This document shows positions 1 through 64,000 of a stretch of DNA of 64,000 bases, piece after piece. Source of the stretch: Bacteroidales bacterium. Lineage in GTDB: Bacteria > Bacteroidota > Bacteroidia > Bacteroidales > VadinHA17. The notes under the pieces are model-generated. The model had not been told where the DNA came from. It worked only from the letters and a program-made list of their open reading frames with translations, and searched no databases. Positions within the stretch are counted from its first letter, which is position 1. Each line of letters opens with the position of its first letter. The stretch is from contig JAXLTT010000018.1 in assembly GCA_046329875.1 (NCBI GenBank), positions 933-64,932 on the forward strand, read 5' to 3'. The translations under genes and the position numbers were made by a program.

Positions 1-486
1 TATCTGCCTTTCACCACCGCTGAAGATATTTACATAATCTATATAATCATCGCTCGCCTCGGTCACCGACACGCTGTTCCATCCCGATTTCTTTGATACG
101 ATGAAAACGATACCGACAATTATAAAGATAGATGGCCAGAACATGTTATACATGTGGAAAGTTTCGCTGAATATTATAGGGATAAGGAAAAATGCACCTA
201 CTGCCATTATTATGATCCCCGAAGTCTTGCTTCCCGAAGAGCCTATTGTAATAACGAGACCGATTACAACAAGAAGCATCGGCCAGCTGAAAATAACGCT
301 GTCGATGAAGCCCGAGAAGATCCCGGTGTTCCTCAGTACAAGGAACAGTCCGGCGAGAACAAGTATTATACCTATTATCCCCCTGTTACTGTTAAGATGC
401 CTGTGCTCCCTCATTTCATTTTTCAGGTTACGGCGCTCCTCCCTCATCCGGTGGCGCTCATCTCTGTAGTTATCATTAGTTTCCAT
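1..486 (-). CDS. LiaF-like multi-pass membrane protein (3' end truncated by window edge)
   Basis: My own minus-strand translation from ATG at 486 (METNDNYRDERHRM...) stays open to position 1 and shows several hydrophobic helices. The overlapping plus-strand ORFs 101-469 and 154-513 look like shadows of it. Confidence 0.55.
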   Translation of the reverse strand, partial: METNDNYRDERHRMREERRNLKNEMREHRHLNSNRGIIGIILVLAGLFLVLRNTGIFSGFIDSVIFSWPMLLVVIGLVITIGSSGSKTSGIIIMAVGAFFLIPIIFSETFHMYNMFWPSIFIIVGIVFIVSKKSGWNSVSVTEASDDYIDYVNIFSGGERQI

Positions 487-509
487 AGCGGTAAATTTAT
501 TGTTTTTAT

Positions 510-857
510 TTAATTAATCTCCTTTTTTCCCCTGCGTATGAGCGAGGAAACTATAAATGACAGGCCAATCAGGATAATAACACCCGGCCAGTAGAGTGTT
601 TTTACATACTGTGGCAGGTCGTAGTAAACCTGGTCGAGAAGGAACCATGTTCCTCCTGCTATGCACAGGATTCCTCCTGTAAAATTCAGATTAACGAGCA
701 GCAGTACACCAACAAAGATCAGTATGGTCTGCCATGTAAAATAGTTATGAAAGCTTCCAAGGTGAAAAAAGTCGTTTGTTGCTGCCAGAAGTGCCAGGCC
801 AAGAACAATGAAGAAAAGTCCTATGCCTACTCGTGGATGATGTTCTCTGCGTCTCAT
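510..857 (-). CDS. small membrane protein (LiaI/LiaF-type TM region-like)
   Basis: 115 aa with 3-4 hydrophobic helices, in tandem with the previous membrane ORF. Confidence 0.5.
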   Translation of the reverse strand: MRRREHHPRVGIGLFFIVLGLALLAATNDFFHLGSFHNYFTWQTILIFVGVLLLVNLNFTGGILCIAGGTWFLLDQVYYDLPQYVKTLYWPGVIILIGLSFIVSSLIRRGKKEIN

Positions 858-1011
858 TTCTTTTCGTTTTTACCTGCAGCAAAAATATGTTTGAACAATA
901 GCGTGTGGTGAGTCCTTTTCGGCGAACGGCGGGTAAATGCCGGTAAATGACGTTTTGAAGCAAGTCGTGTTACTTTTTTGTTCATAATTTTTTTAATTGG
1001 CGAAGGATTTA

Positions 1012-1019
1012 TATTTTTG
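1012..1019 (+). promoter_or_regulatory. candidate Bacteroidota -7 box (TATTTTTG, fits TAnnTTTG)
   Basis: The motif lies about 20 nt upstream of the yceD-like start. Confidence 0.35.
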
Positions 1020-1036
1020 CAGACCAAAATTTTAAA

Positions 1037-1555
1037 ATGATGGCCGGTTTATATGTTATACCGTTAAGCGGTTTAAAGGATGGTCGGCACACTTATAATT
1101 TTGAAATAGGGGAATCGTTCTTTGCTCAGTTTGAAGATTCAGAGATTTCAAAGGGGGATCTTACGGCAATAGTGGAGCTTGACAAACACTCCACGCATCT
1201 CGACCTGAGGTTTCATATCACAGGATATGTTGAAACAGGTTGCGACAGGTGCCTTGAGATTTACAGGCAGCCGGTTGAAAGTGATAACAGGCTTCTCGTG
1301 AAGATTGGAAGCAAGTGGGATGATGAAGATCCGGAAATGATTACGATCCCGACTGATGAACATGAACTCGATTTAATACAGTATCTTTATGAGTTCATTT
1401 CGCTTTCGCTTCCGATTCAGCGTATACATCCCGATGACGCGGAAGGCAACAGCACCTGCGACCCCGAGATGATCAGGAAACTGAACGAGCATGCTGCGCC
1501 GGGAGACAATGACCCCAGGTGGGATGAATTGAAAAAGTTGATGAATAAAAATTAA
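1037..1555 (+). CDS. YceD/DUF177 family protein
   Basis: 172 aa acidic protein with a CxxC (CDRC), immediately upstream of rpmF, which is the canonical yceD-rpmF-plsX-fabH arrangement. Confidence 0.8.
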   Translation: MMAGLYVIPLSGLKDGRHTYNFEIGESFFAQFEDSEISKGDLTAIVELDKHSTHLDLRFHITGYVETGCDRCLEIYRQPVESDNRLLVKIGSKWDDEDPEMITIPTDEHELDLIQYLYEFISLSLPIQRIHPDDAEGNSTCDPEMIRKLNEHAAPGDNDPRWDELKKLMNKN

Positions 1556-1567
1556 ATAAGAAGAGAA

Positions 1568-1753
1568 ATGGCACATCCGAAACATAAACACTCGAAGACC
1601 AGGAGAGACAAGAGGAGAACTCATTACAAGGCAACTGCTCCTACAACAGCTTCCTGCTCAAACTGCGGATCTCCCGTTCAGTATCACAGGGTATGTCCGG
1701 AATGCGGATATTACAGGGGAAAACCTGCTATAGAGAAAAAAGTTTCAGCATAG
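1568..1753 (+). CDS. rpmF: 50S ribosomal protein L32
   Basis: MAHPKHKHSKTRRDKRR N-terminus, CxxC...CxxC zinc ribbon, 61 aa. Confidence 0.95.
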   Translation: MAHPKHKHSKTRRDKRRTHYKATAPTTASCSNCGSPVQYHRVCPECGYYRGKPAIEKKVSA

Positions 1754-1777
1754 ATCCGTTTAACTAAACGGTAAGAG

Positions 1778-2716
1778 ATGAGAATAGGTCTCGACGTAAT
1801 GGGCGGCGATTTTGCTCCCGATGCAGTAATTGAGGGAGCTGCCGATTCGCTTTCACACCTTGGAAAGGATGAAAAACTTGTTCTTATCGGAAATGAACAG
1901 CATATCCTCGACAAACTCAGGGGTATGTCTGTTGATCCTTCCCGTTTCGAAATAGTAAATACCACACAGGTTATCGAGATGGGCGACCATCCGGCCAAGG
2001 CATTCTCACAGAAAAAGAATTCAAGCATTGCCGTTGGATATGGTATGCTTAAAAGCGGGCTGATCGACGGATTTTGCAGCGCCGGCAATACAGGCGCCAT
2101 GCTCGTCGGAGCCAGTTATACAGTAAATGTGATACCTGGTGTTCTCCGCCCCGCACTCGCCACACTGATACCCTCTGTATCAGGCAAGGCATCAGTGATT
2201 CTCGATGTTGGCCTTAACCCCGATACCAAACCCGATGTCCTTCTCCAGTATGGCATACTCGGAAGGATTTTTGCACAGGACGTGCTCGAAATAAGCAATC
2301 CCACTGTAGGGCTTCTGAACATCGGTGAAGAGGAAACTAAGGGAACACCTGCAATAAAGTCAGCCTATGAGCTGATGAAAGACAATCCTGCTCTCAATTT
2401 CACAGGGAATATTGAGGGTAACCACCTCTATTCCGACAAGATGCCCGATGTAATAGTTTGCGACGGCTTTGTTGGAAATGTAGTACTCAAACAGACCGAA
2501 GCATTCCACCATGTCTGCGCTCTCAAGAATATAAGCGATCCGTTCTTCGACCAGCTCGATTTCGAGAATATCGGCGGAACGCCTGTAATCGGGATAAACG
2601 CAAACGTTGTTATCGGTCATGGAATATCGAAGCGAAAAGCTATAATGAATATGGTTCTCCAGACAAAGGCAGTTGTTCATGCTGACCTCGCCCAGAGAAT
2701 CAAAGAAGCTATTTAA
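1778..2716 (+). CDS. plsX: phosphate acyltransferase PlsX
   Basis: 312 aa with [14 protein letters not shown] start, in rpmF-plsX-fabH synteny. Confidence 0.93.
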
Positions 2717-2721
2717 CAATT

Positions 2722-3720
2722 ATGGGAAAACTGAGGGCTGCTGTTACCGGGATCAATGCCTGGGTCCCTGAATACAGATTAACCAACCATGAACTGTCTA
2801 CCCTCGTCGATACTTCCGACGAGTGGATAATGCAGAGGGTGGGCATCAAGGAAAGAAGAATTCTTAAAGGAGAAGGTCTCGGAACTTCCGATCTTGGCTA
2901 CAAAGCCGTCCTTGGACTCCTTGAAAAGACAAACACTTCACCCGACGAGGTGGATCTCCTTGTCTGCGCCACAGTCACTCCCGACATGCTTTTCCCCGCC
3001 ACGGCAAACATTATCTGTGACAAAGCCGGGATAAAAAACGCATTCAGCTTCGACCTAGGAGCAGCCTGCTCGGGATTTCTGTTTTCCCTGCAGACAGCTG
3101 CAACCTATGTTGAATCAGGAAGATATAAGAAAGTTATTGTTGTAGGTGCCGACAAAATGTCATCTATAACTGACTATACAGACCGTACAACATGCCCGCT
3201 TTTTGGTGATGCTGCCGCAGCCGTCCTTCTCGAACCAACTACTGATGAGTATGGCATTATGGACCATATCTTCCATGTTGATGGTTCGGGCAGGAAATTC
3301 CTTCATCTCAAAGCCGGAGGCTCAGTGAAACCTGCTTCGCATGCAACAGTCGATGCAAGGGAACATTATGTTTACCAGGAAGGACAGGCAGTTTTCAAAT
3401 TTGCCGTTACCAATATGGCTGATGTTGCAGTCCAGATTATGGAGAAAAATAACCTTACAGCAGATGATGTTGCATGGCTCGTTCCTCACCAGGCCAACCT
3501 CAGGATAATCGATGCCACGGGAAGGAGAATGGGTATCTCTCCGGATAAGGTTATGATAAACATTGAAAAGTACGGGAATACAACTGCAGCAACAATTCCA
3601 CTTGTGCTTTCAGAGTTTGAGCCAAAACTGAAAAAAGGGGACAATCTTATCCTTGCAGCTTTCGGAGGAGGATTCACCTGGGGTTCGATATGGCTCCGCT
3701 GGGCTTACGACCAGAAATAA
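2722..3720 (+). CDS. fabH: 3-oxoacyl-ACP synthase III
   Basis: Active-site Cys context GAACSGF, HQAN and GNT motifs, 332 aa. Confidence 0.93.
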
Positions 3721-3781
3721 TTCCACCCTTTACCGGATTCAACAAAAAAACGTGCAGGTACATTTTATCTGCAATAGTTTT

Positions 3782-3789
3782 TATATTTG
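3782..3789 (+). promoter_or_regulatory. candidate -7 box TATATTTG
   Basis: TAnnTTTG match 36 nt upstream of the bactofilin/atp cluster start. Confidence 0.35.
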
Positions 3790-3824
3790 TGAGTTATTAT
3801 TTCTAAGATTTAACTCCGACAGCC

Positions 3825-4232
3825 ATGGCAAAGTACAATGAGACAGAAAATCCTACAATAAACCTCATAAGTAACGGAACCGATATTACCGGCGATATAA
3901 AATCAAACGGCGATATCCGTATCGATGGAACCCTTACAGGTAACCTGAGCACAAAAGGCAAGGTTGTAATTGGTCCGACAGGAAGAATCAAAGGAGAGGT
4001 AATCTGCAAAAACTCTGAAGTATCCGGCGTCATCGAGGGTAAAATAAGTGTCGGACAGCTTCTGAATCTTAAAGCCTCGTCAAAAATACTTGGAGACATT
4101 GTCACATCGAAGCTTGCAATTGAACCGGGTGCACGTTTTACAGGAAATTGCAATATGACCGATTCAGAAGAAAATGGAGGATCCGTCAATTCAAAAGGAC
4201 CAGAAAAACCAGGAGAAAAAGCAGGAAAATAA
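3825..4232 (+). CDS. bactofilin (polymer-forming cytoskeletal protein)
   Basis: Repetitive beta-helix pattern (DITGDIKSNGDIRIDGTLTGNL...IKGEV...VSGVIEGKI) typical of DUF583/bactofilin. Confidence 0.8.
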   Translation: MAKYNETENPTINLISNGTDITGDIKSNGDIRIDGTLTGNLSTKGKVVIGPTGRIKGEVICKNSEVSGVIEGKISVGQLLNLKASSKILGDIVTSKLAIEPGARFTGNCNMTDSEENGGSVNSKGPEKPGEKAGK

Positions 4233-4422
4233 CGGACTCAGGAATTTTGCCCGTTATTCCGGCCTTGGCATCCAGATGGGTGTGATAATCTTCATTACCG
4301 TCTGGGGCGGTATGAAACTCGATCACCTCCTTCTGCTTAAAACACCAGTCTTTACTATAGTACTGTCATTGCTTGGCGTGTTTGCTGCAATCTATACTGC
4401 CATCAGGGATTTTATAAGGTAA
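4174..4422 (+). CDS. AtpZ/AtpI-like small membrane protein of the F-ATPase operon
   Basis: NFARYSGLGIQMGVIIF...GMKLD motif and two TM helices. The start is uncertain because the ORF overlaps the bactofilin 3' end by 59 nt. Confidence 0.6.
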   Translation: MEDPSIQKDQKNQEKKQENNGLRNFARYSGLGIQMGVIIFITVWGGMKLDHLLLLKTPVFTIVLSLLGVFAAIYTAIRDFIR

Positions 4423-4808
4423 TGAATGATACGCTGAAATACCTTGCCCTTACCCTGGTTCTCCTGCTGATTATCCTTACTGCAGGAGCCATCCTTGTAA
4501 AAAACAGCAGTACCGATTTCACATTCAGCGAATACTTCCTCCTTTCATTTTCAATGGCTTCCATAGCCGCTGCAGTTATTTTAATCTTCATGCGCGGTCA
4601 GCATCGCGAAGCAAAGGAAGAAGTAATGTTCACATTTACCGCGATAGGATTGAAATTCGTCCTCGAACTGTTTCTCGCAATGGCATGGTTTCTCATCGCT
4701 AAAAAAAGCTCCATCCAATGTGTGATATTGTTTTTTGTACTATATTTAACGTTCTCGATCTTTACGGTCGTTTGTATATTAAAAAGATTGAAAAAGAAAT
4801 CTTTATAA
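4422..4808 (+). CDS. hypothetical 4-TM membrane protein in the atp operon
   Basis: 128 aa, hydrophobic, TAATG overlap with the preceding ORF. Confidence 0.55.
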   Translation: MNDTLKYLALTLVLLLIILTAGAILVKNSSTDFTFSEYFLLSFSMASIAAAVILIFMRGQHREAKEEVMFTFTAIGLKFVLELFLAMAWFLIAKKSSIQCVILFFVLYLTFSIFTVVCILKRLKKKSL

Positions 4809-4821
4809 AGAGATTAAGGAT

Positions 4822-5913
4822 TTGAAAACAATTAAGCTTCTCGGAATTCTTCTGCTCCTTGCCGCTGTATCTGCTTTCAGCACGGTTTCGGCACAGGAAG
4901 AGCACCAGGCAGAAAAGAAGGATTCCCTTTCAAAGGAGACCAAGGAGGCAGAATTCGTTCCAAGTGAATTCATTATAGAACATGTATCCGATTCCCACGA
5001 ATGGCATATTCTTACAAAAAAGAACGGGGAACCTGTTGCTCTTTACCTCCCTGTTATACTCTTCGAGAAAGATAAAGGCATAACATGTTTTTCTTCAAGG
5101 AAACTCGCCCATGGTAAGGTTTATAAAGGGTATAAACTCATTGAGGAAGGTGACCTTAAAGGGAAAATTGCCACAGTGAATGCTGCCGGAGAAGCTGATG
5201 AGAAAAACCTTCCGCTCGACTTCTCGATTACAAAGGCGATTGTTGGTATGCTCGGGGCAGTTATTATCGGCCTCTTCCTCTTTATTTCAATGGCAAGATC
5301 ATATAAGAAAACAGGGATAAGCGCACCAAAAGGCATCCAGAGTTTTCTCGAACCTGTAATACTGTTTGTACGTGATGATATAGCAGTTGCAAACCTCGGG
5401 GAGCATAAGGCTGAGAAATACATGCCCTACCTCCTTACGGTTTTCTTCTTCATCCTTATAAACAACCTGATGGGACTCATTCCCTTCCCTCCGCCTTTCG
5501 GAGCCAGCGTGACAGGCAACGTGAATGTGACCTTTGTACTTGCCCTCTTCACCTTCCTTATTGTTCAGTTCAGCGGAAACAGGGCTTACTGGAAACATGT
5601 ATTTGCCACACCCGGAGTACCTTACTGGTTGCTTCCCATAATGATAGTCGTTGAGATCATCGGTCTTTTCTCAAAGCCATTCGCCCTCATGATCCGACTT
5701 TTTGCAAACATTACTGCAGGGCATATTATAGTACTCAGCCTTGTGTGCCTGATCTTTATTTTCAAATCACTGGCTGTGGCACCGGTTTCAATAGCTTTCG
5801 TACTGTTCATGGATTGCCTCGAACTTCTTGTGGCCTTCCTGCAGGCATATATTTTCACACTCCTTACATCGCTGTTCATAAGCATGGCGATGCCGGAGGA
5901 ACATCATCATTAG
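4822..5913 (+). CDS. atpB: F0F1 ATP synthase subunit a
   Basis: C-terminal LMIRLFANITAGH motif with the conserved Arg. It has a long N-terminal extension and an apparent TTG start. Confidence 0.9.
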   Translation: MKTIKLLGILLLLAAVSAFSTVSAQEEHQAEKKDSLSKETKEAEFVPSEFIIEHVSDSHEWHILTKKNGEPVALYLPVILFEKDKGITCFSSRKLAHGKVYKGYKLIEEGDLKGKIATVNAAGEADEKNLPLDFSITKAIVGMLGAVIIGLFLFISMARSYKKTGISAPKGIQSFLEPVILFVRDDIAVANLGEHKAEKYMPYLLTVFFFILINNLMGLIPFPPPFGASVTGNVNVTFVLALFTFLIVQFSGNRAYWKHVFATPGVPYWLLPIMIVVEIIGLFSKPFALMIRLFANITAGHIIVLSLVCLIFIFKSLAVAPVSIAFVLFMDCLELLVAFLQAYIFTLLTSLFISMAMPEEHHH

Positions 5914-5945
5914 ACCTTTTATGTATAACTAAATATATTTCAATT

Positions 5946-6155
5946 ATGACAGGAGCAACATTTGCAGCAATAGGAGCAGGACTCGCAGTTATCGGGGCAG
6001 GTCTTGGTATCGGTCGTATCGGTGGTTCAGCAATGGAAGCCATTGCACGCCAGCCCGAAGCAACCAACAAGATACAGCTTGCCATGATCATCGCAGCCGC
6101 TCTTATAGAAGGAGCAGCACTGTTCGCTATCGTTGTGGCAATGATAGCCAAGTAA
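5946..6155 (+). CDS. atpE: F0F1 ATP synthase subunit c
   Basis: 69 aa hairpin with GxGxGxG and the ARQPE loop. ATG at 5946 was chosen over the 5745 in-frame extension. Confidence 0.9.
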   Translation: MTGATFAAIGAGLAVIGAGLGIGRIGGSAMEAIARQPEATNKIQLAMIIAAALIEGAALFAIVVAMIAK

Positions 6156-6225
6156 AGATTAACGGGGCGCACACGGCGGTTGGCCGCGGCGCCTCATTTT
6201 TAAGAAAAACCATAAAAGACAAAAT

Positions 6226-6738
6226 ATGATTCTTGCAAACAGTCTTGCATCCCCCGCCATCGGGACAGTGTTCTGGACAACACTGATCTTCGTTCTTTTC
6301 TTTCTCATGCTTTCAAAATTCGCATGGAAACCTATCCTGAAGGCAGTAAAGGCAAGGGATGAGATAATAAAAGGATCCCTCGAATCGGCTGAGAAAGCCC
6401 GCGAGGATATGAAACGCATGCAGGCCGATAACGAAGCTATCCTTAAAAAGGCACGCGAGGAGAGGGAAAACATCCTCAGGGATGCCAGGGATGTACGCGA
6501 CAAGCTTATAAATGAGGCGAAGGGAAAAGCCACTGAAGAGGCTGAAAAACTCATTGAAAAAGCCCGTGAAACAATAGAGAGGGAAAAGAACAAAGCCCTG
6601 TCTGAAATACACGAGCAGGTAGCCTACCTTTCAATAGAAGTTGCCTCGAAGATTCTCGGGGAGAAGCTGCAGCAGTCAGACCAGCAGAACAAGCTTATTG
6701 AAGGGTACCTTAAAGACCTTGAAAAGAACAAAAACTAG
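6226..6738 (+). CDS. atpF: F0F1 ATP synthase subunit b
   Basis: One N-terminal TM helix followed by a long charged helix; operon position. Confidence 0.88.
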   Translation: MILANSLASPAIGTVFWTTLIFVLFFLMLSKFAWKPILKAVKARDEIIKGSLESAEKAREDMKRMQADNEAILKKAREERENILRDARDVRDKLINEAKGKATEEAEKLIEKARETIEREKNKALSEIHEQVAYLSIEVASKILGEKLQQSDQQNKLIEGYLKDLEKNKN

Positions 6739-6750
6739 GAAACTTTTTAA

Positions 6751-7302
6751 ATGAACGACAGCAAGATATCCGTCAGGTACGCCAGGGCTCTGTTCCAGTC
6801 GGCTGTTGAGAAAAAAATCCTCGACAAGGTCTTACAGGATATGATCTTTATTTCCAGCCTCTGCGAAATGGAAGAGGTAAAAGAGGTACTTGTCAGCCCC
6901 ATAATAGTTCCTTCAAAGAAAAAATCAATTCTCTCGGGTATCCTTGAAAAGAATGTCGAGAAAATAACACTTTCTCTTGTCGACCTGCTTATCCAGAATG
7001 GAAGGGAAGATCACCTGCCGGCCGTGGCAAGAGTGTTCAGGGATGAGACACGCAGGCACATGGGTATTACAGAAACCACTCTTGTTACCGCAGTGCCGGT
7101 AAATGACAAAATAAGAAAGGAAATAACTGACCTTGTTACCTCTGTTTTCAAAACTAAAGTTGAACTGAAAGAATCTGTTGATAAAGAGATAATAGGGGGA
7201 TTTATCCTGAGGGTGAATGATAACTATATCGACGCCAGCGTTAAGAACAAACTCAGGATGATTAAGAAAAACCTGTCAGTAAAACCCGCAACAAAAGAAT
7301 AA
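6751..7302 (+). CDS. atpH: F0F1 ATP synthase subunit delta
   Basis: 183 aa, SVRYARALF start typical of OSCP/delta; operon position. Confidence 0.88.
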   Translation: MNDSKISVRYARALFQSAVEKKILDKVLQDMIFISSLCEMEEVKEVLVSPIIVPSKKKSILSGILEKNVEKITLSLVDLLIQNGREDHLPAVARVFRDETRRHMGITETTLVTAVPVNDKIRKEITDLVTSVFKTKVELKESVDKEIIGGFILRVNDNYIDASVKNKLRMIKKNLSVKPATKE

Positions 7303-7324
7303 CAAAAACAATTTGTATTGAAAT

Positions 7325-8902
7325 ATGGCAAACATTAAACCAGCAGAAGTCTCAAAGATCCTTAAGCAGCAGCTTGAAGGAGTTCAGACTGGCGTGCAAC
7401 TGGAAGAGGTTGGCACCGTTCTCCAGGTAGGAGACGGTATCGCCCGTATTTATGGCCTTTCCAATGCCCAGTCAAATGAGCTCATCGAGTTTGAGAACGG
7501 GATGGAAGCTATTGTGCTTAACCTCGAGGAAGATAACATCGGCGCCGTATTGCTCGGACCAACCGAAGAGATCAAGGAAGGTGACATAGTAAAAAGAACA
7601 GGTCGTATCGCCTCAATAAAGGTTGGCGAAGGACTGCTCGGAAGGGTTATCACCCCAACCGGCCAGCCTGTTGACGGAAAAGGACCCGTAACAGGTGAAC
7701 TTTATGAAATGCCCTTCGAAAGAAAAGCTCCCGGTGTGATATTCCGCCAGCCTGTTAAACAGCCGCTCCAGACGGGTATCAAATCGATAGACGCGATGAT
7801 ACCAATCGGAAGAGGCCAGAGGGAACTTATAATCGGCGACCGCCAGACTGGTAAGACTGCCATCGCCATCGATACAATTATAAACCAGAGAAGCAACTTC
7901 GAGAAGGGCAAACCAGTATATTGCATATATGTTGCCGTTGGCCAGAAAGGATCAACCGTAGCAAACATAGCTTCAATACTCGAATCACACGGCGCCCTCG
8001 AATATACTGTAATCGTTGTTGCAACAGCATCCGACCCTGCCGCATCACAGTTCTATGCTCCTTTTGCAGGCGCTGCGATAGGTGAATTTTTCCGCGACAC
8101 CGGAAGGGATGCACTCATAATCTACGACGACCTTTCGAAACAGGCCGTTTCTTACAGGGAAGTCTCACTTCTGCTCCGTCGTCCTCCCGGGCGCGAAGCA
8201 TACCCCGGTGACGTTTTCTACCTGCACTCACGACTGCTTGAAAGAGCTGCTAAAGTGATTGAATCAGATGAGGTTGCAAAACAGATGAACGATCTTCCCG
8301 CATCAATAAAACATCTTGTAAAAGGTGGCGGATCACTTACTGCACTCCCAATTATCGAAACCCAGGCGGGTGACGTATCGGCATATATCCCTACTAACGT
8401 TATTTCAATTACCGACGGTCAGATCTTCCTTGAGTCAGGTTTGTTTAACTCTGGTGTTCGCCCGGCAGTAAACGTTGGTATCTCCGTTTCAAGGGTTGGT
8501 GGTAATGCCCAGATCAAGGCAATGAAGAAAATCGCCGGTACCCTAAAGGTCGACCAGGCCCAGTACAGGGAACTTGAAGCATTTGCGAAATTCGGATCTG
8601 ACCTCGACGCAGCTACCCTTGCAATTCTCGATAAAGGATCAAAGAACGTTGAGATCCTTAAACAGGGACAGTATTCTCCTGTTGCCGTCGAGAAACAGGT
8701 CGCTATAATCTATTGCGGTACAAAAGGCCTTCTCAGGGATGTTCCCCTCCATAAGGTAAGGGAATTTGAAAAGGACTTTATTGAATATCTCGAGATGAAG
8801 CACAGGAATGTACTGGACACACTCCGCGATGGTAACATTACACAGGAGGTTACCGATACACTCGAGAGAGTTGCGGCAGAAACATCATTGAAATACAGGT
8901 AG
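7325..8902 (+). CDS. atpA: F0F1 ATP synthase subunit alpha
   Basis: Walker A GDRQTGKT, 525 aa. Confidence 0.97.
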
Positions 8903-8934
8903 TAACTGGCAGGAATATAGCTCGTTAATATATA

Positions 8935-9819
8935 ATGGCTAATCTAAAGGCAATACGGACAAGGATCAGCTCCGTCAAATCAACAAGGCAGATAACCTCG
9001 GCCATGAAAATGGTGTCGGCTGCCAAGTTGAGAAAGGCACAGGACAGGATTGTAAGGCTGCGGCCATATGCCGACAAGCTGCATGAGATACTTGTCGGGC
9101 TGACATCAAGCATGACCGAGTCCGAGGATGAAAACATATACGGACGCATCTCGGAACCTGAAAAAGTTCTTATCGTCGTCATAACCTCAAACAGGGGATT
9201 CTGCGGAGGTTTTAACGCCAACGTTATAAGAATGACAAGGAGGATGATGGCCGAGAAGTACCATGCACAGCAAAGCAGGGGTAACCTCTGGTTCATCGCC
9301 ATAGGGAAAAAGGGATATGACTTCCTCAAGAGCCAGAAAGTGAACATCCTCGAGGAAAACAACCACATCTTTAATGCTCTCACATTCGAGAATGTGTCAC
9401 TTGTTGCATCGAGGATTATGGAGGCTTTTGCAGAAGGTAAGTTTGACAGGGTTGAACTTGTTTATAACCAGTTCAAGAACGCTGCAGTACAGAACCTTAT
9501 GACTGAAGTCTTCCTTCCTGTTGAGAATGAGGAAGAGACAAATTCCGGCAACGCGCTTGCAGATTATATCTACGAACCTACAAGGGAGGAGATTGTTAAG
9601 GATCTTATCCCCAAATCACTTAAGATACAGTTCTACAAGGCAGTGCTCGATTCCTTTGTCGCAGAACATGGTGCAAGGATGACTGCAATGCATAAGGCTA
9701 CCGATAATGCGACACAGCTTATCAGGGACCTGACACTCCAGTATAATAAAGCAAGACAGGCTTCTATCACGAACCAGATTCTCGAGGTAGTAAGCGGTGC
9801 TGAAGCGCTCAAGGGATAA
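8935..9819 (+). CDS. atpG: F0F1 ATP synthase subunit gamma
   Basis: MANLKAIRTRISSVKSTRQITSAMKMVSAAKLRKAQ start, 294 aa. Confidence 0.95.
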   Translation: MANLKAIRTRISSVKSTRQITSAMKMVSAAKLRKAQDRIVRLRPYADKLHEILVGLTSSMTESEDENIYGRISEPEKVLIVVITSNRGFCGGFNANVIRMTRRMMAEKYHAQQSRGNLWFIAIGKKGYDFLKSQKVNILEENNHIFNALTFENVSLVASRIMEAFAEGKFDRVELVYNQFKNAAVQNLMTEVFLPVENEEETNSGNALADYIYEPTREEIVKDLIPKSLKIQFYKAVLDSFVAEHGARMTAMHKATDNATQLIRDLTLQYNKARQASITNQILEVVSGAEALKG

Positions 9820-9825
9820 CTACAT

Positions 9826-10800
9826 ATGTACAGTCAGTCTGAGCTAAAGGATTTAGTCGATAAGGCTATTGTAAATCTTTCGCTTTCATCGGAAGCTGAG
9901 AGACTTACAGATCCCGTTAAATATATTCTTTCAATAGGCGGCAAGAGGCTCAGGCCTGTTCTTGCCCTTATGGCCTGCAACCTGTTCCGCGACAAGATCG
10001 ATGAGGCAATAATGCCCGCAACCGGGCTGGAGGTTTTTCATAATTTCACCCTCGTTCACGACGACATAATGGACCAGGCCCCGATAAGGAGAGGCCTTGC
10101 AACTGTCCATATGAAATGGAATGTTAACCAGGCAATTCTCTCAGGCGATGTTATGGCCTTCGTTGCAAACGAATGTTTTCTCCAGGCCCCACAGGCGTCA
10201 CTCTCAAAGGTATTCAGGACCTACAATAAAGCGGCAATAGAGGTCTGCATAGGCCAGCAGCTTGATATGGACTTCGAAAAACTCGCAAGGGTGTCTCTTG
10301 ACGAATACATAAGGATGATAGAGCTTAAAACTGCAGTCCTGCTTGCAGCCTCTGCAAGGATTGGCGCACAGATAGCCGAAGCCCCCGACAGGGATGCCGA
10401 CCACCTTTATGAGTTTGGAAGAAACCTCGGACTTGCCTTCCAGGTGCAGGACGATCTCCTTGATGCCTACGGTGAAACTGGTGTTTTTGGCAAGACATCG
10501 GGAGGAGATATAGTGATAAATAAGAAAACTTTCCTCCTTGTTAAAGCTCTTGAAATGGCAACAGGAAATACACTTAAGTCACTGAACCACCTTCTTGCCC
10601 AGAAGGATTTTGACCCTGAGGAAAAAGTGCTGAAGGTAAAGGAGATATACGATTCACTTAATATAAGGCCTGCAACGGAAAAGCTCGCTTCGGATTATAT
10701 AGAACAGGCACTTGTTAACCTTGAAAAGACAGAGGCTGATCCAAAAAGAAAAAGGGAGCTCACCTCCCTGGCAAACTCCCTTCTCGGCCGGAATAAATAA
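9826..10800 (+). CDS. polyprenyl diphosphate synthase (trans-IPPS family)
   Basis: Two Asp-rich motifs, LVHDDIMD and QVQDDLLD. Confidence 0.88.
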   Translation: MYSQSELKDLVDKAIVNLSLSSEAERLTDPVKYILSIGGKRLRPVLALMACNLFRDKIDEAIMPATGLEVFHNFTLVHDDIMDQAPIRRGLATVHMKWNVNQAILSGDVMAFVANECFLQAPQASLSKVFRTYNKAAIEVCIGQQLDMDFEKLARVSLDEYIRMIELKTAVLLAASARIGAQIAEAPDRDADHLYEFGRNLGLAFQVQDDLLDAYGETGVFGKTSGGDIVINKKTFLLVKALEMATGNTLKSLNHLLAQKDFDPEEKVLKVKEIYDSLNIRPATEKLASDYIEQALVNLEKTEADPKRKRELTSLANSLLGRNK

Positions 10801-11406
10801 TCAGATAGGTTCTTTACTGTGCCTGATAATGTACTGGAAATTAACAAGTACACCGGCACTTAGCATAAACTGGCTGTAGTGGCTCACAAGGTATTTTGCC
10901 TCAATGTTGAGATCAACCTGGTTCGTTAATTTCATGTAAGTACCCAGGCCAAGGTTCAGTCCGAGTGAATTATCCTTCTCCTTATAGGTCTGTGTTATCG
11001 GTGCTGTACTTCCGATAGTCTGTACATCTTTCTTCCAGGCCAGGAGGATATCCAATCCGCCCAGACCGTAAAGCTCAAACCTGTCGAGGGAGTTGAATAC
11101 AAAATGGCCGTTAAGATCAACCATCAGCGTTTTAACTGATACCTTCTGGTCCATGTTTATATCACTCTGTTTCCAGACATGAGGCATGAAGAATGTGACT
11201 GAGGGAGCAAGATGGATAGGGAGCTTCAGTTCATATATCCCTTTCAGGAAGATATTGAAATTTCCGCTCTTGTTGTAGTCATAATCCATTTTATGGAAAT
11301 GATAACCGGTTGTAAATCCGAGTCCTCCGCCAACCTTTGTCAGCTGGGCATTGACTGATGCTGTTGCGATAAGCATCACAAGTGTAAGTAATAGAACTTT
11401 TTTCAT
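10801..11406 (-). CDS. outer-membrane beta-barrel protein (porin-family-like)
   Basis: Signal peptide MKKVLLLTLVMLIATASVNAQ and alternating beta-strand pattern. ATG at 11406 was preferred over 11436. Confidence 0.65.
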   Translation of the reverse strand: MKKVLLLTLVMLIATASVNAQLTKVGGGLGFTTGYHFHKMDYDYNKSGNFNIFLKGIYELKLPIHLAPSVTFFMPHVWKQSDINMDQKVSVKTLMVDLNGHFVFNSLDRFELYGLGGLDILLAWKKDVQTIGSTAPITQTYKEKDNSLGLNLGLGTYMKLTNQVDLNIEAKYLVSHYSQFMLSAGVLVNFQYIIRHSKEPI

Positions 11407-11573
11407 ATTTAAGGGTTTTTGTGAATTGTCGCTCATTGAGATAATAAAGATAAAAAATACATTCTGAACCTGAGCCCCTGTTTGATAAAGAGAGCTAAAA
11501 AGATGATGAGGAAATATAATTCTGCCACAAACAGAAAAAACCCAATTGATGAGCCGGGGAAATCAAAATTTAT

Positions 11574-11581
11574 TAAATTTG
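11574..11581 (+). promoter_or_regulatory. candidate -7 box TAAATTTG
   Basis: TAnnTTTG match 38 nt upstream of atpD. Confidence 0.35.
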
Positions 11582-11603
11582 TATCTTGTCAAAAAATAAT
11601 TAA

Positions 11604-13127
<1,524 letters not shown>

Positions 13128-13133
13128 TTGAGA

Positions 13134-13388
13134 ATGAAAATAGAGATTATAACTCCGGACGAAAAGATTTTCGAGGGTGAAATAAAATCGGTAAGGGTCC
13201 CTGGTCAGAAAGGGTCTTTCCAGGTTTTAAAAGACCACGCACCAATCGTTTCAACGCTCGAGAACGGTCCTGTAATTCTCATCGATCCTGCAGGCGCAGA
13301 AAAACGCTTCATTATTAACGGTGGCGTTGTGGAGGTAAAAGCCAACAGGATAATACTCCTCGCCGAGTCGGTCCGTCAAAACACCTGA
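13134..13388 (+). CDS. atpC: F0F1 ATP synthase subunit epsilon (short form, N-terminal beta-sandwich only)
   Basis: Follows atpD; about 84 aa with no C-terminal helical hairpin. An alternative TTG start exists at 13128. Confidence 0.85.
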   Translation: MKIEIITPDEKIFEGEIKSVRVPGQKGSFQVLKDHAPIVSTLENGPVILIDPAGAEKRFIINGGVVEVKANRIILLAESVRQNT

Positions 13389-13389
13389 A

Positions 13390-14802
13390 ATGAAACCGGA
13401 TGAATTCAGGAAACATGCCCATGCCCTCGTCGACTGGATGGCGGATTACATGGAGCATGTTGAATCCTATCCTGTAAAATCCCAGGTTGCCCCCGGTGAT
13501 ATCTTCAGTAAACTGCCGGACAACCCGCCCCTTGAAGCTGAATCATTCGAAGCTTTTTTTGAGGATTTTGAGAAGATAATAATGCCGGGGATCACCCACT
13601 GGCAAAGCCCTAACTTCTTCGCTTATTTCCCTGCAAACACAAGCCCGCCTTCGGTACTTGCAGAGATGCTCACATCAACGCTCGCAGCACAATGCATGAT
13701 ATGGGAGACCTCACCGGCCGCAGCCGAACTCGAGGAAAAAGTGATGAACTGGCTGCGCGATGCTACCGGTCTGCCAGCAGCATTTGAAGGGGTGATACAG
13801 GATACCGCCTCAACTGCAACCCTTAGCGCCCTGCTCACGGCAAGAGAAAAAACAACTGGTTTCAGGATAAACGAGGAAGGAGCTTTTAAAAGCAGGATCC
13901 TGCGGGTTTATTGCTCTGAACAGACCCATTCATCAGTTGAAAAGGCTGTAAAAATTGCCGGTCTCGGGAGGAAGAATCTTGTTAAGATCCCTGTTCTTGA
14001 AGACTATTCTATGGACACCAGAGCATTAGAAAAAGCTGTTGAAGACGACCTTTCAAACGGATACCTCCCCTGCTTTGCAGTCGCATCACTCGGAACCACC
14101 GGCACAACATCCATTGATCCGCTGAGCACCATTGGAGAGATCTGCAAAAAGCATAATATATGGCTTCATGTTGATGCCGCCCTCGGCGGAACAGCACTCC
14201 TCCTTCCTGAATTAAGGTGGATGATAAAAGGGATTAAAAATGCCGACAGCCTTGTCTTCAACCCCCACAAGTGGATGTTTACAAACTTTGACTGTACTGC
14301 ATATTTTGTAAAGGATGCAGCAACACTCATACGCACATTTGAAATCCTTCCGGAATACCTTAAAACAAGATCAAGGGGAAAGGTGAATGATTACCGCGAC
14401 TGGGGCATACCGCTTGGGAGACGCTTCAGGGCGCTGAAACTATGGTGTGTCATAAGGATGTACGGGCTGAACGGCCTCAGGGAAAAGATAAGACTGCACC
14501 TTTCACTTGCAAGGTGGCTTGAGACAAGGATAAGGGAAGATAAAGACTTCGAGCTGATGGCCCCTGTAACCCTAAATACAGTTTGTTTCAGGTATCATCC
14601 CGCCGGCTGCAGCAATGATGATGCAAACACCCTTAATGAGAAGCTGAATCATATCCTTAATGATTCCGGGAATATCTACCTGACCCATACAAAACTCAGG
14701 GGCTGCTATACGCTAAGAATGGTAACTGCCCAGACAAATGTGGAACTGAGGCACGTTGAAAAAGCATGGGAACAAATTAAGGACACAGCCGCGGAATTAT
14801 AA
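13390..14802 (+). CDS. group II PLP-dependent (aromatic-L-amino-acid/tyrosine-type) decarboxylase
   Basis: NPHKW PLP-lysine motif, 470 aa. The start lies 1 nt after the atpC stop. Confidence 0.85.
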   Translation: MKPDEFRKHAHALVDWMADYMEHVESYPVKSQVAPGDIFSKLPDNPPLEAESFEAFFEDFEKIIMPGITHWQSPNFFAYFPANTSPPSVLAEMLTSTLAAQCMIWETSPAAAELEEKVMNWLRDATGLPAAFEGVIQDTASTATLSALLTAREKTTGFRINEEGAFKSRILRVYCSEQTHSSVEKAVKIAGLGRKNLVKIPVLEDYSMDTRALEKAVEDDLSNGYLPCFAVASLGTTGTTSIDPLSTIGEICKKHNIWLHVDAALGGTALLLPELRWMIKGIKNADSLVFNPHKWMFTNFDCTAYFVKDAATLIRTFEILPEYLKTRSRGKVNDYRDWGIPLGRRFRALKLWCVIRMYGLNGLREKIRLHLSLARWLETRIREDKDFELMAPVTLNTVCFRYHPAGCSNDDANTLNEKLNHILNDSGNIYLTHTKLRGCYTLRMVTAQTNVELRHVEKAWEQIKDTAAEL

Positions 14803-17670
14803 CCTGTGCCCGATCTTCATACCGAATACATCCACACGGAAAAGAAGTTTTAATGCCGGCGCACTTCCCGGGTCCTTCCATGAAGCCTGGACTCCGCTGC
14901 TTATCATGAATGGCATCCTGAACAGATAAAAATCAGCCAGGAGTTCAGCCCCGAAAGACCTGAATGATTCATTGTAATCATGAAAATTATTTGTTTTCTC
15001 AAGGAAATAGAGATTTCCCTTTCCCTCCGCATAATCAAAAAACATTGTTCCCCTTATCCGTTTCAGGTACACAAGCATTGGAACCGACAAATCGGGATAA
15101 ACTATCGGGAAGCTGTAATCAGCTGAAAGCATCCTGTAATTGAGAGAAATTATATGTTCATATCCCCTGGGGAGGTCAGATATATTGTAATGAACAAGCA
15201 TAACCTTCCCCTGGTCCTCATAGTTGAGTCTCAGCCTCAGCCCGTTGTTCCTGAGTATCCCCGGGAGATAAAAGGTAGTTCTCAGAGAAACTATCGAACC
15301 ATAAATATTCCTGTCAAAAGGATAGGTCATAAATGAAAAATCGAGAACCTGGCCGAACTTTGGCCAGATATCCCTTTCTGAACGTACCAGGGCATTATAC
15401 AGGTAGATTCGTGGCATCAATTGGAGTTGCCCGTAATCATAGGACTGACTTCCTGATATATAGACGTAGTTATTCTGGTAGGTCGCAGACAGGGATGCCC
15501 ATACAAACTGGGAATATTTTCCTGTCGAGAAACTCAATGGCAGCGAAACCGAGTTTGTAAAAGCCAGTCCCGGATTAATATATGCCGGGTCTGAAGGTGC
15601 CTTATCCCTGTTGTAAATTACTGGTGCGGCACCGTAATCAAGTCTTGACTCGAATACCGGGTACCAGCCCTTCCAGGTAAGCTTGTAGTGCAGGTTGTTC
15701 CTCCCCCCTGAATATTCATACCCAGCCTGTGAGATAAGTGAACTGAGGCTGTTCTGTGATAAAAGTGTAAAGCCGGGGCGGATTGAAGTCGGATCAGACT
15801 GCACCTGGTCAATGTCGGCATAAACAGGCATCCAGCTGTGCAACCTGAAAAGATGCTCCCATTTCCTGTATCGGCTTACTTCATATTCCTTCTCTTTTCC
15901 ACCTGGCGTGCTCAAACCTGTCGTATCCATCCTGTTTACTAGGAGTGTGTTCTTTACGATGGCCGGGTTTTTATTTACGGCATCCTTTGGGTCGCTGCTG
16001 CAGATCCGGTACCCCGATGCTGTATAGTCAGAGAAAAGAACAGATTTACCTGCCGGTGAAGGGTCGTAAGCCCCGAATAAGGAATTGGTTACCATGGCGG
16101 TGGTGCCATCCTTTAATCTCATCATAATATTATCTGTACCACTCTCCGACGATCCGTAAAACAGTGTGTCACCCTCCATAATAGCTGAACCCAGGTCAGC
16201 ACGACCCTCGGGAAGCAGAACCTTCCATTCTGAACTCCTCGTATCAAGCTGAATTATACCTTCGCCGCCAGTACCCAATGAGACGAAAGTTATCCTTTCA
16301 CAATCTCCTGACCACGAAGGCCTCTGGGCAAAAACATTGCCGGGAGTATCATAATATCTTTCAACCTCACCGGTTGAAGAGTTTATTATAACAAGCCTGT
16401 TCCTGTTTTCAACGCTGATCTCAGCCGCCACAACCTTTTTCCCGTCGGGAGAGAGAGATGCGGCGAGATACCTCTGCCTGTGACTCAGCATCCTTGCAAT
16501 TCCGCTTTTTATATCGAGTATCCTTATGTCAGAAAATGTCCTGTTTTCCCACCTTGGGTCAGGTCTGTCTTCAACCCACACAATTTTGCCTTTCGCGACC
16601 GAAATAAAATACGGCCATGTGGAGCCAGGGGTGAATATATGTTCCTCGCTCCCCCTTGCAGTATTTATAAGTACAAACTCAGGTGGCTTAACCTGGGATG
16701 TCTTGATCGCAACGACACTGTCAGCACCAGCCTGAACTGGCGAATAATAACTAACATAGCCTTTTGTGGCAGGAGAATACAGCGGTTTGCCCGGCCTCGA
16801 TGCAGATACTGCGAGATCTTTCTTCCATGCGGTTCCCAGCGAGTCAAATGCCTGTGAGAATACACCGGCTTTAGTAAGGCCTGTGGTTTTGTTAAGGCTG
16901 AAAAGAAACGGATCGATCGTGAAAGGGAGCCTTGCTGTATAACTGAGAGCCCTGTTCCATACATCGTGGCCGTACTTCACTGAAGCCCATGCAGCCACCT
17001 GGTAGCCCGACTGGTAGTAGTCAGGTACATGGTCCCTGTATGAACCGAAAATCATCTTGTCGTAGCTGTAAATGCCTTTCCCTGAAGTTGACAGTGCTTT
17101 CATTTCCTTCTGGAATGCAGGCGTCCTTCCCCTGCCTGATTGGGAAAGGAACGATTCGGCAAATACCGCATCACCCTCCATGAACCATAATGGTACGAAA
17201 ATAGCTGCTGCCCCTGTCACCTGTTCTCCGCCGGCAAATGAGAGAATCTTTATTAACCCCTTCCTCAGAGAATACATCTGCATTACATGGGTTGTCTCAT
17301 GTACAGTAAGCTGTTCCACAGGATCAAGCGGGATTGTATTCTGTTCAGGTGTCGGAAAGATCTCCATACGCCTGGGGGCCCACGACACGTAGCCGTTGGA
17401 GAAAGTTGTGTAATTATGGATGATGACCGGGAGTTTAATCTTTATGCCCGGGTATATTGCAGAAAGCCTGTCTGTGGAATTATCAAGGGAGTTAGCAAAC
17501 TTCTGTGCCTGCGACCTGTAACTTTCAGGAAAGACTAAAGTGAACCGTGGTGTTTTTATTGAAAACCATTTCAATGAGGCGGGATCAGTTCCTGTATCAT
17601 AATACTGTGCTTTTGATACGGTCAATGTGAGCAGAGAAAACAGGATAGCAGCCCCGCAACGCAGTCTCAT
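14797..17670 (-). CDS. large secreted protein with an HExxH motif and TolB/WD40-like beta-propeller region
   Basis: Signal peptide, HETTH at about aa 124, repeated propeller-like segments, 957 aa. I recognise no precise family. Confidence 0.5.
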   Translation of the reverse strand: MRLRCGAAILFSLLTLTVSKAQYYDTGTDPASLKWFSIKTPRFTLVFPESYRSQAQKFANSLDNSTDRLSAIYPGIKIKLPVIIHNYTTFSNGYVSWAPRRMEIFPTPEQNTIPLDPVEQLTVHETTHVMQMYSLRKGLIKILSFAGGEQVTGAAAIFVPLWFMEGDAVFAESFLSQSGRGRTPAFQKEMKALSTSGKGIYSYDKMIFGSYRDHVPDYYQSGYQVAAWASVKYGHDVWNRALSYTARLPFTIDPFLFSLNKTTGLTKAGVFSQAFDSLGTAWKKDLAVSASRPGKPLYSPATKGYVSYYSPVQAGADSVVAIKTSQVKPPEFVLINTARGSEEHIFTPGSTWPYFISVAKGKIVWVEDRPDPRWENRTFSDIRILDIKSGIARMLSHRQRYLAASLSPDGKKVVAAEISVENRNRLVIINSSTGEVERYYDTPGNVFAQRPSWSGDCERITFVSLGTGGEGIIQLDTRSSEWKVLLPEGRADLGSAIMEGDTLFYGSSESGTDNIMMRLKDGTTAMVTNSLFGAYDPSPAGKSVLFSDYTASGYRICSSDPKDAVNKNPAIVKNTLLVNRMDTTGLSTPGGKEKEYEVSRYRKWEHLFRLHSWMPVYADIDQVQSDPTSIRPGFTLLSQNSLSSLISQAGYEYSGGRNNLHYKLTWKGWYPVFESRLDYGAAPVIYNRDKAPSDPAYINPGLAFTNSVSLPLSFSTGKYSQFVWASLSATYQNNYVYISGSQSYDYGQLQLMPRIYLYNALVRSERDIWPKFGQVLDFSFMTYPFDRNIYGSIVSLRTTFYLPGILRNNGLRLRLNYEDQGKVMLVHYNISDLPRGYEHIISLNYRMLSADYSFPIVYPDLSVPMLVYLKRIRGTMFFDYAEGKGNLYFLEKTNNFHDYNESFRSFGAELLADFYLFRMPFMISSGVQASWKDPGSAPALKLLFRVDVFGMKIGHRL

Positions 17671-17853
17671 CGGTTTTTAATTTGTCAAATTTAACAATAT
17701 TAGGGCTTATCACTTCCAAATGTAATTATATACATCACCGCTCACCCCGGACATCATTAACTCCGTTGTCCCCTTTTATATTGCGGGAACGAAAAAATAA
17801 GTATTTTCGTCAGCTGAACGGGAAGGTCCCTTCAGCTTCAAAAATTGAGTGTT

Positions 17854-20800
17854 ATGAAAAATTACAGGCTGCTGAATAATATCACCGGCTGGGGAGTATT
17901 TCTCTTTTCAGCAGTGATATACCTGCTTACGATAGAGCCAACCGCGAGTCTCTGGGACTGCGGCGAATTCATTGCTTCAGGATACAAGCTTGAGATAGGT
18001 CACCCCCCGGGAAACCCTGTTTTTATGCTTATGGCAAATTTCTTCACCCACTTTGCATTCGGGAATGTAACTAAGGTGCCTGTGATGGTGAACTCAATGT
18101 CGGCCCTTGCCAGTGCATTTACAATACTTTTTCTTTTCTGGACTATAACTCATCTTGCAAAAAGGATATTGATAAAGTCCGACGAGGAATTCACGCCAGG
18201 CAGGATCACTGCTGTTATTGCCGCTGGAGTTGTGGGGGCCCTGGCCTACGCCGTTTCTGACTCATTCTGGTTTTCGGCTGTCGAAGGAGAGGTGTATGCA
18301 AGCTCTTCATTCTTTACTGCTATAGTCGTATGGGCCATGCTTAAATGGGAGGAGGTTTCAGATGAGGCATACAGCGACCGCTGGATAGTGCTCATTGCAT
18401 TCCTTACAGGTCTTTCGATAGGTGTTCATCTTCTTAACCTGCTTACAATACCTGCCCTGGCCCTTGTTTATTATTTTAAAAAATACGAGTTCACCTGGAA
18501 GGGATTTATTATTTCAACAATAGTTTCATTTGTCATTCTTGGTTTTGTCCTCTTTGGACTTATCCCGGGAATTGTAAGATTCTCTTCAGGGTTTGACATG
18601 TTTTTCGTGAACAGCCTCGGGCTGCCGGTCAACAGCGGTGCGATATTCCATATACTCATTGTTGTGGCATTTTTTGTGCTTGCACTCAGGGCTTCGGTTA
18701 GGGATGCAAAACAAAACCTGACTGCATTGTTCGCCATACTGGCATTGTTCTTTTCAGGAATATGGATTCTCTCGGATTCGGTATTCCTTAATATACTGAT
18801 ACTCGCAGGCGTGGTTTTTGCAACCTGGTATATTACATCCAGGGACAGGTATGTGCTTAATATAGGTCTTACTTCACTTGCAGTAATTCTCATAGGCTTT
18901 TCAGCCAACGCAATTATTTTCATACGGTCGTCGGCTAATACACCGCTAAACGAAAACAACCCATCCAATCCAAATAACTTCCTTTATTTCATAAACAGGG
19001 AACAGTACGGGCAAAGGCCGCTGTTCAAGGGCCCTTACTTCAATGCCCCGGTTATAGAGTATAAGGATGGAAAAGCACGCTACAGCCTTGTTAACGGTAA
19101 ATACAAGATCACAAGTCATGATGTTGAGAGGGTTTATGATGAGAGGTTTGTAACGATATTCCCGAGGATGTGGAGTGATCAGAGCGATCACCAGCAGGCT
19201 TACAAGGATTGGTCGGGTATGAAAGGGGTGCCGGTCCAGGTTACGGATCAGAACGGCCAGAAGAAGATAGTGAGGAAACCAACCTTCTTTGAGAACCTTA
19301 AGTTCATGTTCTTCTACCAGATCGATTTCATGTATTTCCGCTATTTCATGTGGAACTTCTCGGGAAGGCAGAATGACATCCAGGGTGCCGGAAGCGCTTT
19401 CAGCGGAAACTGGATAACAGGGTTGAATTTCATTGATGCAAAACGTGTGGGAACGTCCGACATGCCGGCTGAAATGAAAAATGATCCTTCTAGGAACGTA
19501 TACTACCTGTTGCCTTTCATTCTTGGTATAGCCGGACTTTCATACCAGTATGCCCGCGATAAGAAGAACTGGTGGATTGTTATGCTTCTTTTCCTTATGA
19601 CAGGACTTGCAATTATATTCTATCTCAACCAGTATCCAAACCAGCCAAGGGAAAGGGATTATGCTTTCGCAGGCTCATTCTATTTCTTTGCTATCTGGAT
19701 AGGTCTTGGCGTCCTCCTTCTCTTTGAACTTTTTACAAGGTTCCTTAGTGAAAAAATTGCCGCCCCTGTTGCAGGAGTGATATGCATAGCTGCTGTTCCG
19801 CTTATTATGGGTACCCAGAATTATCACGACCACGACCGGTCTGGCAGGTACCTTGCAAGGGATGTGGCAGCCAACTACCTTAATTCATGTGCCCAGAACG
19901 CGATACTTTTTACCAACGGGGACAACGATACCTTCCCTTTATGGTACGCTCAGGAAGTTGAAAATGTGAGGACCGACATCAGGGTTTGTAACCTTATGCT
20001 CCTGAATACTGACTGGTATATCGACCAGATGAAGAGGAAGACCTATACTTCGGACCCGCTTCCTGTAACTCTCCCTGCAAGTAAATACTGGGACGGTGTG
20101 AACAACCAGGTGTTTATTGTAGAGAAAACAAAAGAACCGGTAGATATCAAGACTGTACTCGAATGGATCAACAGCGCCAATCCTGCAACCAAGGTTCAGA
20201 TCTCAACAAATGAGCTGCTTGATGTTGTCCCGACAAGGACAATAAGGATCCCTGTTGATAAGGAGAAGGTACTGGCGTCAGGCACCGTTAAACCCGAAGA
20301 GGCTGATAAAATTGTCCCGTATATCGATATTAAACTCAAGGGGAGTTCAATTATGAAAAGCTCTCTAATAATACTTGATATACTTGCAAACAACGACTGG
20401 AAACGGCCTATATATTTTATTACAGGTTACCACAGCGATGCAATGGGTCTCGAGGAGTACTTCCAGCTTGAAGGGATTGCCTACAGGCTTATCCCGATAA
20501 AATCCTCAAATAACAGCTGGATAGACTATGGCCGTGTCGATACTGAAATTCTCTACAATAACATGCTGAAGAAGTTTCAGTGGAGAGGTGCAAAGGAAAA
20601 GGGCGTGGATATCGATTATAATCACTCCAGGACACTTTTGGTCGTAAAGGCAAGGTACAACTATGCCAGGCTTGCAAAAGCCCTTGTAAACGAAGGAAAG
20701 AACGAAAAAGCCCTTGAGGTGCTTAATTATTGCATGGAAACTTTTCCGCTTGACAAAATACCGTTCGACATGTACGTCCCGGAACTGATAGATGCCTATG

Positions 20801-21066
20801 TGCTTGCCGGGGCTATCGATAAGGCCACTGACCTGTCGAAGAAACTTGTTGATTATTATTCTGCAAGGCTTGATTATTACTTGCGCCAGGAGCCTTCATT
20901 AATTGCTTCGGCTGACTATGAGATTCAGACTGCTTTACAGTTTATTTCAAGGACTGCCAACGCGATGAAGGAGGGCAAAATGGATCAGCTTTCGACAGAG
21001 TATAATGCAAAAGTCGAAAAGTATTATACAGAATATCTAAGGAAAAGCGGCAAAGGGGGAAGCTAG
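17854..21066 (+). CDS. DUF2723 domain membrane glycosyltransferase-like protein
   Basis: N-terminus LTIEPTASLWDCGEFIASGYKLEIGHPPGNP is the DUF2723 signature. It has many TM helices. ATG at 17854 was preferred over TTG at 17845. Confidence 0.85.
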   Translation: MKNYRLLNNITGWGVFLFSAVIYLLTIEPTASLWDCGEFIASGYKLEIGHPPGNPVFMLMANFFTHFAFGNVTKVPVMVNSMSALASAFTILFLFWTITHLAKRILIKSDEEFTPGRITAVIAAGVVGALAYAVSDSFWFSAVEGEVYASSSFFTAIVVWAMLKWEEVSDEAYSDRWIVLIAFLTGLSIGVHLLNLLTIPALALVYYFKKYEFTWKGFIISTIVSFVILGFVLFGLIPGIVRFSSGFDMFFVNSLGLPVNSGAIFHILIVVAFFVLALRASVRDAKQNLTALFAILALFFSGIWILSDSVFLNILILAGVVFATWYITSRDRYVLNIGLTSLAVILIGFSANAIIFIRSSANTPLNENNPSNPNNFLYFINREQYGQRPLFKGPYFNAPVIEYKDGKARYSLVNGKYKITSHDVERVYDERFVTIFPRMWSDQSDHQQAYKDWSGMKGVPVQVTDQNGQKKIVRKPTFFENLKFMFFYQIDFMYFRYFMWNFSGRQNDIQGAGSAFSGNWITGLNFIDAKRVGTSDMPAEMKNDPSRNVYYLLPFILGIAGLSYQYARDKKNWWIVMLLFLMTGLAIIFYLNQYPNQPRERDYAFAGSFYFFAIWIGLGVLLLFELFTRFLSEKIAAPVAGVICIAAVPLIMGTQNYHDHDRSGRYLARDVAANYLNSCAQNAILFTNGDNDTFPLWYAQEVENVRTDIRVCNLMLLNTDWYIDQMKRKTYTSDPLPVTLPASKYWDGVNNQVFIVEKTKEPVDIKTVLEWINSANPATKVQISTNELLDVVPTRTIRIPVDKEKVLASGTVKPEEADKIVPYIDIKLKGSSIMKSSLIILDILANNDWKRPIYFITGYHSDAMGLEEYFQLEGIAYRLIPIKSSNNSWIDYGRVDTEILYNNMLKKFQWRGAKEKGVDIDYNHSRTLLVVKARYNYARLAKALVNEGKNEKALEVLNYCMETFPLDKIPFDMYVPELIDAYVLAGAIDKATDLSKKLVDYYSARLDYYLRQEPSLIASADYEIQTALQFISRTANAMKEGKMDQLSTEYNAKVEKYYTEYLRKSGKGGS

Positions 21067-21485
21067 GAACGGTAAAGGAATCCGGCTTCCTGCCTGAGGT
21101 ATTTTTCAAGAACACAGTATAGCTTTTCAGGGTATACCGGCTTGAGCACATATTCATTACAACCGGCAATGAGTGCTTCATTCCTTGTCTGCTCGGAGAA
21201 ATATGCAGTTACCATTATAACCGGGGTCTTTTTCCTTTCGCGGCGGAAGAACCTTACACATTCAATGCCGTTTATAAAAGGAATCAGAAAATCGATTATT
21301 ACAAGGTCGATCTTTTCATTCGTCGATTCAAGATAACCTATGAAATCCTTGCCATTGTTGAAAATGCGAAGCTTAGCACCGGAGTTTATAAGTAAAGTCT
21401 CATAATACCTGACAGATGGAATATCGTCCTCGATGATGATGATGGTTTTTGACTGAAGCTCTAAGTTGTTGAAGCTCAAACTCAT
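21063..21485 (-). CDS. stand-alone response-regulator receiver protein
   Basis: CheY-like, with DD near the N-terminus, phospho-acceptor context DLVIIDFLIP and a conserved K. Confidence 0.85.
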   Translation of the reverse strand: MSLSFNNLELQSKTIIIIEDDIPSVRYYETLLINSGAKLRIFNNGKDFIGYLESTNEKIDLVIIDFLIPFINGIECVRFFRRERKKTPVIMVTAYFSEQTRNEALIAGCNEYVLKPVYPEKLYCVLEKYLRQEAGFLYRS

Positions 21486-21652
21486 TAAGGTGTACGGTTG
21501 GGTTTATGTAAATTTACGATAAGATGGTGATGTGCCCGGTGACCATTGTTGCAGTTATTAACAATTTATCAACATAAAATTAAAGACAGTCGTGTCTTAA
21601 TTTGTTTTCCTTGATTTTTATTTGCAAATTCGTGATATCTAACCGTAATCAA

Positions 21653-23545
21653 ATGTCAGGGAAAATTAATCCATTAAAGGCGTTCCTTATGGCCGGGCTG
21701 ATGGTTTTAGCCTTAGCGTCATCCAGGGCACAGACAGGTTTCGATAATCCTACAAGGGCTCTTTATATTTTCGACCTTGCGAAGTATGTCGATTTCGGAC
21801 CGGGCTTCGCCGACTCTTCATCTTTTAAAGTCGGTATGCTGGTTGGAGATTACGACCTCATAAATGAAATGGCAAAGCTTGCGAGAACCCGTACACGCAT
21901 CCAGGATAAACCTGTTTCCGTTGTAGGATTCAGAAATCTTGACAATATGACGCATGTCCAGGTCCTTTATGTGAACAAGGAGGCTGGCTTTAACCTTGCA
22001 AAAGTCAAGGCTAAGATTGCAGGGCAGCATACAATGCTTATTACGGAAGGATATGAATTCCGTGAAGCAATGATGAACTTCATAGTTGTAAATGGCAAGC
22101 CCAGGTTTGATGTGAATGAAGATTACCTGAAGCAGGAAGGACTGTCAGTTCCCCAGACACTTCTATTTACAGCGGTTAAAACCAAGGAGGACTGGCAGAA
22201 TCTTTTCGATATAGCAAGCAAGGAAATTGAAGTCCAGAAAGAGACAATCAGACAGCAGCTCGAAACCATAGAGGTGCAGAAACAGGAGATTCTTAAACAA
22301 AAGGCACTGCTCGACAGCCTCGACAGGCAGATTGCAGAAAAGGAAAAAGCTCTCGGTGAAAAACAAAAGGTACTTAATTACCAGGTTGCCCAGATCTCTA
22401 AACAGCGCGGTGAGATAACAATACAGAAACAGACAATAGAATCGCAGCAGAAAGCTGTACAGGTACAGCAGGACACGCTGGCTGCACAGAAATCCAAGAT
22501 CGATTTGCAGCTTGCAATGATCGGCGACCAGCTAAAGAAGATAGGGGAACAGGAAGGGAAAATAAAGATCCAGCTGGCGACTCTCGAGAAGCAGAAGATC
22601 ATAATCTATTTTGTCATTTTCGCCCTTGTCCTTGCAAGCTTCCTCGCATACTATATCTACAGGGGATACAGGATCAAGAAAGAAGCAAACATAAAGCTCG
22701 AGGAGAAGAACCGTACTATTTCAGCCCAGAAGGATGAAATTGAAAAACAAAGGGATATTGCGGCAGCACAACGCGACCAAATAGCCTACCAGAAAAAGCA
22801 TATCGAGGATTCGATAATGTATGCCAAAAGGATACAAACAGCACTTATACCTTCCCTTGAGCTCTTCGACGACAAGCTCGAGCATTTCGTCCTGTATAAA
22901 CCACTTGCAATTGTAAGCGGTGACTTTTACTGGGTGACATCAAAGAATAATTACCAGGTGATCATTGCTGCCGACTGTACGGGTCATGGCGTTCCCGGGG
23001 CATTCATGAGCATGCTTGGCGTGTCAATGCTTAACGAGATTGTTAACGAAAAGGATATTGTGATGCCAGACCAGATTGCTGAAAGCCTCCGGCAGGGTGT
23101 CATTAAATCACTAAAACAGGTTCTTGATGAGGACACCGTGAAGGATGGAATGGACATAGCCGTCTGCACAATAGATTTCTCTAAAAACCTTCTGTACTAC
23201 GCCGGCGGTAACAACCCGCTGTATCTTGTAAGGGGAGGCGAGCTCACCCATTACAGGCCCGACAAGATGCCGGTTGCAATTCACTATAAGATGCAGCCTT
23301 TCACCCTCAATACAATTGAACTGCAGAAAGGCGATGCATTCTATGTATTCTCAGATGGATACTGCGACCAGTTCGGAGGCCCTAATGAGAAGAAATTCAT
23401 GACTGCCAAACTGAAGGACACACTCGTTCAGATAGCCGGAATGCCAATGATAGAGCAGGGTAAAATGCTCGACAAGGTATTTGAAGACTGGAGAGGAAAG
23501 AATCCCCAGGTAGATGATGTGACCCTTATTGGTGTAAGGTATTAG
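21653..23545 (+). CDS. YfiR/DUF4154-like periplasmic domain, coiled coil, TM helix and PP2C/SpoIIE phosphatase
   Basis: Signal peptide; long Q/K/E-rich coiled coil; TM helix IIIYFVIFALVLASFLAYYIY. PP2C motifs SGDFYWV, ADCTGHGVPGAFMS and SDGYCDQFGG. Confidence 0.8.
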   Translation: MSGKINPLKAFLMAGLMVLALASSRAQTGFDNPTRALYIFDLAKYVDFGPGFADSSSFKVGMLVGDYDLINEMAKLARTRTRIQDKPVSVVGFRNLDNMTHVQVLYVNKEAGFNLAKVKAKIAGQHTMLITEGYEFREAMMNFIVVNGKPRFDVNEDYLKQEGLSVPQTLLFTAVKTKEDWQNLFDIASKEIEVQKETIRQQLETIEVQKQEILKQKALLDSLDRQIAEKEKALGEKQKVLNYQVAQISKQRGEITIQKQTIESQQKAVQVQQDTLAAQKSKIDLQLAMIGDQLKKIGEQEGKIKIQLATLEKQKIIIYFVIFALVLASFLAYYIYRGYRIKKEANIKLEEKNRTISAQKDEIEKQRDIAAAQRDQIAYQKKHIEDSIMYAKRIQTALIPSLELFDDKLEHFVLYKPLAIVSGDFYWVTSKNNYQVIIAADCTGHGVPGAFMSMLGVSMLNEIVNEKDIVMPDQIAESLRQGVIKSLKQVLDEDTVKDGMDIAVCTIDFSKNLLYYAGGNNPLYLVRGGELTHYRPDKMPVAIHYKMQPFTLNTIELQKGDAFYVFSDGYCDQFGGPNEKKFMTAKLKDTLVQIAGMPMIEQGKMLDKVFEDWRGKNPQVDDVTLIGVRY

Positions 23546-23769
23546 TTACACTCAACTTTCGTTGTAACTGACCCTACTGTTACGTCAGGTATTGCCTCCT
23601 GTTTTACAAGGTCAGTACCGCAATATTCAGCAGCGCCGGTCTCGCTTACGTATGACCCGTTATCATAGGTGACATATTTGCAGGTCTTGCAGTTCTGAAG
23701 AAGGCTGCAGGCGTTAAACGATACAGCGAAGATCACAAAGGCGGCAGCAATAATGAGTTTCTTTTTCAT
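23542..23769 (-). CDS. small Cys-rich lipoprotein
   Basis: MKKKLIIAAAFVIFAVSFNAC lipobox, 75 aa. The listed 172-aa ORF is an upstream extension through the GC-rich repeats. Confidence 0.6.
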   Translation of the reverse strand: MKKKLIIAAAFVIFAVSFNACSLLQNCKTCKYVTYDNGSYVSETGAAEYCGTDLVKQEAIPDVTVGSVTTKVECN

Positions 23770-23900
23770 ACGGGTTATATTACATTGCAAATATAATAAT
23801 TCTATTAATTCGTTCCCTGGCATATTACAGACACAACATTTATTCAGAAGGTTGCATCGGACCTTTTTCACCATTTGAATCGAATTTATCTCATTGATTT

Positions 23901-24022
23901 CAGCCCCCTCCAGGGGGCGGCCCCGGTTCACCGGGGCGGGGGTCGTTGAATCAACTGGCCAGAATTCTTGTAATGTTCTCAGCCCCCTCCAGGGGGCGGC
24001 CCCGGTCCACCGGGGCGGGGGT
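23901..24022 (+). repeat. two copies (79-bp spacing) of a 43-bp GC-rich double-hairpin element
   Basis: CAGCCCCCTCCAGGGGGCGGCCCCGGTTCACCGGGGCGGGGGT at 23901-23943 and 23980-24022. Hairpins are GCCCCCT/AGGGGGC and GCCCCGG/CCGGGGC. Confidence 0.9.
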
Positions 24023-24090
24023 TGGTGAATTGGTACCGTAAACAATTTCTCTACATGCATTTTGCACCCCTGCCATTCGCCTTGCTCATG

Positions 24091-24114
24091 GCTGCCCCCT
24101 GGAGGGGGCTGAGA
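24091..24114 (-). repeat. inverted partial copy (hairpin 1 only) of the GC-rich element
   Basis: GCTGCCCCCTGGAGGGGGCTGAGA is nearly the reverse complement of 24535-24558. Confidence 0.85.
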
Positions 24115-24166
24115 ATGAAGAATAAAGAAAGATTTGTAATTTTGATATGAGCTGCACTTCGAAGTA

Positions 24167-24586
24167 ATGAAAACCGGAAATATGTTTTTTGGTGCCAGTG
24201 CTCAAATATTTGAGACTGCAAATTATTTAAGGAACCATATGACTCATGCAGAACTTGTACTATGGTCCAGGCTTAAAAATCGAAACATTATCAATCAAAA
24301 GTTCAGAAGACAACATCCAATTGGCAACTACATCGTGGATTTTTATTGTCATAAACTTAAGCTGATTATCGAAGTCGATGGAGAAATCCATCATGATGAA
24401 TTGCAAAGAAAATATGATCTTAAACGATCCTCTGAGCTTAATAATCTCGGTCTGATAATTATGAGATTTAATAATAACGAAATCCTGTATAATCTTAGCG
24501 AAGTTGTAAAACAGATTCAACTTAAAATTAAAGATCTCAGCCCCCTCCAGGGGGCGGCCCCGGTTCACCGGGGCGGGGGTCGATAA
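24167..24586 (+). CDS. DUF559 (Vsr-like) endonuclease domain protein
   Basis: LRNHMTHAELVLWSRLKNR...KFRRQHPIGNYIVDFYC...LIIEVDGEIH pattern. The last 16 or so codons and the stop are supplied by the GC-rich repeat. Confidence 0.8.
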   Translation: MKTGNMFFGASAQIFETANYLRNHMTHAELVLWSRLKNRNIINQKFRRQHPIGNYIVDFYCHKLKLIIEVDGEIHHDELQRKYDLKRSSELNNLGLIIMRFNNNEILYNLSEVVKQIQLKIKDLSPLQGAAPVHRGGGR

Positions 24587-24892
24587 AGCACTGCCCAAAA
24601 TTAATACATGGACTTCAGCCCCCTACAGGGGGCGGCCCCGGTCCACCGGGTCGGGGGTCGATAAAGCACTGCCCAAAATTAATACATGGACCTCAGCCCC
24701 CTCCAGGGGGCGGCCCCGGTTCTCCAGGGCGGGGGTCGATAAAGCACTGCCCAAAATTAATACATGGACTTCAGCCCCCTACAGGGGGCGGCCCCGGTTC
24801 ACCGGGGCAGGGGTCGATAAAGCACTGCCCAAAATTAATACATAGACTTCAGCCCCCTCCAGGGGGCGGCCCCGGTTCACCGGGGCGGGGGT
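24538..24892 (+). repeat. 78-bp tandem repeat array (5 hairpin cores, 4 identical AT-rich linkers)
   Basis: Cores start at 24538, 24616, 24694, 24772 and 24850. The linker is CGATAAAGCACTGCCCAAAATTAATACATGGAC, and the cores carry point differences. Confidence 0.95.
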
Positions 24893-25019
24893 CATAAATC
24901 CTGTTAATTATGTAAAATCCCATATATTTACTAAATTTCTTTCCCGTGATGCAGCACTGCAATAAAAAGGCAGTCATTTGGTCAGGAATGAAAAAATAGA
25001 AACATAAAAATTAAACGTC

Positions 25020-25397
25020 ATGGAAGAGTCATTAAGAATGAAAAATCACGTTAAGACCGTGGCAATAATTCAGATTATAAGGAGCTCACTCTGGATCCTG
25101 GCTTCAGCAGCCTTAATCATTGTCTTCGGCTTCTTGCTGGGTACAGTGAACGATCCCACAGCAGAAACTGTCTTCAGGATTCTGATCATAACATTGCCTG
25201 GTTTCTTCGGACTATTTTCAATTCTTGGCCTTGTTAGCGGGATCGGATTGCTTTCGCATAAGAATTGGGCGAGAATTATTACAATTATAACAACAGGGAT
25301 GGGTTGTCTTAGTATACCAATAGGAACTCTTGTTGGAGTTTATTCAATATGGGTTCTGATGCAGGATGAAACCATTAAACTCTTCAACAATCAATAA
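25020..25397 (+). CDS. hypothetical 4-TM membrane protein
   Basis: 125 aa, hydrophobic, followed by a clear terminator. Confidence 0.6.
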   Translation: MEESLRMKNHVKTVAIIQIIRSSLWILASAALIIVFGFLLGTVNDPTAETVFRILIITLPGFFGLFSILGLVSGIGLLSHKNWARIITIITTGMGCLSIPIGTLVGVYSIWVLMQDETIKLFNNQ

Positions 25398-25418
25398 TCA
25401 GATTTTAGTTTTAATTTT

Positions 25419-25451
25419 GAAGGTGTCTCAAAAGGACACCTTCTTTGTTTT
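25419..25451 (+). terminator. rho-independent terminator
   Basis: GAAGGTGTC-tcaaaag-GACACCTTC followed by TTTGTTTT. Confidence 0.75.
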
Positions 25452-25456
25452 AAATA

Positions 25457-25568
25457 ATGAACTCATCCCCCGTCCCCTTCTCTCCGCCTGCTGGCGGAAA
25501 GAAGGGGTGAGTCGAAAAGCTTAAAAGCCGCTCTTTGCAACGCAGAGAGGGGTATGGGGTGAGTTCAT
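25457..25568. repeat. 112-bp palindromic intergenic element
   Basis: 13-bp terminal inverted repeat ATGAACTCATCCCC / GGGGTGAGTTCAT. Internal hairpin CCCCTTCTCTCCGCCtgctGGCGGAAAGAAGGGG. Confidence 0.7.
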
Positions 25569-25625
25569 GGCCCGGTGTCTAAAACAGGAGAGTTTATATA
25601 TAAATAACAACATAACAGGCTATAT

Positions 25626-27311
25626 ATGGCAGACGACAACAAGATCATCTTTTCGATGTACAGGGTAAGCAAAGTCTTCCCTCCCCACCGGCAGGTAATC
25701 AAAGACATTTCATTATCATTCTTCCTTGGCGCCAAAATAGGCATCATCGGACTTAACGGATCCGGCAAATCGACACTTCTTAAAATTATTGCCGGGGTTG
25801 AAAAGGAATTCCAGGGAGAGGTTGTTTTCAGCCCGGGCTACAGCGTTGGCCTGCTTCCCCAGGATCCTCTTATTGACGACACCCGCACTGTACGCGAGAT
25901 TGTAGAAGAGGGGGTTAAGGAAACCATGGACATCATAAAAGAATACGAGACAATTAACAACAGTTTCGGGGACCCGGAAGTCTATGAGAATCCTGACAAG
26001 ATGGCGACCCTCATGGAACGCCAGGCCGTGCTCCAGGAAAAGATCGACTACCACGACGGGTGGAACATCGAACATAAGCTTGAGATGGCAATGGATGCCT
26101 TACGCTGTCCCGATCCAGGTGCAAAGGTGAGCATCCTCTCCGGTGGAGAACGCCGACGTGTAGCTCTATGCCGCCTGCTGCTCCAGGAACCCGACATTCT
26201 GCTCCTGGATGAGCCCACAAACCACCTCGATGCCGAATCGGTACAATGGCTTGAGACCCACCTGAAACAGTATAAGGGAACTGTAATCTGTATTACACAC
26301 GACAGGTACTTCCTCGATAATGTTGCCGGTTGGATACTTGAACTCGACAGGGGCGAAGGGATACCATGGAAAGGGAACTATTCATCCTGGCTTGAGCAGA
26401 AGGCAAAAAGACTTGAAGCCGAGGAAAAAGGAAACGTCAAAAGAAGAAAAATACTCGAGCGCGAACTCGAATGGGTACGCATGTCACCCAAAGCCCGACA
26501 TGCAAAATCAAAAGCCAGACTTGGTGCGTATGAGAACCTCCTTAACCAGGATGTGAAACAGAAGGAGGAAAAGCTCGAGATCTTCATCCCTAACGGACCA
26601 CGACTTGGTGATAAGGTCATAAATGCCGTGAAAGTGGCAAAATCCTTCGATGAGAAGCTTCTTTTCGATGAACTGGACTTCACCCTCCCCCCGAACGGGA
26701 TAGTAGGTGTAATAGGGCCAAACGGAGCTGGAAAGACCACCCTTTTCAGGATGGTAATGAAACAGGAGACACCTACAAAGGGAAGTTTCGAGATAGGCGA
26801 AACAGTCGCACTCGGCTATGTTGATCAGTCTCATGCAGATATCGACCCGGCCAAAACAGTATACGAGGTAATCTCAGGCGGACAGCCCGACATCATGGTT
26901 GGAAACAGGCTCGTTAATGCAAGAGCTTACGTTGCACGTTTCAATTTCACCGGTGCCGACCAGGAGAAAAAATGCGGCGTGCTTTCAGGTGGAGAAAGAA
27001 ACAGGCTTCACCTTGCCCTCACACTTAAATCCGGGGCCAATGTCCTTCTGCTCGACGAACCAACGAACGATATCGACGTCAACACACTTCGCGCGCTCGA
27101 GGAAGGTCTTGAGAACTTTGCAGGGTGTGCCGTGATAATTTCACACGACCGCTGGTTCCTCGACAGGGTTGCAACCCATATCCTCGCGTTCGAAGGCGAT
27201 TCAAAGGTTGTATGGTTTGAGGGTACCTATTCCGACTATGAGGAAAACTATAAGAAAAGAGTAAGCAGCTCAACCCCTGTAAGAATAAAATACAGGAAGC
27301 TTACAAAATAG
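25626..27311 (+). CDS. ettA: ABC-F translational throttle protein EttA
   Basis: Two ABC cassettes (GLNGSGKST/LSGGERRR and GPNGAGKTT/LSGGERNR), no TM helices, 561 aa. Confidence 0.9.
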   Translation: MADDNKIIFSMYRVSKVFPPHRQVIKDISLSFFLGAKIGIIGLNGSGKSTLLKIIAGVEKEFQGEVVFSPGYSVGLLPQDPLIDDTRTVREIVEEGVKETMDIIKEYETINNSFGDPEVYENPDKMATLMERQAVLQEKIDYHDGWNIEHKLEMAMDALRCPDPGAKVSILSGGERRRVALCRLLLQEPDILLLDEPTNHLDAESVQWLETHLKQYKGTVICITHDRYFLDNVAGWILELDRGEGIPWKGNYSSWLEQKAKRLEAEEKGNVKRRKILERELEWVRMSPKARHAKSKARLGAYENLLNQDVKQKEEKLEIFIPNGPRLGDKVINAVKVAKSFDEKLLFDELDFTLPPNGIVGVIGPNGAGKTTLFRMVMKQETPTKGSFEIGETVALGYVDQSHADIDPAKTVYEVISGGQPDIMVGNRLVNARAYVARFNFTGADQEKKCGVLSGGERNRLHLALTLKSGANVLLLDEPTNDIDVNTLRALEEGLENFAGCAVIISHDRWFLDRVATHILAFEGDSKVVWFEGTYSDYEENYKKRVSSSTPVRIKYRKLTK

Positions 27312-27377
27312 TCTTAACTTTGATATTCTTCTGAATTATTATATCTGAAATATTACACAACCTAACATTAAAAAGCC

Positions 27378-28361
27378 ATGGGAATAGCCAGATTATTAGC
27401 CTGGTTGCTGCTGCTTTACGGTATAGCAGGACTTGCAATCATGTATCTTTATCCTTCGGGTGATCCCGAAAGAGGAAAAAAAGTCTTCCGACTGCCCTTC
27501 TTCAGACCTATATTACTTATCGGCCTGTTCTTTGTTGTCATGTTAAGCCTTATAATTATGATCTCTGCCCAGGAGGTAGGAGTTGTTGTGACTCCGAAAG
27601 GTGTCAGGCAGTCTGCACTACATACAGGCTGGCATGTACTTATGCCCTGGAACAATGTTTACAGGATGGACAAAACCGTATGGGTTTATACCTGTGCCCA
27701 CGCAACAGGGGAAGGTGCCAAACCCAATGCTGATGCCGTATGGGCTCCTACCAAAGATGGTATAAAGATGGGCTTCGATGTATCAGTTTCCTGGCGCATC
27801 GATGCCGATATGGCAAGCTGGATCTACAGTAACGTAAGTGAGAACGACGGGGGCGATGAGGGACGCTACCTCTGGCTCGAGGAAAATGTAATCCGCCCGA
27901 AGCTCAAATCTGCCCTTGCATTAACAGTCTCAAACTTTACTCCTATTGAAGTTTACAGTACAAAAAGGCAGGATATCCAGGATGAAGTTGCAAAAAGGAT
28001 AAAAACCGAAATCGGCGCCTTTAAACTGATACTCGAACAGGTCGACCTCAGGGAGGTTTATTACAATTCCGAGTACGAAACCGCTATAAACAATAAGAAG
28101 CTTGCCGAGCAGGAAGCACTAAGGCTTATCGAAGTTACAAAACAGCAGGAAGAGCTTAAGAAGCAGGAAGCCATAAAGAAAGATATTGCAATCCTGAAAG
28201 CTGAAGGCGAATCAAAAGCCCTCCAGATCAAGGGTCAGTCAATATCAAATAATCCGAAGATCATTGATCTCGAGTGGATCAATAAATGGAACGGGCAGCT
28301 GCCAACCTATATGATGGGAAACGGGCAGGGAGTGATTCTCAATCTCCCTACGAAGCAATAA
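27378..28361 (+). CDS. SPFH/band-7 (prohibitin-like) membrane protein
   Basis: N-terminal TM helices, SPFH-like core, C-terminal coiled coil. Confidence 0.75.
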   Translation: MGIARLLAWLLLLYGIAGLAIMYLYPSGDPERGKKVFRLPFFRPILLIGLFFVVMLSLIIMISAQEVGVVVTPKGVRQSALHTGWHVLMPWNNVYRMDKTVWVYTCAHATGEGAKPNADAVWAPTKDGIKMGFDVSVSWRIDADMASWIYSNVSENDGGDEGRYLWLEENVIRPKLKSALALTVSNFTPIEVYSTKRQDIQDEVAKRIKTEIGAFKLILEQVDLREVYYNSEYETAINNKKLAEQEALRLIEVTKQQEELKKQEAIKKDIAILKAEGESKALQIKGQSISNNPKIIDLEWINKWNGQLPTYMMGNGQGVILNLPTKQ

Positions 28362-29226
28362 CATCAGACTTTAAATATTCGTGTATAAGATCGCATACCT
28401 CACGGCTATGCGATCTTGTGTTTGTAACAAGGTCGATGTGGCTCGATTTTTCAATAAGTTTTGCAATGTCGACAGCATCATCATGACTGTGAAAAGTGTC
28501 ATTCGAGGCACCAATTACAAGGACAGACACGTCAATCTTCTTAGTGGCTTCATTTACGGAATACCCCTGCATTGCAAGAAGGGTTTTTGCCACCCTCCGC
28601 GGATGCGTTGCATCCAAGGATCTTGAACTGATCATGTACATCTCGTGATCCTTGTCAGTATCAACCATCGATTTCCTCATATAGAGTTTGAGCAAGGGCT
28701 TTATTACAGGGAACAGGGGGTAGAAATATCTTGCAAGCGGCCTGGTAAACCATGGCATCCTGAACTCGGCTGCCGGCTGTATAAGGACAAGCAATGCGGG
28801 TTTCTTTTCAAGTCCTGAGGAGAAAAGTTCGATTGATATAGTTGCAGAAAGGGAATATGAAACCAAGATATATTTACCATCCTCAAATTCAATGGCTTTA
28901 ATCACCCCCGCAATATCAGCAGCCATATCCCTTACTGTAAAACCAGCTTTCGGTGGCAGAACGGCTGATGCCTTCTCCCTTGTTTCAACATAATGCACTA
29001 TATGACCTTCGCTGAGGTGATATACAACATCGGAAAATGTCTCTATCACTGATGCCAGCCCGGGAAGGAAAAGGACGGGTAAATCATATTTCACTGAAGC
29101 CGGCGTGATCACGACATCTTCAAGTTCAGCCCCGTTCTCAAGCTTAACATGGGAAATGCTTATTGAAGCATCCGCAGGGCAGTGCTTCCTGAATCTTTCA
29201 AGCCGGTCTTCCTTAACTTTTCCCAA
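28348..29226 (-). CDS. alpha/beta-fold hydrolase
   Basis: 292 aa with nucleophile-elbow-like VSYSLS and the overall pattern; the exact family is unknown. Confidence 0.6.
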   Translation of the reverse strand: MGKVKEDRLERFRKHCPADASISISHVKLENGAELEDVVITPASVKYDLPVLFLPGLASVIETFSDVVYHLSEGHIVHYVETREKASAVLPPKAGFTVRDMAADIAGVIKAIEFEDGKYILVSYSLSATISIELFSSGLEKKPALLVLIQPAAEFRMPWFTRPLARYFYPLFPVIKPLLKLYMRKSMVDTDKDHEMYMISSRSLDATHPRRVAKTLLAMQGYSVNEATKKIDVSVLVIGASNDTFHSHDDAVDIAKLIEKSSHIDLVTNTRSHSREVCDLIHEYLKSDVIAS

Positions 29227-29350
29227 TGATCGGGTATTTATTTCAGCCCCTCAAATTGGATGGGGCCAGGCTCAAATATACGATAACCGGCATTTAAAAC
29301 AATTCTTAACTTTAACCTGCATTCAGTAATCCGGTCCTTAAAATATTGAT

Positions 29351-29448
29351 CTTTGTGTTACTTCGTGCGTACTTTGTGTCCCTTTGTGGTAAAACAAAAG
29401 CCTTAACCACAAAGGATCACTAAGGTCAGCACAAAGGATCACAAAGGG
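29351..29448. repeat. imperfect palindrome built from CTTTGTG / CACAAAG heptamer units
   Basis: Three CTT(T/C)GTG units face three CACAAAG units around CCCTTTGTGGT...ACCACAAAGG. Confidence 0.8.
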
Positions 29449-29485
29449 ATTGAATTAGTTTACGATAATTCTAAAACCAGGCAAT

Positions 29486-32400
29486 ATGTCCCAGATAAAA
29501 AGCTTTGTGTTTGTTATGCTTATCTCCGCTGCTCTGCCAGATCTCCTTTCCCAGTCAGTTGAAACCGTAGTGCAGACCGGTCATTATGCCCCCGTAACTG
29601 CAGTTGCCTACAGTCCCGACGGTAAGTTTATTGCCACAGGTAGCGAAGACAAGACAGTTAAGCTCTGGCGCAGGACAGACGGTAAGGAAATACGAACCTT
29701 CCAGGGAAACATCTCCGCAATTTCATCAGTGGAGATAAACAGGCAGGGGAGCTTAATCCTTTCCGTAACAAATAATGGCACACTGACTGTGTGGGACCTG
29801 AATACCGGGAAACTGGTCCGCCAGTTCAAACCCGCTGACGACAGGTTCACCTGTGCATCGTTTCACCCCGACGGAGCAAAGATTATTACAGGGACAAGGA
29901 AATCTTACATATCGCTATGGGATATCGCATCAGGCACTAAGATTTCAGATATCAAAGCAATTTCAAGGGACCTGAATTACCAGAAGAATTTTGACTACGA
30001 GGAGACCGGAAGCATAGCTTATAGTAGCGACGGTAAATATATAATAGCAGGTGTCGCAGATTATACTGCAATACTCTTTGATGCCGCAACAGGTAAGGAG
30101 ATAAGGAAATACAAGAATGCAAATTCAGAATGCACATCATGTGTAATAAATGCCGTCCTCTCACCCGATAACCGCAATATTTACATTGGCTCGGGCGATT
30201 CTGTTAAAGTATTCGATGTGCAATCGGGGAAACTTGTTAAAGCACTGTACGGGCAGGGCGGTACCGCGGAGTCACTTTGTATAAGCGGTGACGGCAAATA
30301 CCTCGCAGGAGTTGAATATGGTGTCGCCGAACTTTGGGATACCGGTCTCTGGAAAAGAACCCTCGTTAAGGGCGATTATTCTGACCGCAAAGTTCTTTCG
30401 GTTGCCCTCAGTCCCGACGGGAAAGAGATGATAGCCGGCAATGAGAAACGCACTGCCGACATTTTTACCACAGCCAAGGGATCTCCTGTTCTGACCTTAA
30501 AAGGGTATCTCAACCAGGTTGATGAAAGGATCCTTACCGATTCATACATGTACTGGGCTGCAATGGTGAATGAAGCCAGGCTCAGCCCCGACGGGAAATA
30601 TATTGCTGTCGGCCGCACGGGGAACAATGCAAAGATCATTGATTTCAAAACAGGCAAGGTCTTCAGGACCCTCAGGGGACATAAAAGCATGGTGATTAGC
30701 CTCTCATTCAGCAACGACGGAAGATTTCTAGCCACAGGAGGTCTCGACGGACAGGTTTTTATCTGGGATATTGAAACCGGGAAAGCGGTCCAGGCCTTCA
30801 GCTTTCCAGACGAGAAAGAGGCAATCTATTCACTCGACTTCAGTTCTGACGGCAAGATGCTCGCTGCAGCTATCTGGGGAGGATATATTATCATCTGGGA
30901 TACCTCCACCGGGGAAAGGATAAGGGCGCTCTCACCTCACGACGGCAGAGGCTGCTACCGGGTGAAATTCACGAAAAACGGACTTTATGTTATTACAGTA
31001 GGACTTGACATGAAACTGAAGATGACCGAGATCGACACAGGAGATGAGGTCAGGTCATTTATCGGTCATACAGGTGAATCGCTTATTAATTCTGTTAACC
31101 TCAACCAGCAGGGCGACAGGTTCATCACCTCCGGTCAGGATGGAACGATCCGTACCTGGGACATTGCGTCCGGACTACAGGTGAGCAGGATAAAGGCCCA
31201 CCCGGGCGGCGCATACTGTGCGGCTTTCGATCCTTCAGGAAAGTACATTATCTCCGGCGGAGATGATTTTCTCGTGAAGCTCTGGGACGCATCAACGGGG
31301 AATCTCGTTTCGGAATATGCAGGGCACAGGGGTGGTGTTGGTGATGTGAATATCACGTCAGATCTTAAATACCTTATCTCGGGGAGTCGTGATGGCTCAA
31401 TACGAATATGGAATACAGACACTAGAAAAGAGATAGTATCGCTTGTTTTCATTAATGAAAACGACTGGTTCATAAAGAACCCCGAAGGTTATTTTGATGC
31501 AACGGAAGGAGCTTACAATTCGATCTCCTTCGTTAAAGGAACCGAGGTTTATAACATCGGGCAGTTCTTTAATGAATTTTATCGTCCCGGTCTTTACGGT
31601 GAAGCATTCGGTAATAATCCCTCATTCAGGCAGAATCTAGTCCAGACAGTCGAGAAATTCCCTCCCCCGACAGTGGAGATCGTTCTTCCCGAGGCCGCTG
31701 AACCAACTGAAAATGCTTTTACAACAGTGATGGTTAAAGTGACTAACAACGGCGGTGGTGTGAAGGAATTCAAGGTTATGCAGAACGGGAAACGCCAGGA
31801 GGTCGATTATTCCGATCTCAAAAGGATGTCGAAGGCAGGACAGTATGCGATGAAGACCTTTGATGTGAATCTTGTACCCGGTAATAACCAGATCTCAGTA
31901 TCAGCATTCAGTGAAGGTGACATAGAGTCGTCGGCTGCAACAATCGACATTGTCTATAAAGGTCTGCAAAAGAGCTCCGATTGTTATGTACTGAGTATTG
32001 GAATTAATAAGTACGATAACGAGGCAATGACCCTCACTTATGCGCGGCCCGATGCACAGGCCTTTGCCGATCTTATGAATTCGAAGACTTCAAAGCTTTT
32101 CAATAAGGTACATATTTACACACTCCTCGACAGGGATGCAACAAAGGCAAAGATCCTTTCCACTCTCGATGAGATTACAAAGCTTATGAAGAAGGAAGAT
32201 GTCTTTGTATGGTTCTATGCCGGGCATGGCAGCATGGTCGATAATGCATTTTATTTCATTACACCTGAAGTTACGGGGATGTACCAGCAGGATAAATTAA
32301 AGAATGCACTTTACGTTAAGGATCTGCAGGATAAATTCCGGCTGCTTCCTGCCCTGAAACAGGTTGTATTTATCGACGCCTGCCAGTCGGGGAGTTCAGT

Positions 32401-32728
32401 CGAGGCTCTGGCAATGCGTGGCGGCGCGGAGGAAAAGGCCCTTGCCCAGCTTTCGAGAAGCTCAGGAATACATGTAATGGCATCATCTGAGAGCCAGCAG
32501 CAATCTGCCGAAATTAAAAGCCTGAATCACGGGGTGTTCACATATGTGCTCCTCGAGGCTCTGAATGGAAAAGCCGACGGAGCCCCGGCCGATTCAAAAG
32601 TTACTGTATATGAAATTAAATCCTATATCGACGACCAGGTTCCCGACATTTCATATAAACTCATAAGGCACAAACAGTTCCCGAGCACATTCTCAATAGG
32701 ACACGATTTTCCGCTGGTTATGGAATAG
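29486..32728 (+). CDS. secreted WD40-repeat protein with C-terminal caspase (peptidase C14) domain
   Basis: Signal peptide; at least 12 WD repeats (VKLWRR, LTVWDL, ISLWDI, VFIWDI, IRTWDI, VKLWDA, IRIWNT...). Caspase His/Cys dyad contexts are YAGHG and FIDACQSG. Confidence 0.85.
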   Translation: MSQIKSFVFVMLISAALPDLLSQSVETVVQTGHYAPVTAVAYSPDGKFIATGSEDKTVKLWRRTDGKEIRTFQGNISAISSVEINRQGSLILSVTNNGTLTVWDLNTGKLVRQFKPADDRFTCASFHPDGAKIITGTRKSYISLWDIASGTKISDIKAISRDLNYQKNFDYEETGSIAYSSDGKYIIAGVADYTAILFDAATGKEIRKYKNANSECTSCVINAVLSPDNRNIYIGSGDSVKVFDVQSGKLVKALYGQGGTAESLCISGDGKYLAGVEYGVAELWDTGLWKRTLVKGDYSDRKVLSVALSPDGKEMIAGNEKRTADIFTTAKGSPVLTLKGYLNQVDERILTDSYMYWAAMVNEARLSPDGKYIAVGRTGNNAKIIDFKTGKVFRTLRGHKSMVISLSFSNDGRFLATGGLDGQVFIWDIETGKAVQAFSFPDEKEAIYSLDFSSDGKMLAAAIWGGYIIIWDTSTGERIRALSPHDGRGCYRVKFTKNGLYVITVGLDMKLKMTEIDTGDEVRSFIGHTGESLINSVNLNQQGDRFITSGQDGTIRTWDIASGLQVSRIKAHPGGAYCAAFDPSGKYIISGGDDFLVKLWDASTGNLVSEYAGHRGGVGDVNITSDLKYLISGSRDGSIRIWNTDTRKEIVSLVFINENDWFIKNPEGYFDATEGAYNSISFVKGTEVYNIGQFFNEFYRPGLYGEAFGNNPSFRQNLVQTVEKFPPPTVEIVLPEAAEPTENAFTTVMVKVTNNGGGVKEFKVMQNGKRQEVDYSDLKRMSKAGQYAMKTFDVNLVPGNNQISVSAFSEGDIESSAATIDIVYKGLQKSSDCYVLSIGINKYDNEAMTLTYARPDAQAFADLMNSKTSKLFNKVHIYTLLDRDATKAKILSTLDEITKLMKKEDVFVWFYAGHGSMVDNAFYFITPEVTGMYQQDKLKNALYVKDLQDKFRLLPALKQVVFIDACQSGSSVEALAMRGGAEEKALAQLSRSSGIHVMASSESQQQSAEIKSLNHGVFTYVLLEALNGKADGAPADSKVTVYEIKSYIDDQVPDISYKLIRHKQFPSTFSIGHDFPLVME

Positions 32729-32781
32729 TTTAAGTTAGTATTTATTAACTTTGATATAAGTCAAAGAAAGTCAAGGTCTGT

Positions 32782-33948
32782 ATGAGGATTCTTTTTTTTA
32801 TGCTGGTTTGCTTCCTGACTGTTAACTGCCTGTCTCAGGATGTTATTGAACCTCTTAACGCAAAAACACATTCTTATTACACTACCGACAGTATCGTCAG
32901 AAGGGGAGTTAAGATTATCGATCAGGGACTGAAATTAAACTCCTTGGGCTGTAAGATTATGGAAAATGGGAAGGAAAAATTGTATACTCCGCAGCAGGTT
33001 CTGGAATATGGATTTGGAGTTAAGACAGTTTATGTATCAAGGAAAATAACGATTGACAATATTCAACATTCTGTATTCCTCGAACGTATGTACAAAGGTA
33101 ATTCTCTGAATTTATACAGGCTGACTACAGAAAATGAAAAGATATTTGTCGTGGAAAAGGATCCGGAAAATAATGTTGTGATCATGAAGTCCGGGAGTGA
33201 GACGAAAGATTTTAAGCAAACATTGAAAGACCTTGCGGTTAGTTGCCCTAAAGTCATTGGTTTTATCGATTTACTGGCATATAATAAATGGGATATGGTT
33301 GAATTTTTTAAAAGGGTTGATAATTGCAGCGACGATCCGATTCCACATCCCGAATTCAGGGTTGTTATGGGTTTCAGCCTTTTAAACCTCGTTCCACCCA
33401 AAACAAATCTCTGGAAATTTTTATATGAAGAAGATTTAAAATCTATAATAACGGGTTCATTAGGGATATCTTATGATTATCCCATTGCTGCAGGCAGTTT
33501 CTCTTTTCATCCGGAATTAATCTTTTCGTATTTCAGAAAAAAAACTATAAGCACATTTACGGGGGACACATATAAAGCAAAACTTAAAATGGGCTACATA
33601 AGTATCCCTATGCTGATACGTTATTACTTCCCTTCCAGCAATCGAGATTATTTTATTAATACAGGATATGTCCAGGTGATTAATATTTCAGATAATCAGA
33701 CCTATGATCAATTTGGTCTGACTGGATCGTCAGGACAGACAGTCGTTTTGAAAAAGTCAGGGATTATCGGAATAAAGCAGTTTATAGGTGGGCTGTCTTT
33801 GGGGGCCGGCAGGAAAATAATCCTTTCCGGCGGTTTTGATCTGTCCCTCGAGATCAGGGGGAACCTGTATTTTCACAGATGGGTTTCCGAATCATATGAT
33901 GCTTCTCAGATCGGGATTCACTCAGCATTATCTGTAAAATGGAATTAG
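32782..33948 (+). CDS. hypothetical secreted protein, paralog 1 (C-terminal beta-barrel-like)
   Basis: Signal peptide. Shares YTPxxxxxxxF and FLExxxxGxxNLYxL...EKxFVxEK segments with the next ORF. Confidence 0.55.
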   Translation: MRILFFMLVCFLTVNCLSQDVIEPLNAKTHSYYTTDSIVRRGVKIIDQGLKLNSLGCKIMENGKEKLYTPQQVLEYGFGVKTVYVSRKITIDNIQHSVFLERMYKGNSLNLYRLTTENEKIFVVEKDPENNVVIMKSGSETKDFKQTLKDLAVSCPKVIGFIDLLAYNKWDMVEFFKRVDNCSDDPIPHPEFRVVMGFSLLNLVPPKTNLWKFLYEEDLKSIITGSLGISYDYPIAAGSFSFHPELIFSYFRKKTISTFTGDTYKAKLKMGYISIPMLIRYYFPSSNRDYFINTGYVQVINISDNQTYDQFGLTGSSGQTVVLKKSGIIGIKQFIGGLSLGAGRKIILSGGFDLSLEIRGNLYFHRWVSESYDASQIGIHSALSVKWN

Positions 33949-33977
33949 TCAGATACTATATATATCGATTACTGGAT

Positions 33978-35216
33978 ATGAAGAAGGCATTTCTTATCTT
34001 CTTCCTGTGTTTCCTAATATTTATTGAGCTTCCAGGTCAGAAAGGCTACCGCCCGGGAATTATTGTTACAAATGATTTTGACACTCTTGTCTGTTTTATT
34101 AAAGAACAACAGAATTACCTGAATGCCAGGAGCTGTATTGCAATGAAGCTAGGACAGGATAAACCTGTTGTTTATACGCCATCGGACCTTGTTGCATTCA
34201 GGTTTGAGCCAGGGAAATACTATGTTTCAAAAGATGTTACAATTGGGAATGTAACCCAGAAGTTATTCCTTGAATACCTCGTAAATGGGATTGTCAATCT
34301 TTATTATCTCCGGGATGAAGCCAATGAAAAGTTCTTCGTTGAGAAGAACGGGCAGCTTACCGAACTTAACAATGATGGGAAGAATATTACTGTAATTGAG
34401 AATGAGAACAAGGCTGACGAAAAGATTGTGACCTATTTTAAACCTTCATTTCAGTATATGAGGATGATGACAATACTTTTCCAGGACAGCCCTGAGATTC
34501 TTAAAAGGATCAACACTACTCCTTTCAGTTATAAATCTATGATTAACCTTACTGTCGATTACCATAATTCTGTTTGCAAGGACAAAACATGCATAAACTA
34601 CACCAAAACAACGCGGCAGCATTTTTTCATTGAACCCTGGATCGGATACAGCTTTGAAAAATATTTTATGAAGCAGTCAACAGGGAGTATCGTAAGCACA
34701 ACCCCGGCAATAGGATTAAATATGAGAATAATGCCTTTTAAGGGATATCTTAACTGGAACTTTCTTTTTGGGTTTAGCTATTTGAAAAGCAGTTTTGATG
34801 GAAGTGTTGATGGCAATTTCATTGGCTATTCCGGTCTGTCGAGTATTTGTACCTACAGGATAGAACTGAAATATTCTGCTATCAAAGTCCCTGTTGCAGC
34901 GGAATACGTGTTTCCGGTGAAAAAATTCAGACCCTTCATTTCAGTAGGGATTGTCAATATATATATTCCGGACGCCAAACCATATGCGCAGAATCTCGAT
35001 CACAATGTAGGACCGGAAGATCCGCATTTTACACATTACCATTTTGGAGTTTCAGCGGGGCTTGGAGTAAGATGGGAACTTGAAAACGGGTCATACCTAT
35101 TCCTGAAAAATGACTTTGAATATAACAGACCCGGGTCAAAATTTGGCTGGTTCTTCGATTTTTCAAGAACATTCTTATCCACCGCCAGCCTTGGTTATGG
35201 AATTAAGTTCAGGTAA
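33978..35216 (+). CDS. hypothetical secreted protein, paralog 2 (C-terminal beta-barrel-like)
   Basis: MKKAFLIFFLCFLIF signal peptide, with ATG at 33978 preferred over 33939. Alternating-strand C-terminus ending ..YGIKFR. Confidence 0.55.
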   Translation: MKKAFLIFFLCFLIFIELPGQKGYRPGIIVTNDFDTLVCFIKEQQNYLNARSCIAMKLGQDKPVVYTPSDLVAFRFEPGKYYVSKDVTIGNVTQKLFLEYLVNGIVNLYYLRDEANEKFFVEKNGQLTELNNDGKNITVIENENKADEKIVTYFKPSFQYMRMMTILFQDSPEILKRINTTPFSYKSMINLTVDYHNSVCKDKTCINYTKTTRQHFFIEPWIGYSFEKYFMKQSTGSIVSTTPAIGLNMRIMPFKGYLNWNFLFGFSYLKSSFDGSVDGNFIGYSGLSSICTYRIELKYSAIKVPVAAEYVFPVKKFRPFISVGIVNIYIPDAKPYAQNLDHNVGPEDPHFTHYHFGVSAGLGVRWELENGSYLFLKNDFEYNRPGSKFGWFFDFSRTFLSTASLGYGIKFR

Positions 35217-35347
35217 CTAAGTAACTTTATCAGTTTTTAGAAACAACAGAAGTTCAAGGCTGAAGGATATTAAAATGTGAATATCCTTCAAAATTATTTT
35301 TTGCCAATTCCAACCATTTTTCTTCTCTTTCGTCTTTATCCCGGATA

Positions 35348-35899
35348 ATGAACATGGACATCTACGATATCAACAGTCAGATCATCCAAAAATGTATGGA
35401 TGGTGACATAAAGGCCCAGTTCATGCTTTACAGGAACTTTTCAACGGCTATGTACAATATCGCGGTAAGGATAACTGGAAATAAGATGGATGCAGAAGAT
35501 GTACTGCAGGATTCTTTTGTCACAGCTTTCGAGAAGCTTGGAGAACTGGAAAATCCATCATCATTCCCTTCATGGATAAAAAGGATTGTGATAAACAATT
35601 CGATATCCCTTATAAGGAAGAGAAAACTTGTGTTCGAGGATCTTGATGTTAATAATGGGGGGATTGAAAACCCTTCTCCTGAAATAGATGAGGAAATTGA
35701 CCCGGCAATTGTACATGAGGCTATAAAAATACTTCCCGATGGCGGGAGAACCATACTTGTGCTTTATGCCCTCGAGGGGTACAAACACCGTGAGATATCG
35801 GGGATGCTGGGGATAAGTGAATCGACAAGCAAGAGCCAGTACAGCAGGGCGCTCAGCCTGCTCCATAATCACCTTAAAGACAAAGTGTATGAAGATTGA
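35348..35899 (+). CDS. ECF-type RNA polymerase sigma-70 factor
   Basis: Region 2 (DAEDVLQDSFV) and region 4 HTH (GYKHREISGMLGISESTSKSQYSRA). Confidence 0.88.
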   Translation: MNMDIYDINSQIIQKCMDGDIKAQFMLYRNFSTAMYNIAVRITGNKMDAEDVLQDSFVTAFEKLGELENPSSFPSWIKRIVINNSISLIRKRKLVFEDLDVNNGGIENPSPEIDEEIDPAIVHEAIKILPDGGRTILVLYALEGYKHREISGMLGISESTSKSQYSRALSLLHNHLKDKVYED

Positions 35900-36446
35900 G
35901 CTTGAAAAATACCTCGAGAAGAAACGCCCCCTCCTCGATACTGAAACACCCGACAATGAGGCTATATGGGCCGGGATAAAGGGTGGGATGACACGTTCAT
36001 CGCGTACAGTAAAGCCATCACGAAACATCAGGATGAGGATTATCACCATCGCTGCTTCCGTGTTAATTCTCTTCTCACTGGGTTACCTTACAAAAGACAT
36101 TGTTGACACAATAGGCAGGAACAAAACTGTAACCCTCAGTGATATCAGTACCGCACTGGGGCAAAAGGAAAACTCCTACAGGTTGCAGGTGTCACTTAAG
36201 ACGCAGGAGGTTAACAGCCTGACCGGAACTGATAACATGGTTATCAAAGAGCTCTTCGAAGAGATTAATCGTCTCGATGTGGTTTACGATCAGTCGCTTA
36301 AAGACCTTAAAGAACTTGGCTACAACGAGAAAATAGTAAATACGATCTTCGACACTTACGAAAAGAAAATACACCTTCTTGAACTGATAATTCTTGAATC
36401 AAATAAATCTGTTAGTCATGAAAACAATGGGAAAATCAATCTTTAA
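35889..36446 (+). CDS. putative anti-sigma factor (single TM helix)
   Basis: ATGA overlap with the sigma stop; one TM helix (IITIAASVLILFSLGYL). Confidence 0.6.
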   Translation: MKIELEKYLEKKRPLLDTETPDNEAIWAGIKGGMTRSSRTVKPSRNIRMRIITIAASVLILFSLGYLTKDIVDTIGRNKTVTLSDISTALGQKENSYRLQVSLKTQEVNSLTGTDNMVIKELFEEINRLDVVYDQSLKDLKELGYNEKIVNTIFDTYEKKIHLLELIILESNKSVSHENNGKINL

Positions 36447-37740
36447 GTTTCTACCGGTACTCTTCCTTTTCGTTGCCTGGACAGCAACTGCAAAAGGAGC
36501 CCAGATCGAGAAGACCTTCTCGTGGAAGTACCCGGTTACAAAGGCCACCAAAGTGGCATTCAACAACTACAATTGCGACGTGGTGATACATGTCTGGTAC
36601 AAGCCTGAGACAGAATACCACCTGACTGTTGAGGCAACAGGCAAAACCACCGATGATGAGACACGTTTACTGAAGTATCTCGAAAATATGAACTTCAGTC
36701 ACACCGATAACCTTGTAAGTTTCAGGAACAATTTCTGGAAGAATCGCAGGAGCATTAACGGTAAGACCACCCTTGAAATCGAAGGGGAAAAGGACATTCA
36801 GCTTACCGATTTCAATATGAGCGGCGAACTCTGGATACCGGCAGATAATTTCCTTGAACTGAGCTCGAAATATTCGAGGGTCGACATGGAGAGCTTCAGG
36901 GGACAGGCACGCATTGATCTTTACAACGACAACCTGTTTGCAAAGAACATCGAGTCGCCGGTTGAGATCACGGCAAAGTATTCAAATCTTGAGTTTGGTG
37001 AACTGAAGGATATTAAAGCTGACCTGTATAACACAGACCTACAGGCTGCAGGAACCGGGAATATCACAATTGTTTCAAAATATTCAAAGTTCGAGGCTGA
37101 AAGAGGTGGAAAGCTCGATGCCGACAGTTATAACGACAAGTATTCAATAAACAAAGCCGGGGATGTAAACTTCAATGCAAAGTATTCCGACCTGAGGACA
37201 GAAACAGCCGGCAATCTTGTAATGACATGCTATAACGGCGATTTTGAACTGGGCGATATCAAAGATCTGAAACTCGACTCCAAATATGCAAGCTACACTT
37301 TTAACACGGCCGTAAACGTCACAATAGCAAGCTCGTATAACGATAAGTTCAGGTTTGAAAAAGTAAATGACATGAAGATCAACGAGTCGAAATACTCAAA
37401 CTACGAGGCTGGTGAGATTACAGGTGATTTTAAGGAACTTGACGGTTATAATGATAACCTGAGTTTTGAAAGTATTGACCCTGGCTTCAAGGAGTTTTCG
37501 ATAAACGGAAAATATATGGACATTACAATGGGCTTACCTGAAAAAGGAGAATTTCGTCTCAAGGCAAATATCAAGTATCCCGAGATCGAATTCAACGAGG
37601 AGGCACTGAAGACGAAGATAAAGATCCAGGAAAACTCTGAACTTCAGTATGAGGGGATTAAGGGAACCGAGAAAGACGATATGCCGTTGATAACTGTAAA
37701 CGGTTACAACATAAAGCTCACGCTGAATAATATAGAATAG
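36418..37740 (+). CDS. secreted repetitive beta-helix/adhesin-like protein (DUF4097-like)
   Basis: Signal peptide and repeated KYS(x)(L/F)E... units; third gene of the ECF triad. Confidence 0.5.
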   Translation: MKTMGKSIFKFLPVLFLFVAWTATAKGAQIEKTFSWKYPVTKATKVAFNNYNCDVVIHVWYKPETEYHLTVEATGKTTDDETRLLKYLENMNFSHTDNLVSFRNNFWKNRRSINGKTTLEIEGEKDIQLTDFNMSGELWIPADNFLELSSKYSRVDMESFRGQARIDLYNDNLFAKNIESPVEITAKYSNLEFGELKDIKADLYNTDLQAAGTGNITIVSKYSKFEAERGGKLDADSYNDKYSINKAGDVNFNAKYSDLRTETAGNLVMTCYNGDFELGDIKDLKLDSKYASYTFNTAVNVTIASSYNDKFRFEKVNDMKINESKYSNYEAGEITGDFKELDGYNDNLSFESIDPGFKEFSINGKYMDITMGLPEKGEFRLKANIKYPEIEFNEEALKTKIKIQENSELQYEGIKGTEKDDMPLITVNGYNIKLTLNNIE

Positions 37741-37882
37741 TTTTTCATTCCTCTTTCCCGCTGTGTCCGTTACGGTAAATTTAAGCCTGGCGGAACAGCG
37801 GGAAATTTCATTTTTGACAGGGCCATATTTCAGTAATGCCTTCGTTTGGAGCAAATAACTATTTTTGCCTTTTCGGAATTGT

Positions 37883-39139
37883 ATGAAGAACCCATTTGCC
37901 GGAGAGGCAACCGCAGTACTTAAAGTAAAGAATTTCAGGTATTTCCTCTTTTTCAGGATCTGCCTTACAATGGGATCACTGATGATGTCTGTTATCGTCG
38001 GGTGGCAGGTTTACGAGATCACAAAGGATGTACTCTGGCTAGGCATGATAGGCCTTTTTGAAGTTATTCCACAGATAAGCATCTCCCTTTTTGCAGGTCC
38101 GTTTATTGATCTGTGGGACAGGAGAAAGATAATCAGGCGTACTATCCTGCTGCTTGTTCTGAGTGCAACAATCCTGCTCGTGTACAGTATCTACATCGGT
38201 AAACTCTCTGCCTGGCTTGGTGCTTACCCTATCTTTATAACGATAGTTCTTACCGGCCTTGCGCGTGGAATTATAGCGCCATCGCTCGTAGCCCTTCTTG
38301 GTCAGATGGTACCCAGGGAACTCTACACAAATGCCGCAACATGGAACAGTGCAACCTGGCAGGCTTCTGCAGTACTGGGCCCTGCAATAGGAGGTATGGT
38401 ATATGGATTTCTTGGGATTATCCCGGCCTATTCTCTTGTTCTTGCCCTGTTTATCTTGGCATTCTTCATGATAACCTTAGTGAAGACAGAAAAGCATGTT
38501 GTTGCTTCCAGTGCAGCCAGGGAAGGAATCTTCCTGAGGATCAGCAGCGGGTTCAGGTTTGTATTTGCAACCCCTGAACTTTTAGGTGCCTTTTCACTCG
38601 ATATGTTCGCCGTCCTCTTTGGTGGGGCTGTTGCTATGTTACCTGTCTTTGCATCTGATATACTTCATGTAGGTCCCCAGGGACTTGGCATCCTCAGGGC
38701 ATGCCCCTCGATAGGAGCAACAGTAATGGCCTTTCTTCTTATGTTCAGACCGCCAACAAGGGAAACGGGAAAGATCCTGTTTATAGCAGTTACCGGTTTC
38801 GGCCTCTGTATGATAGCCTTTGCACTTTCAAAGAACTTCTTCCTTTCTGCTGCAATTCTAATACTCAGTGGAGGTTTCGATAACGTTAGCGTTGTCATCC
38901 GCGGAACCATCCTCCAGCTCTTCACCCCCGACGAAATGCGCGGCAGGGTGGCATCTGTAAACAGTATCTTCATTGGCTCATCAAATGAACTGGGGGCGTT
39001 TGAATCGGGGGTTGCCGCAAGGATAATGGGTCTGGTACCTTCAGTGATTTTCGGCGGTGTGATGACACTTCTGATAGTGGGTGTTACGGCAAAATTCAAT
39101 AAGACTTTAAGAAGTCTTTCACTGAAGGATAAAACGTAG
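37883..39139 (+). CDS. MFS transporter
   Basis: About 12 TM helices and a D-RxxRR-like loop (DLWDRRKIIRR). Confidence 0.8.
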   Translation: MKNPFAGEATAVLKVKNFRYFLFFRICLTMGSLMMSVIVGWQVYEITKDVLWLGMIGLFEVIPQISISLFAGPFIDLWDRRKIIRRTILLLVLSATILLVYSIYIGKLSAWLGAYPIFITIVLTGLARGIIAPSLVALLGQMVPRELYTNAATWNSATWQASAVLGPAIGGMVYGFLGIIPAYSLVLALFILAFFMITLVKTEKHVVASSAAREGIFLRISSGFRFVFATPELLGAFSLDMFAVLFGGAVAMLPVFASDILHVGPQGLGILRACPSIGATVMAFLLMFRPPTRETGKILFIAVTGFGLCMIAFALSKNFFLSAAILILSGGFDNVSVVIRGTILQLFTPDEMRGRVASVNSIFIGSSNELGAFESGVAARIMGLVPSVIFGGVMTLLIVGVTAKFNKTLRSLSLKDKT

Positions 39140-39178
39140 TTCTCCTTTTAAACTATCTTTGTTTTAAGCATTTTAAAG

Positions 39179-39664
39179 ATGGAACTTAAAGTAAGGGAGG
39201 TCAGGAGATCAGATAACGAGGTCCTGGCAAAAATAATCCGCGCAGCGTTTTATGAACATAATGCCCCTCAGCAGGGTACTGTATTTTCCGATCCGACAAC
39301 TGATAACCTTTATGAGCTCTTCAGGGCTGAAGGAGCCTTCCTTCTTGTTGCGGAAACAGACGGTATCATTGATGGCTGCTGCGGGATCTATCCGACACAC
39401 GGACTCGATAAAGACTGTGCCGAGCTTGTAAAGTTTTACCTGAGGAAAGAATCACGCGGTAAAGGAGTCGGGAGAGAGCTTATGAACCGGTGCCTTGATG
39501 AGGCGGGGAAAATGGGGTATAAGAAGATTTATCTCGAGAGCCTTCCCGAATTCGACAGGGCCGTTACAATGTATGAGAAACTAGGATTTAAACGGCTCGA
39601 TAAGCCAATGGGTGTTTCAGGTCATTGTACCTGCAATATATGGATGCTGAAAGAACTGGATTAA
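39179..39664 (+). CDS. GNAT family N-acetyltransferase
   Basis: RGKGVGRELM acetyl-CoA motif, 161 aa. Confidence 0.85.
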   Translation: MELKVREVRRSDNEVLAKIIRAAFYEHNAPQQGTVFSDPTTDNLYELFRAEGAFLLVAETDGIIDGCCGIYPTHGLDKDCAELVKFYLRKESRGKGVGRELMNRCLDEAGKMGYKKIYLESLPEFDRAVTMYEKLGFKRLDKPMGVSGHCTCNIWMLKELD

Positions 39665-39677
39665 GATACCCCTCTCT

Positions 39678-40166
39678 ATGAATAAACTCAATTTCCTCGG
39701 AATCGGACCAAAGATCGCAATCGTACTGTTACCATGGCTGACTGTTTCAATATTCCTGTCGGTTAAATATAAGGCTGTTTTTACTTTCTGCCAGCCGTCG
39801 TGCAGCAGCCTTTATTACACAGGTGTTGCTTTGCTGGTACTGGGAATCATTATGTACTTCTCAACAGTGCCTCTTCTCCTGAAAGGACTAAAGGAAACAA
39901 GACTTGTGACTACCGGTGCCTACTACCTGTGCTGCAATCCACTCTATGCCGCAATAATCCTGTTTATTATACCCGGGGTCGCATTAATGTTGAATTCCTG
40001 GCTCATCCTTACAACAACTCCTGCGGGTTATATAATCTTCAAACTCACAATCAGTAAGGAATATACTGAGATGATATCTTTCTTCGGGGAGGCATACCGT
40101 AAATACAGGAATGAAACCCCGGAGTTCTTCCCTTTCCCTGTAAAAAAAATATTCAGTAAGAAATAG
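39678..40166 (+). CDS. ICMT/PEMT-like membrane methyltransferase family protein
   Basis: 4-5 TM helices and a C-terminal E..M...FGE.Y..Y...TP.F pattern. Confidence 0.6.
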   Translation: MNKLNFLGIGPKIAIVLLPWLTVSIFLSVKYKAVFTFCQPSCSSLYYTGVALLVLGIIMYFSTVPLLLKGLKETRLVTTGAYYLCCNPLYAAIILFIIPGVALMLNSWLILTTTPAGYIIFKLTISKEYTEMISFFGEAYRKYRNETPEFFPFPVKKIFSKK

Positions 40167-40183
40167 TTCATCCCGAAACAATA

Positions 40184-41095
40184 ATGAATTTCATAGGAAA
40201 CACACCGCTTGTGAGGCTTACCCGTATTTCCGAACCGGGTTGTGCTGATATTTATATTAAGTATGAAGGGACTAATCCGACAGGAAGTATGAAGGACCGG
40301 ATGGCTTTATCAATGATTGAAGGAGCTGAAAAAAGAGGAGATCTGAAACCTGGAGGGACCGTTGTAGAATACACAGGGGGAAGCACCGGCAGTTCACTTG
40401 CAATGGTCTGTGCCGTAAAAGGTTACAGGTCAGTTTTTGTTTCCTCTGATGCGTTTTCACAGGAAAAGCTGCAGACAATGAGGGCCTTCGGCGCAACACT
40501 CGAGATCTTCCCCAGCCAGGGTGGAAAAATAACCGCAGCACTTATCGATTCGATGATAGAGAGGGCTAATGAAATTGCAGCGCAACCTGGTTGTTACAGA
40601 CCCGACCAGTTTAATAACACCGACAACCGGAATGCCTATCACGCAATGGCTAAAGAAACAATCAGCGTTCTGGGTACAGGGATAGACGAGTTCATAATGG
40701 GAGTTGGCACAGGGGGTTGTTTTTCAGGTAATGCTGAAGTGTTTAAATCAATGGTCCCTGGGATAAAATGCTTCGCCATAGAGCCGGAAAACGTCCGGAC
40801 TCTTTCAGGAGGAAATACTGGTGGCTCGCATCGCCTTGAAGGCATAGGGGCCGGCTTTATTCCGTCAATTTGCCGGCTCGACCTCGCCGATGGCATAATC
40901 CAGGTTTCTGATGAGGATGCAATAGAAACAGCAAGGAGACTTGCAAGGATTGAAGGAATATTCGGAGGCACCACATCAGGTGCAAATGTATGGGCAGCAC
41001 TACAGAGAGCCAGGGTAATCGGAAGCGGGAAGAAAATAGTGACCGTGATTTGCGATTCAGGACTCAAATACCTTAACGGAGAACTTTACAGGTGA
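40184..41095 (+). CDS. PLP-dependent cysteine synthase family protein
   Basis: NPTGSMKDR PLP-lysine motif and GVGTGG loop, 303 aa. Confidence 0.85.
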   Translation: MNFIGNTPLVRLTRISEPGCADIYIKYEGTNPTGSMKDRMALSMIEGAEKRGDLKPGGTVVEYTGGSTGSSLAMVCAVKGYRSVFVSSDAFSQEKLQTMRAFGATLEIFPSQGGKITAALIDSMIERANEIAAQPGCYRPDQFNNTDNRNAYHAMAKETISVLGTGIDEFIMGVGTGGCFSGNAEVFKSMVPGIKCFAIEPENVRTLSGGNTGGSHRLEGIGAGFIPSICRLDLADGIIQVSDEDAIETARRLARIEGIFGGTTSGANVWAALQRARVIGSGKKIVTVICDSGLKYLNGELYR

Positions 41096-41112
41096 GTCTT
41101 TGTTATAACTGA

Positions 41113-41568
41113 ATGGAAAATTCACGACTTGAAGTTAAAGCTGCACTGCAGGTTCAAAAAACTCCACGGGAGGTCTTTGAAGCAATTGTCGATCCCGCTA
41201 AAATGTCAAATTATTTTATCTCGAATGGAAGCGGGAGGCTTGAAGAGGGAAAGGAGATAAAATGGCGTTTCCCCGAATTCGACATGGAATTCCCTGTTAA
41301 TGTCGGGAAGATAAGAAATAACGAATACGTTTCTTATACCTGGGATGTTGATGGGCAGAAGCTGCTTGTTGAAATGACCCTGAAAGAGATGAAAAACGGT
41401 TCGACACTTGTGACTGTCACCGAAAAGGGGATGGACAACACTGAAGCCGGATTAAAGTGGCTGAAGGGTAATACTGAAGGATGGGCAAATTTCCTTGCCT
41501 GCCTGAAAGCCTATCTGGAATATGGGATCAACCTGCGGAAGGGAGCCTTCGATTTCCTCGCCGGGTAA
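41113..41568 (+). CDS. SRPBCC (AHSA1-like) family protein
   Basis: 151 aa; pattern resembles the Activator-of-Hsp90-ATPase homolog/START-like fold. Confidence 0.55.
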   Translation: MENSRLEVKAALQVQKTPREVFEAIVDPAKMSNYFISNGSGRLEEGKEIKWRFPEFDMEFPVNVGKIRNNEYVSYTWDVDGQKLLVEMTLKEMKNGSTLVTVTEKGMDNTEAGLKWLKGNTEGWANFLACLKAYLEYGINLRKGAFDFLAG

Positions 41569-41574
41569 AAACCG

Positions 41575-41853
41575 ATGAGCACCACAATACAATACAGGAT
41601 TACAGTAAAGGGCCGTGTCCAGGGTGTTGGATACCGGTACAGCGCGTTGCGTGAGGCAAAGCTCCTGGGTATAAAAGGTATTGTAAAAAACCTCTCCGAC
41701 GGGAGCGTTTATATTGAAGCTGAAGGGACCAAGGAGATACTTGATTTATTTACAGCCTGGTGCCGCAAAGGCCCGGGTCTCGGACATGTATCCTCGGTAA
41801 ATGTTTCTGAGTATCCGGTTGCGGGATATTCAGATTTTCAAATCGTCAGATAA
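41575..41853 (+). CDS. acyP: acylphosphatase
   Basis: VKGRVQGVGYR signature, 92 aa. Confidence 0.88.
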   Translation: MSTTIQYRITVKGRVQGVGYRYSALREAKLLGIKGIVKNLSDGSVYIEAEGTKEILDLFTAWCRKGPGLGHVSSVNVSEYPVAGYSDFQIVR

Positions 41854-41898
41854 TAAATGGCCTTGCAGTTCCTCTGTGTCCCTCTGTGAAACTTCTTC

Positions 41899-44526
41899 TT
41901 AATCTAATAAAATAGCATTAAACAGCATCTTGTATGTCACCGGTACAGAAGCCCTGAAGATCGGGTCGAGTCCGAAAACAACAAGCTGGCCCTTTCCCTT
42001 TTTAACCCACACTGCCGCAGGGTGGTTCGAAAGTTTTTCCTCTTTCTCAATATACCCGCTCAGGAGTATATCAGTCTCAGGGAAGCTTGCTATAACCCTC
42101 CTGTCGGTATCGAATATCGGCTGGGATGTACTGAAGACCGAGTTCCCGACAAAGAAGCCCGCCGATTTTTCATTCATGCCGGCGTTCAGCAGATTTACTG
42201 GCGACAAATTTATTGCAAGCAATGAACCCGGGCAGAAAAGCCCTTCCTTTCCAAGGGTTTCAGCAACATTTTTAAACGGAAGCTGGAACTCTTCTGTCTC
42301 TGTCTCACTCAGCTTCATTGAAAGCTGCCCTGTGAACAGGTCAACAGAGCCTCCCCAGCATATTATCTTACCGCCATTGTTCAGGAACTTAAGAATACCT
42401 TCAAAACCATCCTTCCCTATTCCTTTTGTAAGCTCGGGAGGATAATCAGTAGGATAGTAATCGGCACCGGCCTTATACTTCCCTTCCATTAGCACCGATT
42501 TAGAGTTGTCGGGGAAGATCAGCAGGTCAAATTTATCCGATGGCTTCAGCTTTGCAAAGTCTCCCGGATGAACAACAGTGAAAGGTATCGAGTAAGTGTC
42601 AAAAATAAACCTGGTCCAGCCTGCATCCATGTCGTGCATGTTGGTTTCAATAAGCCCTATTCTTGGCATTGCAACAGGTTTTGAAGCTACCTTCACTTCA
42701 CCTGCAGCTGCTATCGGATCTACTGTCAGTTTATTAATCAGGTCCGCCATTTTTGGTCCCGGCTGAATAATAAAACTTCCTGCAGGGAGGAGCTTATCGC
42801 CGATGCTTATAGCTTCGGTTGTCCGGCTGACCTTTAGTCCCATTGCAACTGCACTGAAGGCAGCAAGGTAGCTTTCGTTGTTGTTTGCTGTGAAATACAA
42901 AGGGGATGATGAATCTGCCTTCTTTTCCCTTAAGCTGAATGGGAATATCACCGGTTCCAGCACAGTTGCAGGGTCCTGCGAATGGCTGTTTATTTCTAAA
43001 CATTCAAGGCCCTTCTGCATTGGCAGCGACCACGATGCCACATCATAAGGTTTTATTACTTCACCGTTGGGAACATAACGTCTTGCAGGATAAACCTGTT
43101 TTTCCATCACCTCTTTTATGAAAGCCCTGAAAGGCTGGGCAAGTGGCACGACAATATCCCCTTTCCTGTATAACCTGTTCTCAATATTCCTGTCTTCAGC
43201 CAGGCGGAAAACCTTTATCCCGTGTTCATCGAGAAGGTTCACAAGGTTTACTAGTTCACCTTTATCGTGCTGTTCTGCCGGCAGGATATAGTAGTAAGGC
43301 GGCTGGTTCTTACCGGCACTGACCTCCCGCCTGCATGCATCATTCCTGTTTTTGAGTATCTCACTTTTCTTCTGCGATGAGGTCCTTATTAGCGAATAAG
43401 TCGACACTATTTCATACTGAACGATATCGGAAAGCTTCCACCATCCTCCCATCCACGGGTCGGTCATGTTGATGCTTTTCTTATAGTCACCGATACCCTT
43501 TCCTATCACATTAAGCTCGCTGAATTCTGTGTATACCGGTGTTGCTGTTCCGCATGAAGCACATTCTGTAAGAAGTGCGATAACATTCTTCCAGATGCAG
43601 GTCTCCGTTGATCCTGGCCAGTACATGTCGAACAGGTATTCCTGGCTCACACCCTTCAGACCTGCATTAAGCATGTCTTTTGCCATTCCTGAACCAAAGA
43701 TCCAGGTCCAGTTCCAGAGTTCCGGGTCAACATTTTCAGAAACAGGGTCGTGTGAAGGCGGGACATAATACCTTGGTCCGTCGGATCCCATCTGGTGTTT
43801 TTCGCACATAACCTGCGGAAACCATGTTTTGGCAAATAAAGACTCGATTGCCTTTGTGTCCTGCTGGGAGAGTGTAACAAAATCGCGGTTGTTATCGTGA
43901 CCGACATATTTGTGATACACTGCGGGCAGGCTGCCACCTTCATATTTAGTTCCCTTGTACTTCTGGTAGTTGTTTACAACCATGTCCATGCCGTCGGGAT
44001 TATGATTTGGTACGATCATAACAACCACGTCATTCAGCCAGCCGGTCTTCTCAGGGTCTGTCGTTGTAACAAGGTCGTAAGCTGTGAGGGGGGAAGCCTG
44101 TGACGGGCCAACCTCATCGGAATGCATTGACAGGGTAAGAAGCAGGAATACCTTTCCTTTCCTTATCATCTCCTCCCGTTCGGCAGGTTTGATATCGGGA
44201 TTCAGGGCAAGCTGTTCGTTGATTTTCCTGAGGGCATCAAGGTTATTTATGTTCTCCTCGGATGATATAAAAACCGAGTACATCTTCTTACCCATGGGAG
44301 AGGTCCCGATCTCAATCATTTTAACTTTCGGGGAAGTTTCATCGAGCTTCTGGAAATATGAAATCAGTTTTTCATAATCGAAAAGCTGCCTGTCGGAACC
44401 CGGTTTAAACCCGAAAAAGGATTCAGGGTCTGGTATGGCCTGTGCAGCCAGCCTTGTCTGAAATAAGAGGAAAAGCCCGGTCAGCAGTATAACTGTTCCG
44501 AGGAGCTTTGAATTTCTTGTTTCCAT
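41899..44526 (-). CDS. large secreted M14-family zinc carboxypeptidase-like protein
   Basis: Signal peptide, HSDE (HxxE) zinc motif, NHNPDG. Confidence 0.7.
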   Translation of the reverse strand: METRNSKLLGTVILLTGLFLLFQTRLAAQAIPDPESFFGFKPGSDRQLFDYEKLISYFQKLDETSPKVKMIEIGTSPMGKKMYSVFISSEENINNLDALRKINEQLALNPDIKPAEREEMIRKGKVFLLLTLSMHSDEVGPSQASPLTAYDLVTTTDPEKTGWLNDVVVMIVPNHNPDGMDMVVNNYQKYKGTKYEGGSLPAVYHKYVGHDNNRDFVTLSQQDTKAIESLFAKTWFPQVMCEKHQMGSDGPRYYVPPSHDPVSENVDPELWNWTWIFGSGMAKDMLNAGLKGVSQEYLFDMYWPGSTETCIWKNVIALLTECASCGTATPVYTEFSELNVIGKGIGDYKKSINMTDPWMGGWWKLSDIVQYEIVSTYSLIRTSSQKKSEILKNRNDACRREVSAGKNQPPYYYILPAEQHDKGELVNLVNLLDEHGIKVFRLAEDRNIENRLYRKGDIVVPLAQPFRAFIKEVMEKQVYPARRYVPNGEVIKPYDVASWSLPMQKGLECLEINSHSQDPATVLEPVIFPFSLREKKADSSSPLYFTANNNESYLAAFSAVAMGLKVSRTTEAISIGDKLLPAGSFIIQPGPKMADLINKLTVDPIAAAGEVKVASKPVAMPRIGLIETNMHDMDAGWTRFIFDTYSIPFTVVHPGDFAKLKPSDKFDLLIFPDNSKSVLMEGKYKAGADYYPTDYPPELTKGIGKDGFEGILKFLNNGGKIICWGGSVDLFTGQLSMKLSETETEEFQLPFKNVAETLGKEGLFCPGSLLAINLSPVNLLNAGMNEKSAGFFVGNSVFSTSQPIFDTDRRVIASFPETDILLSGYIEKEEKLSNHPAAVWVKKGKGQLVVFGLDPIFRASVPVTYKMLFNAILLD

Positions 44527-44567
44527 ATGGGTTTGTTCAATAGTAAATAACCTGTGGAGTTTCTTAT

Positions 44568-45242
44568 TTAATTTTCAGGGTCATATAATTTCTGCCATTC
44601 CTGTTTTGCCCAGTCGATCACATCTCCCGTTTTCTGGGTATACACACCCTTGCTGTCGATCCAGCCTTCCCAGTACCTGTATACAGGGTCTTTCCCCTGG
44701 ACCTGCTTATCTACTACAGAATGGCCCCGCATTGCTATCCTTCCATCGGCGAGTGCCCTTATATACGATACAGTAGGGTTGTTCATCAGGGTATAGTTTC
44801 CAAGGGTTTTATCCCATAGTATTTTCCCTTTTTTGTCAATGCAGACAACTCTCTCGCTTCCCCCGCGGTATCTTTTCTCGTCATATGAGAGAAGAAATAC
44901 GAAGAAGTTTCCGTTTTTATCCTCGACTATACTCTGTGTTTCAATTTCATTGTACTGTGGTCTTATTGCAAGTGACCACTCTTCCATAAGTGTCTTGTCG
45001 AGTTTCACTGCCTGCCCGAAGCTGCCAAGGCTGTCGCCGCTCCCTCCGAAAAATGCAACTCCACCGTCTGAGGTAAGGATATACGGGGCACCGTACCCGG
45101 TATGCCCGATGAACTTTTCGTGGTAGCTGTATGATCCTACCTTATAGGCACGGAATGCTTTCTCCGCTTCTTTTATGTTTAGCTGTGAAAAGGCGGCAAA
45201 ACATATAAAAATCAATACAAGGGAAATGACTGTCTTTTTCAT
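44568..45242 (-). CDS. hypothetical secreted protein
   Basis: Signal peptide, 224 aa, no recognised family. Confidence 0.55.
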   Translation of the reverse strand: MKKTVISLVLIFICFAAFSQLNIKEAEKAFRAYKVGSYSYHEKFIGHTGYGAPYILTSDGGVAFFGGSGDSLGSFGQAVKLDKTLMEEWSLAIRPQYNEIETQSIVEDKNGNFFVFLLSYDEKRYRGGSERVVCIDKKGKILWDKTLGNYTLMNNPTVSYIRALADGRIAMRGHSVVDKQVQGKDPVYRYWEGWIDSKGVYTQKTGDVIDWAKQEWQKLYDPEN

Positions 45243-45289
45243 GGTATTATCGATATCACTTCAAACTTACTAATTATATTGGAAAGTTC

Positions 45290-45562
45290 TCACAGGCAGG
45301 AAGTCACATGTACGATGATGGGGATGAGAAGGGGGATGGGGAGAATGGGAGAATGGGAGAAAAGGAGAACAGGAGAAAATGGGATGAAGGGAGTATGGGA
45401 ATAGGAGAATGGGAGAAGTTAGAATTTAGTTTAAGAAGCTACACAGAGTTACACTGAGAAGGCACAGAGGTACACAGAGGTGATTAACCCCAAGCCCCAC
45501 ACCTCATACCTCACAACATTTCCCGAATTCTCTGCTTCCCCGTTTCTCTGCTTCTCCTTTTC
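45290..45562. repeat. composite low-complexity block
   Basis: A polypurine tract of GGGAGAA-like units (about 45300-45425). Then four CACAGAG-type units (45440-45483). Then a polypyrimidine tract (45484-45562). Confidence 0.8.
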
Positions 45563-45622
45563 TTAATTCTGGCGGCAGGAAATGAAAATATCGTACTCGA
45601 AACCGGGAATAATGCTGGACAT
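45563..45622 (-). pseudogene. 19-codon remnant of a second TIR-gene 5' end
   Basis: Minus strand reads ATG TCC AGC ATT ATT CCC GGT TTC GAG TAC GAT ATT TTC ATT TCC TGC CGC CAG AAT TAA. This is MSSIIPGFEYDIFISCRQN*, and 52 of 54 nt match 47981-48034. Confidence 0.75.
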
Positions 45623-48034
45623 TTATTGAGGAGTATATCTATTTATTAACTCTAAAAATTCAGGCATTTTTCTGAGTTTGGTCCATTTGGGATCCAGTTC
45701 AAGTGTTTTTACTGAGATAACCCCTGGGATAGAAAGGAGATAATTAATCTTATCCAGAGCTTCTTTATTTCTATTGCTCATTACATATACCTCGGCAAGG
45801 TTTTCCTCGAAATATACCCCTTTCCAGGCCTCTTTACTGACAGGCATTATTTCTAAAGCTTTATTACTTGCCCATAAGGCTTTGTCAGCTAATCCAAGAC
45901 CGCCATATGCAATGCCTAGTGAACTATACAGGCGAGGATCATCTCCAGCTTCAGATAGTTTATTCTCAATATAAACCTTTGCTGAATCGTAATATATAGT
46001 TGCCATTCGACGATCATTCATCAAATCATAAATAAATGCATAATAAAGGTACTTTGGCCTGAAATAATATTGAGTTTGAAAAACTTTCGCTTTATAATTT
46101 GCTAATGTTTTCAGGGCTTTCTCATAGTTGCCTTCGTAAAGGCTGATTCTTAAATCTGTTTCAATCAATAGGGAATCTGAGCCAGTACTTTTATTAAGAT
46201 TTATTGCACCTTCAATTATCTTTCTTGCTTTCATCAGGTCGCCCTTCCATCTGATGTACATCAGGGCTAATTCGTGATAAGGATAGACCCAATCGGGCTG
46301 AACCATTAAGGTTTTGTTATAATATAGTTCAGCTTTTTCATAATCACGAAGAAGATCAAAAGTTTCACCGGTATTGAAAGAAATTCTTGAGGACATGGGA
46401 TCAATTTCCATACCTTTTAAGAAAAACTCCTTTGCTTTTAACCAGTTACCCTGTCGCCTGTAAACTGAAGCTGCGATATAAATGGCATCAAGGTTTCCAG
46501 GCTGGAGTTTAAGTGCAAGATCAATCTGCTTAAGTGCTTCTTCATAATTTAGGTGTCCCACATAATAATATGAGGCATATGCAACGTAAACATCAGGCAG
46601 ATCCGGATCAATCTTAAATGCTTTGTCTATTGTTTCTTTGCTTCTTTTAATAATCTGTTCATCACGGATTTCGTAGAACCAGTATTGATAAAGCAGGCAT
46701 ATCGCAATCCTTGTATATGCCATTGCAAATTCAGGGTCTGCCTCAACTGCTTTTTCATATAATTTAATTGCTGTTTCATAATCTTGTGAAGCATAACTTT
46801 TTGAATAATAGAAGTTGCCGCGGAGGTAAAAGTTGTAAGCCTCGATGTTTTTTGTTGGTTTCTTTTCTATTTCCTTTACCTCTTTTGTCGGGATTATTGT
46901 ATTTAACTCAACCGCAATTTCTTTTGCTATTTCGCTCTGAAGAGCAAATATCTGGTCAATTGTCATTTCCTTGAGAAATTCATTTGACCATTTTTGTCTG
47001 TCATTTTTAACGTCTATAAGTTGAACCCATATTTTTCTTTTATTCCCCACCTTGGCAACACTGCCCTGTATAAGATAGTTTGCATTAAGTTCTTTGCCAA
47101 TAGTGTAAATAGACTTCTTCGAATCTCTGTACTGCTCGCATGATGTTCTGGACCTTACAGCGAAGCTTTTAACCTTTTGAAGGTTGTTCAGAAGTTCTTC
47201 CATAAAGCCGTCGACGAAATGGGTAGTGTCATTACTCAAATCACGAAAAGGTAGAACCGCGATTGTTTTTTCTGGCTGATCTTTTGATTTAAAAAATCGG
47301 GGTATGATAAAAATACTCAAAGCAATTACCAGAAAATAAAGTAGTGAAACCTTAAAGGTTGACTTGATTTTCTTCTTTTTGAATACCTTATCATGTTCAA
47401 CAGGGTTCTCATTAACATTCAGATGACTTGTGGGATTAAGTTTCAATCCTGAGATTATTTCCTTTATCGCGATAGCAACCTTGTTAATCTGGTTTTTATA
47501 CCTGGTTCCATTCATGTTCTTTCTTTCGTCTTCCCCTGGCGTTAATGGCCGGTTTACTCCTGCTTCTTTATAAATGAATTCTACCCCCCTGATAAATCCT
47601 CCAAGTTCTTTTTCTAGCAGCTTTTTATCCTCCGGATCAAGATCATGTATCTGCACAGGGAGAACTCGTGATGCAACGTTTCCCCCTGGTAGTTTTACTT
47701 TCAATCCAAACTGGTCTTCTGATGCAAGCTTTATAAATGCCTTAAATTCATGTTCCCATGCAAATGATTTTGGATCACAATAAGTCCGGGATATGATTGG
47801 AATGAATATCAGGCATTTTAGTTTTTCTTTCAGGGAGGCATCCACGTCATGGGTCTCAAGAAGGCCGTCATGAGGATTGCTGTCGAAATAAACACTTATT
47901 TCTTCTTTGAATGTTGACTCGAGTTCACCTTTGAGGTTATTCACGAATTCAGTAACCCAGCCGTCATGTTTATTGTCTTTCTGGCGGTAGGAAATGAAAA
48001 TATCGTACTCGAAACCGGGGATAATGCTGGACAT
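45623..48034 (-). CDS. TIR domain, TM helix, periplasmic TolB-N-like module and TPR-repeat protein
   Basis: N-terminus FEYDIFISYRQKDN...IFIPIISRTY...WEHEF (TIR_2 pattern). TM helix at LLYFLVIALSIFIIP, then IAVLPFRDLSND, then many TPR-like helices. ATG at 48034 was preferred over the 48106 extension. Confidence 0.8.
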   Translation of the reverse strand: MSSIIPGFEYDIFISYRQKDNKHDGWVTEFVNNLKGELESTFKEEISVYFDSNPHDGLLETHDVDASLKEKLKCLIFIPIISRTYCDPKSFAWEHEFKAFIKLASEDQFGLKVKLPGGNVASRVLPVQIHDLDPEDKKLLEKELGGFIRGVEFIYKEAGVNRPLTPGEDERKNMNGTRYKNQINKVAIAIKEIISGLKLNPTSHLNVNENPVEHDKVFKKKKIKSTFKVSLLYFLVIALSIFIIPRFFKSKDQPEKTIAVLPFRDLSNDTTHFVDGFMEELLNNLQKVKSFAVRSRTSCEQYRDSKKSIYTIGKELNANYLIQGSVAKVGNKRKIWVQLIDVKNDRQKWSNEFLKEMTIDQIFALQSEIAKEIAVELNTIIPTKEVKEIEKKPTKNIEAYNFYLRGNFYYSKSYASQDYETAIKLYEKAVEADPEFAMAYTRIAICLLYQYWFYEIRDEQIIKRSKETIDKAFKIDPDLPDVYVAYASYYYVGHLNYEEALKQIDLALKLQPGNLDAIYIAASVYRRQGNWLKAKEFFLKGMEIDPMSSRISFNTGETFDLLRDYEKAELYYNKTLMVQPDWVYPYHELALMYIRWKGDLMKARKIIEGAINLNKSTGSDSLLIETDLRISLYEGNYEKALKTLANYKAKVFQTQYYFRPKYLYYAFIYDLMNDRRMATIYYDSAKVYIENKLSEAGDDPRLYSSLGIAYGGLGLADKALWASNKALEIMPVSKEAWKGVYFEENLAEVYVMSNRNKEALDKINYLLSIPGVISVKTLELDPKWTKLRKMPEFLELINRYTPQ

Positions 48035-48152
48035 CAGGAGGCTTTGTTTTGATAAAGTTAGGAAAGTATTGGATGCTAGGCAAATAAAAATGAGTAGAGG
48101 AGTCACTCCCCCCGCATGCCAATCTTTAAAGATGCCTTACAGTAAGTTTGGT

Positions 48153-48270
48153 GCGATTGCTTCGTCTCCGCCATCTGGCGGATACTCGCAATGACAATAA
48201 CTAAAGTATCTGGGTTGTACTGGTCATTGCGATCCCGACATCGTCGGGAGAAGCAATCGCTAAAAACTAT
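48153..48270. repeat. inverted pair of REP-like units
   Basis: GCGATTGCTTC-hairpin-TCGCAATGAC (48153-48195) and GTCATTGCGA-hairpin-GAAGCAATCGC (48233-48270). The inner hairpins differ: TCCGCCatctGGCGGA versus TCCCGACatcGTCGGGA. Confidence 0.8.
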
Positions 48271-48324
48271 CCTGGATGTTGTTTTGAAAAAGTCCTGCAG
48301 TCTTACATTTCCCCGCTTCCTTTT

Positions 48325-48675
48325 TCAATTGACCACAACCGTCGCCTTCATCGAAGAATGAAAACTACACACATAAGGATAGGTGCCCTTGGCTGTGAAC
48401 TGGTAGCTGAAAGTTCCGTTAGGTGCAATCGAACCGCTGTTGAACACACTTGTCACACTCGTTGCAGTATGTGCCATGCCGTCAAAATTTGTCCATGTTA
48501 CAGTGGTTCCTACCGGTACTGTGATAGTTAATGGAGAAAAATTCATCCCCTGGATCCATACATCATTCGGCCCCTGTGTATGAGGCGTTGAGCAGCCTGT
48601 GGATGTTATAAAAAGAATAATAGCAGGTAATATTGCAATTGACGCAATTTTGGGTAAAGAGCTTTTCTTTTTCAT
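48325..48675 (-). CDS. cupredoxin (plastocyanin/amicyanin-like blue copper lipoprotein)
   Basis: Lipobox ..STGCS; Cu ligand pattern H...C-x2-H-x2-M (YVCSFHSSM). Confidence 0.75.
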   Translation of the reverse strand: MKKKSSLPKIASIAILPAIILFITSTGCSTPHTQGPNDVWIQGMNFSPLTITVPVGTTVTWTNFDGMAHTATSVTSVFNSGSIAPNGTFSYQFTAKGTYPYVCSFHSSMKATVVVN

Positions 48676-48804
48676 GATGATTTGATTTAGACTGATTGTA
48701 TGTAATAAACACCATGCAAAGATTTTAGTTCGGAAATTCGCTGTTTACTGTCTGTTCATTTTTGTTTAATTTTATTGTCAGTTCTTTTCTGCAAATCACA
48801 TATT

Positions 48805-49548
48805 ATGACTTTAACTGAACACGATTTTGAAAATGTATATTCCGACCACGAGCGGGCCGAATCGTACGCCAAACTTGAATTCCCGAACACCTATTACCTT
48901 GCATACCGCGATCTGCATGAGATAACCGAGCGGCATGTTAACGGGAAAAATGCAATTGATTTTGGCTGCGGCACCGGGCGCTCGACAAGGTTCCTGAAAC
49001 AGCTCGGATTCGAAGTAACAGGGATAGATATTTCTGCGGATATGCTCGAGATAGCAAGGAGCCTCGACAAAACAGGCAGCTACCTGCAGGTCAGGAATGG
49101 TGAATACGAGCGTTTAGGCACGGGTAAATATGACCTTGTTCAGTCGATTTTTACTTTCGATAATATAGCAGGATGGGAAACCCGGACTTCAATCCTGAAA
49201 GGGCTTAAAACCCTTCTGAATACTGGTGGAAAAATGATCCTTCTCGATTCTACCCCCGAGTTGTATGTAAATGAATGGGCATCCTTCTCCACTGCTGATT
49301 TCCCCGAAAACCGGTCAGCGAAAACAGGCGACATAGTGAAGGATATTATGCTTGATGTCGACGACAGGCGTCCGGTTGAAGATATCTACTGGTCGCTTGA
49401 CGACTACCACAGGCTGTTTGATATGGCCGGGCTTAATATTGAGGCTTTCTATAAACCTCTTGGAAAAGAGGATGAACCATTTCAGTGGGTATCGGAAACT
49501 ACAATTGCACCATGGATGATCTTTGTTCTTGGGAAAAAGACCGATTGA
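48805..49548 (+). CDS. class I SAM-dependent methyltransferase
   Basis: Motif I IDFGCGTGR. ATG at 48805 was preferred over 48775. Confidence 0.8.
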   Translation: MTLTEHDFENVYSDHERAESYAKLEFPNTYYLAYRDLHEITERHVNGKNAIDFGCGTGRSTRFLKQLGFEVTGIDISADMLEIARSLDKTGSYLQVRNGEYERLGTGKYDLVQSIFTFDNIAGWETRTSILKGLKTLLNTGGKMILLDSTPELYVNEWASFSTADFPENRSAKTGDIVKDIMLDVDDRRPVEDIYWSLDDYHRLFDMAGLNIEAFYKPLGKEDEPFQWVSETTIAPWMIFVLGKKTD

Positions 49549-49562
49549 TCAAAACTTGATAC

Positions 49563-49949
49563 ATGAAAAGATTAAATGTTTCATCAGGATCAGCCTATGA
49601 AAAGCCGATAGGCTTCTCGAGGGCTGTTCGGATCGGCGATATAATCGCTGTTTCGGGAACCGCACCGCTCGACGCAATGGGAAACACCTGTTGCCCGGGT
49701 GACCTATACAACCAGACAAAACGCTGCATTGAAATAATCAGGAAAGCAATCGAGGACTCGGGAGGGCAGATGAAGGATGTGATCCGGACAAGGATCTTCC
49801 TGAAAGATATAAGCCGCTGGGAAGAGGCAGCAAGGGCTCATGGGGAATTTTTCTCCGAAATAAGGCCGGCCTGCACCTTTGTTGAGATCAAAGCCCTTAT
49901 AAAGGATGACTGGCTTGTCGAGATGGAAGCAGATTGTGTTGTAAGCTGA
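49563..49949 (+). CDS. RidA/YjgF family protein
   Basis: 128 aa, YjgF-like pattern (..VSGT..D..G... R.FL.D). Confidence 0.7.
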   Translation: MKRLNVSSGSAYEKPIGFSRAVRIGDIIAVSGTAPLDAMGNTCCPGDLYNQTKRCIEIIRKAIEDSGGQMKDVIRTRIFLKDISRWEEAARAHGEFFSEIRPACTFVEIKALIKDDWLVEMEADCVVS

Positions 49950-49961
49950 AAAACAGGAGAT

Positions 49962-50441
49962 ATGGACCTGAGGAATCTCTCAACAGCCCTGTTTGTAAAA
50001 GACATAGAGGCTTCCAAAAGCTTTTACTCCGGTATCCTCGGATTGAAGATAACCCTCGATTTTGGCAAAAACGTGATCTACTCCGGGGGGCTCACCACCT
50101 GGGAGATCCGGGAGAAGCATATTATCCCTTCAAAGCTTGGGAGGGAGAATATCTCTGATACAGGGACCAACCGTTTCGAGATCTACTTCGAAACTGAAAA
50201 TCTTGATGAGGATTTTGAGAACCTTAAGAAGAATGGGGTTAAGTTTTTACACGGGCTTCACGAAGAGCCATGGGGGCAGAGGACAATAAGGTTCTTCGAC
50301 CCTGATAATCATCTTATAGAGATTGGTGAATCGATGAAAATATTTGTCGGAAGGTTCTATAACGAAGGGTTGTCAGTTGATGAAATAGAAAAGCGCACCT
50401 CCGTACCACGCAATGAAATCATAAGATTACTGGAGCTATAA
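49962..50441 (+). CDS. VOC (glyoxalase/bleomycin-resistance fold) family protein
   Basis: 159 aa; FYSGILGLK... and PWGQRTIRFFDPDNHLIEIGE are typical of the VOC fold. Confidence 0.7.
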   Translation: MDLRNLSTALFVKDIEASKSFYSGILGLKITLDFGKNVIYSGGLTTWEIREKHIIPSKLGRENISDTGTNRFEIYFETENLDEDFENLKKNGVKFLHGLHEEPWGQRTIRFFDPDNHLIEIGESMKIFVGRFYNEGLSVDEIEKRTSVPRNEIIRLLEL

Positions 50442-50465
50442 AATAAAAAGAGCGAGTTCCTCGCA

Positions 50466-50503
<38 letters not shown>

Positions 50504-50514
50504 TTTTTAGTCTT

Positions 50515-50565
50515 CCCTGTCCGCCCCCTGGCGAAAGCTTATTGATTATACCGGCCGTGTCAGGG
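50515..50565 (-). repeat. attC-like site a (terminal, degenerate, about 51 bp)
   Basis: CCCTGTC...CCGGCCGTGTCAGGG with internal CGCCccctGGCG hairpin. Confidence 0.5.
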
Positions 50566-50585
50566 GCATTAAGATTTTTTATTAG

Positions 50586-50780
50586 TTAAGAATCCAATTC
50601 CTTAATCAATGCTTTGATCTCCTCGTATGATTCTTTTACTTTCTGTGGAAGGGAGTAGTTTACAAGATTTGATTTAAGACTTGAACCGTTTTTGGATGGT
50701 TCAATCCATGCAATGTGCATTACATTAAAAAAGATTTTTTCACCATCAGTATTTGTCAGTTCAATGAAGAGGTTTTTCAT
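50586..50780 (-). CDS. cassette ORFan, 64 aa
   Basis: MKNLFIELTNTDGEKIFFNV...; ATG at 50780 preferred. Only a vague resemblance to small FlbD-like proteins. Confidence 0.45.
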   Translation of the reverse strand: MKNLFIELTNTDGEKIFFNVMHIAWIEPSKNGSSLKSNLVNYSLPQKVKESYEEIKALIKELDS

Positions 50781-50831
50781 ATGTTGTCTGTTTTTCAGGT
50801 TACAGGAACTTATTTTTCGCAGCACTTATTG

Positions 50832-50942
50832 CCCCTCACAGCACTACGGGTGCGAGTGGCAAACAAGAGGGCCGATCCGCAAGTAGAAGGACAGGTACAC
50901 CCATGGCTGAAGCTTTTTAAACATACCAACCGTGTCAGCCGG
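50832..50942 (-). repeat. attC-like site b (about 111 bp)
   Basis: Left CCCCTCAC, right ACCAACCGTGTCAGCCGG. Confidence 0.6.
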
Positions 50943-50966
50943 AGAATTTAAACAGGTTCAGATTTA

Positions 50967-51347
50967 TCATTTTGCCCTGATATAAAGGCTTGTATATCCA
51001 TCGTTTGGTACGATGGTCAGGGAGTCGCCACTTTGGTATATTCCAACATAGGCATATTTTACACCTGGAAATAAAGAATCAAAATCTAACTCCAGGAAAT
51101 TCTCATTTTGTGCGATAATCCTGATCTTCCCTTTTTTGTCGCTGTTATATTGAAATAACCCATATTTTATAAACTTAATTGTATGATAATTGCTAGTGTC
51201 AAATCCAGTATGAGTTACCGTGTAAACATAATTCCAGGTTCCATAAATGTTTTGATACTGCTCTGTAAAGATCTCGTCCTTGTAGCCTTTTTCACAACCA
51301 CTTATGAAAATTGCCAGTAAAAAACCAATTATTATTCTTGCTTTCAT
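50967..51347 (-). CDS. cassette lipoprotein ORFan, 126 aa
   Basis: MKARIIIGFLLAIFISGC lipobox. Confidence 0.6.
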   Translation of the reverse strand: MKARIIIGFLLAIFISGCEKGYKDEIFTEQYQNIYGTWNYVYTVTHTGFDTSNYHTIKFIKYGLFQYNSDKKGKIRIIAQNENFLELDFDSLFPGVKYAYVGIYQSGDSLTIVPNDGYTSLYIRAK

Positions 51348-51442
51348 ATGATTGAACTGACAGTTATACAAGTTACAGAGATTTTGGCTATTTCTAAAAA
51401 AAATCAATTGACCAGATTGCTATTGTTTCGTGAGGAATACTA

Positions 51443-51636
51443 CGACTAACGACGCGGCGAGTGTGCGCCAGGGCACAAGGCGAAAGTTTAAAGAGGGCCG
51501 AGCGTAAAGAAATTGCCTTAATGGCAATTTTAGCGAGGAGCCAGCTTGCAGGGATGTAGTATGTGATCCGTCCACTGGCGGAACCAGTTCGCACGCTGGC
51601 GGAAACAACTTACCCATATTGTCCGTGTTAGCCATA
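51443..51636 (-). repeat. attC-like site c (about 194 bp)
   Basis: Left CGACTAACGACGCGGC, right TATTGTCCGTGTTAGCCATA. Confidence 0.7.
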
Positions 51637-51657
51637 GGTTGGATTCGATATCCTTTT

Positions 51658-52554
51658 TTAATAAAGAGATCCCTTTTCTTGTTTCTTAATCTCCCTGGAA
51701 GTCATCTCTTTTTGCATAATGCTTTTCAAATATACTACCTTTGTTTTTCTAATCTCGCTTGCAGGCAAAAGGCTTCCATCCTGGCCTGAGTATTTAATTT
51801 GTAGGCTTTCCGCTCTCCCATTTTCTTTAGGTGCAACAACGTATAGTGTCAATGTTTCAGCAGCACTAATTATACCAATTGGTTCACCGGGATAAACTAC
51901 CTGTCCAAGTTTAAGAAATGTGACTTCAGGATTTAATCCCAGATAGATCGCAATAGTTCCGTCATTTTGCAAAATTTCAAGACTTGAAGACTTAATAAAT
52001 CTTTCAACTTCTGTTTTATTGTCTTGTAGTGCAATCACTGTCCCTTTCCGTATAGCGTATACGGTATCATTTATGGACATTTTGAATTTGTTGAGATTAT
52101 AAACGGTAGCCTCTCCTAGTTTTTCTTCCTTAAAACTTACAATTTTCCCTTCACCTATTGGGATGAAATAAGGAAATTCTAAATCGGCCTTATCCGCGGG
52201 CAATAGTTTAAAACTGATACCGTAACTGTAATTAATTGATTTAGATTTGTCTTGTACATCAAAGACACAAATACGATTTCTACCATGATAGACCTTTGTA
52301 TGATACTCAAAGATGTTGGGAGAGAGATTAAGAAGAGCACTAAAATGAATTGTGAAATCATACGTTAGGTAAGATTTATTTATAGCATCAAAAGTGACTC
52401 TAGAACTTGATTTCTCTACATCCATAGAGATGGGGGAATTAATTCTACCTCCCAGGGTCATTTCTTCAACTTTTGAATATTGCCCAATAAGCAATTGGTG
52501 AGAAATTATTAGAATTAGTAAAGTAGAAGCCGTTGGTAAATGTATTTTTTTCAT
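51658..52554 (-). CDS. cassette secreted protein with degenerate LytM/M23-like C-terminal domain
   Basis: Signal peptide MKKIHLPTASTLLILI. The GTVIAL...LEILQNDGTIAIYLGL...LKLGQVVYPGEPIGII pattern resembles M23 but lacks the His ligands. Confidence 0.5.
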   Translation of the reverse strand: MKKIHLPTASTLLILIISHQLLIGQYSKVEEMTLGGRINSPISMDVEKSSSRVTFDAINKSYLTYDFTIHFSALLNLSPNIFEYHTKVYHGRNRICVFDVQDKSKSINYSYGISFKLLPADKADLEFPYFIPIGEGKIVSFKEEKLGEATVYNLNKFKMSINDTVYAIRKGTVIALQDNKTEVERFIKSSSLEILQNDGTIAIYLGLNPEVTFLKLGQVVYPGEPIGIISAAETLTLYVVAPKENGRAESLQIKYSGQDGSLLPASEIRKTKVVYLKSIMQKEMTSREIKKQEKGSLY

Positions 52555-52578
52555 GTTTGTCATTATTTCGATTAAACT

Positions 52579-52755
52579 TATGGCTAGCGGCCTGGCGGGG
52601 TGCGTTTCACGCACAAGGAAAAAGTTAAAAGAGGGCCGCGCGTAAAGAAATTGCCTTAATGGCAATTTTAGCGAGGAGCCAGCTTGCAGGGGTTGTAGTA
52701 TGTGATCCGCCCACTGGCGGAGCCTACTAAACATACCGACCGTGTTACAGGCATT
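52579..52755 (-). repeat. attC-like site d (about 177 bp)
   Basis: Left TATGGCTAGCGGCCTGGC, right ACATACCGACCGTGTTACAGGC. Confidence 0.7.
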
Positions 52756-52769
52756 TATGTTAAACTTAA

Positions 52770-53384
52770 TTATGAAAGAGATTTTAATATTAAAGAGATG
52801 GTCAAAATTAAAAACATAATAGCTGCAACAAACCTATTAATCCTAATAGCCTCCTGAATTCGTAATTTACTTTGAGCTGAGAGTTCATCAATTAGTCTTA
52901 GCTTTTGATCGTTCAATCCTCTTCTTTCAAACTTAGTTAGAAGCTCTGTTTTTTTGTCTTCAAGGTTTTTGAATTTTTGAAATAGTTTTTTGTAGATATA
53001 GTTATCGAGTAACATTATAAAGACTACAATTGCAATACTCGCAATCCAAAAAATTGGCGGAAGGTCATTGAAATTGATGTTTTGAAGTTTCAATAACACA
53101 ACTATAAAGGTTATTAAGAGGGAAATAACTATTAAAGAAGTTTTCAAATTGAAATAGGGCCTTTTAGAGAGTTCAATACAGAGATTATCTAATTCCTCTT
53201 CAATATTTTCTAGTTTAAATGAATCCTTTAATGATTCAACATCAGTTAAGTTAAAGTGACGGTTCTCTAGTTCTAATCTGGCAAATGGAATAACTTCATC
53301 AGGGAGAAAAGAATTTCCAGAATAGATATCGTAAAGTTCCTTTGAGGTTTTTTCTTTTAATATTTCTGTCCAATTGTATTGCAT
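52770..53384 (-). CDS. cassette membrane ORFan, 204 aa (3 TM helices)
   Basis: Hydrophobic helices at about aa 83-105, 118-138 and 182-202. Confidence 0.6.
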   Translation of the reverse strand: MQYNWTEILKEKTSKELYDIYSGNSFLPDEVIPFARLELENRHFNLTDVESLKDSFKLENIEEELDNLCIELSKRPYFNLKTSLIVISLLITFIVVLLKLQNINFNDLPPIFWIASIAIVVFIMLLDNYIYKKLFQKFKNLEDKKTELLTKFERRGLNDQKLRLIDELSAQSKLRIQEAIRINRFVAAIMFLILTISLILKSLS

Positions 53385-53405
53385 TCGATTAGAAATTTCT
53401 GATTA

Positions 53406-53537
53406 ATTGCCTATAACGGCCCGGCTGGGTGTGTGTAGGGCAAAAGGCGAAAGTTTAAAGGCGAAAGTAAAGAAAACTTTATCCCCCAGTCCGCCTGCTG
53501 GCGGAGATTATTAATTATACCGTCCGTGTTAGGTAAT
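53406..53537 (-). repeat. attC-like site e (about 132 bp)
   Basis: Left ATTGCCTATAACGGCCCGGC, right ATACCGTCCGTGTTAGGTAAT. Confidence 0.75.
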
Positions 53538-53545
53538 GTGATTTG

Positions 53546-53917
53546 TTAATTTATCCTCATGGACTTATTTTTAAAGTCCTCTCTTGTACAATCTATAATT
53601 GCTCCGCTAAAAGTCTTTCTGTAGATATGGAATGAGTTTTTAATTTTAAATACTGAATCTCCAATCTCTATTCCGTTTTTCAGATCACTATAATAAACGC
53701 TTAAGTCTAGCCTTTCTCCATTACTAAATGTTATAATAGTACTTCCATGATTATCTGAATGTATTCTTTTCTCTATTACTTTACCTGAAAAGGATGACTT
53801 GTAGAATTCTAAGTTCGCTTTATGGTTGATATAAAAAGCATACCCAAAGAAACATACTACACTATTAATTATTAATGCAATACAACCATATTTGCGGTAT
53901 TTATAAGGTAATCCCAT
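53546..53917 (-). CDS. cassette ORFan with N-terminal TM anchor, 123 aa
   Basis: One TM helix (GCIALIINSVVCFFGYAFYI). Confidence 0.55.
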   Translation of the reverse strand: MGLPYKYRKYGCIALIINSVVCFFGYAFYINHKANLEFYKSSFSGKVIEKRIHSDNHGSTIITFSNGERLDLSVYYSDLKNGIEIGDSVFKIKNSFHIYRKTFSGAIIDCTREDFKNKSMRIN

Positions 53918-53954
53918 TTGTAATTTATCTCAGAACCTAAAGATTCTTTCGCAT

Positions 53955-54094
53955 ATTACCTAACGGTTGACGACACAGGGACGTGCGTGGATTTAGGGGC
54001 GAAAACCTATCAGATTACAATGTGTTTGTTTACGAGCTGCAACCGCCCAAAACCCGCCCTGTAACCCGCATGCCCGGGGTTGTTTGTTGCAGGG
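53955..54094 (-). repeat. attC-like site f (about 140 bp)
   Basis: Left ATTACCTAACGGTTG, right CCCGGGGTTGTTTGTTGCAGGG. Confidence 0.7.
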
Positions 54095-54200
54095 GGTAAT
54101 TTATTCTGCATCAATATTGAACTCAATATCAACAATTTCATAGATTACTTAATAGTCCGGTTAGCAACTCAAATGATATAATTTCCTGTTTTCATATAAT

Positions 54201-54234
54201 AAGAAGAGACGACTATAAGAGGTCGTCACTTCTT
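54201..54234 (-). terminator. hairpin downstream of cassette ORF 54254-55003
   Basis: AAGAAGAGACGAC-tataagag-GTCGTCACTTCTT; only a modest T-run follows on the sense strand. Confidence 0.4.
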
Positions 54235-54253
54235 ATAATTGAATAAACTCTTA

Positions 54254-55003
54254 TTATTTTTTATTATAATCTTCTACCATCCTGGTGAAAGCCTCTAAAG
54301 TATCCATGTGGAAGCTGGATTCAAAGACAGGTCCTTTTACAAAAAGATTTCTAAAACCATATTTGTTTTTAGCGTAATCGGTTAAAACGGTTTTATTATC
54401 GCCGAAAAGATTCTTTAAATTTATGGTAGACAAATTTTTCGCCTCCTCTCCTGCTTTTTGGGCAAGAATCTCAAAGTTATTTTCCTGCCATTTGACATAA
54501 TCAGCATCACTAACCTTCGTCCGGTCAGGTAAGTAGGAAGTAACGATACCCTGGGTATGGTGGTATTTTTTTAAAACGGTTATCTTTCCTTCCGTGGCAA
54601 CTTCCAGCATCATCTTTCTAGGTATCTGGTCTTGTTTTCTTTTCGCAAAAAGATTGACATATGTCTCCTGTTTGAATTTTTTACCATTTTCAAGTGTAAA
54701 ACTTTGCAGGTCGTCGGCATCATAAACCACAACCGAGCCTTTGTCTATTTCTTTCCCTGCTTTGTAGGCTTCATACGCTTTCTCGTCAATCAGGTAAACC
54801 TTTTTTTGAAAATCCTGGGGGTTCATCATATCAAAATATATGTATCCATTAACAGTATCCCCGTTTTTCATCGTTACCGTACCTTTTTCATATGTCCAAA
54901 CCGAACTGGGAGTTCTTAACTGAGCTTTAGCATGGTTACATGTCAGGCTAAAAAGCATTACCAGCATGAGTGTAATCGTTGAAATTCTGTTTGTTGCTTT
55001 CAT
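54254..55003 (-). CDS. cassette secreted ORFan, 249 aa
   Basis: Signal peptide ..LTCNHAKAQ. Confidence 0.6.
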   Translation of the reverse strand: MKATNRISTITLMLVMLFSLTCNHAKAQLRTPSSVWTYEKGTVTMKNGDTVNGYIYFDMMNPQDFQKKVYLIDEKAYEAYKAGKEIDKGSVVVYDADDLQSFTLENGKKFKQETYVNLFAKRKQDQIPRKMMLEVATEGKITVLKKYHHTQGIVTSYLPDRTKVSDADYVKWQENNFEILAQKAGEEAKNLSTINLKNLFGDNKTVLTDYAKNKYGFRNLFVKGPVFESSFHMDTLEAFTRMVEDYNKK

Positions 55004-55226
55004 AATTTTGATTTTATTAAAATTAGGGTTACTCTCTTAAAAAAATCTTTGCACCGAAGATTTGTAATTGTAGTTTGCAATAAATTTGGGTTGCTTTGCA
55101 TCTTTCAAGGTTTATTAGTAATATACAAAAAAGCATCTGATTTTCGTAATCAATCCTTATCTTTTTTATCCTTGAATGATTCTTTGTGAAAAAACAATTA
55201 TTGTACTTTCACTCTGTGGTTTTATG

Positions 55227-55418
55227 CCCTGCAACGGCCAGGCGGGGGTGCGCGGAGCGCACAAGGCGAAAGTTTAAAGGAGAAAGGCGAAAGTCAAAAG
55301 TAAAAAGTAAGAAAAGCAATTGGGCTGATAAATCACTTGCAGTTTCTGTCAAGGTGGCCTTTAGGTCCCCGGCAAAAAGTGTGACAAACAAATGAACTTT
55401 ATTGTCCATGTTAGCATT
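55227..55418 (-). repeat. attC-like site g (about 192 bp)
   Basis: Left CCCTGCAACGGCCAGGC, right TTATTGTCCATGTTAGCATT. Confidence 0.7.
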
Positions 55419-55426
55419 CGTTTATT

Positions 55427-56338
55427 TTAATGTAATGGTTCGATGGAATCTATAATTACTTTCCCAATGTTACCATTCACAAAATAATTTATTTGAATTT
55501 TTATTTTGTTTTGTTCTAATCTTGGATCATAATTTATCCAATCTAGTGGCATTTTGTAAATAATATCCTGCATTGTCTTGGCGAACGGAATACTACCATT
55601 GTAACTTATTCTCTGAATGTTTATTGAATCGTGGAAAGTTGTTAACTCAAATATTGCATTTGAATTCTGAACAAAAAATGGTTGGCTTTTAACTCTCTTT
55701 TCAAAAACTGATTTATAAAAGAGGGACTTAAACCTTTCTAAGCTTCCAAGTTGATCATAACTTTTTAAACCATTGTTATATATCATATTGTTATTTGTGA
55801 AATCATATTTACAGGCTATGGAGCCATTTTTAAAATAGTAATTCCATATACCTACTTTTTTGTTGTCAATATATTCTCCAACTGCTGCAGTCCGAATTCC
55901 ATTTGTGTCAAGAGAAATCTTAATTGGGTCATTTCCTTTCGGCAGGGTTGCTGTTGTATGTTTTTTACCTCCGAAAAGATTTACAATATTATCATTTTCT
56001 GAATCTGGAATGTAAAAATATACCCATTTACCAGTCTTCTTGTCATTTTTAAACTCTCCTATTGAAAGCAAAGGATTTGCGACATTCTCTGGATCACAGA
56101 ATATCCATCCTCCAGTTTTCTTATTATTATCATAGTTTCCGTAAGCTTCAATGGATTTATCGTACATATTCATAGATTCAAAATACTTCAGGTACTGCCC
56201 CTGTCTAACATTCTTATCACTCTTTAGTACATAATAAACCTCTCCAAATTGGTCATTCGACCTGATGATTTTTTTCAGTTCTTGAGCTTTCAAACTAGTC
56301 GAAATAATTAAGAAACAAAGTAGGATTTTGATTTTCAT
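55427..56338 (-). CDS. cassette MORN-repeat-variant (YwqK-like) secreted protein
   Basis: Signal peptide; repeated KKTGGW / KKTGKWVYFY / KKVGIWNYYFKNG units. Confidence 0.7.
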   Translation of the reverse strand: MKIKILLCFLIISTSLKAQELKKIIRSNDQFGEVYYVLKSDKNVRQGQYLKYFESMNMYDKSIEAYGNYDNNKKTGGWIFCDPENVANPLLSIGEFKNDKKTGKWVYFYIPDSENDNIVNLFGGKKHTTATLPKGNDPIKISLDTNGIRTAAVGEYIDNKKVGIWNYYFKNGSIACKYDFTNNNMIYNNGLKSYDQLGSLERFKSLFYKSVFEKRVKSQPFFVQNSNAIFELTTFHDSINIQRISYNGSIPFAKTMQDIIYKMPLDWINYDPRLEQNKIKIQINYFVNGNIGKVIIDSIEPLH

Positions 56339-56374
56339 ATTTTAAAAAGATTATGGCTTATACTAATATCTATT

Positions 56375-56794
56375 AATGCTAAAGGTCCGGCGAGGGCTGA
56401 GCGTTAATAAACAGCCCTGGCGGGCTGTTTTAGCGAAGAGCCGGTCTGCAGGGGCGGAGTAAGCGTAACCCGACGAAGCATCCGTGCACAATCCTGATAC
56501 CCCACGGTAGCGGGGCCACAAAACTGTCCCGGTGCGAGGAGGGTTTGGCATGTGTTTTTGCAGTCATGTTGTGAAGTGTCTTGCCTCTACGTGTATCGCG
56601 GTACAATGAGTCTTGGAGTTAGAAATTTGTCCTGGTGTAGATACTTAATTGAAATTACTTGAGGGGCGCCCTATGTCGGAGCGAAGCGGAGATTGGGGCG
56701 CGGGGCTCTGTCACGGTGTAGTATTAGTCATAGCAGCAGGAGCAAAAGCAAAAACCATGACAAGCTTATTAAACATACCGACCGTGTTAGCGGG
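56375..56794 (-). repeat. attC-like site h (about 420 bp, carries the module shared with site j)
   Basis: Left AATGCTAAAGGTCCGGCGAGGGCTGAGCG, right AACATACCGACCGTGTTAGCGGG. Confidence 0.65.
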
Positions 56795-56816
56795 TGACCC
56801 TGTTTAAGTTATAAGT

Positions 56817-57839
56817 TTAATGTTCGTTTTCAGTATTTGAGTCAGGATACTCATCATCAAATATGAATTTTACATTCTTAAATCTAACTATCAATTCTTT
56901 CTGCTCAGTAAGTTTTAACTTGTTATTGCCCATGATTATCTTGAGATTTCTAATTGAATCTAATGAATCTGGTAGTCTAATACCCACATTAGCTGTTAAA
57001 TTCAATTCTTGAAGATTTCTCAACTTAGAGAATGATTCAGGAATGTCCTTAATGTAATTTACTTCCAGATTTAGGATTTTAAGATTTTCTAGCGCTGAAA
57101 TCTCATCTGGGAGACTATGCAAGTTATTGGTGTTTAATTCGAGTTCCTCTAGTTTTGAAAGGTTGGAGATATAAGGTGGAATTTCGTTAATACGATTATA
57201 GGAGAGTTTCAGTTTCTTTAGTGAGGTCAAGGAAAAGATTTCTTTTTGTATCTCAGTCAGAGCATTTCTACCCAAGTCTAGGTATTCGAGATTTAGCAGA
57301 TTAGTAATTTCTGAGGGTAATTGCTTTGCTAAAGTTGTATCGGATTTACCTCTAGTATCCAATCCGCCAAACAATACCAGCATCGTCAGATTCTTTAATT
57401 TACCAATTGAGGAGGGAAGAAATATGTTCATTGTGCAACTGTTGCTATTATCGACAATCAGTTTCTCTAAATATCTGAGGGAGCCAATTTCAGGTGGAAG
57501 ATCTATTAGGTTTTCAAGACAGTGAATCTCAAGGATTGTCAAGTTCCTGAGTGTGCTAATTTCTGAGGGCAAATGTTTCAGGTTATAATACTTTGAAGTT
57601 TCAGTGCTAGGATTCCACTTTGGTGTAATAATAAGATGATAGATTCTGTCTGACAATAATAATGCTGAGTCTAGATCAGTGATTGTTAAAGTATCATCCC
57701 CAATCTCTCTGTTAATTGAGGGCTCAATTGCAGGAATAGAATCTATATTTATTACTCCTGACTTTGTTGATGGGGCCCTTGGTGTTTGACTACATCCGAT
57801 TATTACAACTAATGCAAAGGAATAAACGGCTGATTTCAT
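56817..57839 (-). CDS. cassette leucine-rich-repeat lipoprotein
   Basis: Lipobox VIIGCSQ; at least 9 LxxLxLxxNxL repeats (LKKLKLSYNRINEIP, LEELELNTNNLHSLP...). Confidence 0.85.
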   Translation of the reverse strand: MKSAVYSFALVVIIGCSQTPRAPSTKSGVINIDSIPAIEPSINREIGDDTLTITDLDSALLLSDRIYHLIITPKWNPSTETSKYYNLKHLPSEISTLRNLTILEIHCLENLIDLPPEIGSLRYLEKLIVDNSNSCTMNIFLPSSIGKLKNLTMLVLFGGLDTRGKSDTTLAKQLPSEITNLLNLEYLDLGRNALTEIQKEIFSLTSLKKLKLSYNRINEIPPYISNLSKLEELELNTNNLHSLPDEISALENLKILNLEVNYIKDIPESFSKLRNLQELNLTANVGIRLPDSLDSIRNLKIIMGNNKLKLTEQKELIVRFKNVKFIFDDEYPDSNTENEH

Positions 57840-57859
57840 AGTAGTTAGTTATGATTAAC

Positions 57860-58201
57860 CGCTAACGGCCCGGCGAGGGCTGAGCGTAAATAAATTGCCT
57901 GAATGGCAATTTTAGCGAGGAGCCAGCTTGCAGGGGTGGCAATATAAGGTAAAAGTTAAAAGTAAAAAGTCAAAAGTAAAAAGGCAAAAGTAAAAAGTAA
58001 GAAAAGCATTCGGGCTGCTAAACCACTTGGGGTATTTGCTCGGCTGGCGTTTACGTCACCGGGGAAAAACCATGACAACTGCGTAAGCCGAAGCTTTCTT
58101 GACCACCAAAGCTTTCTTGTCCACCGAAGCTTTAGCGGAGGTGGAAGCGTAGTCGGGGGCGAAGGCTTAGCTTATTAAACATACCGACCGTGTTATAGGC
58201 T
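57860..58201 (-). repeat. attC-like site i (about 342 bp)
   Basis: Left CCGCTAACGGCCCGGCGAGGGCTGAGCG, right AACATACCGACCGTGTTATAGGC. Contains an AAAAGT-rich tract. Confidence 0.7.
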
Positions 58202-58223
58202 GCTCTTTTATTTCATACCATTT

Positions 58224-59072
58224 TTACCAAAGTTTCCGTTTGCTCTTTATTGTCAATTCTTTAATCGTTTTCTTGGTCGTTGAACGTGGTTTTGTTTCTT
58301 CTGATTTTAACTGCTGGTCAACAATTTGTATTATCCAAATATCAAAGTCAGCAACGAAGCCATACATTGTATTTTTTATATCGAAATCAATTTGAACGTC
58401 AATTGTGTCAATCTTTTCAATTAAATGCGCTGTCAGTTTATGTCTGATTGGAAGATACCATTGAACCACTGGTTTATTGTCCCAACTTGCATAATTCAAA
58501 ACAAGAATTTCTGCATTTTCAAAGTCCGTTTTGTTCGGTTTGTTTGATTGGTTTATTCGAGTTGTTGCGATTAAATTATGTCCATATTCGTCATTTTTAA
58601 TTGCTTCTAAAACAACAGCTCCGCCGTAATTTCCGTTTTCAAGTTTAAAAGCCAAACAATCACCTTTTTCAAAAACTGGTTGTCTAATTAGTTTCTTTTT
58701 CCTTGATTTTACTTTAGGTATTTCTTTTTGTAAGTCAGCAAGAAAATTGTCAAGAGCTGTTTTACGTTTTTGGATGGTCTTTTCGTCAGCGTCAAGTTGT
58801 CTCCAGACTTCAAGGTCTGCGCCTGTTTCAATAACTTTTTTAACTCGGTCTAAAATATCTTTGTCCAATTGTTTACATTCCCATTGTGCTTTTGCCAAAG
58901 CAAACCAAAAGTTATTACAGTCTTCCGTATCATTAATTGTTTCTTGATTGTCTGCGATTAACTTTTTTGAAATTTCTCCAACATCAAGTCCACCATTATA
59001 CAAGTCAAAAAATATCCTGTAAGTATCAGAGTAAGTGTCGTTAGATGATATTGCTGTTCCCCAAGTTCCCAT
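58224..59072 (-). CDS. cassette DUF4259 domain protein
   Basis: MGTWGTAISSNDTYSDTY... start is characteristic of DUF4259. Confidence 0.65.
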   Translation of the reverse strand: MGTWGTAISSNDTYSDTYRIFFDLYNGGLDVGEISKKLIADNQETINDTEDCNNFWFALAKAQWECKQLDKDILDRVKKVIETGADLEVWRQLDADEKTIQKRKTALDNFLADLQKEIPKVKSRKKKLIRQPVFEKGDCLAFKLENGNYGGAVVLEAIKNDEYGHNLIATTRINQSNKPNKTDFENAEILVLNYASWDNKPVVQWYLPIRHKLTAHLIEKIDTIDVQIDFDIKNTMYGFVADFDIWIIQIVDQQLKSEETKPRSTTKKTIKELTIKSKRKLW

Positions 59073-59103
59073 ATATTTTGTATTGTCCTGTTTTTTTAGA
59101 GTT

Positions 59104-59660
59104 GCCCATAACGGCCCGGCGAGGGCTGAGCGTTAATAAACAGCCCTGGCGGGCTGTTTTAGCGAAGAGCCGGTCTGCAGGGGCGTAGTAAGCGTAACCC
59201 GACGCAAGCACCGGGCAGATCCTGGTTCTTCAGGCAGAAATTGTCCCTGTGCAAGCTTGCCTGCCGTCAGGCAGGGAGGGTTTGGCGTGCGTTTTTGCAG
59301 TCATGTTGTGAAGTGTCTTGCCTCTACGTGTATCGCGGTACAATGTTTTTTCGGAGCAGTGAACTTATCCCCATTTACAAAACTTGTTTCAGGCACTGGC
59401 GCAGTGTCGCGATGGAATGAATATTGGAGCCAGCAATTAGTCAAGGAGTAGGATCTTTATAGTGTGTAGCTGCGGGAGTCCGGGTGCAGTATTAATAAGG
59501 GAACATTAAAGCCAACCGTTATTTTGGAAAAGAAAAAAGGCTAAAAGAAAAAAGAAGGTTCGGGCTGCTAAACCGCGTGTGGTTTTTGTACGGCTGGCGT
59601 TTACGTCACCGGGCAAAAACCGTGACAAACAACTTACCTATATTGTCCGTGTTAGCAACA
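59104..59660 (-). repeat. attC-like site j (about 557 bp)
   Basis: Left GCCCATAACGGCCCGGCGAGGGCTGAGCG, right CTATATTGTCCGTGTTAGCAACA. Confidence 0.65.
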
Positions 59661-59680
59661 GGGCATTTTATTAGATTCTA

Positions 59681-60805
59681 TTATTGAAACAAATGAATGT
59701 AATTATCAAAAATGTAAATTCGCCCTCTCTGTCCACCCGTAATCTCCTTAAGAATTCCAAGTTTTTCAAGATCAACAATTAATTTATAGGCTGACGGTAA
59801 TGATATTTTTGCAATTTCACCAACCTTTTCAGCATTAACTGATGGTCTTTGATAAAGATAGTTTGTAACCTTTTGAGCATTAGCAGCCCTACTGCCAAGA
59901 TGCTGAATTTTAAGGTCAATTTGTTTTTGTAATTGCAGAATACTATCAAAAGTGGAAATTCCTTTTTTAGAAGTCTCTATGATTCCAACTAGGAAGAATT
60001 TGAACCATTGACTGATGTCATTTTTAATACGTACATTCATTAAATTCTCGTAATAGAGACGTCTGTGTGTTTCCAAGAAATCTGATAAATATAATATGGG
60101 TTTTTTAAGGATCCCTTTATTAACTAAGTATAAAGTGATCATTAGTCTTCCTACTCTCCCGTTACCGTCTAAAAATGGGTGAATAGTTTCAAAATGATAA
60201 TGAATTAGAGCTATTTTAAGAAGCTCTGGAAAGAAAATTTCCTCATTATGAACAAATTTTTCTAGATCCCCCATTAGTTCAGGTACAGACGTATGAACTG
60301 GTGGAATAAATGTTGCATCATTTATTGTTGCTCCCCCAATCCAGTTCTGACTTCTCCGAAATTCTCCAGGCTGTCTCTTTTCTCCTCTTACTCCTTGCAA
60401 TAGAATCTTGTGTGTATCCCTAATTAATCTTGATGAAAAAGGAAGTTCCTCTAAAGCTTTAATTGCAGATTCCATCGCTTGAATATAGTTCTGAACTTCT
60501 TCCCAATCATCCCTTTTGTCTAATGGAACATCTTCTTTCTCAAGAAGAGCCTCCTCAATATTGGTTTGTGTTCCTTCAATTTTACTACTTTGAGTTGCTT
60601 CTTTTAAAACATGCATACTTATAAACAAATCAATATTTGGGATATAGTTGGAATACATATCCAATCTACCAAGTTCTCGGTCTGCTTTGCTTAATAGTTG
60701 TAAAACCTCCATGTTGTCAATAGTCCATTGCCTATTAATGAGAGATGGTTGAAAGCTCTTATATGAGCCTTGATTTATATAAGATCCAGCATTGAAACTT
60801 TGCAT
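59681..60805 (-). CDS. cassette Fic family protein (AMPylase-type)
   Basis: HPFLDGNGRVGR Fic motif, Fic N-terminal region, C-terminal wHTH-like tail. ATG at 60805 was preferred because TTG at 60826 lies inside the -7 box. Confidence 0.88.
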   Translation of the reverse strand: MQSFNAGSYINQGSYKSFQPSLINRQWTIDNMEVLQLLSKADRELGRLDMYSNYIPNIDLFISMHVLKEATQSSKIEGTQTNIEEALLEKEDVPLDKRDDWEEVQNYIQAMESAIKALEELPFSSRLIRDTHKILLQGVRGEKRQPGEFRRSQNWIGGATINDATFIPPVHTSVPELMGDLEKFVHNEEIFFPELLKIALIHYHFETIHPFLDGNGRVGRLMITLYLVNKGILKKPILYLSDFLETHRRLYYENLMNVRIKNDISQWFKFFLVGIIETSKKGISTFDSILQLQKQIDLKIQHLGSRAANAQKVTNYLYQRPSVNAEKVGEIAKISLPSAYKLIVDLEKLGILKEITGGQRGRIYIFDNYIHLFQ

Positions 60806-60823
60806 GAGCCTGTATATTTTAAA

Positions 60824-60831
60824 CAAATATA
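60824..60831 (-). promoter_or_regulatory. candidate -7 box TATATTTG internal to the Fic cassette
   Basis: TAnnTTTG on the sense strand, about 19 nt upstream of ATG 60805. Confidence 0.4.
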
Positions 60832-60944
60832 TTCCTTATTTAAGAAAAAGCAAAATATATTAAATAAACAACGCGACTATTTAAGCTATTTAAATATTTC
60901 ATAAATAATTATTTGTCTATTTAAGGTAGAATCTAGAATCTCCT

Positions 60945-61280
60945 TGTTGCTAACGGCCCGGCAATATGGGGAGGTTGTGTTGGTTTGAGAATGGAAGCTG
61001 TGACCAGAAAGCTTTCTTTGAGGCAGGGTCCTGGCACACAGCTGGAATGAACAAACCATGGCGCACTTTTTGCGAGTCCGGGTACAAATTGGCTGAGTAA
61101 ACGCGTGCCGAGTTTCAAGGTTGAAAATTGACCACATGCTGTCGGTCATGCAGGTAATAGATCAAAGAAATAAGGAGCGTTCGGGCTGATAAATCACTTG
61201 CAGTTTTTGTTAAGGTGGCCTTTAGGTCCCCGGCAAAAAGTGTGACAAACAACTTACCCATATTGTCCGTGTTAGCAGAA
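60945..61280 (-). repeat. attC-like site k (about 336 bp)
   Basis: Left TGTTGCTAACGGCCCGGCAATATGGG, right CCCATATTGTCCGTGTTAGCAGAA. The right core abuts the stop codon at 61282. Confidence 0.75.
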
Positions 61281-61281
61281 G

Positions 61282-62148
61282 TTATTTTTTCAATTCATAT
61301 AATCCCTTTTTATCATTCCATACTAAATTATTTTGGTTTTCATTCCAGAAATTCAACCACCAATCAGCATTTTTAGTTCCATTAAATTTCAGATCCCCGA
61401 ATAATATTTGCAAGTATGCATAGGTATATGTGTCTGGATTACAGAAATTTGCTGGGGAATCCTTGTCTTTTGGCATTTCTTCTAGGTTATATACTTTCTT
61501 TAAACAGTTTTTTGTAATTCGTTCTTTAATAGGATTGTCTTGCAGAGAAATAATTAAAGCATGGATTGCACTTAAACTAGTGATTTCTGGAATTTTAGAA
61601 TTTTTAAATTCGATTGGTTGAAATTCTTCGACTGATTTGTTTGACAAATAGTCCACCCATTTGTTCTTTAGTACTTCAAGCTCCAATTCATTTGATTGAA
61701 TGGTGACATAACCAAAATTTTTGTTTGTTAAGTTCTGAAGAATTTGATTTGCTCTACCTCCAACTTTGAATAAATCGTTGTCAATTACCAAACCTTTTCC
61801 CTCAAATATTATATCACCACTTACTATTCTATCCCATATAATTAATCTACTAGTCCCCTCTAGCTTTGTCTCTTTTAGGTTAATTATCTGATTTGTAAGT
61901 TCTTTTAAATAGGTACTATCTTTTGAATAGTTATTTATTGAAGCATTCATGGTTAAAAAAACTGCACTCCAACTTTTGTCATTCAAGTTTTTGGATAAAA
62001 GTTCTGAGGGTGTAAGTTTTTGGGCTGCGTCATACATTTCTTTCGTGTAATTCTCTATATTTTGTTGACTCCAAGAAGTCAATAAACGTTGAGAATATGA
62101 ACAAAAGCAAATAGATGTAGTTAAAATAAAAAAGATTAATTTTTTCAT
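61282..62148 (-). CDS. cassette secreted ORFan, 288 aa
   Basis: MKKLIFFILTTSICFCSYSQ signal peptide. The 62277 extension runs through attC l. Confidence 0.6.
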   Translation of the reverse strand: MKKLIFFILTTSICFCSYSQRLLTSWSQQNIENYTKEMYDAAQKLTPSELLSKNLNDKSWSAVFLTMNASINNYSKDSTYLKELTNQIINLKETKLEGTSRLIIWDRIVSGDIIFEGKGLVIDNDLFKVGGRANQILQNLTNKNFGYVTIQSNELELEVLKNKWVDYLSNKSVEEFQPIEFKNSKIPEITSLSAIHALIISLQDNPIKERITKNCLKKVYNLEEMPKDKDSPANFCNPDTYTYAYLQILFGDLKFNGTKNADWWLNFWNENQNNLVWNDKKGLYELKK

Positions 62149-62163
62149 AGACTTAAATTTAAT

Positions 62164-62488
62164 TTCTGCTAACGGCCCGACAATAAAGTAAGTAAGTGTT
62201 GGCTGACGAAGGCATCCGGCAACGCGTCCAGGTGCTTTAGCCGGGAATCTATCCCGGTGACAAGGAAGCCACGGCACGCTTTTTGCAAATCCAGGCGCAA
62301 CTAAATTGAACAGGTTGAGTGTCGCGATACAAACTTTATAAGTGATTAGTTATTTCTCACGATACAGAAAACTGATAAGTGGGCGATGGCGCGGTCCGGG
62401 TTTATCACCAGTTACGAATCCTGATAGACGACTGAGAGTCACGCAAAAAGCGTGACGAGCTTATTTACTTTATTGTCCGTGTTGTGGG
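62164..62488 (-). repeat. attC-like site l (about 325 bp)
   Basis: Left TTCTGCTAACGGCCCGACAATAAAGTAAGTAAG, right CTTATTTACTTTATTGTCCGTGTTGTGGG. Confidence 0.75.
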
Positions 62489-62498
62489 TAGTGCTTTT

Positions 62499-63572
62499 TT
62501 ATAATTCCATATTCATTGCTTTTCTTACTTCTGTTAAAGTTTCAATAGCAACTTCTCTGGCTTGTTTAATACCGTTTCTTAAAATCTCTTTAACAAATGT
62601 TTTATCTTCTTCAAGTTGTTTCCTTCTTATCCTAATTTCCTTGAAATGGGAATTCAAGGCTTCAGAAGTGATTTGTTTTAATTTTCCAGCACCTTGATTT
62701 CCAATTTCTTTCGCAATATTTTCAGGAGATTGATTCAGGCAAAGGCTACAAAGTCTTAATAAATTAGCAACTTCTGGTCTATTAATTGGGTCATATTCGA
62801 TTAATCGTTCAGAATCTGTTTTTGCGGATTTAATTAATTTATTAGTCTCATCTTCGGTAGCCTTTATCATAATGCTATTATTTCGACTTTTGCTCATTTT
62901 CTGAGTGCCATCCAATCCTAAAATCACAGGGACTTCACTAAGTAATCCAATAGGTTCTCTAAAAACATTTGATTTGAATTTTTTATTAAATCGTTTTGCA
63001 ATTGTCCTTGTCATTTCTATATGAGGTAATTGGTCTTTACCAACAGGAACCACATTACTTTTACAAAACAATATATCAGCGGCTTGATGAACAGGATAAG
63101 TGTACATTCCTGCATTAATAATGTTTTGACATGACGCTGCTATTTCTTCTTTTATGGTTGGGTTTCTGCTAAGTTCTGCATTAGAAACCAAAGATAAAAA
63201 CGGAATCGTTAATTGATTCAGTTCAGGAATGTGACTATGAGGAAAAATAAATGTTTTGTTTTTTGAAGGGTCTAACCCACATGCTAAATAATCAATCGTA
63301 AGTTCAACCACATACTTTGAAATATCTGCAAAAACATCTCTATCAGTTAATACTTGATAATCCGCAATCAAGATATACGTTTCAACGCCAAGTTCTTGCA
63401 ACCGAACTCGATTCTGTAAAGAACCAAAATAATGTCCAATATGTAAATTCCCTGTTGGTCTATCTCCTGTAAGTACTCTGTGTTTATGTGGGTTTATTTT
63501 TAAATCTTTTTCTAACTCATCGCTTCTTTTAATTGAAATTTCATACGATGAATAATTAACGTCATCCTTCAT
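62499..63572 (-). CDS. trpS: cassette-borne tryptophan--tRNA ligase
   Basis: HIGH motif (TGNLHIGHY) and KMSKS motif; GDRPTG-type N-terminus; 357 aa. Confidence 0.88.
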   Translation of the reverse strand: MKDDVNYSSYEISIKRSDELEKDLKINPHKHRVLTGDRPTGNLHIGHYFGSLQNRVRLQELGVETYILIADYQVLTDRDVFADISKYVVELTIDYLACGLDPSKNKTFIFPHSHIPELNQLTIPFLSLVSNAELSRNPTIKEEIAASCQNIINAGMYTYPVHQAADILFCKSNVVPVGKDQLPHIEMTRTIAKRFNKKFKSNVFREPIGLLSEVPVILGLDGTQKMSKSRNNSIMIKATEDETNKLIKSAKTDSERLIEYDPINRPEVANLLRLCSLCLNQSPENIAKEIGNQGAGKLKQITSEALNSHFKEIRIRRKQLEEDKTFVKEILRNGIKQAREVAIETLTEVRKAMNMEL

Positions 63573-63593
63573 TATATCTGTTTTAATTTTTCA

Positions 63594-63601
63594 CAAAAGT
63601 A
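63594..63601 (-). promoter_or_regulatory. candidate -7 box TACTTTTG inside the trpS cassette
   Basis: TAnnTTTG on the sense strand, 22 nt upstream of ATG 63572. Confidence 0.4.
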
Positions 63602-63700
63602 AAATTTTAATTTGCACGAGCAGCAGATTCTTGCATTCTGTATAACGGCAAAATCGTTATCTTGATAATTTAACGGAAATCTCTCAGTAACAGAGGATTA

Positions 63701-64000
63701 CCCACAACGGCTCGGCAATAAAGTAAGTAAGTGTTGGCTGACGCAGGCATCCGGCAACGCGTCCAGGTACCCGCCGGTAGGCGGGCCGGGAAACTATTCT
63801 GTATAACGGCAAAATCGTTATCTTGATAATTTAACGGAAATCTCTCAGTAACAGAGGATTACCCACAACGGCCCCGCGGTATGTGCAGTTGACGGCAGCA
63901 TCGGGGTGGCGTGTTTTTTGCCAGGGCGTATAGAAAGTAGAAATGTTTATCGTTTTGAAAATCTTAATTGTTTTGCAAAAAACATGACACCATTTGGGCT
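63701..64000 (-). repeat. attC-like site(s) m (left half duplicated; right end beyond window)
   Basis: CCCACAACGGC occurs at 63701 and 63862. The segment 63635-63711 is repeated at 63796-63872. Confidence 0.6.

What the first reader, a model, noticed from the sequence alone, without database searches (positions are those of the whole stretch)
23901..24892. DUF559 endonuclease ORF bracketed by inverted GC-rich hairpins and followed by a 78-bp tandem array of the same element
A 43-bp double hairpin (GCCCCCT/AGGGGGC plus GCCCCGG/CCGGGGC) occurs 7 times in direct orientation. The cores start at 23901, 23980, 24538, 24616, 24694, 24772 and 24850.

It also occurs once as an inverted half-copy (24091-24114), just upstream of the DUF559 ORF (24167-24586). 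The ORF is thus flanked by 24-bp inverted repeats that match at 22/24 positions:
- GCTGCCCCCTGGAGGGGGCTGAGA.
- ATCTCAGCCCCCTCCAGGGGGCGGC.

The ORF takes its last 16 or so codons and its stop from the repeat.

The alternative pairing CCCCC...GGGGG across the whole core suggests a switchable structure.

Inference: this may be a selfish unit of roughly 470 bp in which a Vsr-fold nuclease is associated with a REP-like hairpin family, loosely analogous to REP/RAYT pairs. As far as I know, that has not been formally described for DUF559.
Basis: partly seen in the sequence, partly recalled or inferred. Interest (0 to 1): 0.65.

Follow-up and report, generated by a model that had tools for sequence, protein, structure and literature searches.

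The report
Nuclease gene framed by triplex repeats
A small endonuclease gene (DUF559/YcjD family) sits between inverted copies of a GC-rich repeat that is a variant of the known "intrastrand triplex" DNA motif (E. coli BoxC/TM). The same gene-repeat pairing recurs from Bacteroidota to E. coli K-12, which suggests these long-orphan repeats have a partner nuclease.

Summary
There are seven direct copies and one inverted copy of a 43-bp GC-rich element, a 78-bp tandem array, and a DUF559 ORF whose last 15 codons come from the repeat.

The element is not a new REP-like hairpin and not a Watson-Crick switch. Its grammar is: pyrimidine arm, loop, purine arm, linker, then a mirror copy of the purine arm. 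That is the published intrastrand triplex motif (TM/PIT/BoxC; Holder 2015). Here the second loop is replaced by a variable hairpin.

The link to DUF559 appears to be new:
- In 68 small-DUF559 loci from many phyla, TMs are 19-fold denser around the gene than in its flanks.
- 66% of DUF559 genes have a TM at the stop, against 10% of other genes (p 3e-22).
- Polarity is fixed: inverted copy upstream, forward copy downstream.
- E. coli ycjD, the Neisseria protein family of PDB 3HRL, and cyanobacterial plasmid copies show the same pairing.

Strains of the window's species carry the same site with two TMs and no DUF559. Sister species carry an ORF-less TM pair.

This particular 43-bp family is confined to one locus, and TMs persist in E. 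coli lineages without ycjD.

Best reading: a co-inherited, probably selfish, nuclease-plus-triplex-repeat cassette. That the nuclease acts on the repeats is inferred, not shown.

The parts
23901..23943 (+). Triplex-motif (TM) copy U1: pyrimidine arm CCCCCT, loop, purine arm AGGGGG, bridging hairpin GGCCCCGG-TTCA-CCGGGGC, mirror tail GGGGGT
23980..24022 (+). TM copy U2, 79 bp after U1. Its spacer is related to the downstream array spacers.
24066..24114 (-). Inverted TM forming the left end of the DUF559 cassette. Read on the minus strand it is hairpin 1, a different bridging hairpin (GCCAT..ATGGC) and the tail GGGGT. 24090-24114 is the 25-nt inverted-repeat arm.
24115..24166 (+). 52-nt leader between the left TM and the ATG. 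It contains TTTG...TAATTTTG, which resembles the Bacteroidetes TTTG / TAnnTTTG promoter consensus. This is inference from prior knowledge and was not tested.
   Evidence: sequence only
24167..24586 (+). DUF559 (YcjD-family, Vsr-fold) endonuclease ORF of 139 aa. The domain spans residues 16-121. Residues 124-139 are encoded by the TM and are predicted disordered.
24538..24580 (+). Forward TM forming the right end of the cassette, overlapping the ORF 3' end. In most homologues loop 1 (TTTAG/TTTAA) supplies the stop. Here the loop is TCCA, so translation runs on to a TAA in the spacer.
24537..24898 (+). Tandem array with a 78-bp period and 4.7 copies. Each unit is a TM (at 24538, 24616, 24694, 24772, 24850) plus a 35-bp spacer.
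25452..25566 (.). A second ORF-less TM pair of a different sequence family: an inverted copy, then a degenerate forward copy of the CCCCTTCTC/GAGAAGGGG + GGGGTGAG type. It is not part of the finding's coordinates but belongs to the same motif class.

Best explanation
The region is a cluster of intrastrand triplex motifs (TM, also called PIT or BoxC) with a compact DUF559/YcjD-family endonuclease cassette embedded in it.

The motif. Each TM puts three elements on one strand:
- a C-rich arm;
- its Watson-Crick G-rich partner;
- after a linker, a mirror copy of the G-rich arm that can lie in the major groove (G*G.C and T*A.T triplets).
Here the linker is a stable, sequence-variable hairpin.

The cassette. 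It runs: inverted TM, about 50-nt leader, DUF559 ORF, forward TM, with the mirror tails pointing outward. It is inherited as a unit.

Proposed behaviour (inferred). The cassette acts as a selfish element. The Vsr-fold nuclease nicks or cuts at or beside TMs when they are extruded from single-stranded DNA during replication, repair or transcription. The resulting breaks are repaired by copying or recombination between TMs. That would:
- convert ORF-less TM pairs into full cassettes;
- delete cassettes back to solo or paired TMs;
- expand tandem arrays.

Shown: the motif grammar, the gene-repeat association and its polarity, the strain polymorphism, the ORF-less derivatives, the arrays, and an intact active site.

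Inferred: that the protein acts on the TM, and the repair-based copying.
For: Motif identity
- The tail is a mirror of the purine arm: in 104 informative hairpins, 66 match at 90% or better as a mirror against 18 as a direct repeat (p 9e-11).
- The pattern matches the published TM_ECO pattern CCCTCNCCC-N3-6-GGGNGAGGG-N3-GGGNGAGGG.
- Ten unrelated linker sequences all fold into 5-9-bp stems.

Association with DUF559
- 55 of 68 small-DUF559 loci have a TM within -300/+150 of the gene. Density is 2.47/kb there against 0.128/kb in the flanks; shuffles gave 0 and 4.
- A TM lies at the stop in 43/65 DUF559 genes against 38/397 other genes (OR 18, p 3e-22). At the start the figures are 41/65 against 42/397 (p 3e-19).
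- Polarity is inverted-upstream / forward-downstream in 13 of 15 single-orientation loci (p 9e-7).
- Homologues only about 50% identical still end '...PL*', with the stop inside TM loop 1.

Independent cases
- E. coli K-12 ycjD: the stop lies in a degenerate TM and a perfect TM_ECO lies 170 bp downstream.
- The N. gonorrhoeae locus encoding a member of the DUF559 family solved as PDB 3HRL, and two cyanobacterial plasmid copies.
- An independent survey lists DUF559 genes as 14-fold enriched among genes overlapped by inverted repeats.

Unit behaviour
- Same-species contigs L082 and L084 (flank protein 99% identical) have two TMs and no DUF559 at this site.
- The difference is confined to the TM-bounded interval.
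- An abundant strain in run X5 lacks the cassette.
- Sister species L085 and L087 carry an inverted TM, 47 bp, then a forward TM. Their inner ends resemble the DUF559 cassette ends of L003 and L030.
- L004 has five ORF-less units and one full unit in tandem.
- Related genomes have the gene in different gaps of the dnaG-ileS neighbourhood.
- The closest DUF559 relative among 5.8 billion proteins is 59% identical, while the flanking protein has relatives at 99% and 83%.

Enzyme
- D58, E69, D71 and H75 are invariant.
- The closest folds are 3HRL and then the homing endonuclease I-Bth0305I.
Against: - No biochemical activity is known for any small DUF559 protein.
- Holder et al. saw the triplex only in single-stranded DNA in vitro, not in duplex DNA or by in vivo DMS footprinting. 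They found most E. coli TMs at the same loci in 56 strains, so these are not visibly mobile.
- E. coli genomes without ycjD still hold 2-23 matches to the ycjD-plus-TM query, mostly TM-like.
- This 43-bp family is single-locus in its host.
- No target-site duplications were seen.
- Identical DUF559 proteins were always found in the same gene context.
- Homologues are rare on plasmids (45 of 72,556) and phages (3 of 50,697).
- The window/L082 difference can be produced by simple recombination between direct TMs, with no nuclease involved.
- 13 of 68 DUF559 loci have no TM by my strict grammar.
Confidence: 0.45

Rival explanations
1. Passenger in a fragile site. TMs are recombination and instability hotspots, and small accessory genes such as DUF559 simply accumulate or survive next to them. 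The nuclease has an unrelated job, such as repair or restriction, and does not touch the repeats.
For: - TMs are linked to local genomic variability in E. coli.
- TMs also occur after ordinary genes, at 0.13/kb in the flanks.
- TMs persist without ycjD.
- This locus is variable in several ways, including a divergent patch in the next gene.
Against: - Random capture does not predict a fixed polarity (13 of 15).
- It does not predict a stop codon placed in the TM in homologues only 50% identical and in four phyla.
- It does not predict a constant unit length of about 0.5 kb.
- It does not predict ORF-less units that keep both cassette ends.
- Other genes in the same loci have TMs at only about 10%.
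Confidence: 0.25
2. Expression element. The flanking TMs act on the DUF559 transcript or its transcription. For example, the 5' and 3' copies could pair into a long stem that insulates, processes (RNase III-like, as in rRNA intervening sequences) or stabilises the mRNA of a potentially toxic nuclease. Built-in stop codons would block read-through translation.
For: - The inverted copies are complementary over 25 nt or more, and up to 70 nt in L005.
- TM loops carry TAA/TAG in both orientations.
- Both hairpins are stable.
Against: - A plain RNA hairpin or panhandle does not need a mirror-repeat tail with A-to-T changes.
- From prior knowledge, purine-motif triplexes are a DNA property and are poorly formed by RNA.
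- PIT/TM motifs showed no promoter or terminator activity in earlier tests, as cited.
- None of the TMs scores as an intrinsic terminator.
- Rfam has no matching family.
- Solo TMs and arrays far from any DUF559 gene are left unexplained.
Confidence: 0.15
3. Invertible switch. The inverted repeats mediate programmed inversion of the DUF559 segment.
For: A systematic screen lists 'DUF559 domain-containing protein' as 14-fold enriched among predicted programmed-inversion targets. 25-nt inverted repeats are present.
Against: - No recombinase gene lies in or next to the unit.
- No strand-switch joints appeared in four metagenome assemblies.
- Inversion of a whole gene together with its leader would change nothing obvious.
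- The enrichment is explained by the TM flanks themselves.
Confidence: 0.05
4. Stand-alone defence or restriction-type nuclease whose neighbourhood repeats are coincidental.
For: There are weak matches to methyl-directed restriction enzyme models: PADLOC mREase_II at 1.7e-6 and Pfam PvuRts1I-like N-terminal domain at 0.0046. PvuRts1I and AbaSI appear among the fold hits.
Against: - Both matches are far below family thresholds and cover only the shared nuclease core.
- There is no partner methylase, no SRA-like reader domain and no defence-island context.
- Coincidence is excluded by the statistics.
Confidence: 0.05

Closest known systems
Intrastrand triplex motif TM_ECO / PIT motif / E. coli BoxC (Hoyne and Maher 2000; Holder et al. 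2015, PMC4666352)
   Same: - Same three-block grammar on one strand: C-rich arm, loop, G-rich arm, short linker, mirror G-rich arm with some A-to-T changes.
- Intergenic location.
- Occurs solo, as inverted pairs and in clusters.
- Associated with local rearrangement.
   Different: - The window's arms are only 6 nt (CCCCCT/AGGGGG/GGGGGT) rather than 9.
- The sequence is not the TM_ECO consensus.
- Loop 2 is a 19-23-nt stable hairpin instead of 3 nt. The ITxF search, which allowed loops of 1-6 nt, could not have found it.
- The published work reports no associated gene.
REP / REPIN sequences and their RAYT (TnpA_REP) transposases
   Same: - A single nuclease gene is flanked by inverted copies of a short GC-rich structured repeat.
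- The same repeat class also exists without the gene, as singlets, inverted doublets and clusters.
   Different: - The protein is a PD-(D/E)XK/Vsr-fold nuclease, not an HUH Y1 transposase.
- The DNA element is a triplex-type motif, not a GTAG-marked palindrome.
- This 43-bp family is confined to one locus rather than hundreds of sites.
I-Bth0305I, a Vsr-like (EDxHD) homing endonuclease of a phage group I intron (PDB 3R3P)
   Same: - It is the closest characterised fold after 3HRL: TM-score 0.78-0.81 on the target, probability 1.0.
- It is also a selfish nuclease gene whose presence or absence is polymorphic at a conserved site.
   Different: - There is no intron or intein here.
- There is no long N-terminal DNA-binding region.
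- Sequence identity is about 25%.
- The target, if any, would be a repeated structured motif rather than a unique gene sequence.
MITEs and their parent insertion sequences
   Same: - Terminal inverted repeats.
- Short ORF-less derivatives that keep both ends (L085, L087, and the units in L004).
   Different: - No DDE or other transposase.
- No target-site duplications seen.
- Derivatives lie at the same locus or in tandem rather than dispersed.
Vsr very-short-patch repair endonuclease (PDB 1CW0, 1VSR)
   Same: Same fold superfamily and same catalytic acidic/His arrangement.
   Different: - The similarity is weak (Foldseek E 0.1).
- No dcm partner gene is adjacent.
- DUF559 has its own N-terminal helices and no demonstrated T/G mismatch activity.

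Membership tests
DUF559 (Pfam PF04480; YcjD family) | Profile match above the curated threshold | tested here: met
   119.2 bits against a cut-off of 20.6; E 9.8e-35; profile positions 5-108 of 109.
DUF559 (Pfam PF04480; YcjD family) | Conserved acidic/His catalytic core of the Vsr-like PD-(D/E)XK clan | tested here: met
   D58, E69, D71, G72 and H75 are invariant in 42 homologues. The model superposes on 3HRL (TMt 0.89) and on 3R3P.
DUF559 (Pfam PF04480; YcjD family) | NCBIfam equivalog PRK09767 (E. coli YcjD) | tested here: not met
   78 bits against a cut-off of 218. It is the same family but not an equivalog of YcjD.
Intrastrand triplex motif (class II purine motif; TM/PIT/BoxC) | C-rich arm and G-rich arm that are Watson-Crick complementary across a loop of 3-6 nt | tested here: met
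   CCCCCT/AGGGGG. Counting the T-A pair the stem is 6 bp and the loop is 2 nt (CC); counting only CCCCC/GGGGG the loop is 4 nt (TCCA). All 8 copies were found and shuffles gave about 0.1.
Intrastrand triplex motif (class II purine motif; TM/PIT/BoxC) | Third block that mirrors the G-rich arm (G*G.C, A*A.T or T*A.T triplets) | tested here: met
   GGGGGT is the mirror of AGGGGG with A changed to T. This is uninformative on its own for a G5 arm. It is shown by covariation in relatives with mixed arms: mirror better in 65, direct better in 5, p 9e-11.
Intrastrand triplex motif (class II purine motif; TM/PIT/BoxC) | Short second loop (3 nt in TM_ECO; 1-6 nt in the ITxF definition) and a stem of 8 or more for confident calls | tested here: not met
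   The linker is a 19-23-nt hairpin and the stem is 6 nt. This makes it a structural variant rather than a canonical TM_ECO.
Intrastrand triplex motif (class II purine motif; TM/PIT/BoxC) | Forms a triplex physically | not testable with these tools
   This is shown only for TM_ECO single strands in vitro (PMC4666352). ViennaRNA does not model triplexes.
REP/RAYT system | HUH Y1 transposase (RAYT) as the associated protein | tested here: not met
   The protein is DUF559 with a Vsr fold.
REP/RAYT system | Repeat dispersed in many copies around the genome | tested here: not met
   All contigs with the 43-bp core in four whole metagenomes have flanks that belong to this locus. There were no true hits in JGI metagenomes. 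The wider TM class is dispersed in other genomes.
REP/RAYT system | Nuclease gene flanked by inverted copies of the repeat | tested here: met
Insertion sequence / MITE | Transposase, terminal inverted repeats and target-site duplication | tested here: not met
   Inverted ends are present. There is no transposase domain. No direct repeats flank the unit in the window, L085 or L087.
CRISPR array | Identical repeats separated by unique spacers | tested here: not met
   The 35-bp 'spacers' are copies of each other (93% array identity). The Rfam CRISPR-DR10 match is 15 bits against a threshold of 39.
Intrinsic terminator | GC-rich hairpin followed by a T-run | tested here: not met
   No TM is called as a terminator. 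The only calls are at 25317 and 25419.

The most novel reading that the evidence does not exclude
Small YcjD-type DUF559 proteins are the cognate, structure-specific endonucleases of the intrastrand-triplex repeats (BoxC/PIT/TM) found in hundreds of bacterial genomes. Together they would form a REP/RAYT-like selfish system built on a Vsr-fold nuclease and triplex-forming DNA. That would explain both the origin of these repeats and the genome instability seen around them.
Probability: 0.3. Interest if true: 0.85.

Novelty: new variant of a known kind. Interest (0 to 1): 0.68.

Why it matters
BoxC/PIT/TM repeats have been catalogued since the 1990s. There are 23 in E. coli K-12, thousands in proteobacteria, and hundreds per genome in some cyanobacteria. 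The 2015 study found no function, no origin and no partner protein, and stated that no mobility gene lies near them.

DUF559 is a large uncharacterised nuclease family with a member in E. coli K-12 (ycjD) and a solved structure (3HRL).

If the two belong together, two orphan problems become one testable problem in a model organism:
- Does YcjD bind or cut BoxC DNA?
- Does it drive the rearrangements seen at TM loci?

It would also be a rare natural case of a protein tied to triplex-forming DNA.

On the practical side, the hairpin-bridged TM variant shows that existing triplex searches, which allow only short loops, miss part of the family.

Tried and rejected
1. Structured RNA family. Rfam at E up to 10 gave only noise over 23300-25500.
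2. Alternative Watson-Crick switch. Rejected by the mirror-versus-direct test.
3. CRISPR-like array. The spacers are identical.
4. Intrinsic terminators. None called at the TMs.
5. Genome-wide copies of the 43-bp family.
   - The JGI metagenome scan gave 3 chance hits inside GC-rich coding sequence.
   - The read and contig lay-down found only this locus.
6. Unbiased motif-to-gene test in viral contigs. 0 of 80 loci had DUF559. This sample was dominated by a different phenomenon, a minimal TM inside phage replication-initiator genes that encodes 'TPLPPKGG', so it does not test bacterial chromosomes.
7. My recollection that four-helix-bundle and GxxExxY genes share such flanks. The literature search found nothing usable, and I did not test it on sequence.
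8. Identical DUF559 proteins in different contexts as proof of recent transposition. P0063 and P0107 were always in one context each.
9. Correlation of TM number with ycjD in E. coli. This was suggestive only. ycjD-positive rows show 15-33 matches. ycjD-negative rows are bimodal, at 2-5 or 10-23. The comparison is confounded by phylogroup.
10. Carriage on plasmids or phages. Rare.
11. Defence-system membership. Only weak matches to the shared nuclease core.
Full report
**1. The observation**

- The 43-bp core CAGCCCCCTCCAGGGGGCGGCCCCGGTTCACCGGGGCGGGGGT occurs seven times on the plus strand, at the stated coordinates, with 0-3 mismatches. It occurs nowhere else in the 64 kb, and shuffles give zero matches.
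- The first hairpin marks an eighth, inverted site at 24092-24111.
- Tandem Repeats Finder reports a 78-bp unit, 4.7 copies, 93% matches, at 24537-24898.
- The inverted repeat around the ORF is 25 nt at 96% complementarity (24090-24114 against 24535-24559).
- ORF 24167-24586 is a DUF559 protein: PF04480, E 9.8e-35, domain residues 16-121.
- From codon 124 onward the ORF is encoded by the repeat. That tail is disordered in an AlphaFold model that is otherwise confident (mean pLDDT 84; residues 128-139 below 50).

Two refinements:
- The upstream 'half copy' is a complete copy on the minus strand (24066-24108) with a different second hairpin.
- The two upstream direct copies belong to the same array as the downstream ones. 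The segment of about 480 bp made of the inverted copy, the leader and the DUF559 gene therefore lies inside a tandem array, and the ORF reads into the next array unit.

**2. What the repeat is**

Homologues of the ORF are at most 59% identical, yet most of them end '...EL[TSGA]PL' followed by a stop. Their DNA shows why. The gene runs into CCCCCTTTAGGGGG, with the stop codon in the loop, followed by a second G-run.

I collected hairpins around 80 DUF559 loci from species genomes. They follow a strict grammar: pyrimidine arm, loop, purine arm, 2-3-nt linker, then a tail. Where the arm is not just a G-run, the tail is the mirror of the purine arm, often with A replaced by T. Examples:
- CCTTCCCCC-CT-GGGGGAAGG-ttg-GGAAGGGGG
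- CCCCTCTCC-AATT-GGAGAGGGG-cc-GGGGGTGAGG
- a 17-nt arm matched at 16 of 17 positions

In 104 informative cases the mirror fits better in 65 and the direct repeat in 5. The tail matches at 90% or better in 66 cases as a mirror and 18 as a direct repeat (Wilcoxon p 9e-11).

A mirror purine tail that folds back antiparallel to the purine arm is the design of an intramolecular purine-motif triplex. It is not what an alternative Watson-Crick partner would look like, so the proposed 'switch' is not supported.

This motif is published. Holder et al. 2015 (PMC4666352) describe 'intrastrand triplex motifs', with the pattern CCCTCNCCC-N3-6-GGGNGAGGG-N3-GGGNGAGGG. These are equivalent to the PIT motifs of Hoyne and Maher, and the paper relates them to E. 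coli BoxC. Their findings:
- 23 copies in K-12, 3610 in 262 proteobacterial genomes, and many in cyanobacteria.
- The single strand forms a stable triplex in vitro. The duplex does not, and in vivo footprinting was negative.
- No promoter or terminator activity.
- The loci are unusually variable between strains.
- The authors 'never found' mobility functions nearby, and the words DUF559 and endonuclease do not occur in the paper.

The window's element is a variant. It has 6-nt arms, and the second loop is replaced by a stable hairpin. Ten such bridging hairpins (two in the window; others in L002, L003, L060, L061, L085 and L087) share no sequence but all form 5-9-bp stems. That is good covariation evidence that the hairpin is a structural spacer.

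**3. The link to DUF559**

I scanned with the full three-block grammar. In the window it recovers exactly the eight copies, and shuffles give about 0.1.

Across 68 loci with a small DUF559 ORF:
- 55 loci have at least one TM within 300 bp upstream or 150 bp downstream of the gene.
- TM density is 2.47 per kb there and 0.128 per kb in the remaining 600 kb of flanks, a 19-fold difference. Shuffled sequence gave 0 and 4.

Gene by gene:
- 43 of 65 DUF559 genes have a TM at the stop, against 38 of 397 other genes of at least 150 aa in the same loci (odds ratio 18, p 3e-22).
- 41 of 65 have one at the start, against 42 of 397 (p 3e-19).

Other regularities:
- Where each side has a single orientation, 13 of 15 loci have the inverted copy upstream and the forward copy downstream, with the mirror tails pointing outward (p 9e-7).
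- The distance between the outer ends is 442-742 bp, and 515 bp in the window.

Independent cases agree:
- **E. coli K-12 ycjD (DUF559).** It ends ...CACCCTCTCCCTGA, with the stop in the loop of a degenerate TM. A partial duplicate of its own 3' end follows, and a perfect TM_ECO lies 170 bp downstream in front of fabI.
- **N. gonorrhoeae.** A DUF559 gene of the family solved as PDB 3HRL has a TM about 70 nt upstream and an alternating TM array downstream.
- **Cyanobacterial plasmids.** In two copies the stop TAG lies in the CCCCCC-TAG-CCCCCC linker of an inverted TM.
- **An unrelated survey.** It lists 'DUF559 domain-containing protein' as 14-fold enriched among genes overlapped by inverted repeats.

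I found no paper that connects DUF559 with these repeats. The library does not hold every journal, so this is not proof that none exists.

**4. Behaviour as a unit**

*Within the window's species.*
- Contigs from other samples encode a flanking protein 99% identical to the window's. At the same intergenic site they carry only two direct TMs and no DUF559, with the identical right-hand junction (L082, L084).
- The sequence on both sides of the TM-bounded interval is 93-98% identical, so the difference is confined to that interval.
- In one wastewater run a strain at about 60x covers the flanks, while the cassette is at about 3x.

*In two sister species* (flank protein 80-82% identical). The site holds an inverted TM, 47 bp, and a forward TM, each with its own bridging hairpin. 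The inner ends of these short units resemble the inner ends of the DUF559 cassettes in L003 and L030, as expected for internal-deletion derivatives.

*In other genomes.*
- A Prolixibacteraceae genome has five such ORF-less units and one full unit in tandem.
- Two related genomes have the gene in different intergenic gaps of the same dnaG-epimerase-ileS neighbourhood.
- Another genome has two copies, one on each side of cysS.

*In E. coli.* ycjD and its TM occupy the sapF-fabI gap in 3377 of 5426 complete genomes. The other lineages have the eefRABCD operon there, with neither ycjD nor a TM upstream of fabI (PMC12817139).

*Sequence distances.* The nearest DUF559 relative in 5.8 billion proteins is 59% identical, whereas the neighbouring gene has relatives at 99, 83 and 82%. 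That fits a gene that is not inherited with its surroundings, or one that evolves very fast.

**5. Limits**

- The 43-bp family is not dispersed. In four whole sludge or wastewater assemblies, every contig with the core has flanks from this locus. A scan of JGI metagenomes found only chance matches.
- E. coli genomes without ycjD still show 2-5 matches (B2-like rows) or 10-23 matches (for example O157:H7 with 15) to the ycjD-plus-TM query, most of them TM-like. Holder et al. found most TMs at fixed loci. TMs therefore do not need a resident DUF559 to persist.
- I saw no target-site duplications.
- Identical proteins were always in one context.
- The family is rare on plasmids and phages.
- The window/L082 difference could arise by recombination between direct TMs alone.

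**6. The protein**

The model matches 3HRL (TM-score 0.89 on the target). Next come the catalytic domain of the homing endonuclease I-Bth0305I (0.78-0.81), then PvuRts1I/AbaSI, and Vsr weakly. The acidic and histidine residues are invariant among 42 homologues, so the enzyme is probably active. Matches to defence and phage libraries are weak and cover only the nuclease core.

**7. Most likely mechanism**

*Shown:* a co-inherited cassette with the order inverted TM, leader, DUF559, forward TM; its ORF-less derivatives; arrays; and presence/absence polymorphism.

*Inferred:*
- The nuclease recognises or cuts TMs when they fold out of single-stranded DNA.
- Break repair between TMs then copies, deletes or amplifies units.
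- This would make the pair a selfish system that resembles REP/RAYT in layout and a homing endonuclease in enzyme type.

I put this at about 0.45. The rivals are a passenger gene in a fragile site (0.25), an RNA or expression element (0.15), an invertible switch (0.05) and an unrelated defence nuclease (0.05).

**8. Verdict**

The repeat class is already known. The hairpin-bridged variant and, above all, the systematic DUF559-TM pairing appear to be new, and they can be tested directly in E. coli K-12.

Noticed in passing
window 25452-25566: A second ORF-less TM pair of a different sequence family: an inverted copy ACTCATCCCC-CGT-CCCCTTCTCTCCGCC-TGCT-GGCGGAAAGAAGGGG, then a degenerate forward copy ending GAGAGGGG-TA-TGGGGTGAG. 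It lies between a canonical terminator (25419-25443) and the ABC-F gene. It is identical in the same-species contig L082 and absent in the sister species L085 and L087.
   Followed up: partly
window 25072-25370: The middle of the DUF2127-like membrane-protein ORF (25020-25397) is only 55-80% identical to the same-species contig L082, while both sides are 93-100% identical. This is a sharply bounded hypervariable patch next to the TM cluster.
   Followed up: no
viral loci L088-L167 (e.g. L092 1838-2638, L128 5593-6408): A minimal TM (CCCCCTTTAGGGGG-nnn-GGGGGT) lies inside phage replication-initiator-like genes with DUF1376-like or other N-termini. Its reverse strand encodes 'TPLPPKGG' in a low-complexity linker. 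None of the 80 loci has DUF559. It may be an origin-type element inside the initiator gene, as with lambda ori in gene O.
   Followed up: partly
L230 (E. coli K-12 NC_000913.3 1351190-1351770): Downstream of ycjD there is a partial duplicate of the gene's last ~60 nt together with a decayed TM, before the intact BoxC/TM_ECO. In ST69 and ST182 the ycjD 3' end carries a 12-nt insertion (PMC12817139). The TM-embedded gene end is therefore a variable spot in E. coli too.
   Followed up: partly
L001 3405-3590; L004 5130-6610; L233 1990-2584: Tandem arrays next to DUF559 genes recur in other genomes with unrelated unit sequences and periods: about 39 bp in L001, about 180 bp in L004, and about 280 bp with alternating TM orientation in N. 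gonorrhoeae.
   Followed up: partly
general: TMs carry stop codons in both orientations. Loop 2 (TTA or CTA) reads TAA or TAG on the other strand, and the Bacteroidota loop 1 (TTTAG or TTTAA) holds a stop on the forward strand. An ORF that runs into a TM from either side is therefore terminated. The window's loop 1 (TCCA) lacks a stop, which explains the 13 extra residues after the usual '...PL' end.
   Followed up: partly
L220 209-550 and 2501-2896: In one Bacteroidota genome two DUF559 genes flank cysS within 2.5 kb, amid housekeeping genes (ispG, cysS, a PLP-dependent Cys/Met-metabolism enzyme gene (PF01053), homoserine dehydrogenase).
   Followed up: no

Follow-up and report, generated by a model that had tools for sequence, protein, structure and literature searches.

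A truncated copy of the gene's own 5' end abuts the stop codon of a TIR-like receptor gene in a Bacteroidales genome: probable relic of a deleted tandem paralog

Why the stop codon of a putative envelope receptor gene should be followed directly by a copy of that gene's own start was the question raised by this locus, located in a 64,000-nucleotide stretch of Bacteroidales bacterium DNA (contig JAXLTT010000018.1), hereafter the window. The gene lies on the minus strand, from the ATG at 48034 to the TAA at 45625-45623, and encodes 803 amino acids. A previous sequence-only reading had described a near-perfect duplicate of its first 54 nt, an ATG abutting the TAA, and truncation of the duplicate after 19 codons at low-complexity repeats, and all three observations were reproduced. 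Segments 45622-45569 and 48034-47981 were identical at 52 of 54 positions, and the match could be extended to 54 of 56 (45567-45622). Gene start and stub start were 2412 nt apart, with no spacer between the TAA and the stub ATG, and the stub ended exactly at the start of the repeat block. One of the two differences is silent (ATC to ATT) and the other (TAC to TGC) changes tyrosine 16 to cysteine (Y16C). The stub ORF reads MSSIIPGFEYDIFISCRQN before its stop codon (45565-45563). Only two copies of the 5' segment were present in the window, compared with 0 expected from 100 shuffles, and the best match of the stub was its own upstream gene (54/56; next best, 45). The features of the locus are collected in Table 1.

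Table 1. Positions, strands and basis of the features of the receptor locus (window coordinates)
Feature	Position	Strand	Basis
REP-like inverted repeat, 19-nt arms, between cupredoxin and TIR genes	48145..48268	.	Repeat analysis
Upstream motif CTTTCCTAACTTTATCAAAACAA, conserved, promoter-like	48046..48067	-	blastn-short matches in other genomes
TIR-TM-TPR gene, full length (803 aa + TAA)	45623..48034	-	ORF, translation, homolog starts
Conserved 5' block of gene, repeat copy 1	47981..48034	-	Repeat comparison
Divergent tract, gene nt 63-240, ~25% between two strains	47795..47972	-	Window vs L001
TIR-like domain, predicted cytoplasmic, N-terminal, residues 1-200	47435..48034	-	AlphaFold model and Foldseek
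E96 codon, candidate catalytic glutamate	47747..47749	-	Invariant; follows strand 74-81 and opens helix 92-106
Single TM helix, residues 227-248	47291..47356	-	Sole hydrophobic 19-residue window of the protein
TolB-N-like alpha/beta module, predicted periplasmic, residues about 255-385	46880..47272	-	Model, Foldseek, weak Pfam
Predicted periplasmic TPR region, TPR end-of-group C-terminus	45626..46879	-	Pfam, NF047558
Stub, ATG straight after TAA, 19 codons + TAA	45563..45622	-	Homology to gene start over 45567-45622, 54/56
Low-complexity/imperfect inverted-repeat block ending the stub	45339..45563	.	Repeat analysis

Homologs of the window protein are about 800 aa long and all share its start methionine, so the GTG located upstream at 48106 is not the start codon; an exact-protein lookup gave no recorded match for the 803-aa protein. 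The gene was, as proposed earlier, richer in AT than its neighbours (37.1% GC vs 43.5% in the flanks). Given that the GC content of family genes usually follows that of the host and departs from it by -1.3% on average, the value of -6.4% lies at the low end of the family and is not decisive for a foreign origin.

The architecture proposed from the sequence, a TIR domain followed by one transmembrane (TM) helix, a TolB-N-like module and TPRs, held for the last three elements, while the TIR assignment was recovered as a fold and fell below the profile cut-offs. An AlphaFold model of the N-terminal 200 aa (pLDDT 76, pTM 0.78) gave as top Foldseek/PDB matches the TIR domains of RPS4, RUN1, Roq1, TcpB, L7 and AbTir (E 4e-5 to 1e-3); eight of the nine matches at E<=1e-3 were TIR domains and the other one was an NLR core chain, with TMt values of 0.42-0.62 for stand-alone TIR chains. 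These Foldseek matches, the one source of support for the fold, and the moderate-confidence model point to a predicted TIR (flavodoxin-like) fold. The domain missed the threshold of Pfam TIR_2 (PF13676; E=0.13, 13.2 bits vs a cut-off of 28) and those of NCBIfam (FxsC TIR-like, E=0.12), and in a profile search against PDB it matched the L6/L7 TIR at an E value of about 0.1. Across representatives of 50%-identity clusters it was 65-84% identical, and always located at residues 1-198. Its beta-A (YDIFISYR) and beta-C (IFIPIIS..Y) strands align with L6/L7, and E96, which was invariant in two 27-sequence alignments, starts the next helix. The L6/L7 alignment ends at residue 89, and the position of E96 relative to the beta-C motif fits it; by extrapolation over this last step, across a 2-residue insertion, E96 would be the counterpart of the L6/RUN1 catalytic glutamate.

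The TM helix is preceded on its N-terminal side by KKKKIK, which suggests an N-in topology by the positive-inside rule. The module that follows it was modelled with a pLDDT of 85, and Foldseek matched it to FlgT, GNA1162, the TolB N-domain, PelC, LpoB and the CadC periplasmic domain (E 6e-7 to 1e-4); Pfam TolB_N and LpoB matched it weakly. Strong matches to Pfam TPR_2, TPR_12, TPR_17 and others (E 1e-13 to 1e-10) were obtained, together with NF009037 (HilA/EilA) at residues 254-480 and NF047558 at residues 745-798, and the Pfam/NCBIfam profile searches gave no HTH match at the N-terminus. The predicted receptor may sense a periplasmic cue and respond via TIR oligomerisation or NAD+ chemistry.

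Three groups of known proteins share parts of this design. The flavodoxin-like fold of the NADase and signalling TIRs (RPS4, RUN1, L6/L7, AbTir, TcpB and Thoeris ThsB) is the best structural match. Compared with these, the domain of the window family forms a tight and separate sequence group, below the Pfam TIR_2 and NCBIfam cut-offs, always N-terminal, and with a conserved extension of ~50 aa before the TM helix. The CadC/ToxR-like one-component receptors (wHTH-TM-TolB_N-helical/TPR; HilA/EilA type) have the C-terminal sensor module in common with the window protein, in which profiles, models and hydrophobicity identified one TM helix followed by a TolB-N-like/TPR sensor on the periplasmic side; the rhizobial adenylate cyclase-TM-TolB_N-TPR proteins also carry this module. 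The output of those receptors is DNA binding or cyclase activity, whereas that of the window protein is TIR-like. In topology alone, Toll-like receptors are similar, an extracytoplasmic solenoid-repeat sensor being linked through one TM helix to a TIR in the cytoplasm, and in both groups paralogs are numerous, the TIR is conserved and the sensor diversifies. However, the order is reversed in the window family (N-terminal TIR), TPRs take the place of LRRs, no adaptor is known, and there is no evidence for common descent of the whole architecture.

The window gene is one member of a Bacteroidota family with more than 7,000 database matches among the matches listed and several paralogs per genome; its TIR-like domain had 1,176 representatives of 50%-identity clusters at E<=1e-3. 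A full-text literature search found no description of the TIR-TM-TolB-N-TPR architecture, and the family, very large and strongly conserved, is apparently undescribed. Tight head-to-tail tandem arrays were common in it (L002, L013, L019, L067 and others), the gaps between full-length neighbours ranging from 0 to 257 nt (e.g., 1, 9, 9, 25, 30, 37 and 55 nt). In L002, paralogs of 800 and 805 aa are separated by 9 nt. Abutment of stop codon and ATG with a full-length downstream paralog was found in three metagenomic contigs, L086, L107 and L131. The C-termini encoded at these junctions (EKYTVN, NKYSVN and EKYKVN, respectively, before the stop) are homologous to those of L002 (EKYTVN) and the window (NRYTPQ), so that the ending KY(T/S/K)VN of the zero-gap subfamily has RYTPQ as its window counterpart. 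At the junctions of L002 (24 aa), L097 (~48), L101 (~27) and L115 (~62) only a stub follows; overall, stubs follow five of eight zero-gap junctions, and among the sampled GTDB species-representative genomes both such junctions lead to stubs, not to full genes. The repeat unit of exactly one ORF, previously regarded as a special scar, is instead the inherited stop-ATG operon junction of this subfamily.

The similarity of the stub to the gene start was also in agreement with what is found in the family. The first 54 nt of family genes showed 74% mean identity across genomes, up to 54/54, and paralog pairs at the same locus reached 49-52/54. Thus, the 52/54 of the window is within the family range, and its value as proof of a very recent self-duplication is weakened, given that even unrelated genomes reach 54/54. 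Tandem neighbours were most alike at the 5'/TIR end (first 60 nt: L013, 90%; L058, 93%; L049, 95%), and those of L086 were 83-97% identical over 600 nt and about 60% thereafter. At least 23 unique N-terminal stubs, clustered at 19-66 aa, were detected across the family, while a family-wide search for C-terminal stubs revealed none. Stub ends varied from codon 19 to codon 98, which rules out a fixed breakpoint or site-specific core, and decay was visible in other stubs as E9G plus Y10C (L002), a lost ATG (L080) and premature stops.

We therefore consider it likely that the 54/56 duplicate is the decaying 5' stub of a deleted downstream tandem paralog. The residue altered by Y16C is invariant in the family, and this change together with the end of the stub at a low-complexity/inverted-repeat block argues for a relic of a deleted downstream copy; constraint on the stub is relaxed, judging from Y16C and the truncation after 19 codons. 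The window gene is a single intact representative of a family of one-pass membrane receptors often arranged head to tail. In the sequence of events that we propose, the ATG of the next gene would have abutted its stop codon, as elsewhere in the zero-gap subfamily. This lost downstream member, presumably once present at the locus in full length, would have arisen by recent tandem copying, or else would have been a paralog that gene conversion had homogenised at the 5' end with its neighbour. Its body would then have been deleted, with the downstream junction in the low-complexity/inverted-repeat block, whose repeats may have mediated the deletion, and the stub would now be a non-functional, decaying relic. 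The earlier suggestion of a collapsed tandem array of paralogs is thus the one favoured by the comparative data, namely the arrays and the stop-ATG junctions with full-length paralogs. The existence of zero-gap full-length arrays and the start of conversion at the end of the 5' block in the window gene support this account; against it, random deletion predicts neither a left breakpoint within 19 codons nor a right one past the stop, both zero-gap junctions in the GTDB sample lead to stubs, and an intact second copy was not recovered at this locus in a relative. In addition, the clustering of stubs at 19-66 codons, with no C-terminal ones, indicates that they are shaped not by neutral decay alone but also by selection or a recombination hot spot.

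A second strain provided a view of turnover at the locus. The stub, including both of its differences from the gene start, was recovered in an independent ENA MEGAHIT contig (L001), which differs from the window by 234 mismatches over 9 kb. Within the gene, 45 of the 46 differences between the strains fell in nt 63-240, and the two strains were identical over its remainder, over the stub and over the repeats as far as 45348. Changes in nt 63-240 were mostly synonymous, with 7 amino acid changes, and this stretch lies between two conserved blocks, the one at the 5' end and that of beta-C. The pattern identifies nt 63-240 as an inter-paralog conversion tract, which begins right after the 5' block. 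In the search for relatives retaining an intact second copy here, L001 was the one syntenic contig recovered, and it already carries the stub. The adjacent 224-aa gene has homologs of 62-67% identity, which occur in unrelated, non-syntenic contexts, and exact copies of it are located on short contigs (~1 kb; L147 and L148) interrupted within the repeat block.

The same data bear on a different explanation, that the 5' block (about nt 1-62) is a portable homologous-recombination site by which one-ORF units are excised or exchanged and re-inserted. Units would leave zero-gap arrays as circles, or by unequal crossing-over, and enter at any family 5' block, resulting in ORF-precise gain, loss and mosaicism, with stubs as by-products of aborted or one-ended events. 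The exact start of the conversion tract after the 5' block of the window gene, the mosaic identity profiles of tandem pairs, the cross-genome identity of the block, the excess of N-terminal over C-terminal stubs (at least 23 to zero), the five of eight zero-gap junctions leading to stubs and the end of the interstrain-identical block near the stub and repeats all speak for it. Nevertheless, exchange between 5' blocks yields hybrid full genes rather than stubs, so an illegitimate step is still required; breakpoints spread over codons 19-98 leave no core site; there was no sign of a circle, a recombinase or an att-like structure; and 62 nt is short for RecA-type exchange. We regard this explanation as unlikely. 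The cassette-like swapping suggested by the sequence-only reading holds up only in the sense of gene conversion, or of homologous exchange of the ordinary kind, involving the 5' block, as no recombinase was found and breakpoints are not fixed.

A more far-reaching explanation would be a dedicated, integron- or shufflon-like cassette system, with the 54 nt as attachment site and the 2412-bp ORF as mobile cassette. Exactly one ORF lies between the direct repeats; body-less stubs with a promoter (L058, L072 and L040) resemble empty expression sites; and in L089 five stubs are interspersed among toxin-antitoxin and RAYT genes. The scattered stub ends, the 0-257-nt gaps between full-length tandem neighbours, the inactivating drift in stubs and the lack of an integrase or invertase near the window gene make it very improbable, and protein-level conservation plus gene conversion account for the similarity of the repeats. 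The 5'-region shufflons (Mycoplasma vsa and Bacteroides invertible families) also use a shared conserved 5' coding block as crossover point, but they have inverted repeats, a fixed core and a recombinase, in contrast to the direct repeats, variable breakpoints and absence of a nearby recombinase here. A further parallel is offered by relics in recombining multigene loci (tandem-paralog stubs, orphan rhs/cdiA), where a conserved fragment lies just downstream of an intact copy and recombination between copies is evident, as in the window family. Orphans of rhs/cdiA, however, keep a variable functional C-terminal module and an immunity gene, whereas the window stub consists of 19 conserved, decaying N-terminal codons.

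A functional stub, acting as a translationally coupled 19-aa peptide or as a cis RNA or DNA element (terminator, decoy or 5' mRNA regulatory site), seems equally remote. The TAA-ATG arrangement would permit coupling, the stub is kept in both strains, and stubs recur across the family, but Y16C affects an invariant residue and other stubs differ in length, have lost their starts or contain premature stops. The stub region had no Rfam match and no terminator-like site, and the fold of the stub/repeat region was no more stable than shuffles (z = -0.2). Moreover, interstrain identity spans the whole 2.4-kb block, so conservation of the stub is no sign of selection on it. Finally, an assembly artefact, a repeat-induced join at a k-mer of the paralog-conserved 5' block, as might be suspected from the neighbouring-gene contigs breaking in the low-complexity block, is excluded by the recovery of the stub with the same differences in the independent assembly of another strain, the two copies moreover differing at 2 of 54 positions and the same architecture occurring in L002, a 1.1-Mb contig.

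The deletion that we favour would thus leave an ordinary relic, not evidence of a new mobile-cassette mechanism, and the gene is of more interest than its duplicate, combining a Toll-like-receptor topology, a conserved TIR-like domain and a diversifying CadC/TolB-N plus TPR sensor in a receptor family that standard TIR and defence-system models overlook. If the TIR were an active NADase or signal generator, the family would constitute envelope-facing one-component TIR receptors, a mode of TIR control for which, to our knowledge, no bacterial case has been characterised. Turnover of the receptor repertoire can be approached in a testable way through the conversion tract seen between strains and through the surplus of N-terminal stubs. 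It is improbable, to a slightly greater degree than a portable site as such, that the hyper-conserved first ~60 nt are a selected recombination module for homology-based cassette shuffling of innate-immune-like TIR receptors in Bacteroidota. Were this so, the module would make arrays grow and shrink with ORF precision and give rise to mosaicism at the domain level, N-terminal stubs would be its footprints, and Bacteroidota would maintain a Toll-like-receptor-shaped TIR repertoire with diversifying sensors.

The gene was confirmed to lie between REP-like and low-complexity repeats, with the hairpin upstream and the block beyond the stub. The hairpin is present as a single copy in the window. 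The block contains a 16-nt repeat (2.2 copies, 45528-45563), TACACAGAGG (4 copies, 45440-45481) and GGGAGAAT (10 copies, 45339-45417), with inverted arms of 44 nt at 45358-45401 and 45520-45563. It was rejected as a dispersed MITE, since no second copy was found in the window or the compared loci; in L058 and L068, simple repeats of the GGGAGAA type resembling it are found beside genes or stubs of the family. The motif CTTTCCTAACTTTATCAAAACAA was detected by blastn-short just 5' of family starts in L044, L144, L023, L005, L074 and L071, and also 5' of stand-alone stubs in L058 and L072.

A role in defence, as earlier suggested for the TIR gene, found no contextual support. PADLOC returned two marginal matches only, PDC-S12 (E=0.012) and bSEFIR (E=0.082), neither of them meaningful for the window gene. 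The neighbours are of the housekeeping type, comprising genes for a cupredoxin, a methyltransferase, RidA, a glyoxalase, the 224-aa hypothetical protein, an M14 peptidase, AHSA1, a PLP enzyme and an MFS transporter. No recombinase, integrase, invertase or defence gene lies within about 8 kb of the window gene, and no ThsA-like effector, cyclase or STING-type partner was found near it. Membership in the known TIR anti-phage systems (Thoeris, TIR-CBASS/Pycsar effectors, TIR-STING and TIR-NLR) was accordingly rejected, for lack of a defence-model match, a partner gene and a mobile context. The window protein had no matches in a phage search and no full-length match in a plasmid search; plasmid tblastn matches covered residues 232-709, corresponding to the sensor, and lay within HTH-domain and adenylate/guanylate cyclase genes.

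The window gene encodes 803 amino acids, and the ATG abutting its TAA opens a copy of the gene's own 5' end, identical to it at 52 of 54 positions and 2412 nt away start to start. The window contains this sequence only twice, and 100 shuffles gave no match. The duplicate that the sequence-only reading had placed directly after the stop codon is thus correct and non-random. The two differences are ATC to ATT (silent) and TAC to TGC (Y16C), and the stop of the stub coincides exactly with the beginning of a composite low-complexity block. The GC content of the gene is 37%, versus 43.5% in its flanks. An in-frame GTG upstream (48106) was ruled out as the start of the gene, since every close homolog begins at the same Met.

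Coordinates and composition of features in the window and on comparison contigs
Feature	Contig	Coordinates	Strand	Details
TIR-TM-TPR gene	window	48034-45623	minus	ATG at 48034, TAA 45625-45623
ATG of the duplicate	window	45622-45620	minus
Extended match	window	45567-45622 vs 47979-48034		54/56 identical
Stub stop	window	45565-45563	minus	stub reads MSSIIPGFEYDIFISCRQN, then stop
Low-complexity block	window			16-nt repeat x2.2 + TACACAGAGG x4 + GGGAGAAT x10
Imperfect inverted arms in the block	window	45358-45401 and 45520-45563		44 nt
Upstream motif	window	48046-48067
Divergent tract (nt 63-240)	window; L001	47972-47795; 8063-8240
Synteny break	window; L001	~51493 onward; 1-4547		~3.5 kb upstream of gene
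Neighbors of window gene	window			cupredoxin, methyltransferase, RidA, glyoxalase, 224-aa hypothetical, M14 peptidase, AHSA1, PLP enzyme, MFS transporter
Tandem pair with stub	L002			800-aa gene, 9-nt gap, 805-aa gene, TGA, ATG immediately with 24-codon stub
Stub cluster	L089	5100-8400		five stubs (~21-66 aa) within ~3 kb
Stub with REP-like hairpin	L042; L089	9339-9668; 8377-8068		89% identical
Partial copy of REP-like element	L089	12146-12203
Inverted stub	L118	12846-12950		aa 3-38
Family gene with in-frame TGA	L100	173-1030		GGCTGA for GGCTGG at W26
GC-rich tandem repeat	window	24537-24898		78-nt unit x4.7, 93% matches; internal palindromes CCCCCTCCAGGGGG, CCCCGGTTCACCGGGG
Short-period tandem repeats (6-21 nt)	window	29408-29447, 50466-50503, 55263-55307, 57951-58000

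Head-to-tail family genes are common, with gaps of 1, 9, 9, 25, 30, 37, 55, 89 nt and so on between full-length neighbors. A metagenome scan for a stop codon followed directly by ATG and the family 5' motif yielded six contigs on which a family gene is followed by a true zero-gap junction, three of them with a full-length downstream paralog (L086, L107, and L131) and three with a stub only (L097, ~48 aa; L101, ~27 aa; L115, ~62 aa). The arrangement of the window was also found on L002, a contig of 1.1 Mb with a gene 58% identical to that of the window. At the junctions the upstream genes end in EKYTVN, NKYSVN, or EKYKVN, and the window gene ends in NRYTPQ. The recurrence of these junctions and the likeness of the C termini indicate that in this subfamily the abutting stop and ATG are inherited as an operon-type junction. 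The ORF-precise unit, previously taken as a special scar, loses that status with the recurrence of the zero-gap arrangement, and appears to be a mere reflection of two abutting genes. We consider it probable that the window gene once abutted a downstream tandem copy through this inherited junction, that the copy was deleted, and that the duplicate is the decaying 5' stub left behind, in a family whose 5' ends would undergo active gene conversion.

Across genomes, family genes share on average 40 of their first 54 nt (standard deviation, 3.9; 99.9th percentile, 52), reaching 54/54 between some unrelated genomes and up to 49 to 52/54 between same-locus paralogs. In tandem pairs, similarity was highest at the 5'/TIR end and lower further on, with identities over the first 60 nt of 90% (L013), 93% (L058), and 95% (L049); the L086 pair showed 83 to 97% over 600 nt, then ~60%. 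This profile is the pattern expected of concerted 5'-end evolution. The window stub matched its own upstream gene best (54/56; next best, 45), as did the L002 stub (65/73 versus 61). The lost gene would have been either a recent tandem copy or a paralog 5'-homogenized with its neighbor.

A second strain, represented by the independent ENA MEGAHIT contig L001, encodes a protein (P0001) 99% identical to that of the window. Both sequences differ by 234 mismatches over 9 kb. Within the gene, 45 of the 46 differences fall in nt 63 to 240, a tract whose ~25% divergence is mainly synonymous and includes 7 amino acid changes, versus a single mismatch over the other 2.2 kb of the gene plus the stub and repeats down to 45348. 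The flanks diverge by 4 to 7% downstream and ~1% upstream. The tract starts at the exact end of the hyper-conserved 5' block, which is also the end of stub homology, and finishes at the conserved beta-C block. It represents an inter-paralog conversion tract, and the mosaic is typical of gene conversion plus recent segment exchange. Bounded in this way, the tract shows that the conserved blocks are active sites of crossover in the lineage. Extending the deleted-copy explanation to a "cassette" dynamic driven by homology at the 5' block is viable but has less support, and we regard it as doubtful. Beyond the synteny break, L001 carries different genes (267, 347, 299, and 197 aa), so that a strain-variable region adjoins the locus.

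A dedicated site-specific system is unlikely, because no recombinase lies within ~8 kb of the window gene. No defense gene was found in that interval either, and PADLOC gave nothing meaningful for the window protein, which does not favor membership of a defense system. It is also unlikely that the stub is a functional micro-ORF. Its region showed neither an Rfam match nor a terminator-like site, its fold was not exceptionally stable (z = -0.2), and the stub appears to be a decaying relic: Y16, invariant in the family, is Cys in it. Other stubs carried E9G and Y10C (L002), carried Q18R, N21Y, and an early stop (L072), or had lost the start codon (L080). An assembly artefact, which the sequence-only reading had named as a possible refutation, is excluded by the separate and divergent assembly of L001, in which the stub recurs with both differences, and the feature is real.

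The 146 loci contained at least 23 different N-terminal stubs of only 19 to 66 aa, plus one of 98 aa, detection of very short pieces being biased toward the highly conserved N terminus; stubs of 80 to 200 aa were very few and C-terminal stubs absent. Among pieces of at least 40 aa, N-terminal versus C-terminal stubs stood at ~7 to 0. Gene models without the N terminus all begin at the TM boundary and thus correspond to other proteins with a common sensor. Neutral deletion does not predict this excess. Plausible contributors are ectopic recombination that starts at the 5' block and is aborted or one-ended, deletion mediated by repeats or REPs, selection against truncated forms with an unregulated TIR domain, and selection retaining promoters for co-oriented downstream genes.

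A motif, CTTTCCTAACTTTATCAAAACAA (core, TAACTTTATCA), was located ~12 to 33 nt upstream of family ATGs in many genomes, including the window and just upstream of starts on contigs L005, L023, L044, L058, L071, L072, L074, and L144; the motif probably serves these genes as a common promoter or leader element. The L058 and L072 stubs have the promoter-like TAACTTTATCA upstream as well. Stubs of the window, L058, L115, and L042/L089 terminate at simple repeats or REP-like palindromes. The metagenome contig L089 (also L114 and L125) has a cluster of stubs without any full-length gene; between the stubs lie a PIN toxin/antitoxin pair, a zeta-toxin-like gene, and a RAYT (REP-associated tyrosine transposase), and the mutual homology of the stubs begins ~40 nt upstream of the ATG. 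One L089 stub, together with ~230 nt of adjoining REP-like hairpin sequence, is 89% identical to its counterpart in L042, an unrelated Chryseolinea MAG, so that stubs can persist and adjoin dispersed REP-type elements. On L118 (also L133 and L140) a stub lies ~2.8 kb downstream of an opposite-strand full-length gene; the 5' regions thus form an inverted repeat, which could support an inversion.

The architecture proposed earlier (TIR, TM, TolB-N-like module, and TPR) stands. Pfam detected TPRs strongly and TolB_N and LpoB weakly, TIR_2 reaching only E = 0.13, well under the cut-off; NCBIfam gave a HilA/EilA-type match (residues 254 to 480) and a TPR end-of-group domain. With an AlphaFold model of residues 1 to 200 (pLDDT 76, pTM 0.78), the top Foldseek/PDB matches were TIR domains only (RPS4, RUN1, Roq1, TcpB, L7, and AbTir; E 4e-5 to 1e-3). 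The beta-A "YDIFISYR" and beta-C "IFIPIIS..Y" motifs of the family profile align with the flax L6/L7 TIR (E ~0.1). In TIR NADases, the catalytic Glu stands at the start of the helix next after beta-C; E96, invariant in the family, occupies this position and is a candidate equivalent. The only hydrophobic helix (residues 227 to 248) is preceded by KKKKIK, which predicts a cytoplasmic N terminus and a periplasmic C terminus. The model of residues 250 to 405 (pLDDT 85) matched FlgT, GNA1162, the TolB N-domain, PelC, LpoB, and the CadC periplasmic domain, and the same sensor module occurs on plasmids under HTH-domain and adenylate/guanylate cyclase genes. Judged from these models, the protein would be in effect a CadC-type one-component receptor, alike in sensor but with a TIR-like output domain instead, and with the topology of a Toll-like receptor.

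The family is very large: the matches listed included more than 7,000 proteins at E ≤ 1e-3, most ~800 aa long, 54 to 60% identical, and from Bacteroidales/Bacteroidia MAGs, which individually hold many paralogs. The N-domain alone retrieved 1,176 representatives of 50%-identity clusters, always over residues 1 to 198 and at 65 to 84% identity, and is thus conserved much more strongly than the sensor. The searchable literature yielded no description of this architecture. The duplicate itself is ordinary; the moderate interest of the finding comes from this uncharacterized family of TIR receptors shaped like a TLR, and from the way in which it recombines. On L100, the invariant W26 codon of an otherwise full-length family gene reads TGA, through a nonsense mutation or a sequencing error. 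The window also contains a 78-nt tandem repeat, and its short-period repeats indicate that simple repeats of the kind that borders the stub are general in this genome.

Follow-up and report, generated by a model that had tools for sequence, protein, structure and literature searches.

The final 13.5 kb of the window, by which we mean the whole stretch of 64,000 nucleotides that was analysed, is a real array of ~12 mobile gene cassettes with folding recombination sites between them. Since the cassettes differ as whole units between relatives, their own ends pair and the sites fold, both the architecture and the behaviour are integron-like. As a joint reading, we find it reasonably probable that the region is the distal portion of an integron-like array on a Bacteroidales-type chromosome, recombining through a single strand and served by an Xer/IntI-like catalyst. 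Altogether 149 sequences were examined, the window and 148 fetched loci.

Cassettes and sites in the window

All sizeable ORFs within 50.5-64 kb lie on the minus strand and the GC content there is 0.34-0.40, versus 0.43-0.48 across most of the remaining window, as the sequence-only reading of a minus-strand block more AT-rich than the core had it. The distal end adjoins a glyoxalase gene (49962-50441), and the array runs on past 64000, where the related locus L134 has three further cassettes. Each cassette consists of one ORF, or at times of several in relatives, with a long imperfect palindrome behind it.

50525..64000, minus strand: whole cassette array, ~12 units in one orientation; the window edge cuts the array
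62481..63708, minus: cassette 1 (GTTGTGGG...CCCACAAC); ORF 62499-63572, class I Trp/Tyr-tRNA synthetase-like
61271..62173, minus: cassette 2 (GTTAGCAGAA...TTCTGCTAAC); ORF inside 61282-62277
59651..60954, minus: cassette 3; ORF 59681-60826, Fic / SoFic defence family
58192..59112, minus: cassette 4; ORF 58224-59072
56786..57866, minus: cassette 5; ORF 56817-57839, leucine-rich repeat (LRR) protein
55410..56383, minus: cassette 6; ORF 55427-56338
54086..55235, minus: cassette 7 (GTTGCAGGG...CCCTGCAAC); ORF 54254-55003
53528..53964, minus: cassette 8 (GTTAGGTAAT...ATTACCTAAC); ORF 53546-53917
52744..53417, minus: cassette 9; ORF 52770-53384
51627..52590, minus: cassette 10 (GTTAGCCATAG...CTTATGGCTAGC), AAC changed to AGC; ORF inside 51658-52734, weak M23 peptidase match
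50559..51450, minus: two distal decayed units, GTC not GTT; ORFs 50586-50825 and 50967-51407

The cargo is very diverse, with 139 cassette proteins spread over 115 Pfam families, and includes defence genes (SoFic in the window; Mrr, ParE, SIR2, TIR and BrxC/D-type in relatives). The attC-like elements measure 116-544 nt in the window and have a median of 383 nt in relatives. They carry terminal inverted repeats and ~8 phased direct repeats in the interior, share ~71% mutual identity and are abundant in metagenomes.

63867-, plus strand: first part of the following element, which the window edge truncates
63706..64000, plus: truncated element copy (63706-63795) and an 82-nt duplicated cassette leader
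62171..62483, plus: attC-like element, 313 nt; AAC..GTT on the folding (+, bottom) strand, terminal stem ~25 bp
60952..61273, plus: attC-like element, 322 nt; long terminal stem and inner stem GCGCACTTTTTGC / GGCAAAAAGTGTGAC
59110..59653, plus: attC-like element, 544 nt; internal insertion, arms of differing subtypes
57864..58194, plus: attC-like element, 331 nt; arms of differing subtypes
56381..56788, plus: attC-like element, 408 nt; AAC changed to AAG, parts 92-97% identical to 59110-59345
55233..55412, plus: attC-like element, 180 nt
53962..54088, plus: divergent short attC-like element, 127 nt (AACGGTTGACG...GGGGTTGTTTGTT)
53415..53530, plus: short attC-like element, 116 nt; folding z = -2.6
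52588..52746, plus: attC-like element, ~159 nt; AAC box mutated
51448..51629, plus: attC-like element, ~182 nt; variant arm (AACGACGCGGCG)

Several of these elements have arms of differing subtypes or mutated AAC boxes, so part of the array may be inactive. The claim that a site of this kind occupies every intergenic gap is slightly overstated, because the sites of the distal units and the one at 53962-54088 are divergent or decayed.

Half-site pairing, folding and whole-cassette differences

The units are bounded by two types of half-site: ..CCGTGTTA.. lies on the 3' side of each gene and ..YTAACGGCCCGGC.. on its 5' side. By pattern search the ..CCGTGT(T/C).. half-site occurs ten times (50559, 50934, 51627, 52744, 53528, 56786, 58192, 59651, 61271 and 62481), and a profile search places an 11th of this type at 55410. 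The ..AACGGCCCGGC.. half-site is located at 53415, 55233, 57864, 59110, 60952, 62171, 63706 and 63867, with mutated copies at 51448, 52588 (AGC) and 56381 (AAG). No half-site copy was found outside the array in the remaining 50 kb of the window. The site family comprises 274 GTT-type and 237 AAC-type half-sites. Within any locus all of them share one strand, and most loci show an alternation of B then A, with a typical spacing of ~350 nt (383-nt element). The two extra bases (GT on the plus strand) are located on the GTT arm, in line with the two extra bases that had been claimed for one arm.

The TT.. half at the beginning of each unit pairs with the unit's own distal AAC box. In 157 own-cassette flank pairs from the window and 126 related loci, the bases outside GTT/AAC match at 7.9 of 10 positions, compared with 3.8/10 for pairs across an element (n=180) and 3.7/10 for random pairs. 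Matches of at least 8/10 make up 75%, 1.7% and 1.2% of these sets, respectively, and the own-cassette pairing has a position-specific profile. All six complementarities quoted in the sequence-only reading were found, correctly placed except that one is a base off (the AAC is 57864-57866), and with 7.9 against 3.7 such complementarity exceeds chance.

Cassette presence and absence in related arrays, proposed there as a check, could be followed directly. Between the window and near-identical arrays of other samples the difference is a single whole cassette cut at AAC|GG points: a 1219-bp unit (60955-62173, cassette 2 and its site) is absent in L134, L135 and L136, with the junction CTCCTTGTTGCTAAC|GGCCCGGCAATAAAG. 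In relatives, SIR2_2 and 193/217-aa cassettes are found in place of the LRR cassette 5, and the cassette 6 protein (303 aa) is identical on 22 contigs while its neighbours vary. It is shown by these comparisons that cassettes are gained, lost and replaced whole, with ends at AAC|GG (= CC|GTT) of the 5'-proximal arm. The indel junction reads GGCCCGG and not GGCCCGA, which misfits an exact AA|C crossover unless it reflects a strain SNP.

Between the units stand imperfect palindromes, and compensatory changes preserve their stems. Over 96 distinct element copies, 97.7% of cells are paired, and both-side changes amount to 265 cells versus 59.6 in shuffles (0/500 reach 265) and at most 59 when the stem partners are slid as a control. 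The bottom strand, opposite the genes, has a DNA folding energy of -62.2 kcal/mol versus -51.9 kcal/mol for the top strand and folds lower in 96/96 copies, in which 253 G.T pairs stand against 27 A.C pairs. From the covariation and the strand asymmetry we infer single-strand recombination. The integron logic of chimeric half-sites, put forward at the outset, agrees with the own-cassette pairing, the folding strand opposite the ORFs and the whole-cassette differences.

In the mechanism that we propose, the single-stranded bottom strand would form a hairpin, made of an R-box stem (AAC/GTT and 7 bp), a fixed mismatch, a bulged spacer with the two extra bases and a long L stem, to which a tyrosine recombinase would bind. 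The recombinase would exchange one strand next to GTT and the product would be resolved by replication, as happens when integrons recombine attC x attC or attI x attC.

Recombinases at array starts and other explanations

No IntI-type gene was found in the window or the 148 fetched loci. An intI with its attI had been expected beyond 64000; the source contig has 68,125 bp, and the 149 sequences do not support this expectation. The window holds a cluster of attC-like sites with no integrase inside, and absence of an integrase from the array is not established because the window ends inside it. The sole recombinases seen at array starts, 266-300 aa and Xer/IntI-like, have no IntI-specific insertion and run in the same direction as the cassettes. 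This insertion reportedly contacts extrahelical bases in the solved IntI4-attC complex (MacDonald 2006), a point against a catalyst that lacks it.

In two window-type arrays remnants of such a recombinase are present: L003 (1-513) has a fragment that a cassette has cut short (GTTAGGTGGC...GCCACCTAAT), and L022 (550-663) has the C-terminus of the family, 105 nt upstream of the boundary of the first cassette. At the L123 array start no recombinase lies within 5 kb. Among the fetched loci no intact recombinase was seen beside window-type sites, and the family link therefore rests on two of three starts and on related arrays. Intact homologues occur in three related Bacteroidota arrays (L131, L132 and L149, a Chryseobacterium plasmid), where the recombinase is followed by a co-oriented array with a GTT-N7-A / AAC signature and attC-like hairpins; the arm sequences differ from the window site type. 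The L133 copy is damaged, as in L003 and L022. This recombinase family (P0125) scores 221.7 with NF040815 (cut-off 220), its next best match being the integron-integrase model at 206.5, below the cut-off of 265, and it aligns to IntI4 in two blocks with ~48 residues skipped. The likely catalyst would be such a 'simple' recombinase and not a canonical IntI; its gene would directly precede the first cassette and be read in the same direction, which for the window array would place it outside the sequence examined.

One possible option is a classical integron or CALIN remnant with a true IntI elsewhere in the genome, the array-start genes being unrelated or decayed relatives. The R boxes do match the consensus of integrons (RYYYAAC / GTTRRRY), the R''-L'' arm holds the extra bases, it is the bottom strand that folds, site versions of only 116-130 nt exist, the head of the window's own array is beyond the sequence examined and integrons were reported in Bacteroidota (PMC8618304). 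Yet we regard this option as unlikely: besides the lack of IntI in all loci examined, an insertion-less, co-oriented family recombinase adjoins five array starts, and in a 2024 survey Bacteroidota count as a clade without IntegronFinder integrons (10.1101/2024.07.02.601686). It is also quite improbable that a housekeeping Xer moves the cassettes through folded or duplex sites, like CTX-phage attP or Acinetobacter pdif, with no dedicated enzyme. The array-associated recombinases are Xer-like in sequence, L123 has none nearby, and every recombinase copy in L003, L022 and L133 is damaged while the arrays are still polymorphic; however, the sites do not have the 11-6-11 dif layout, and L131, L132 and L149 have a dedicated co-oriented recombinase directly upstream.

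A structured antisense or leader RNA that regulates or terminates cassette expression, with the cassette pattern as a by-product, would also be compatible with the strong covariation, the one-strand G.U-type asymmetry and the phased interior repeats. We consider it very improbable, as the strand that folds better runs antisense to all genes, no Rfam match was found, and own-cassette flank pairing and whole-cassette indels at AAC|GG are left unexplained. Selfish MITE- or REP-like repeats between ordinary, non-mobile genes might account for the inverted repeats, mutual identity and metagenome abundance, but are hardly credible, being already contradicted by pairing outside the repeat that runs across the gene and not across the repeat and by indels that remove gene and element together, besides the single orientation, the strict alternation with genes, the low GC and the heterogeneous cargo.

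Relation to known gene-capture systems

Sedentary chromosomal integrons, such as the Vibrio cholerae superintegron with its VCR sites, likewise consist of low-GC cassettes that all point one way and mostly hold a single gene. Behind each cassette stands an imperfect palindrome with AAC / GTT boxes, and the cassette's first bases pair with its own distal box. These integrons also share the extra bases on the R''-L'' arm, the better-folding bottom strand, sites homogeneous within a lineage and diverse cargo including toxin-antitoxin and defence genes. The IS110 element and group II intron inserted at site starts in L149 resemble the IS1111-attC elements and group IIC-attC introns of integrons. 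The array differs from them in the recombinases seen at array starts, as described above, and in its sites, which are typically 383 nt with the phased repeats inside, compared with 57-141 nt for integron attC, and in which the paired R box is AAC/GTT and 7 bp, a fixed mismatch and then 2-3 bp. Most window sites exceed the default attC size range of IntegronFinder, which therefore probably would not call them.

Of the systems described so far, the rAID-1 array of gut Bacteroidales comes closest; the name stands for recombinase-associated acquired interbacterial defence (Ross et al. 2019, 10.1101/471110; PMC12247911). The order is the same, the intergenic motifs are repetitive and 'reminiscent of integrons' in the authors' words, and the reported co-oriented recombinase just upstream of the first cassette matches our proposal. 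The likeness of rAID-1 (recombinase BF9343_RS08045, intergenic motif) to our array is one of description; its cargo is mainly orphan T6SS immunity genes, whereas here it is heterogeneous, and its descriptions (10.1101/471110; PMC12247911) contain no folding, strand or crossover analysis of the sites. The suggestion that a long array is noteworthy outside Proteobacteria thus needs qualifying, given rAID-1 in Bacteroidales since 2019 (10.1101/471110). The P0125 family further resembles the 'integron-like' simple tyrosine recombinases (Smyshlyaev et al. 2021, PMC8138268) and NCBIfam NF040815, a XerA-type 'site-specific tyrosine recombinase/integron integrase'; a cassette array or a site structure for insertion-less members is reported in neither. 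The array points to a poorly characterised gene-capture system of Bacteroidota.

Cassette units and their boundaries

From ~50.5 kb to the window edge all sizeable ORFs lie on the minus strand, with a GC content of 0.34-0.40 against 0.43-0.48 across most of the remaining window. Two half-sites recur between these genes and are given here as read on the + strand. The A site, of GTT type (..ATACCGACCGTGTTAGC or ..ATATTGTCCGTGTTAGC), stands just 3' of each gene and was found ten times by pattern search, with an 11th copy added by profile search. The B site, of AAC type (..YTAACGGCCCGGC..), stands 5' of each gene in eight canonical and three mutated-core copies. Profile search found neither of them in the 50 kb of window sequence outside this region. 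In gene orientation a unit reads ..GGCC G|TT-flank - ORF - flank'-AAC ACGG.., and the attC-like stretch from AAC to GTT between two cassettes is called the element. The sequence-only reading had described six complementary cassette boundaries; all of them were found in the window, one displaced by a single base. The observation of a cassette-type array is confirmed. The cargo of the window cassettes is as follows:

62499-63572, minus strand, class I Trp/Tyr-tRNA synthetase-like gene (TrpRS), cassette cargo
window cassette, minus strand, SoFic-type Fic protein (PADLOC, 395 bits)
window cassette, minus strand, LRR protein
window cassette, minus strand, weak M23-like protein
several window cassettes, minus strand, genes without assigned function

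The extra synthetase could be an antibiotic-insensitive spare copy. The 5' leader of its cassette, including the AAC boundary, is doubled as an 82-nt direct repeat (63635-63716 and 63796-63877, 98% identical), with a truncated element copy between the two repeats. At the other end of the array, a (CTCTCA)n microsatellite (~50455-50495) lies between the terminator hairpin of a glyoxalase gene and the last, truncated element.

Related loci (L-numbers) were collected with the half-sites. A 19-nt A-site word matched two uncultured Bacteroidales MAGs (L003 and L005, each examined over at most 8 kb of contigs of 916 kb and 1.9 Mb), one small contig assigned to the wrong bin and one site in Ignavibacteria, and a degenerate 21-nt A-site pattern gave more than 120 JGI and ENA metagenome contigs among the matches listed. 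Profile searches built on the window's own sites marked 274 A and 237 B sites, which are confined to one strand in every locus and alternate as B then A in most loci. In the relatives, 139 distinct cassette proteins match 115 Pfam families, none of which is matched by more than five proteins, and the cargo includes Mrr nucleases, ParE, a beta-lactamase, esterases and Fic. Multi-gene cassettes with defence-type genes are also found (TerB_C with BrxC/D in L020, TIR-TPR and NYN in L005, and a unit of 9 kb in L118).

The boundaries of a cassette pair with each other and not across the neighboring element. For 157 own-cassette pairs, the decamer following GTT was compared with the reverse complement of the decamer preceding AAC of the same cassette, and the two agree at 7.9/10 positions, whereas the two flanks of one element reach 3.8/10 (n=180) and random A x B pairs 3.7/10; matches of at least 8/10 are found in 75%, 1.7% and 1.2% of these groups, respectively. 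The complementarity proposed from sequence thus exceeds chance, and the cassette structure is that of integrons, in which the 5' end of a cassette pairs with its own R'' and the sites in the array are chimeric. By position, bases 1-6 match in at least 87% of pairs and bases 9-10 in 78%, with random values beyond, while position 8 pairs in only 3%. This fixed mismatch, eight bases outside GTT/AAC, has an A on the cassette 5' side (gene sense) in 157/157 pairs and reads on the + strand as G.T in 115 pairs and C.T in 32; window examples are 59651/60952, 61271/62171 and 62481/63706. It follows from this position-specific profile that a circularised cassette would carry AAC/GTT plus a 7-bp stem, a fixed mismatch and two or three further pairs, a predicted stem that is longer than the 7-bp R box of integrons. 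A MITE or REP repeat array can be rejected, because the outer flanks pair across the gene rather than across the element and indels take gene and element together.

Such indels can be followed between arrays. A 303-aa protein of the window (55427-56338) is encoded by 22 other contigs, and BLAST of the array against them gives blocks of 98.6-99.8% identity that end at B sites. In L134, L135 and L136 the TrpRS cassette is followed directly by the Fic cassette, and the extra 1219 bp of the window (60955-62173) consist of one ORF plus one element between two AAC boxes. The junction in these relatives, CTCCTTGTTGCTAAC|GGCCCGGCAATAAAGTAAG, has the left flank of site 60952 on one side and the interior of site 62171 on the other. 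In place of the LRR cassette, relatives have a SIR2_2 cassette and a cassette of 193 or 217 aa, and downstream neighbors of the 303-aa cassette are 249-aa, 205-aa or IS3 sequences, depending on the contig. The polymorphism of presence and order that the sequence-only reading had set as a check on its proposal is therefore seen. Judged from these cassette differences, at a resolution of ~13 nt, cassettes excise and insert as units at the G|TT of R', as in integrons. The AAC|GG step of the B arm is the putative crossover point.

Insertion elements are found at the same step. In ten independent loci, an IS1182/IS5-like IS (L094 11292-12924; 502-aa transposase, DUF772 + DDE_Tnp_1_6) or its 130-170-nt MITE derivatives, whose ends read GGGAGTCTGTCTAATAAC, occupy precisely the position that separates AAC from GG in the B arm (L094, L044, L045, L076, L086, L093, L103, L105, L106 and L120). 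The motif AACGGGAGTCTGTCTAAKAAC, considered as a conserved attI at contig ends, was rejected, being the terminal repeat of this IS and its MITEs inserted at AAC|GG.

Length, folding and interior of the elements

The elements are long. Their AAC-to-GTT length has a median of 383 nt with a sharp mode (380-399 nt in 97 of 183), a second mode at 300-339 nt and a minority of 82-130 nt; those of the window span 116-544 nt, and the median distance from one element to the next is 830 nt. Canonical attC sites are ~57-141 nt long, a range that the median exceeds. No DNA match to the 383-nt element was found in the plasmid collection. Viral contigs gave two matches, of which only L128 (IMGVR_UViG_3300014502_000008, 54 kb, classed viral) holds a complete element of the window type, solitary at 12338-12733. 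Rfam gave no match to the 383-nt elements; it does not contain the attC model of IntegronFinder.

Among 96 distinct 383-nt copies, with a mean identity of 71%, the two arms change together. Arm subtypes co-vary (GGCAATATGGGGAGGTTGT with ACAACTTACCCATATTGTCC, GGCGGTATAATT.. with ..AATTATACCGTCC, GGCGGTAGGGTT.. with ..GACCCTACCGTCC), and so does the inner stem (GGCGCACTTTTTGC with GCAAAAAGTGTGAC, and also CAC/GTG, TGG/CCA, CAG/CTG and TGC/GCA). In the alignment of these copies 97.7% of cells are paired, and 265 cells show changes on both sides, compared with 59.6 in shuffles; none of 500 shuffles reaches 265, and the number drops to 59 or fewer once the 3' partners are slid. The covarying helices contain 253 G.T and 27 A.C pairs. 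With DNA parameters the mean folding energy is -62.2 kcal/mol for the + strand and -51.9 kcal/mol for the gene strand, the + strand being lower in 96/96 copies, and the long window elements show the same bias. As judged from folding alone, the strand opposite to the genes, that is the bottom strand, is the better-folding one, as in integrons. The remaining parts of an attC structure are also present, namely R''/R' boxes (RYYYAAC/GTTRRRY), L boxes, an unpaired spacer and extrahelical bases. The two extra bases (GT on the + strand) stand beside the box on the GTT arm, which in integron terms is the R''-L'' arm of the bottom strand; the extrahelical bases of integrons are reportedly on this same arm.

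The interior of the element (~115-340 of the alignment consensus) is of a different nature. It carries about eight direct copies of GTCNCGGTRCAA spaced every 33-38 nt (e.g., L075 38-429), and no conserved pairing was found in it. Short elements, of which 53415-53530 in the window and one from L022 are examples, retain terminal as well as inner stems and are devoid of the interior repeat part. Signs of an internal duplication of ~177 nt are also seen in the interior. Two window elements (57864-58194 and 59110-59653) have arms of different, non-pairing subtypes, and long internal blocks with 92-97% identity are common to non-adjacent window elements (e.g., 56538-56608 = 59275-59345). Together, these arms and shared blocks suggest that homologous exchange may take place between element interiors.

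Recombinases and array starts

A main question is which recombinase moves these cassettes. No IntI was found in the window, which ends before the head of its own array, or in any of the 148 fetched loci, and no Xer/IntI-type gene was found in the window or in 120 metagenome loci. The sequence-only reading had expected attI and intI beyond position 64000 of the window. This is not borne out over the 2.4 kb that L134 adds past that position, which hold three more cassettes and no recombinase. The source contig of the window is 68,125 bp long, the exact TrpRS protein occurs on two short contigs only, and the most proximal protein of L134, used as a query, did not lead further upstream.

For arrays with the window's type of site, three starts were observed (L003, L022 and L123). 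At L003 1-513 an inserted cassette (GTTAGGTGGC ... GCCACCTAAT) interrupts, after ..LHSLRH, a second recombinase fragment that is co-oriented with the cassettes. At L022 550-663 a recombinase C-terminus (..LGHDSSKTTEIYKHV..IKSPFDTLDF) lies 105 nt upstream of the first cassette boundary, and no recombinase was found within 5 kb of the L123 start. The L003 and L022 remnants belong to one family of Bacteroidota recombinases of 266-300 aa ending ..ELLGHKSSKTTEIYTHV..IKSPFDDL. Among these starts, no array with the window's own type of site was found next to an intact recombinase of its own. The three recombinase copies closest to the site family of the window (L133 1957-2493, L022 550 and L003 513) all carry damage that falls within or close to motifs of the catalytic C-terminus, the breaks being after LRH, before LLGH and after FIQ.

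Another recombinase, intact and next to the L003 array (2701-3660), was considered as the array integrase and rejected. It forms a unit with an IS91 transposase and truncates a YdeI cassette gene, its homologues number more than 5,900, the majority of them on contigs of 2-3 kb, and in L129 it occurs without an array; its family is a high-copy IS component. In the IS91-family unit (L003 ~1300-3700) the 304-aa tyrosine recombinase overlaps the Y2 transposase and the truncated gene is of the YdeI/OmdA type. The unit is also found at L129 6001-8066, in a 4.86-Mb genome with no array nearby, and its recombinase likewise resembles IntI without the insertion.

Downstream of intact members of the short Xer/IntI-like family (P0125) lie runs of small genes, co-oriented and unrelated to one another, in L131 (GCA_008933615.1), L132 and L149 (Chryseobacterium sp. 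SNU WT5 plasmid NZ_CP041688.1). The window's arm sequences are absent from these three arrays. Their boundaries carry the signature of the window (GTT + 7 paired bases + an A/G mismatch at position 8), and they contain attC-like hairpins of ~125-190 nt; in L131 better bottom-strand folding was seen in the one well-folded element tested. In L149 an IS110-family transposase gene (13059-14060) and a group II intron reverse transcriptase gene (15525-16841) are oriented opposite to the array, each right after a cassette's AAC/AAT end, at a site start. IS1111-attC elements and group IIC-attC introns show this pattern in integrons. The same array holds three copies of a short unit, GTTGGGAAAAATCGCCCTTTGGGACGATTTTTCCCAAC, with its site.

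P0125 members score 221.7 on the XerA-type NCBIfam model (cut-off 220), and the array-adjacent recombinases, including the L003 and L022 remnants, score 206.5 on the TIGR02249 integron-integrase model (cut-off 265). Against IntI4 (2a3v) the family aligns in two blocks and skips ~48 residues, which are the IntI-specific insertion. An adjacent IntI with this additional domain, as expected of an integron, was absent wherever a recombinase was visible. In integrons, attI and a Pc promoter lie beside intI, which is usually divergent from the array. Here the recombinase is co-oriented with the cassettes and not divergent, and no shared attI motif was recognised at the first-cassette junctions observed in L022, L123 and L149 or downstream of the recombinases in L022, L130, L131 and L132.

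Relation to integrons and rAID-1 arrays

Compared with integrons, the arrays match in architecture and behaviour on every tested point except integrase, site length and gene orientation. What defines an integron is IntI with the special domain that reads flipped-out bases in folded attC. The integron-type reading made from sequence thus holds for the construction and variation of the array, and membership of the integron family is unsupported because this defining feature of the integrase is absent wherever a recombinase is visible. According to Smyshlyaev et al. (PMC8138268), the integron-specific insertion is 'not fully conserved' within the integron-like recombinase subgroup.

The other known system is rAID-1, the recombinase-associated array of gut Bacteroidales. 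It is described by a XerD-like recombinase on the 5' side with an identity of 44% or more to B. fragilis BF9343_RS08045, conserved intergenic motifs and a dominance of T6SS-immunity cargo (10.1101/471110); a 2025 paper keeps this definition and gives no mechanism (PMC12247911). Of the rAID-1 features, at least two co-oriented downstream genes with GC of at most 41% are present in the window as ~12 co-oriented ORFs with GC of 0.34-0.40. Intergenic motifs are conserved in the window array and its relatives; those of rAID-1 are published as a figure only. A cargo of mostly orphan T6SS or polymorphic-toxin immunity genes was found neither in the window nor in the relatives. Literature searches returned no paper on the site structure, strand bias or crossover point of such arrays.

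The most likely reading takes the array as an integron-like platform of Bacteroidota, of rAID type, whose folded sites are unusually long. A wider proposal, to which we give an even chance, is that Bacteroidota have their own integron-like class of gene capture, in which folded bottom-strand sites would be exchanged at the GTT box by a short, co-oriented Xer/IntI-like recombinase that lost or never acquired the IntI-specific domain. In one environmental Bacteroidales lineage the sites would have expanded into a conserved structure of 383 nt that contains about eight phased internal repeats, and the rAID-1 arrays of gut Bacteroides would represent one specialised branch of the class.

If this is true, the same cassette logic would operate without the IntI domain, hairpin-based gene capture would not be unique to IntI, and surveys based on IntI and attC models would miss such systems. 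The 383-nt phased-repeat sites raise the fresh question of how such long hairpins are extruded and recognised. A large unsampled pool of cassettes would also exist, with defence, toxin-antitoxin, beta-lactamase and many unknown genes, as one 21-nt pattern gave more than 120 metagenome contigs among the matches listed. Finally, the proposal would provide a mechanism for the rAID arrays, through which interbacterial defence among gut Bacteroidales is shaped.
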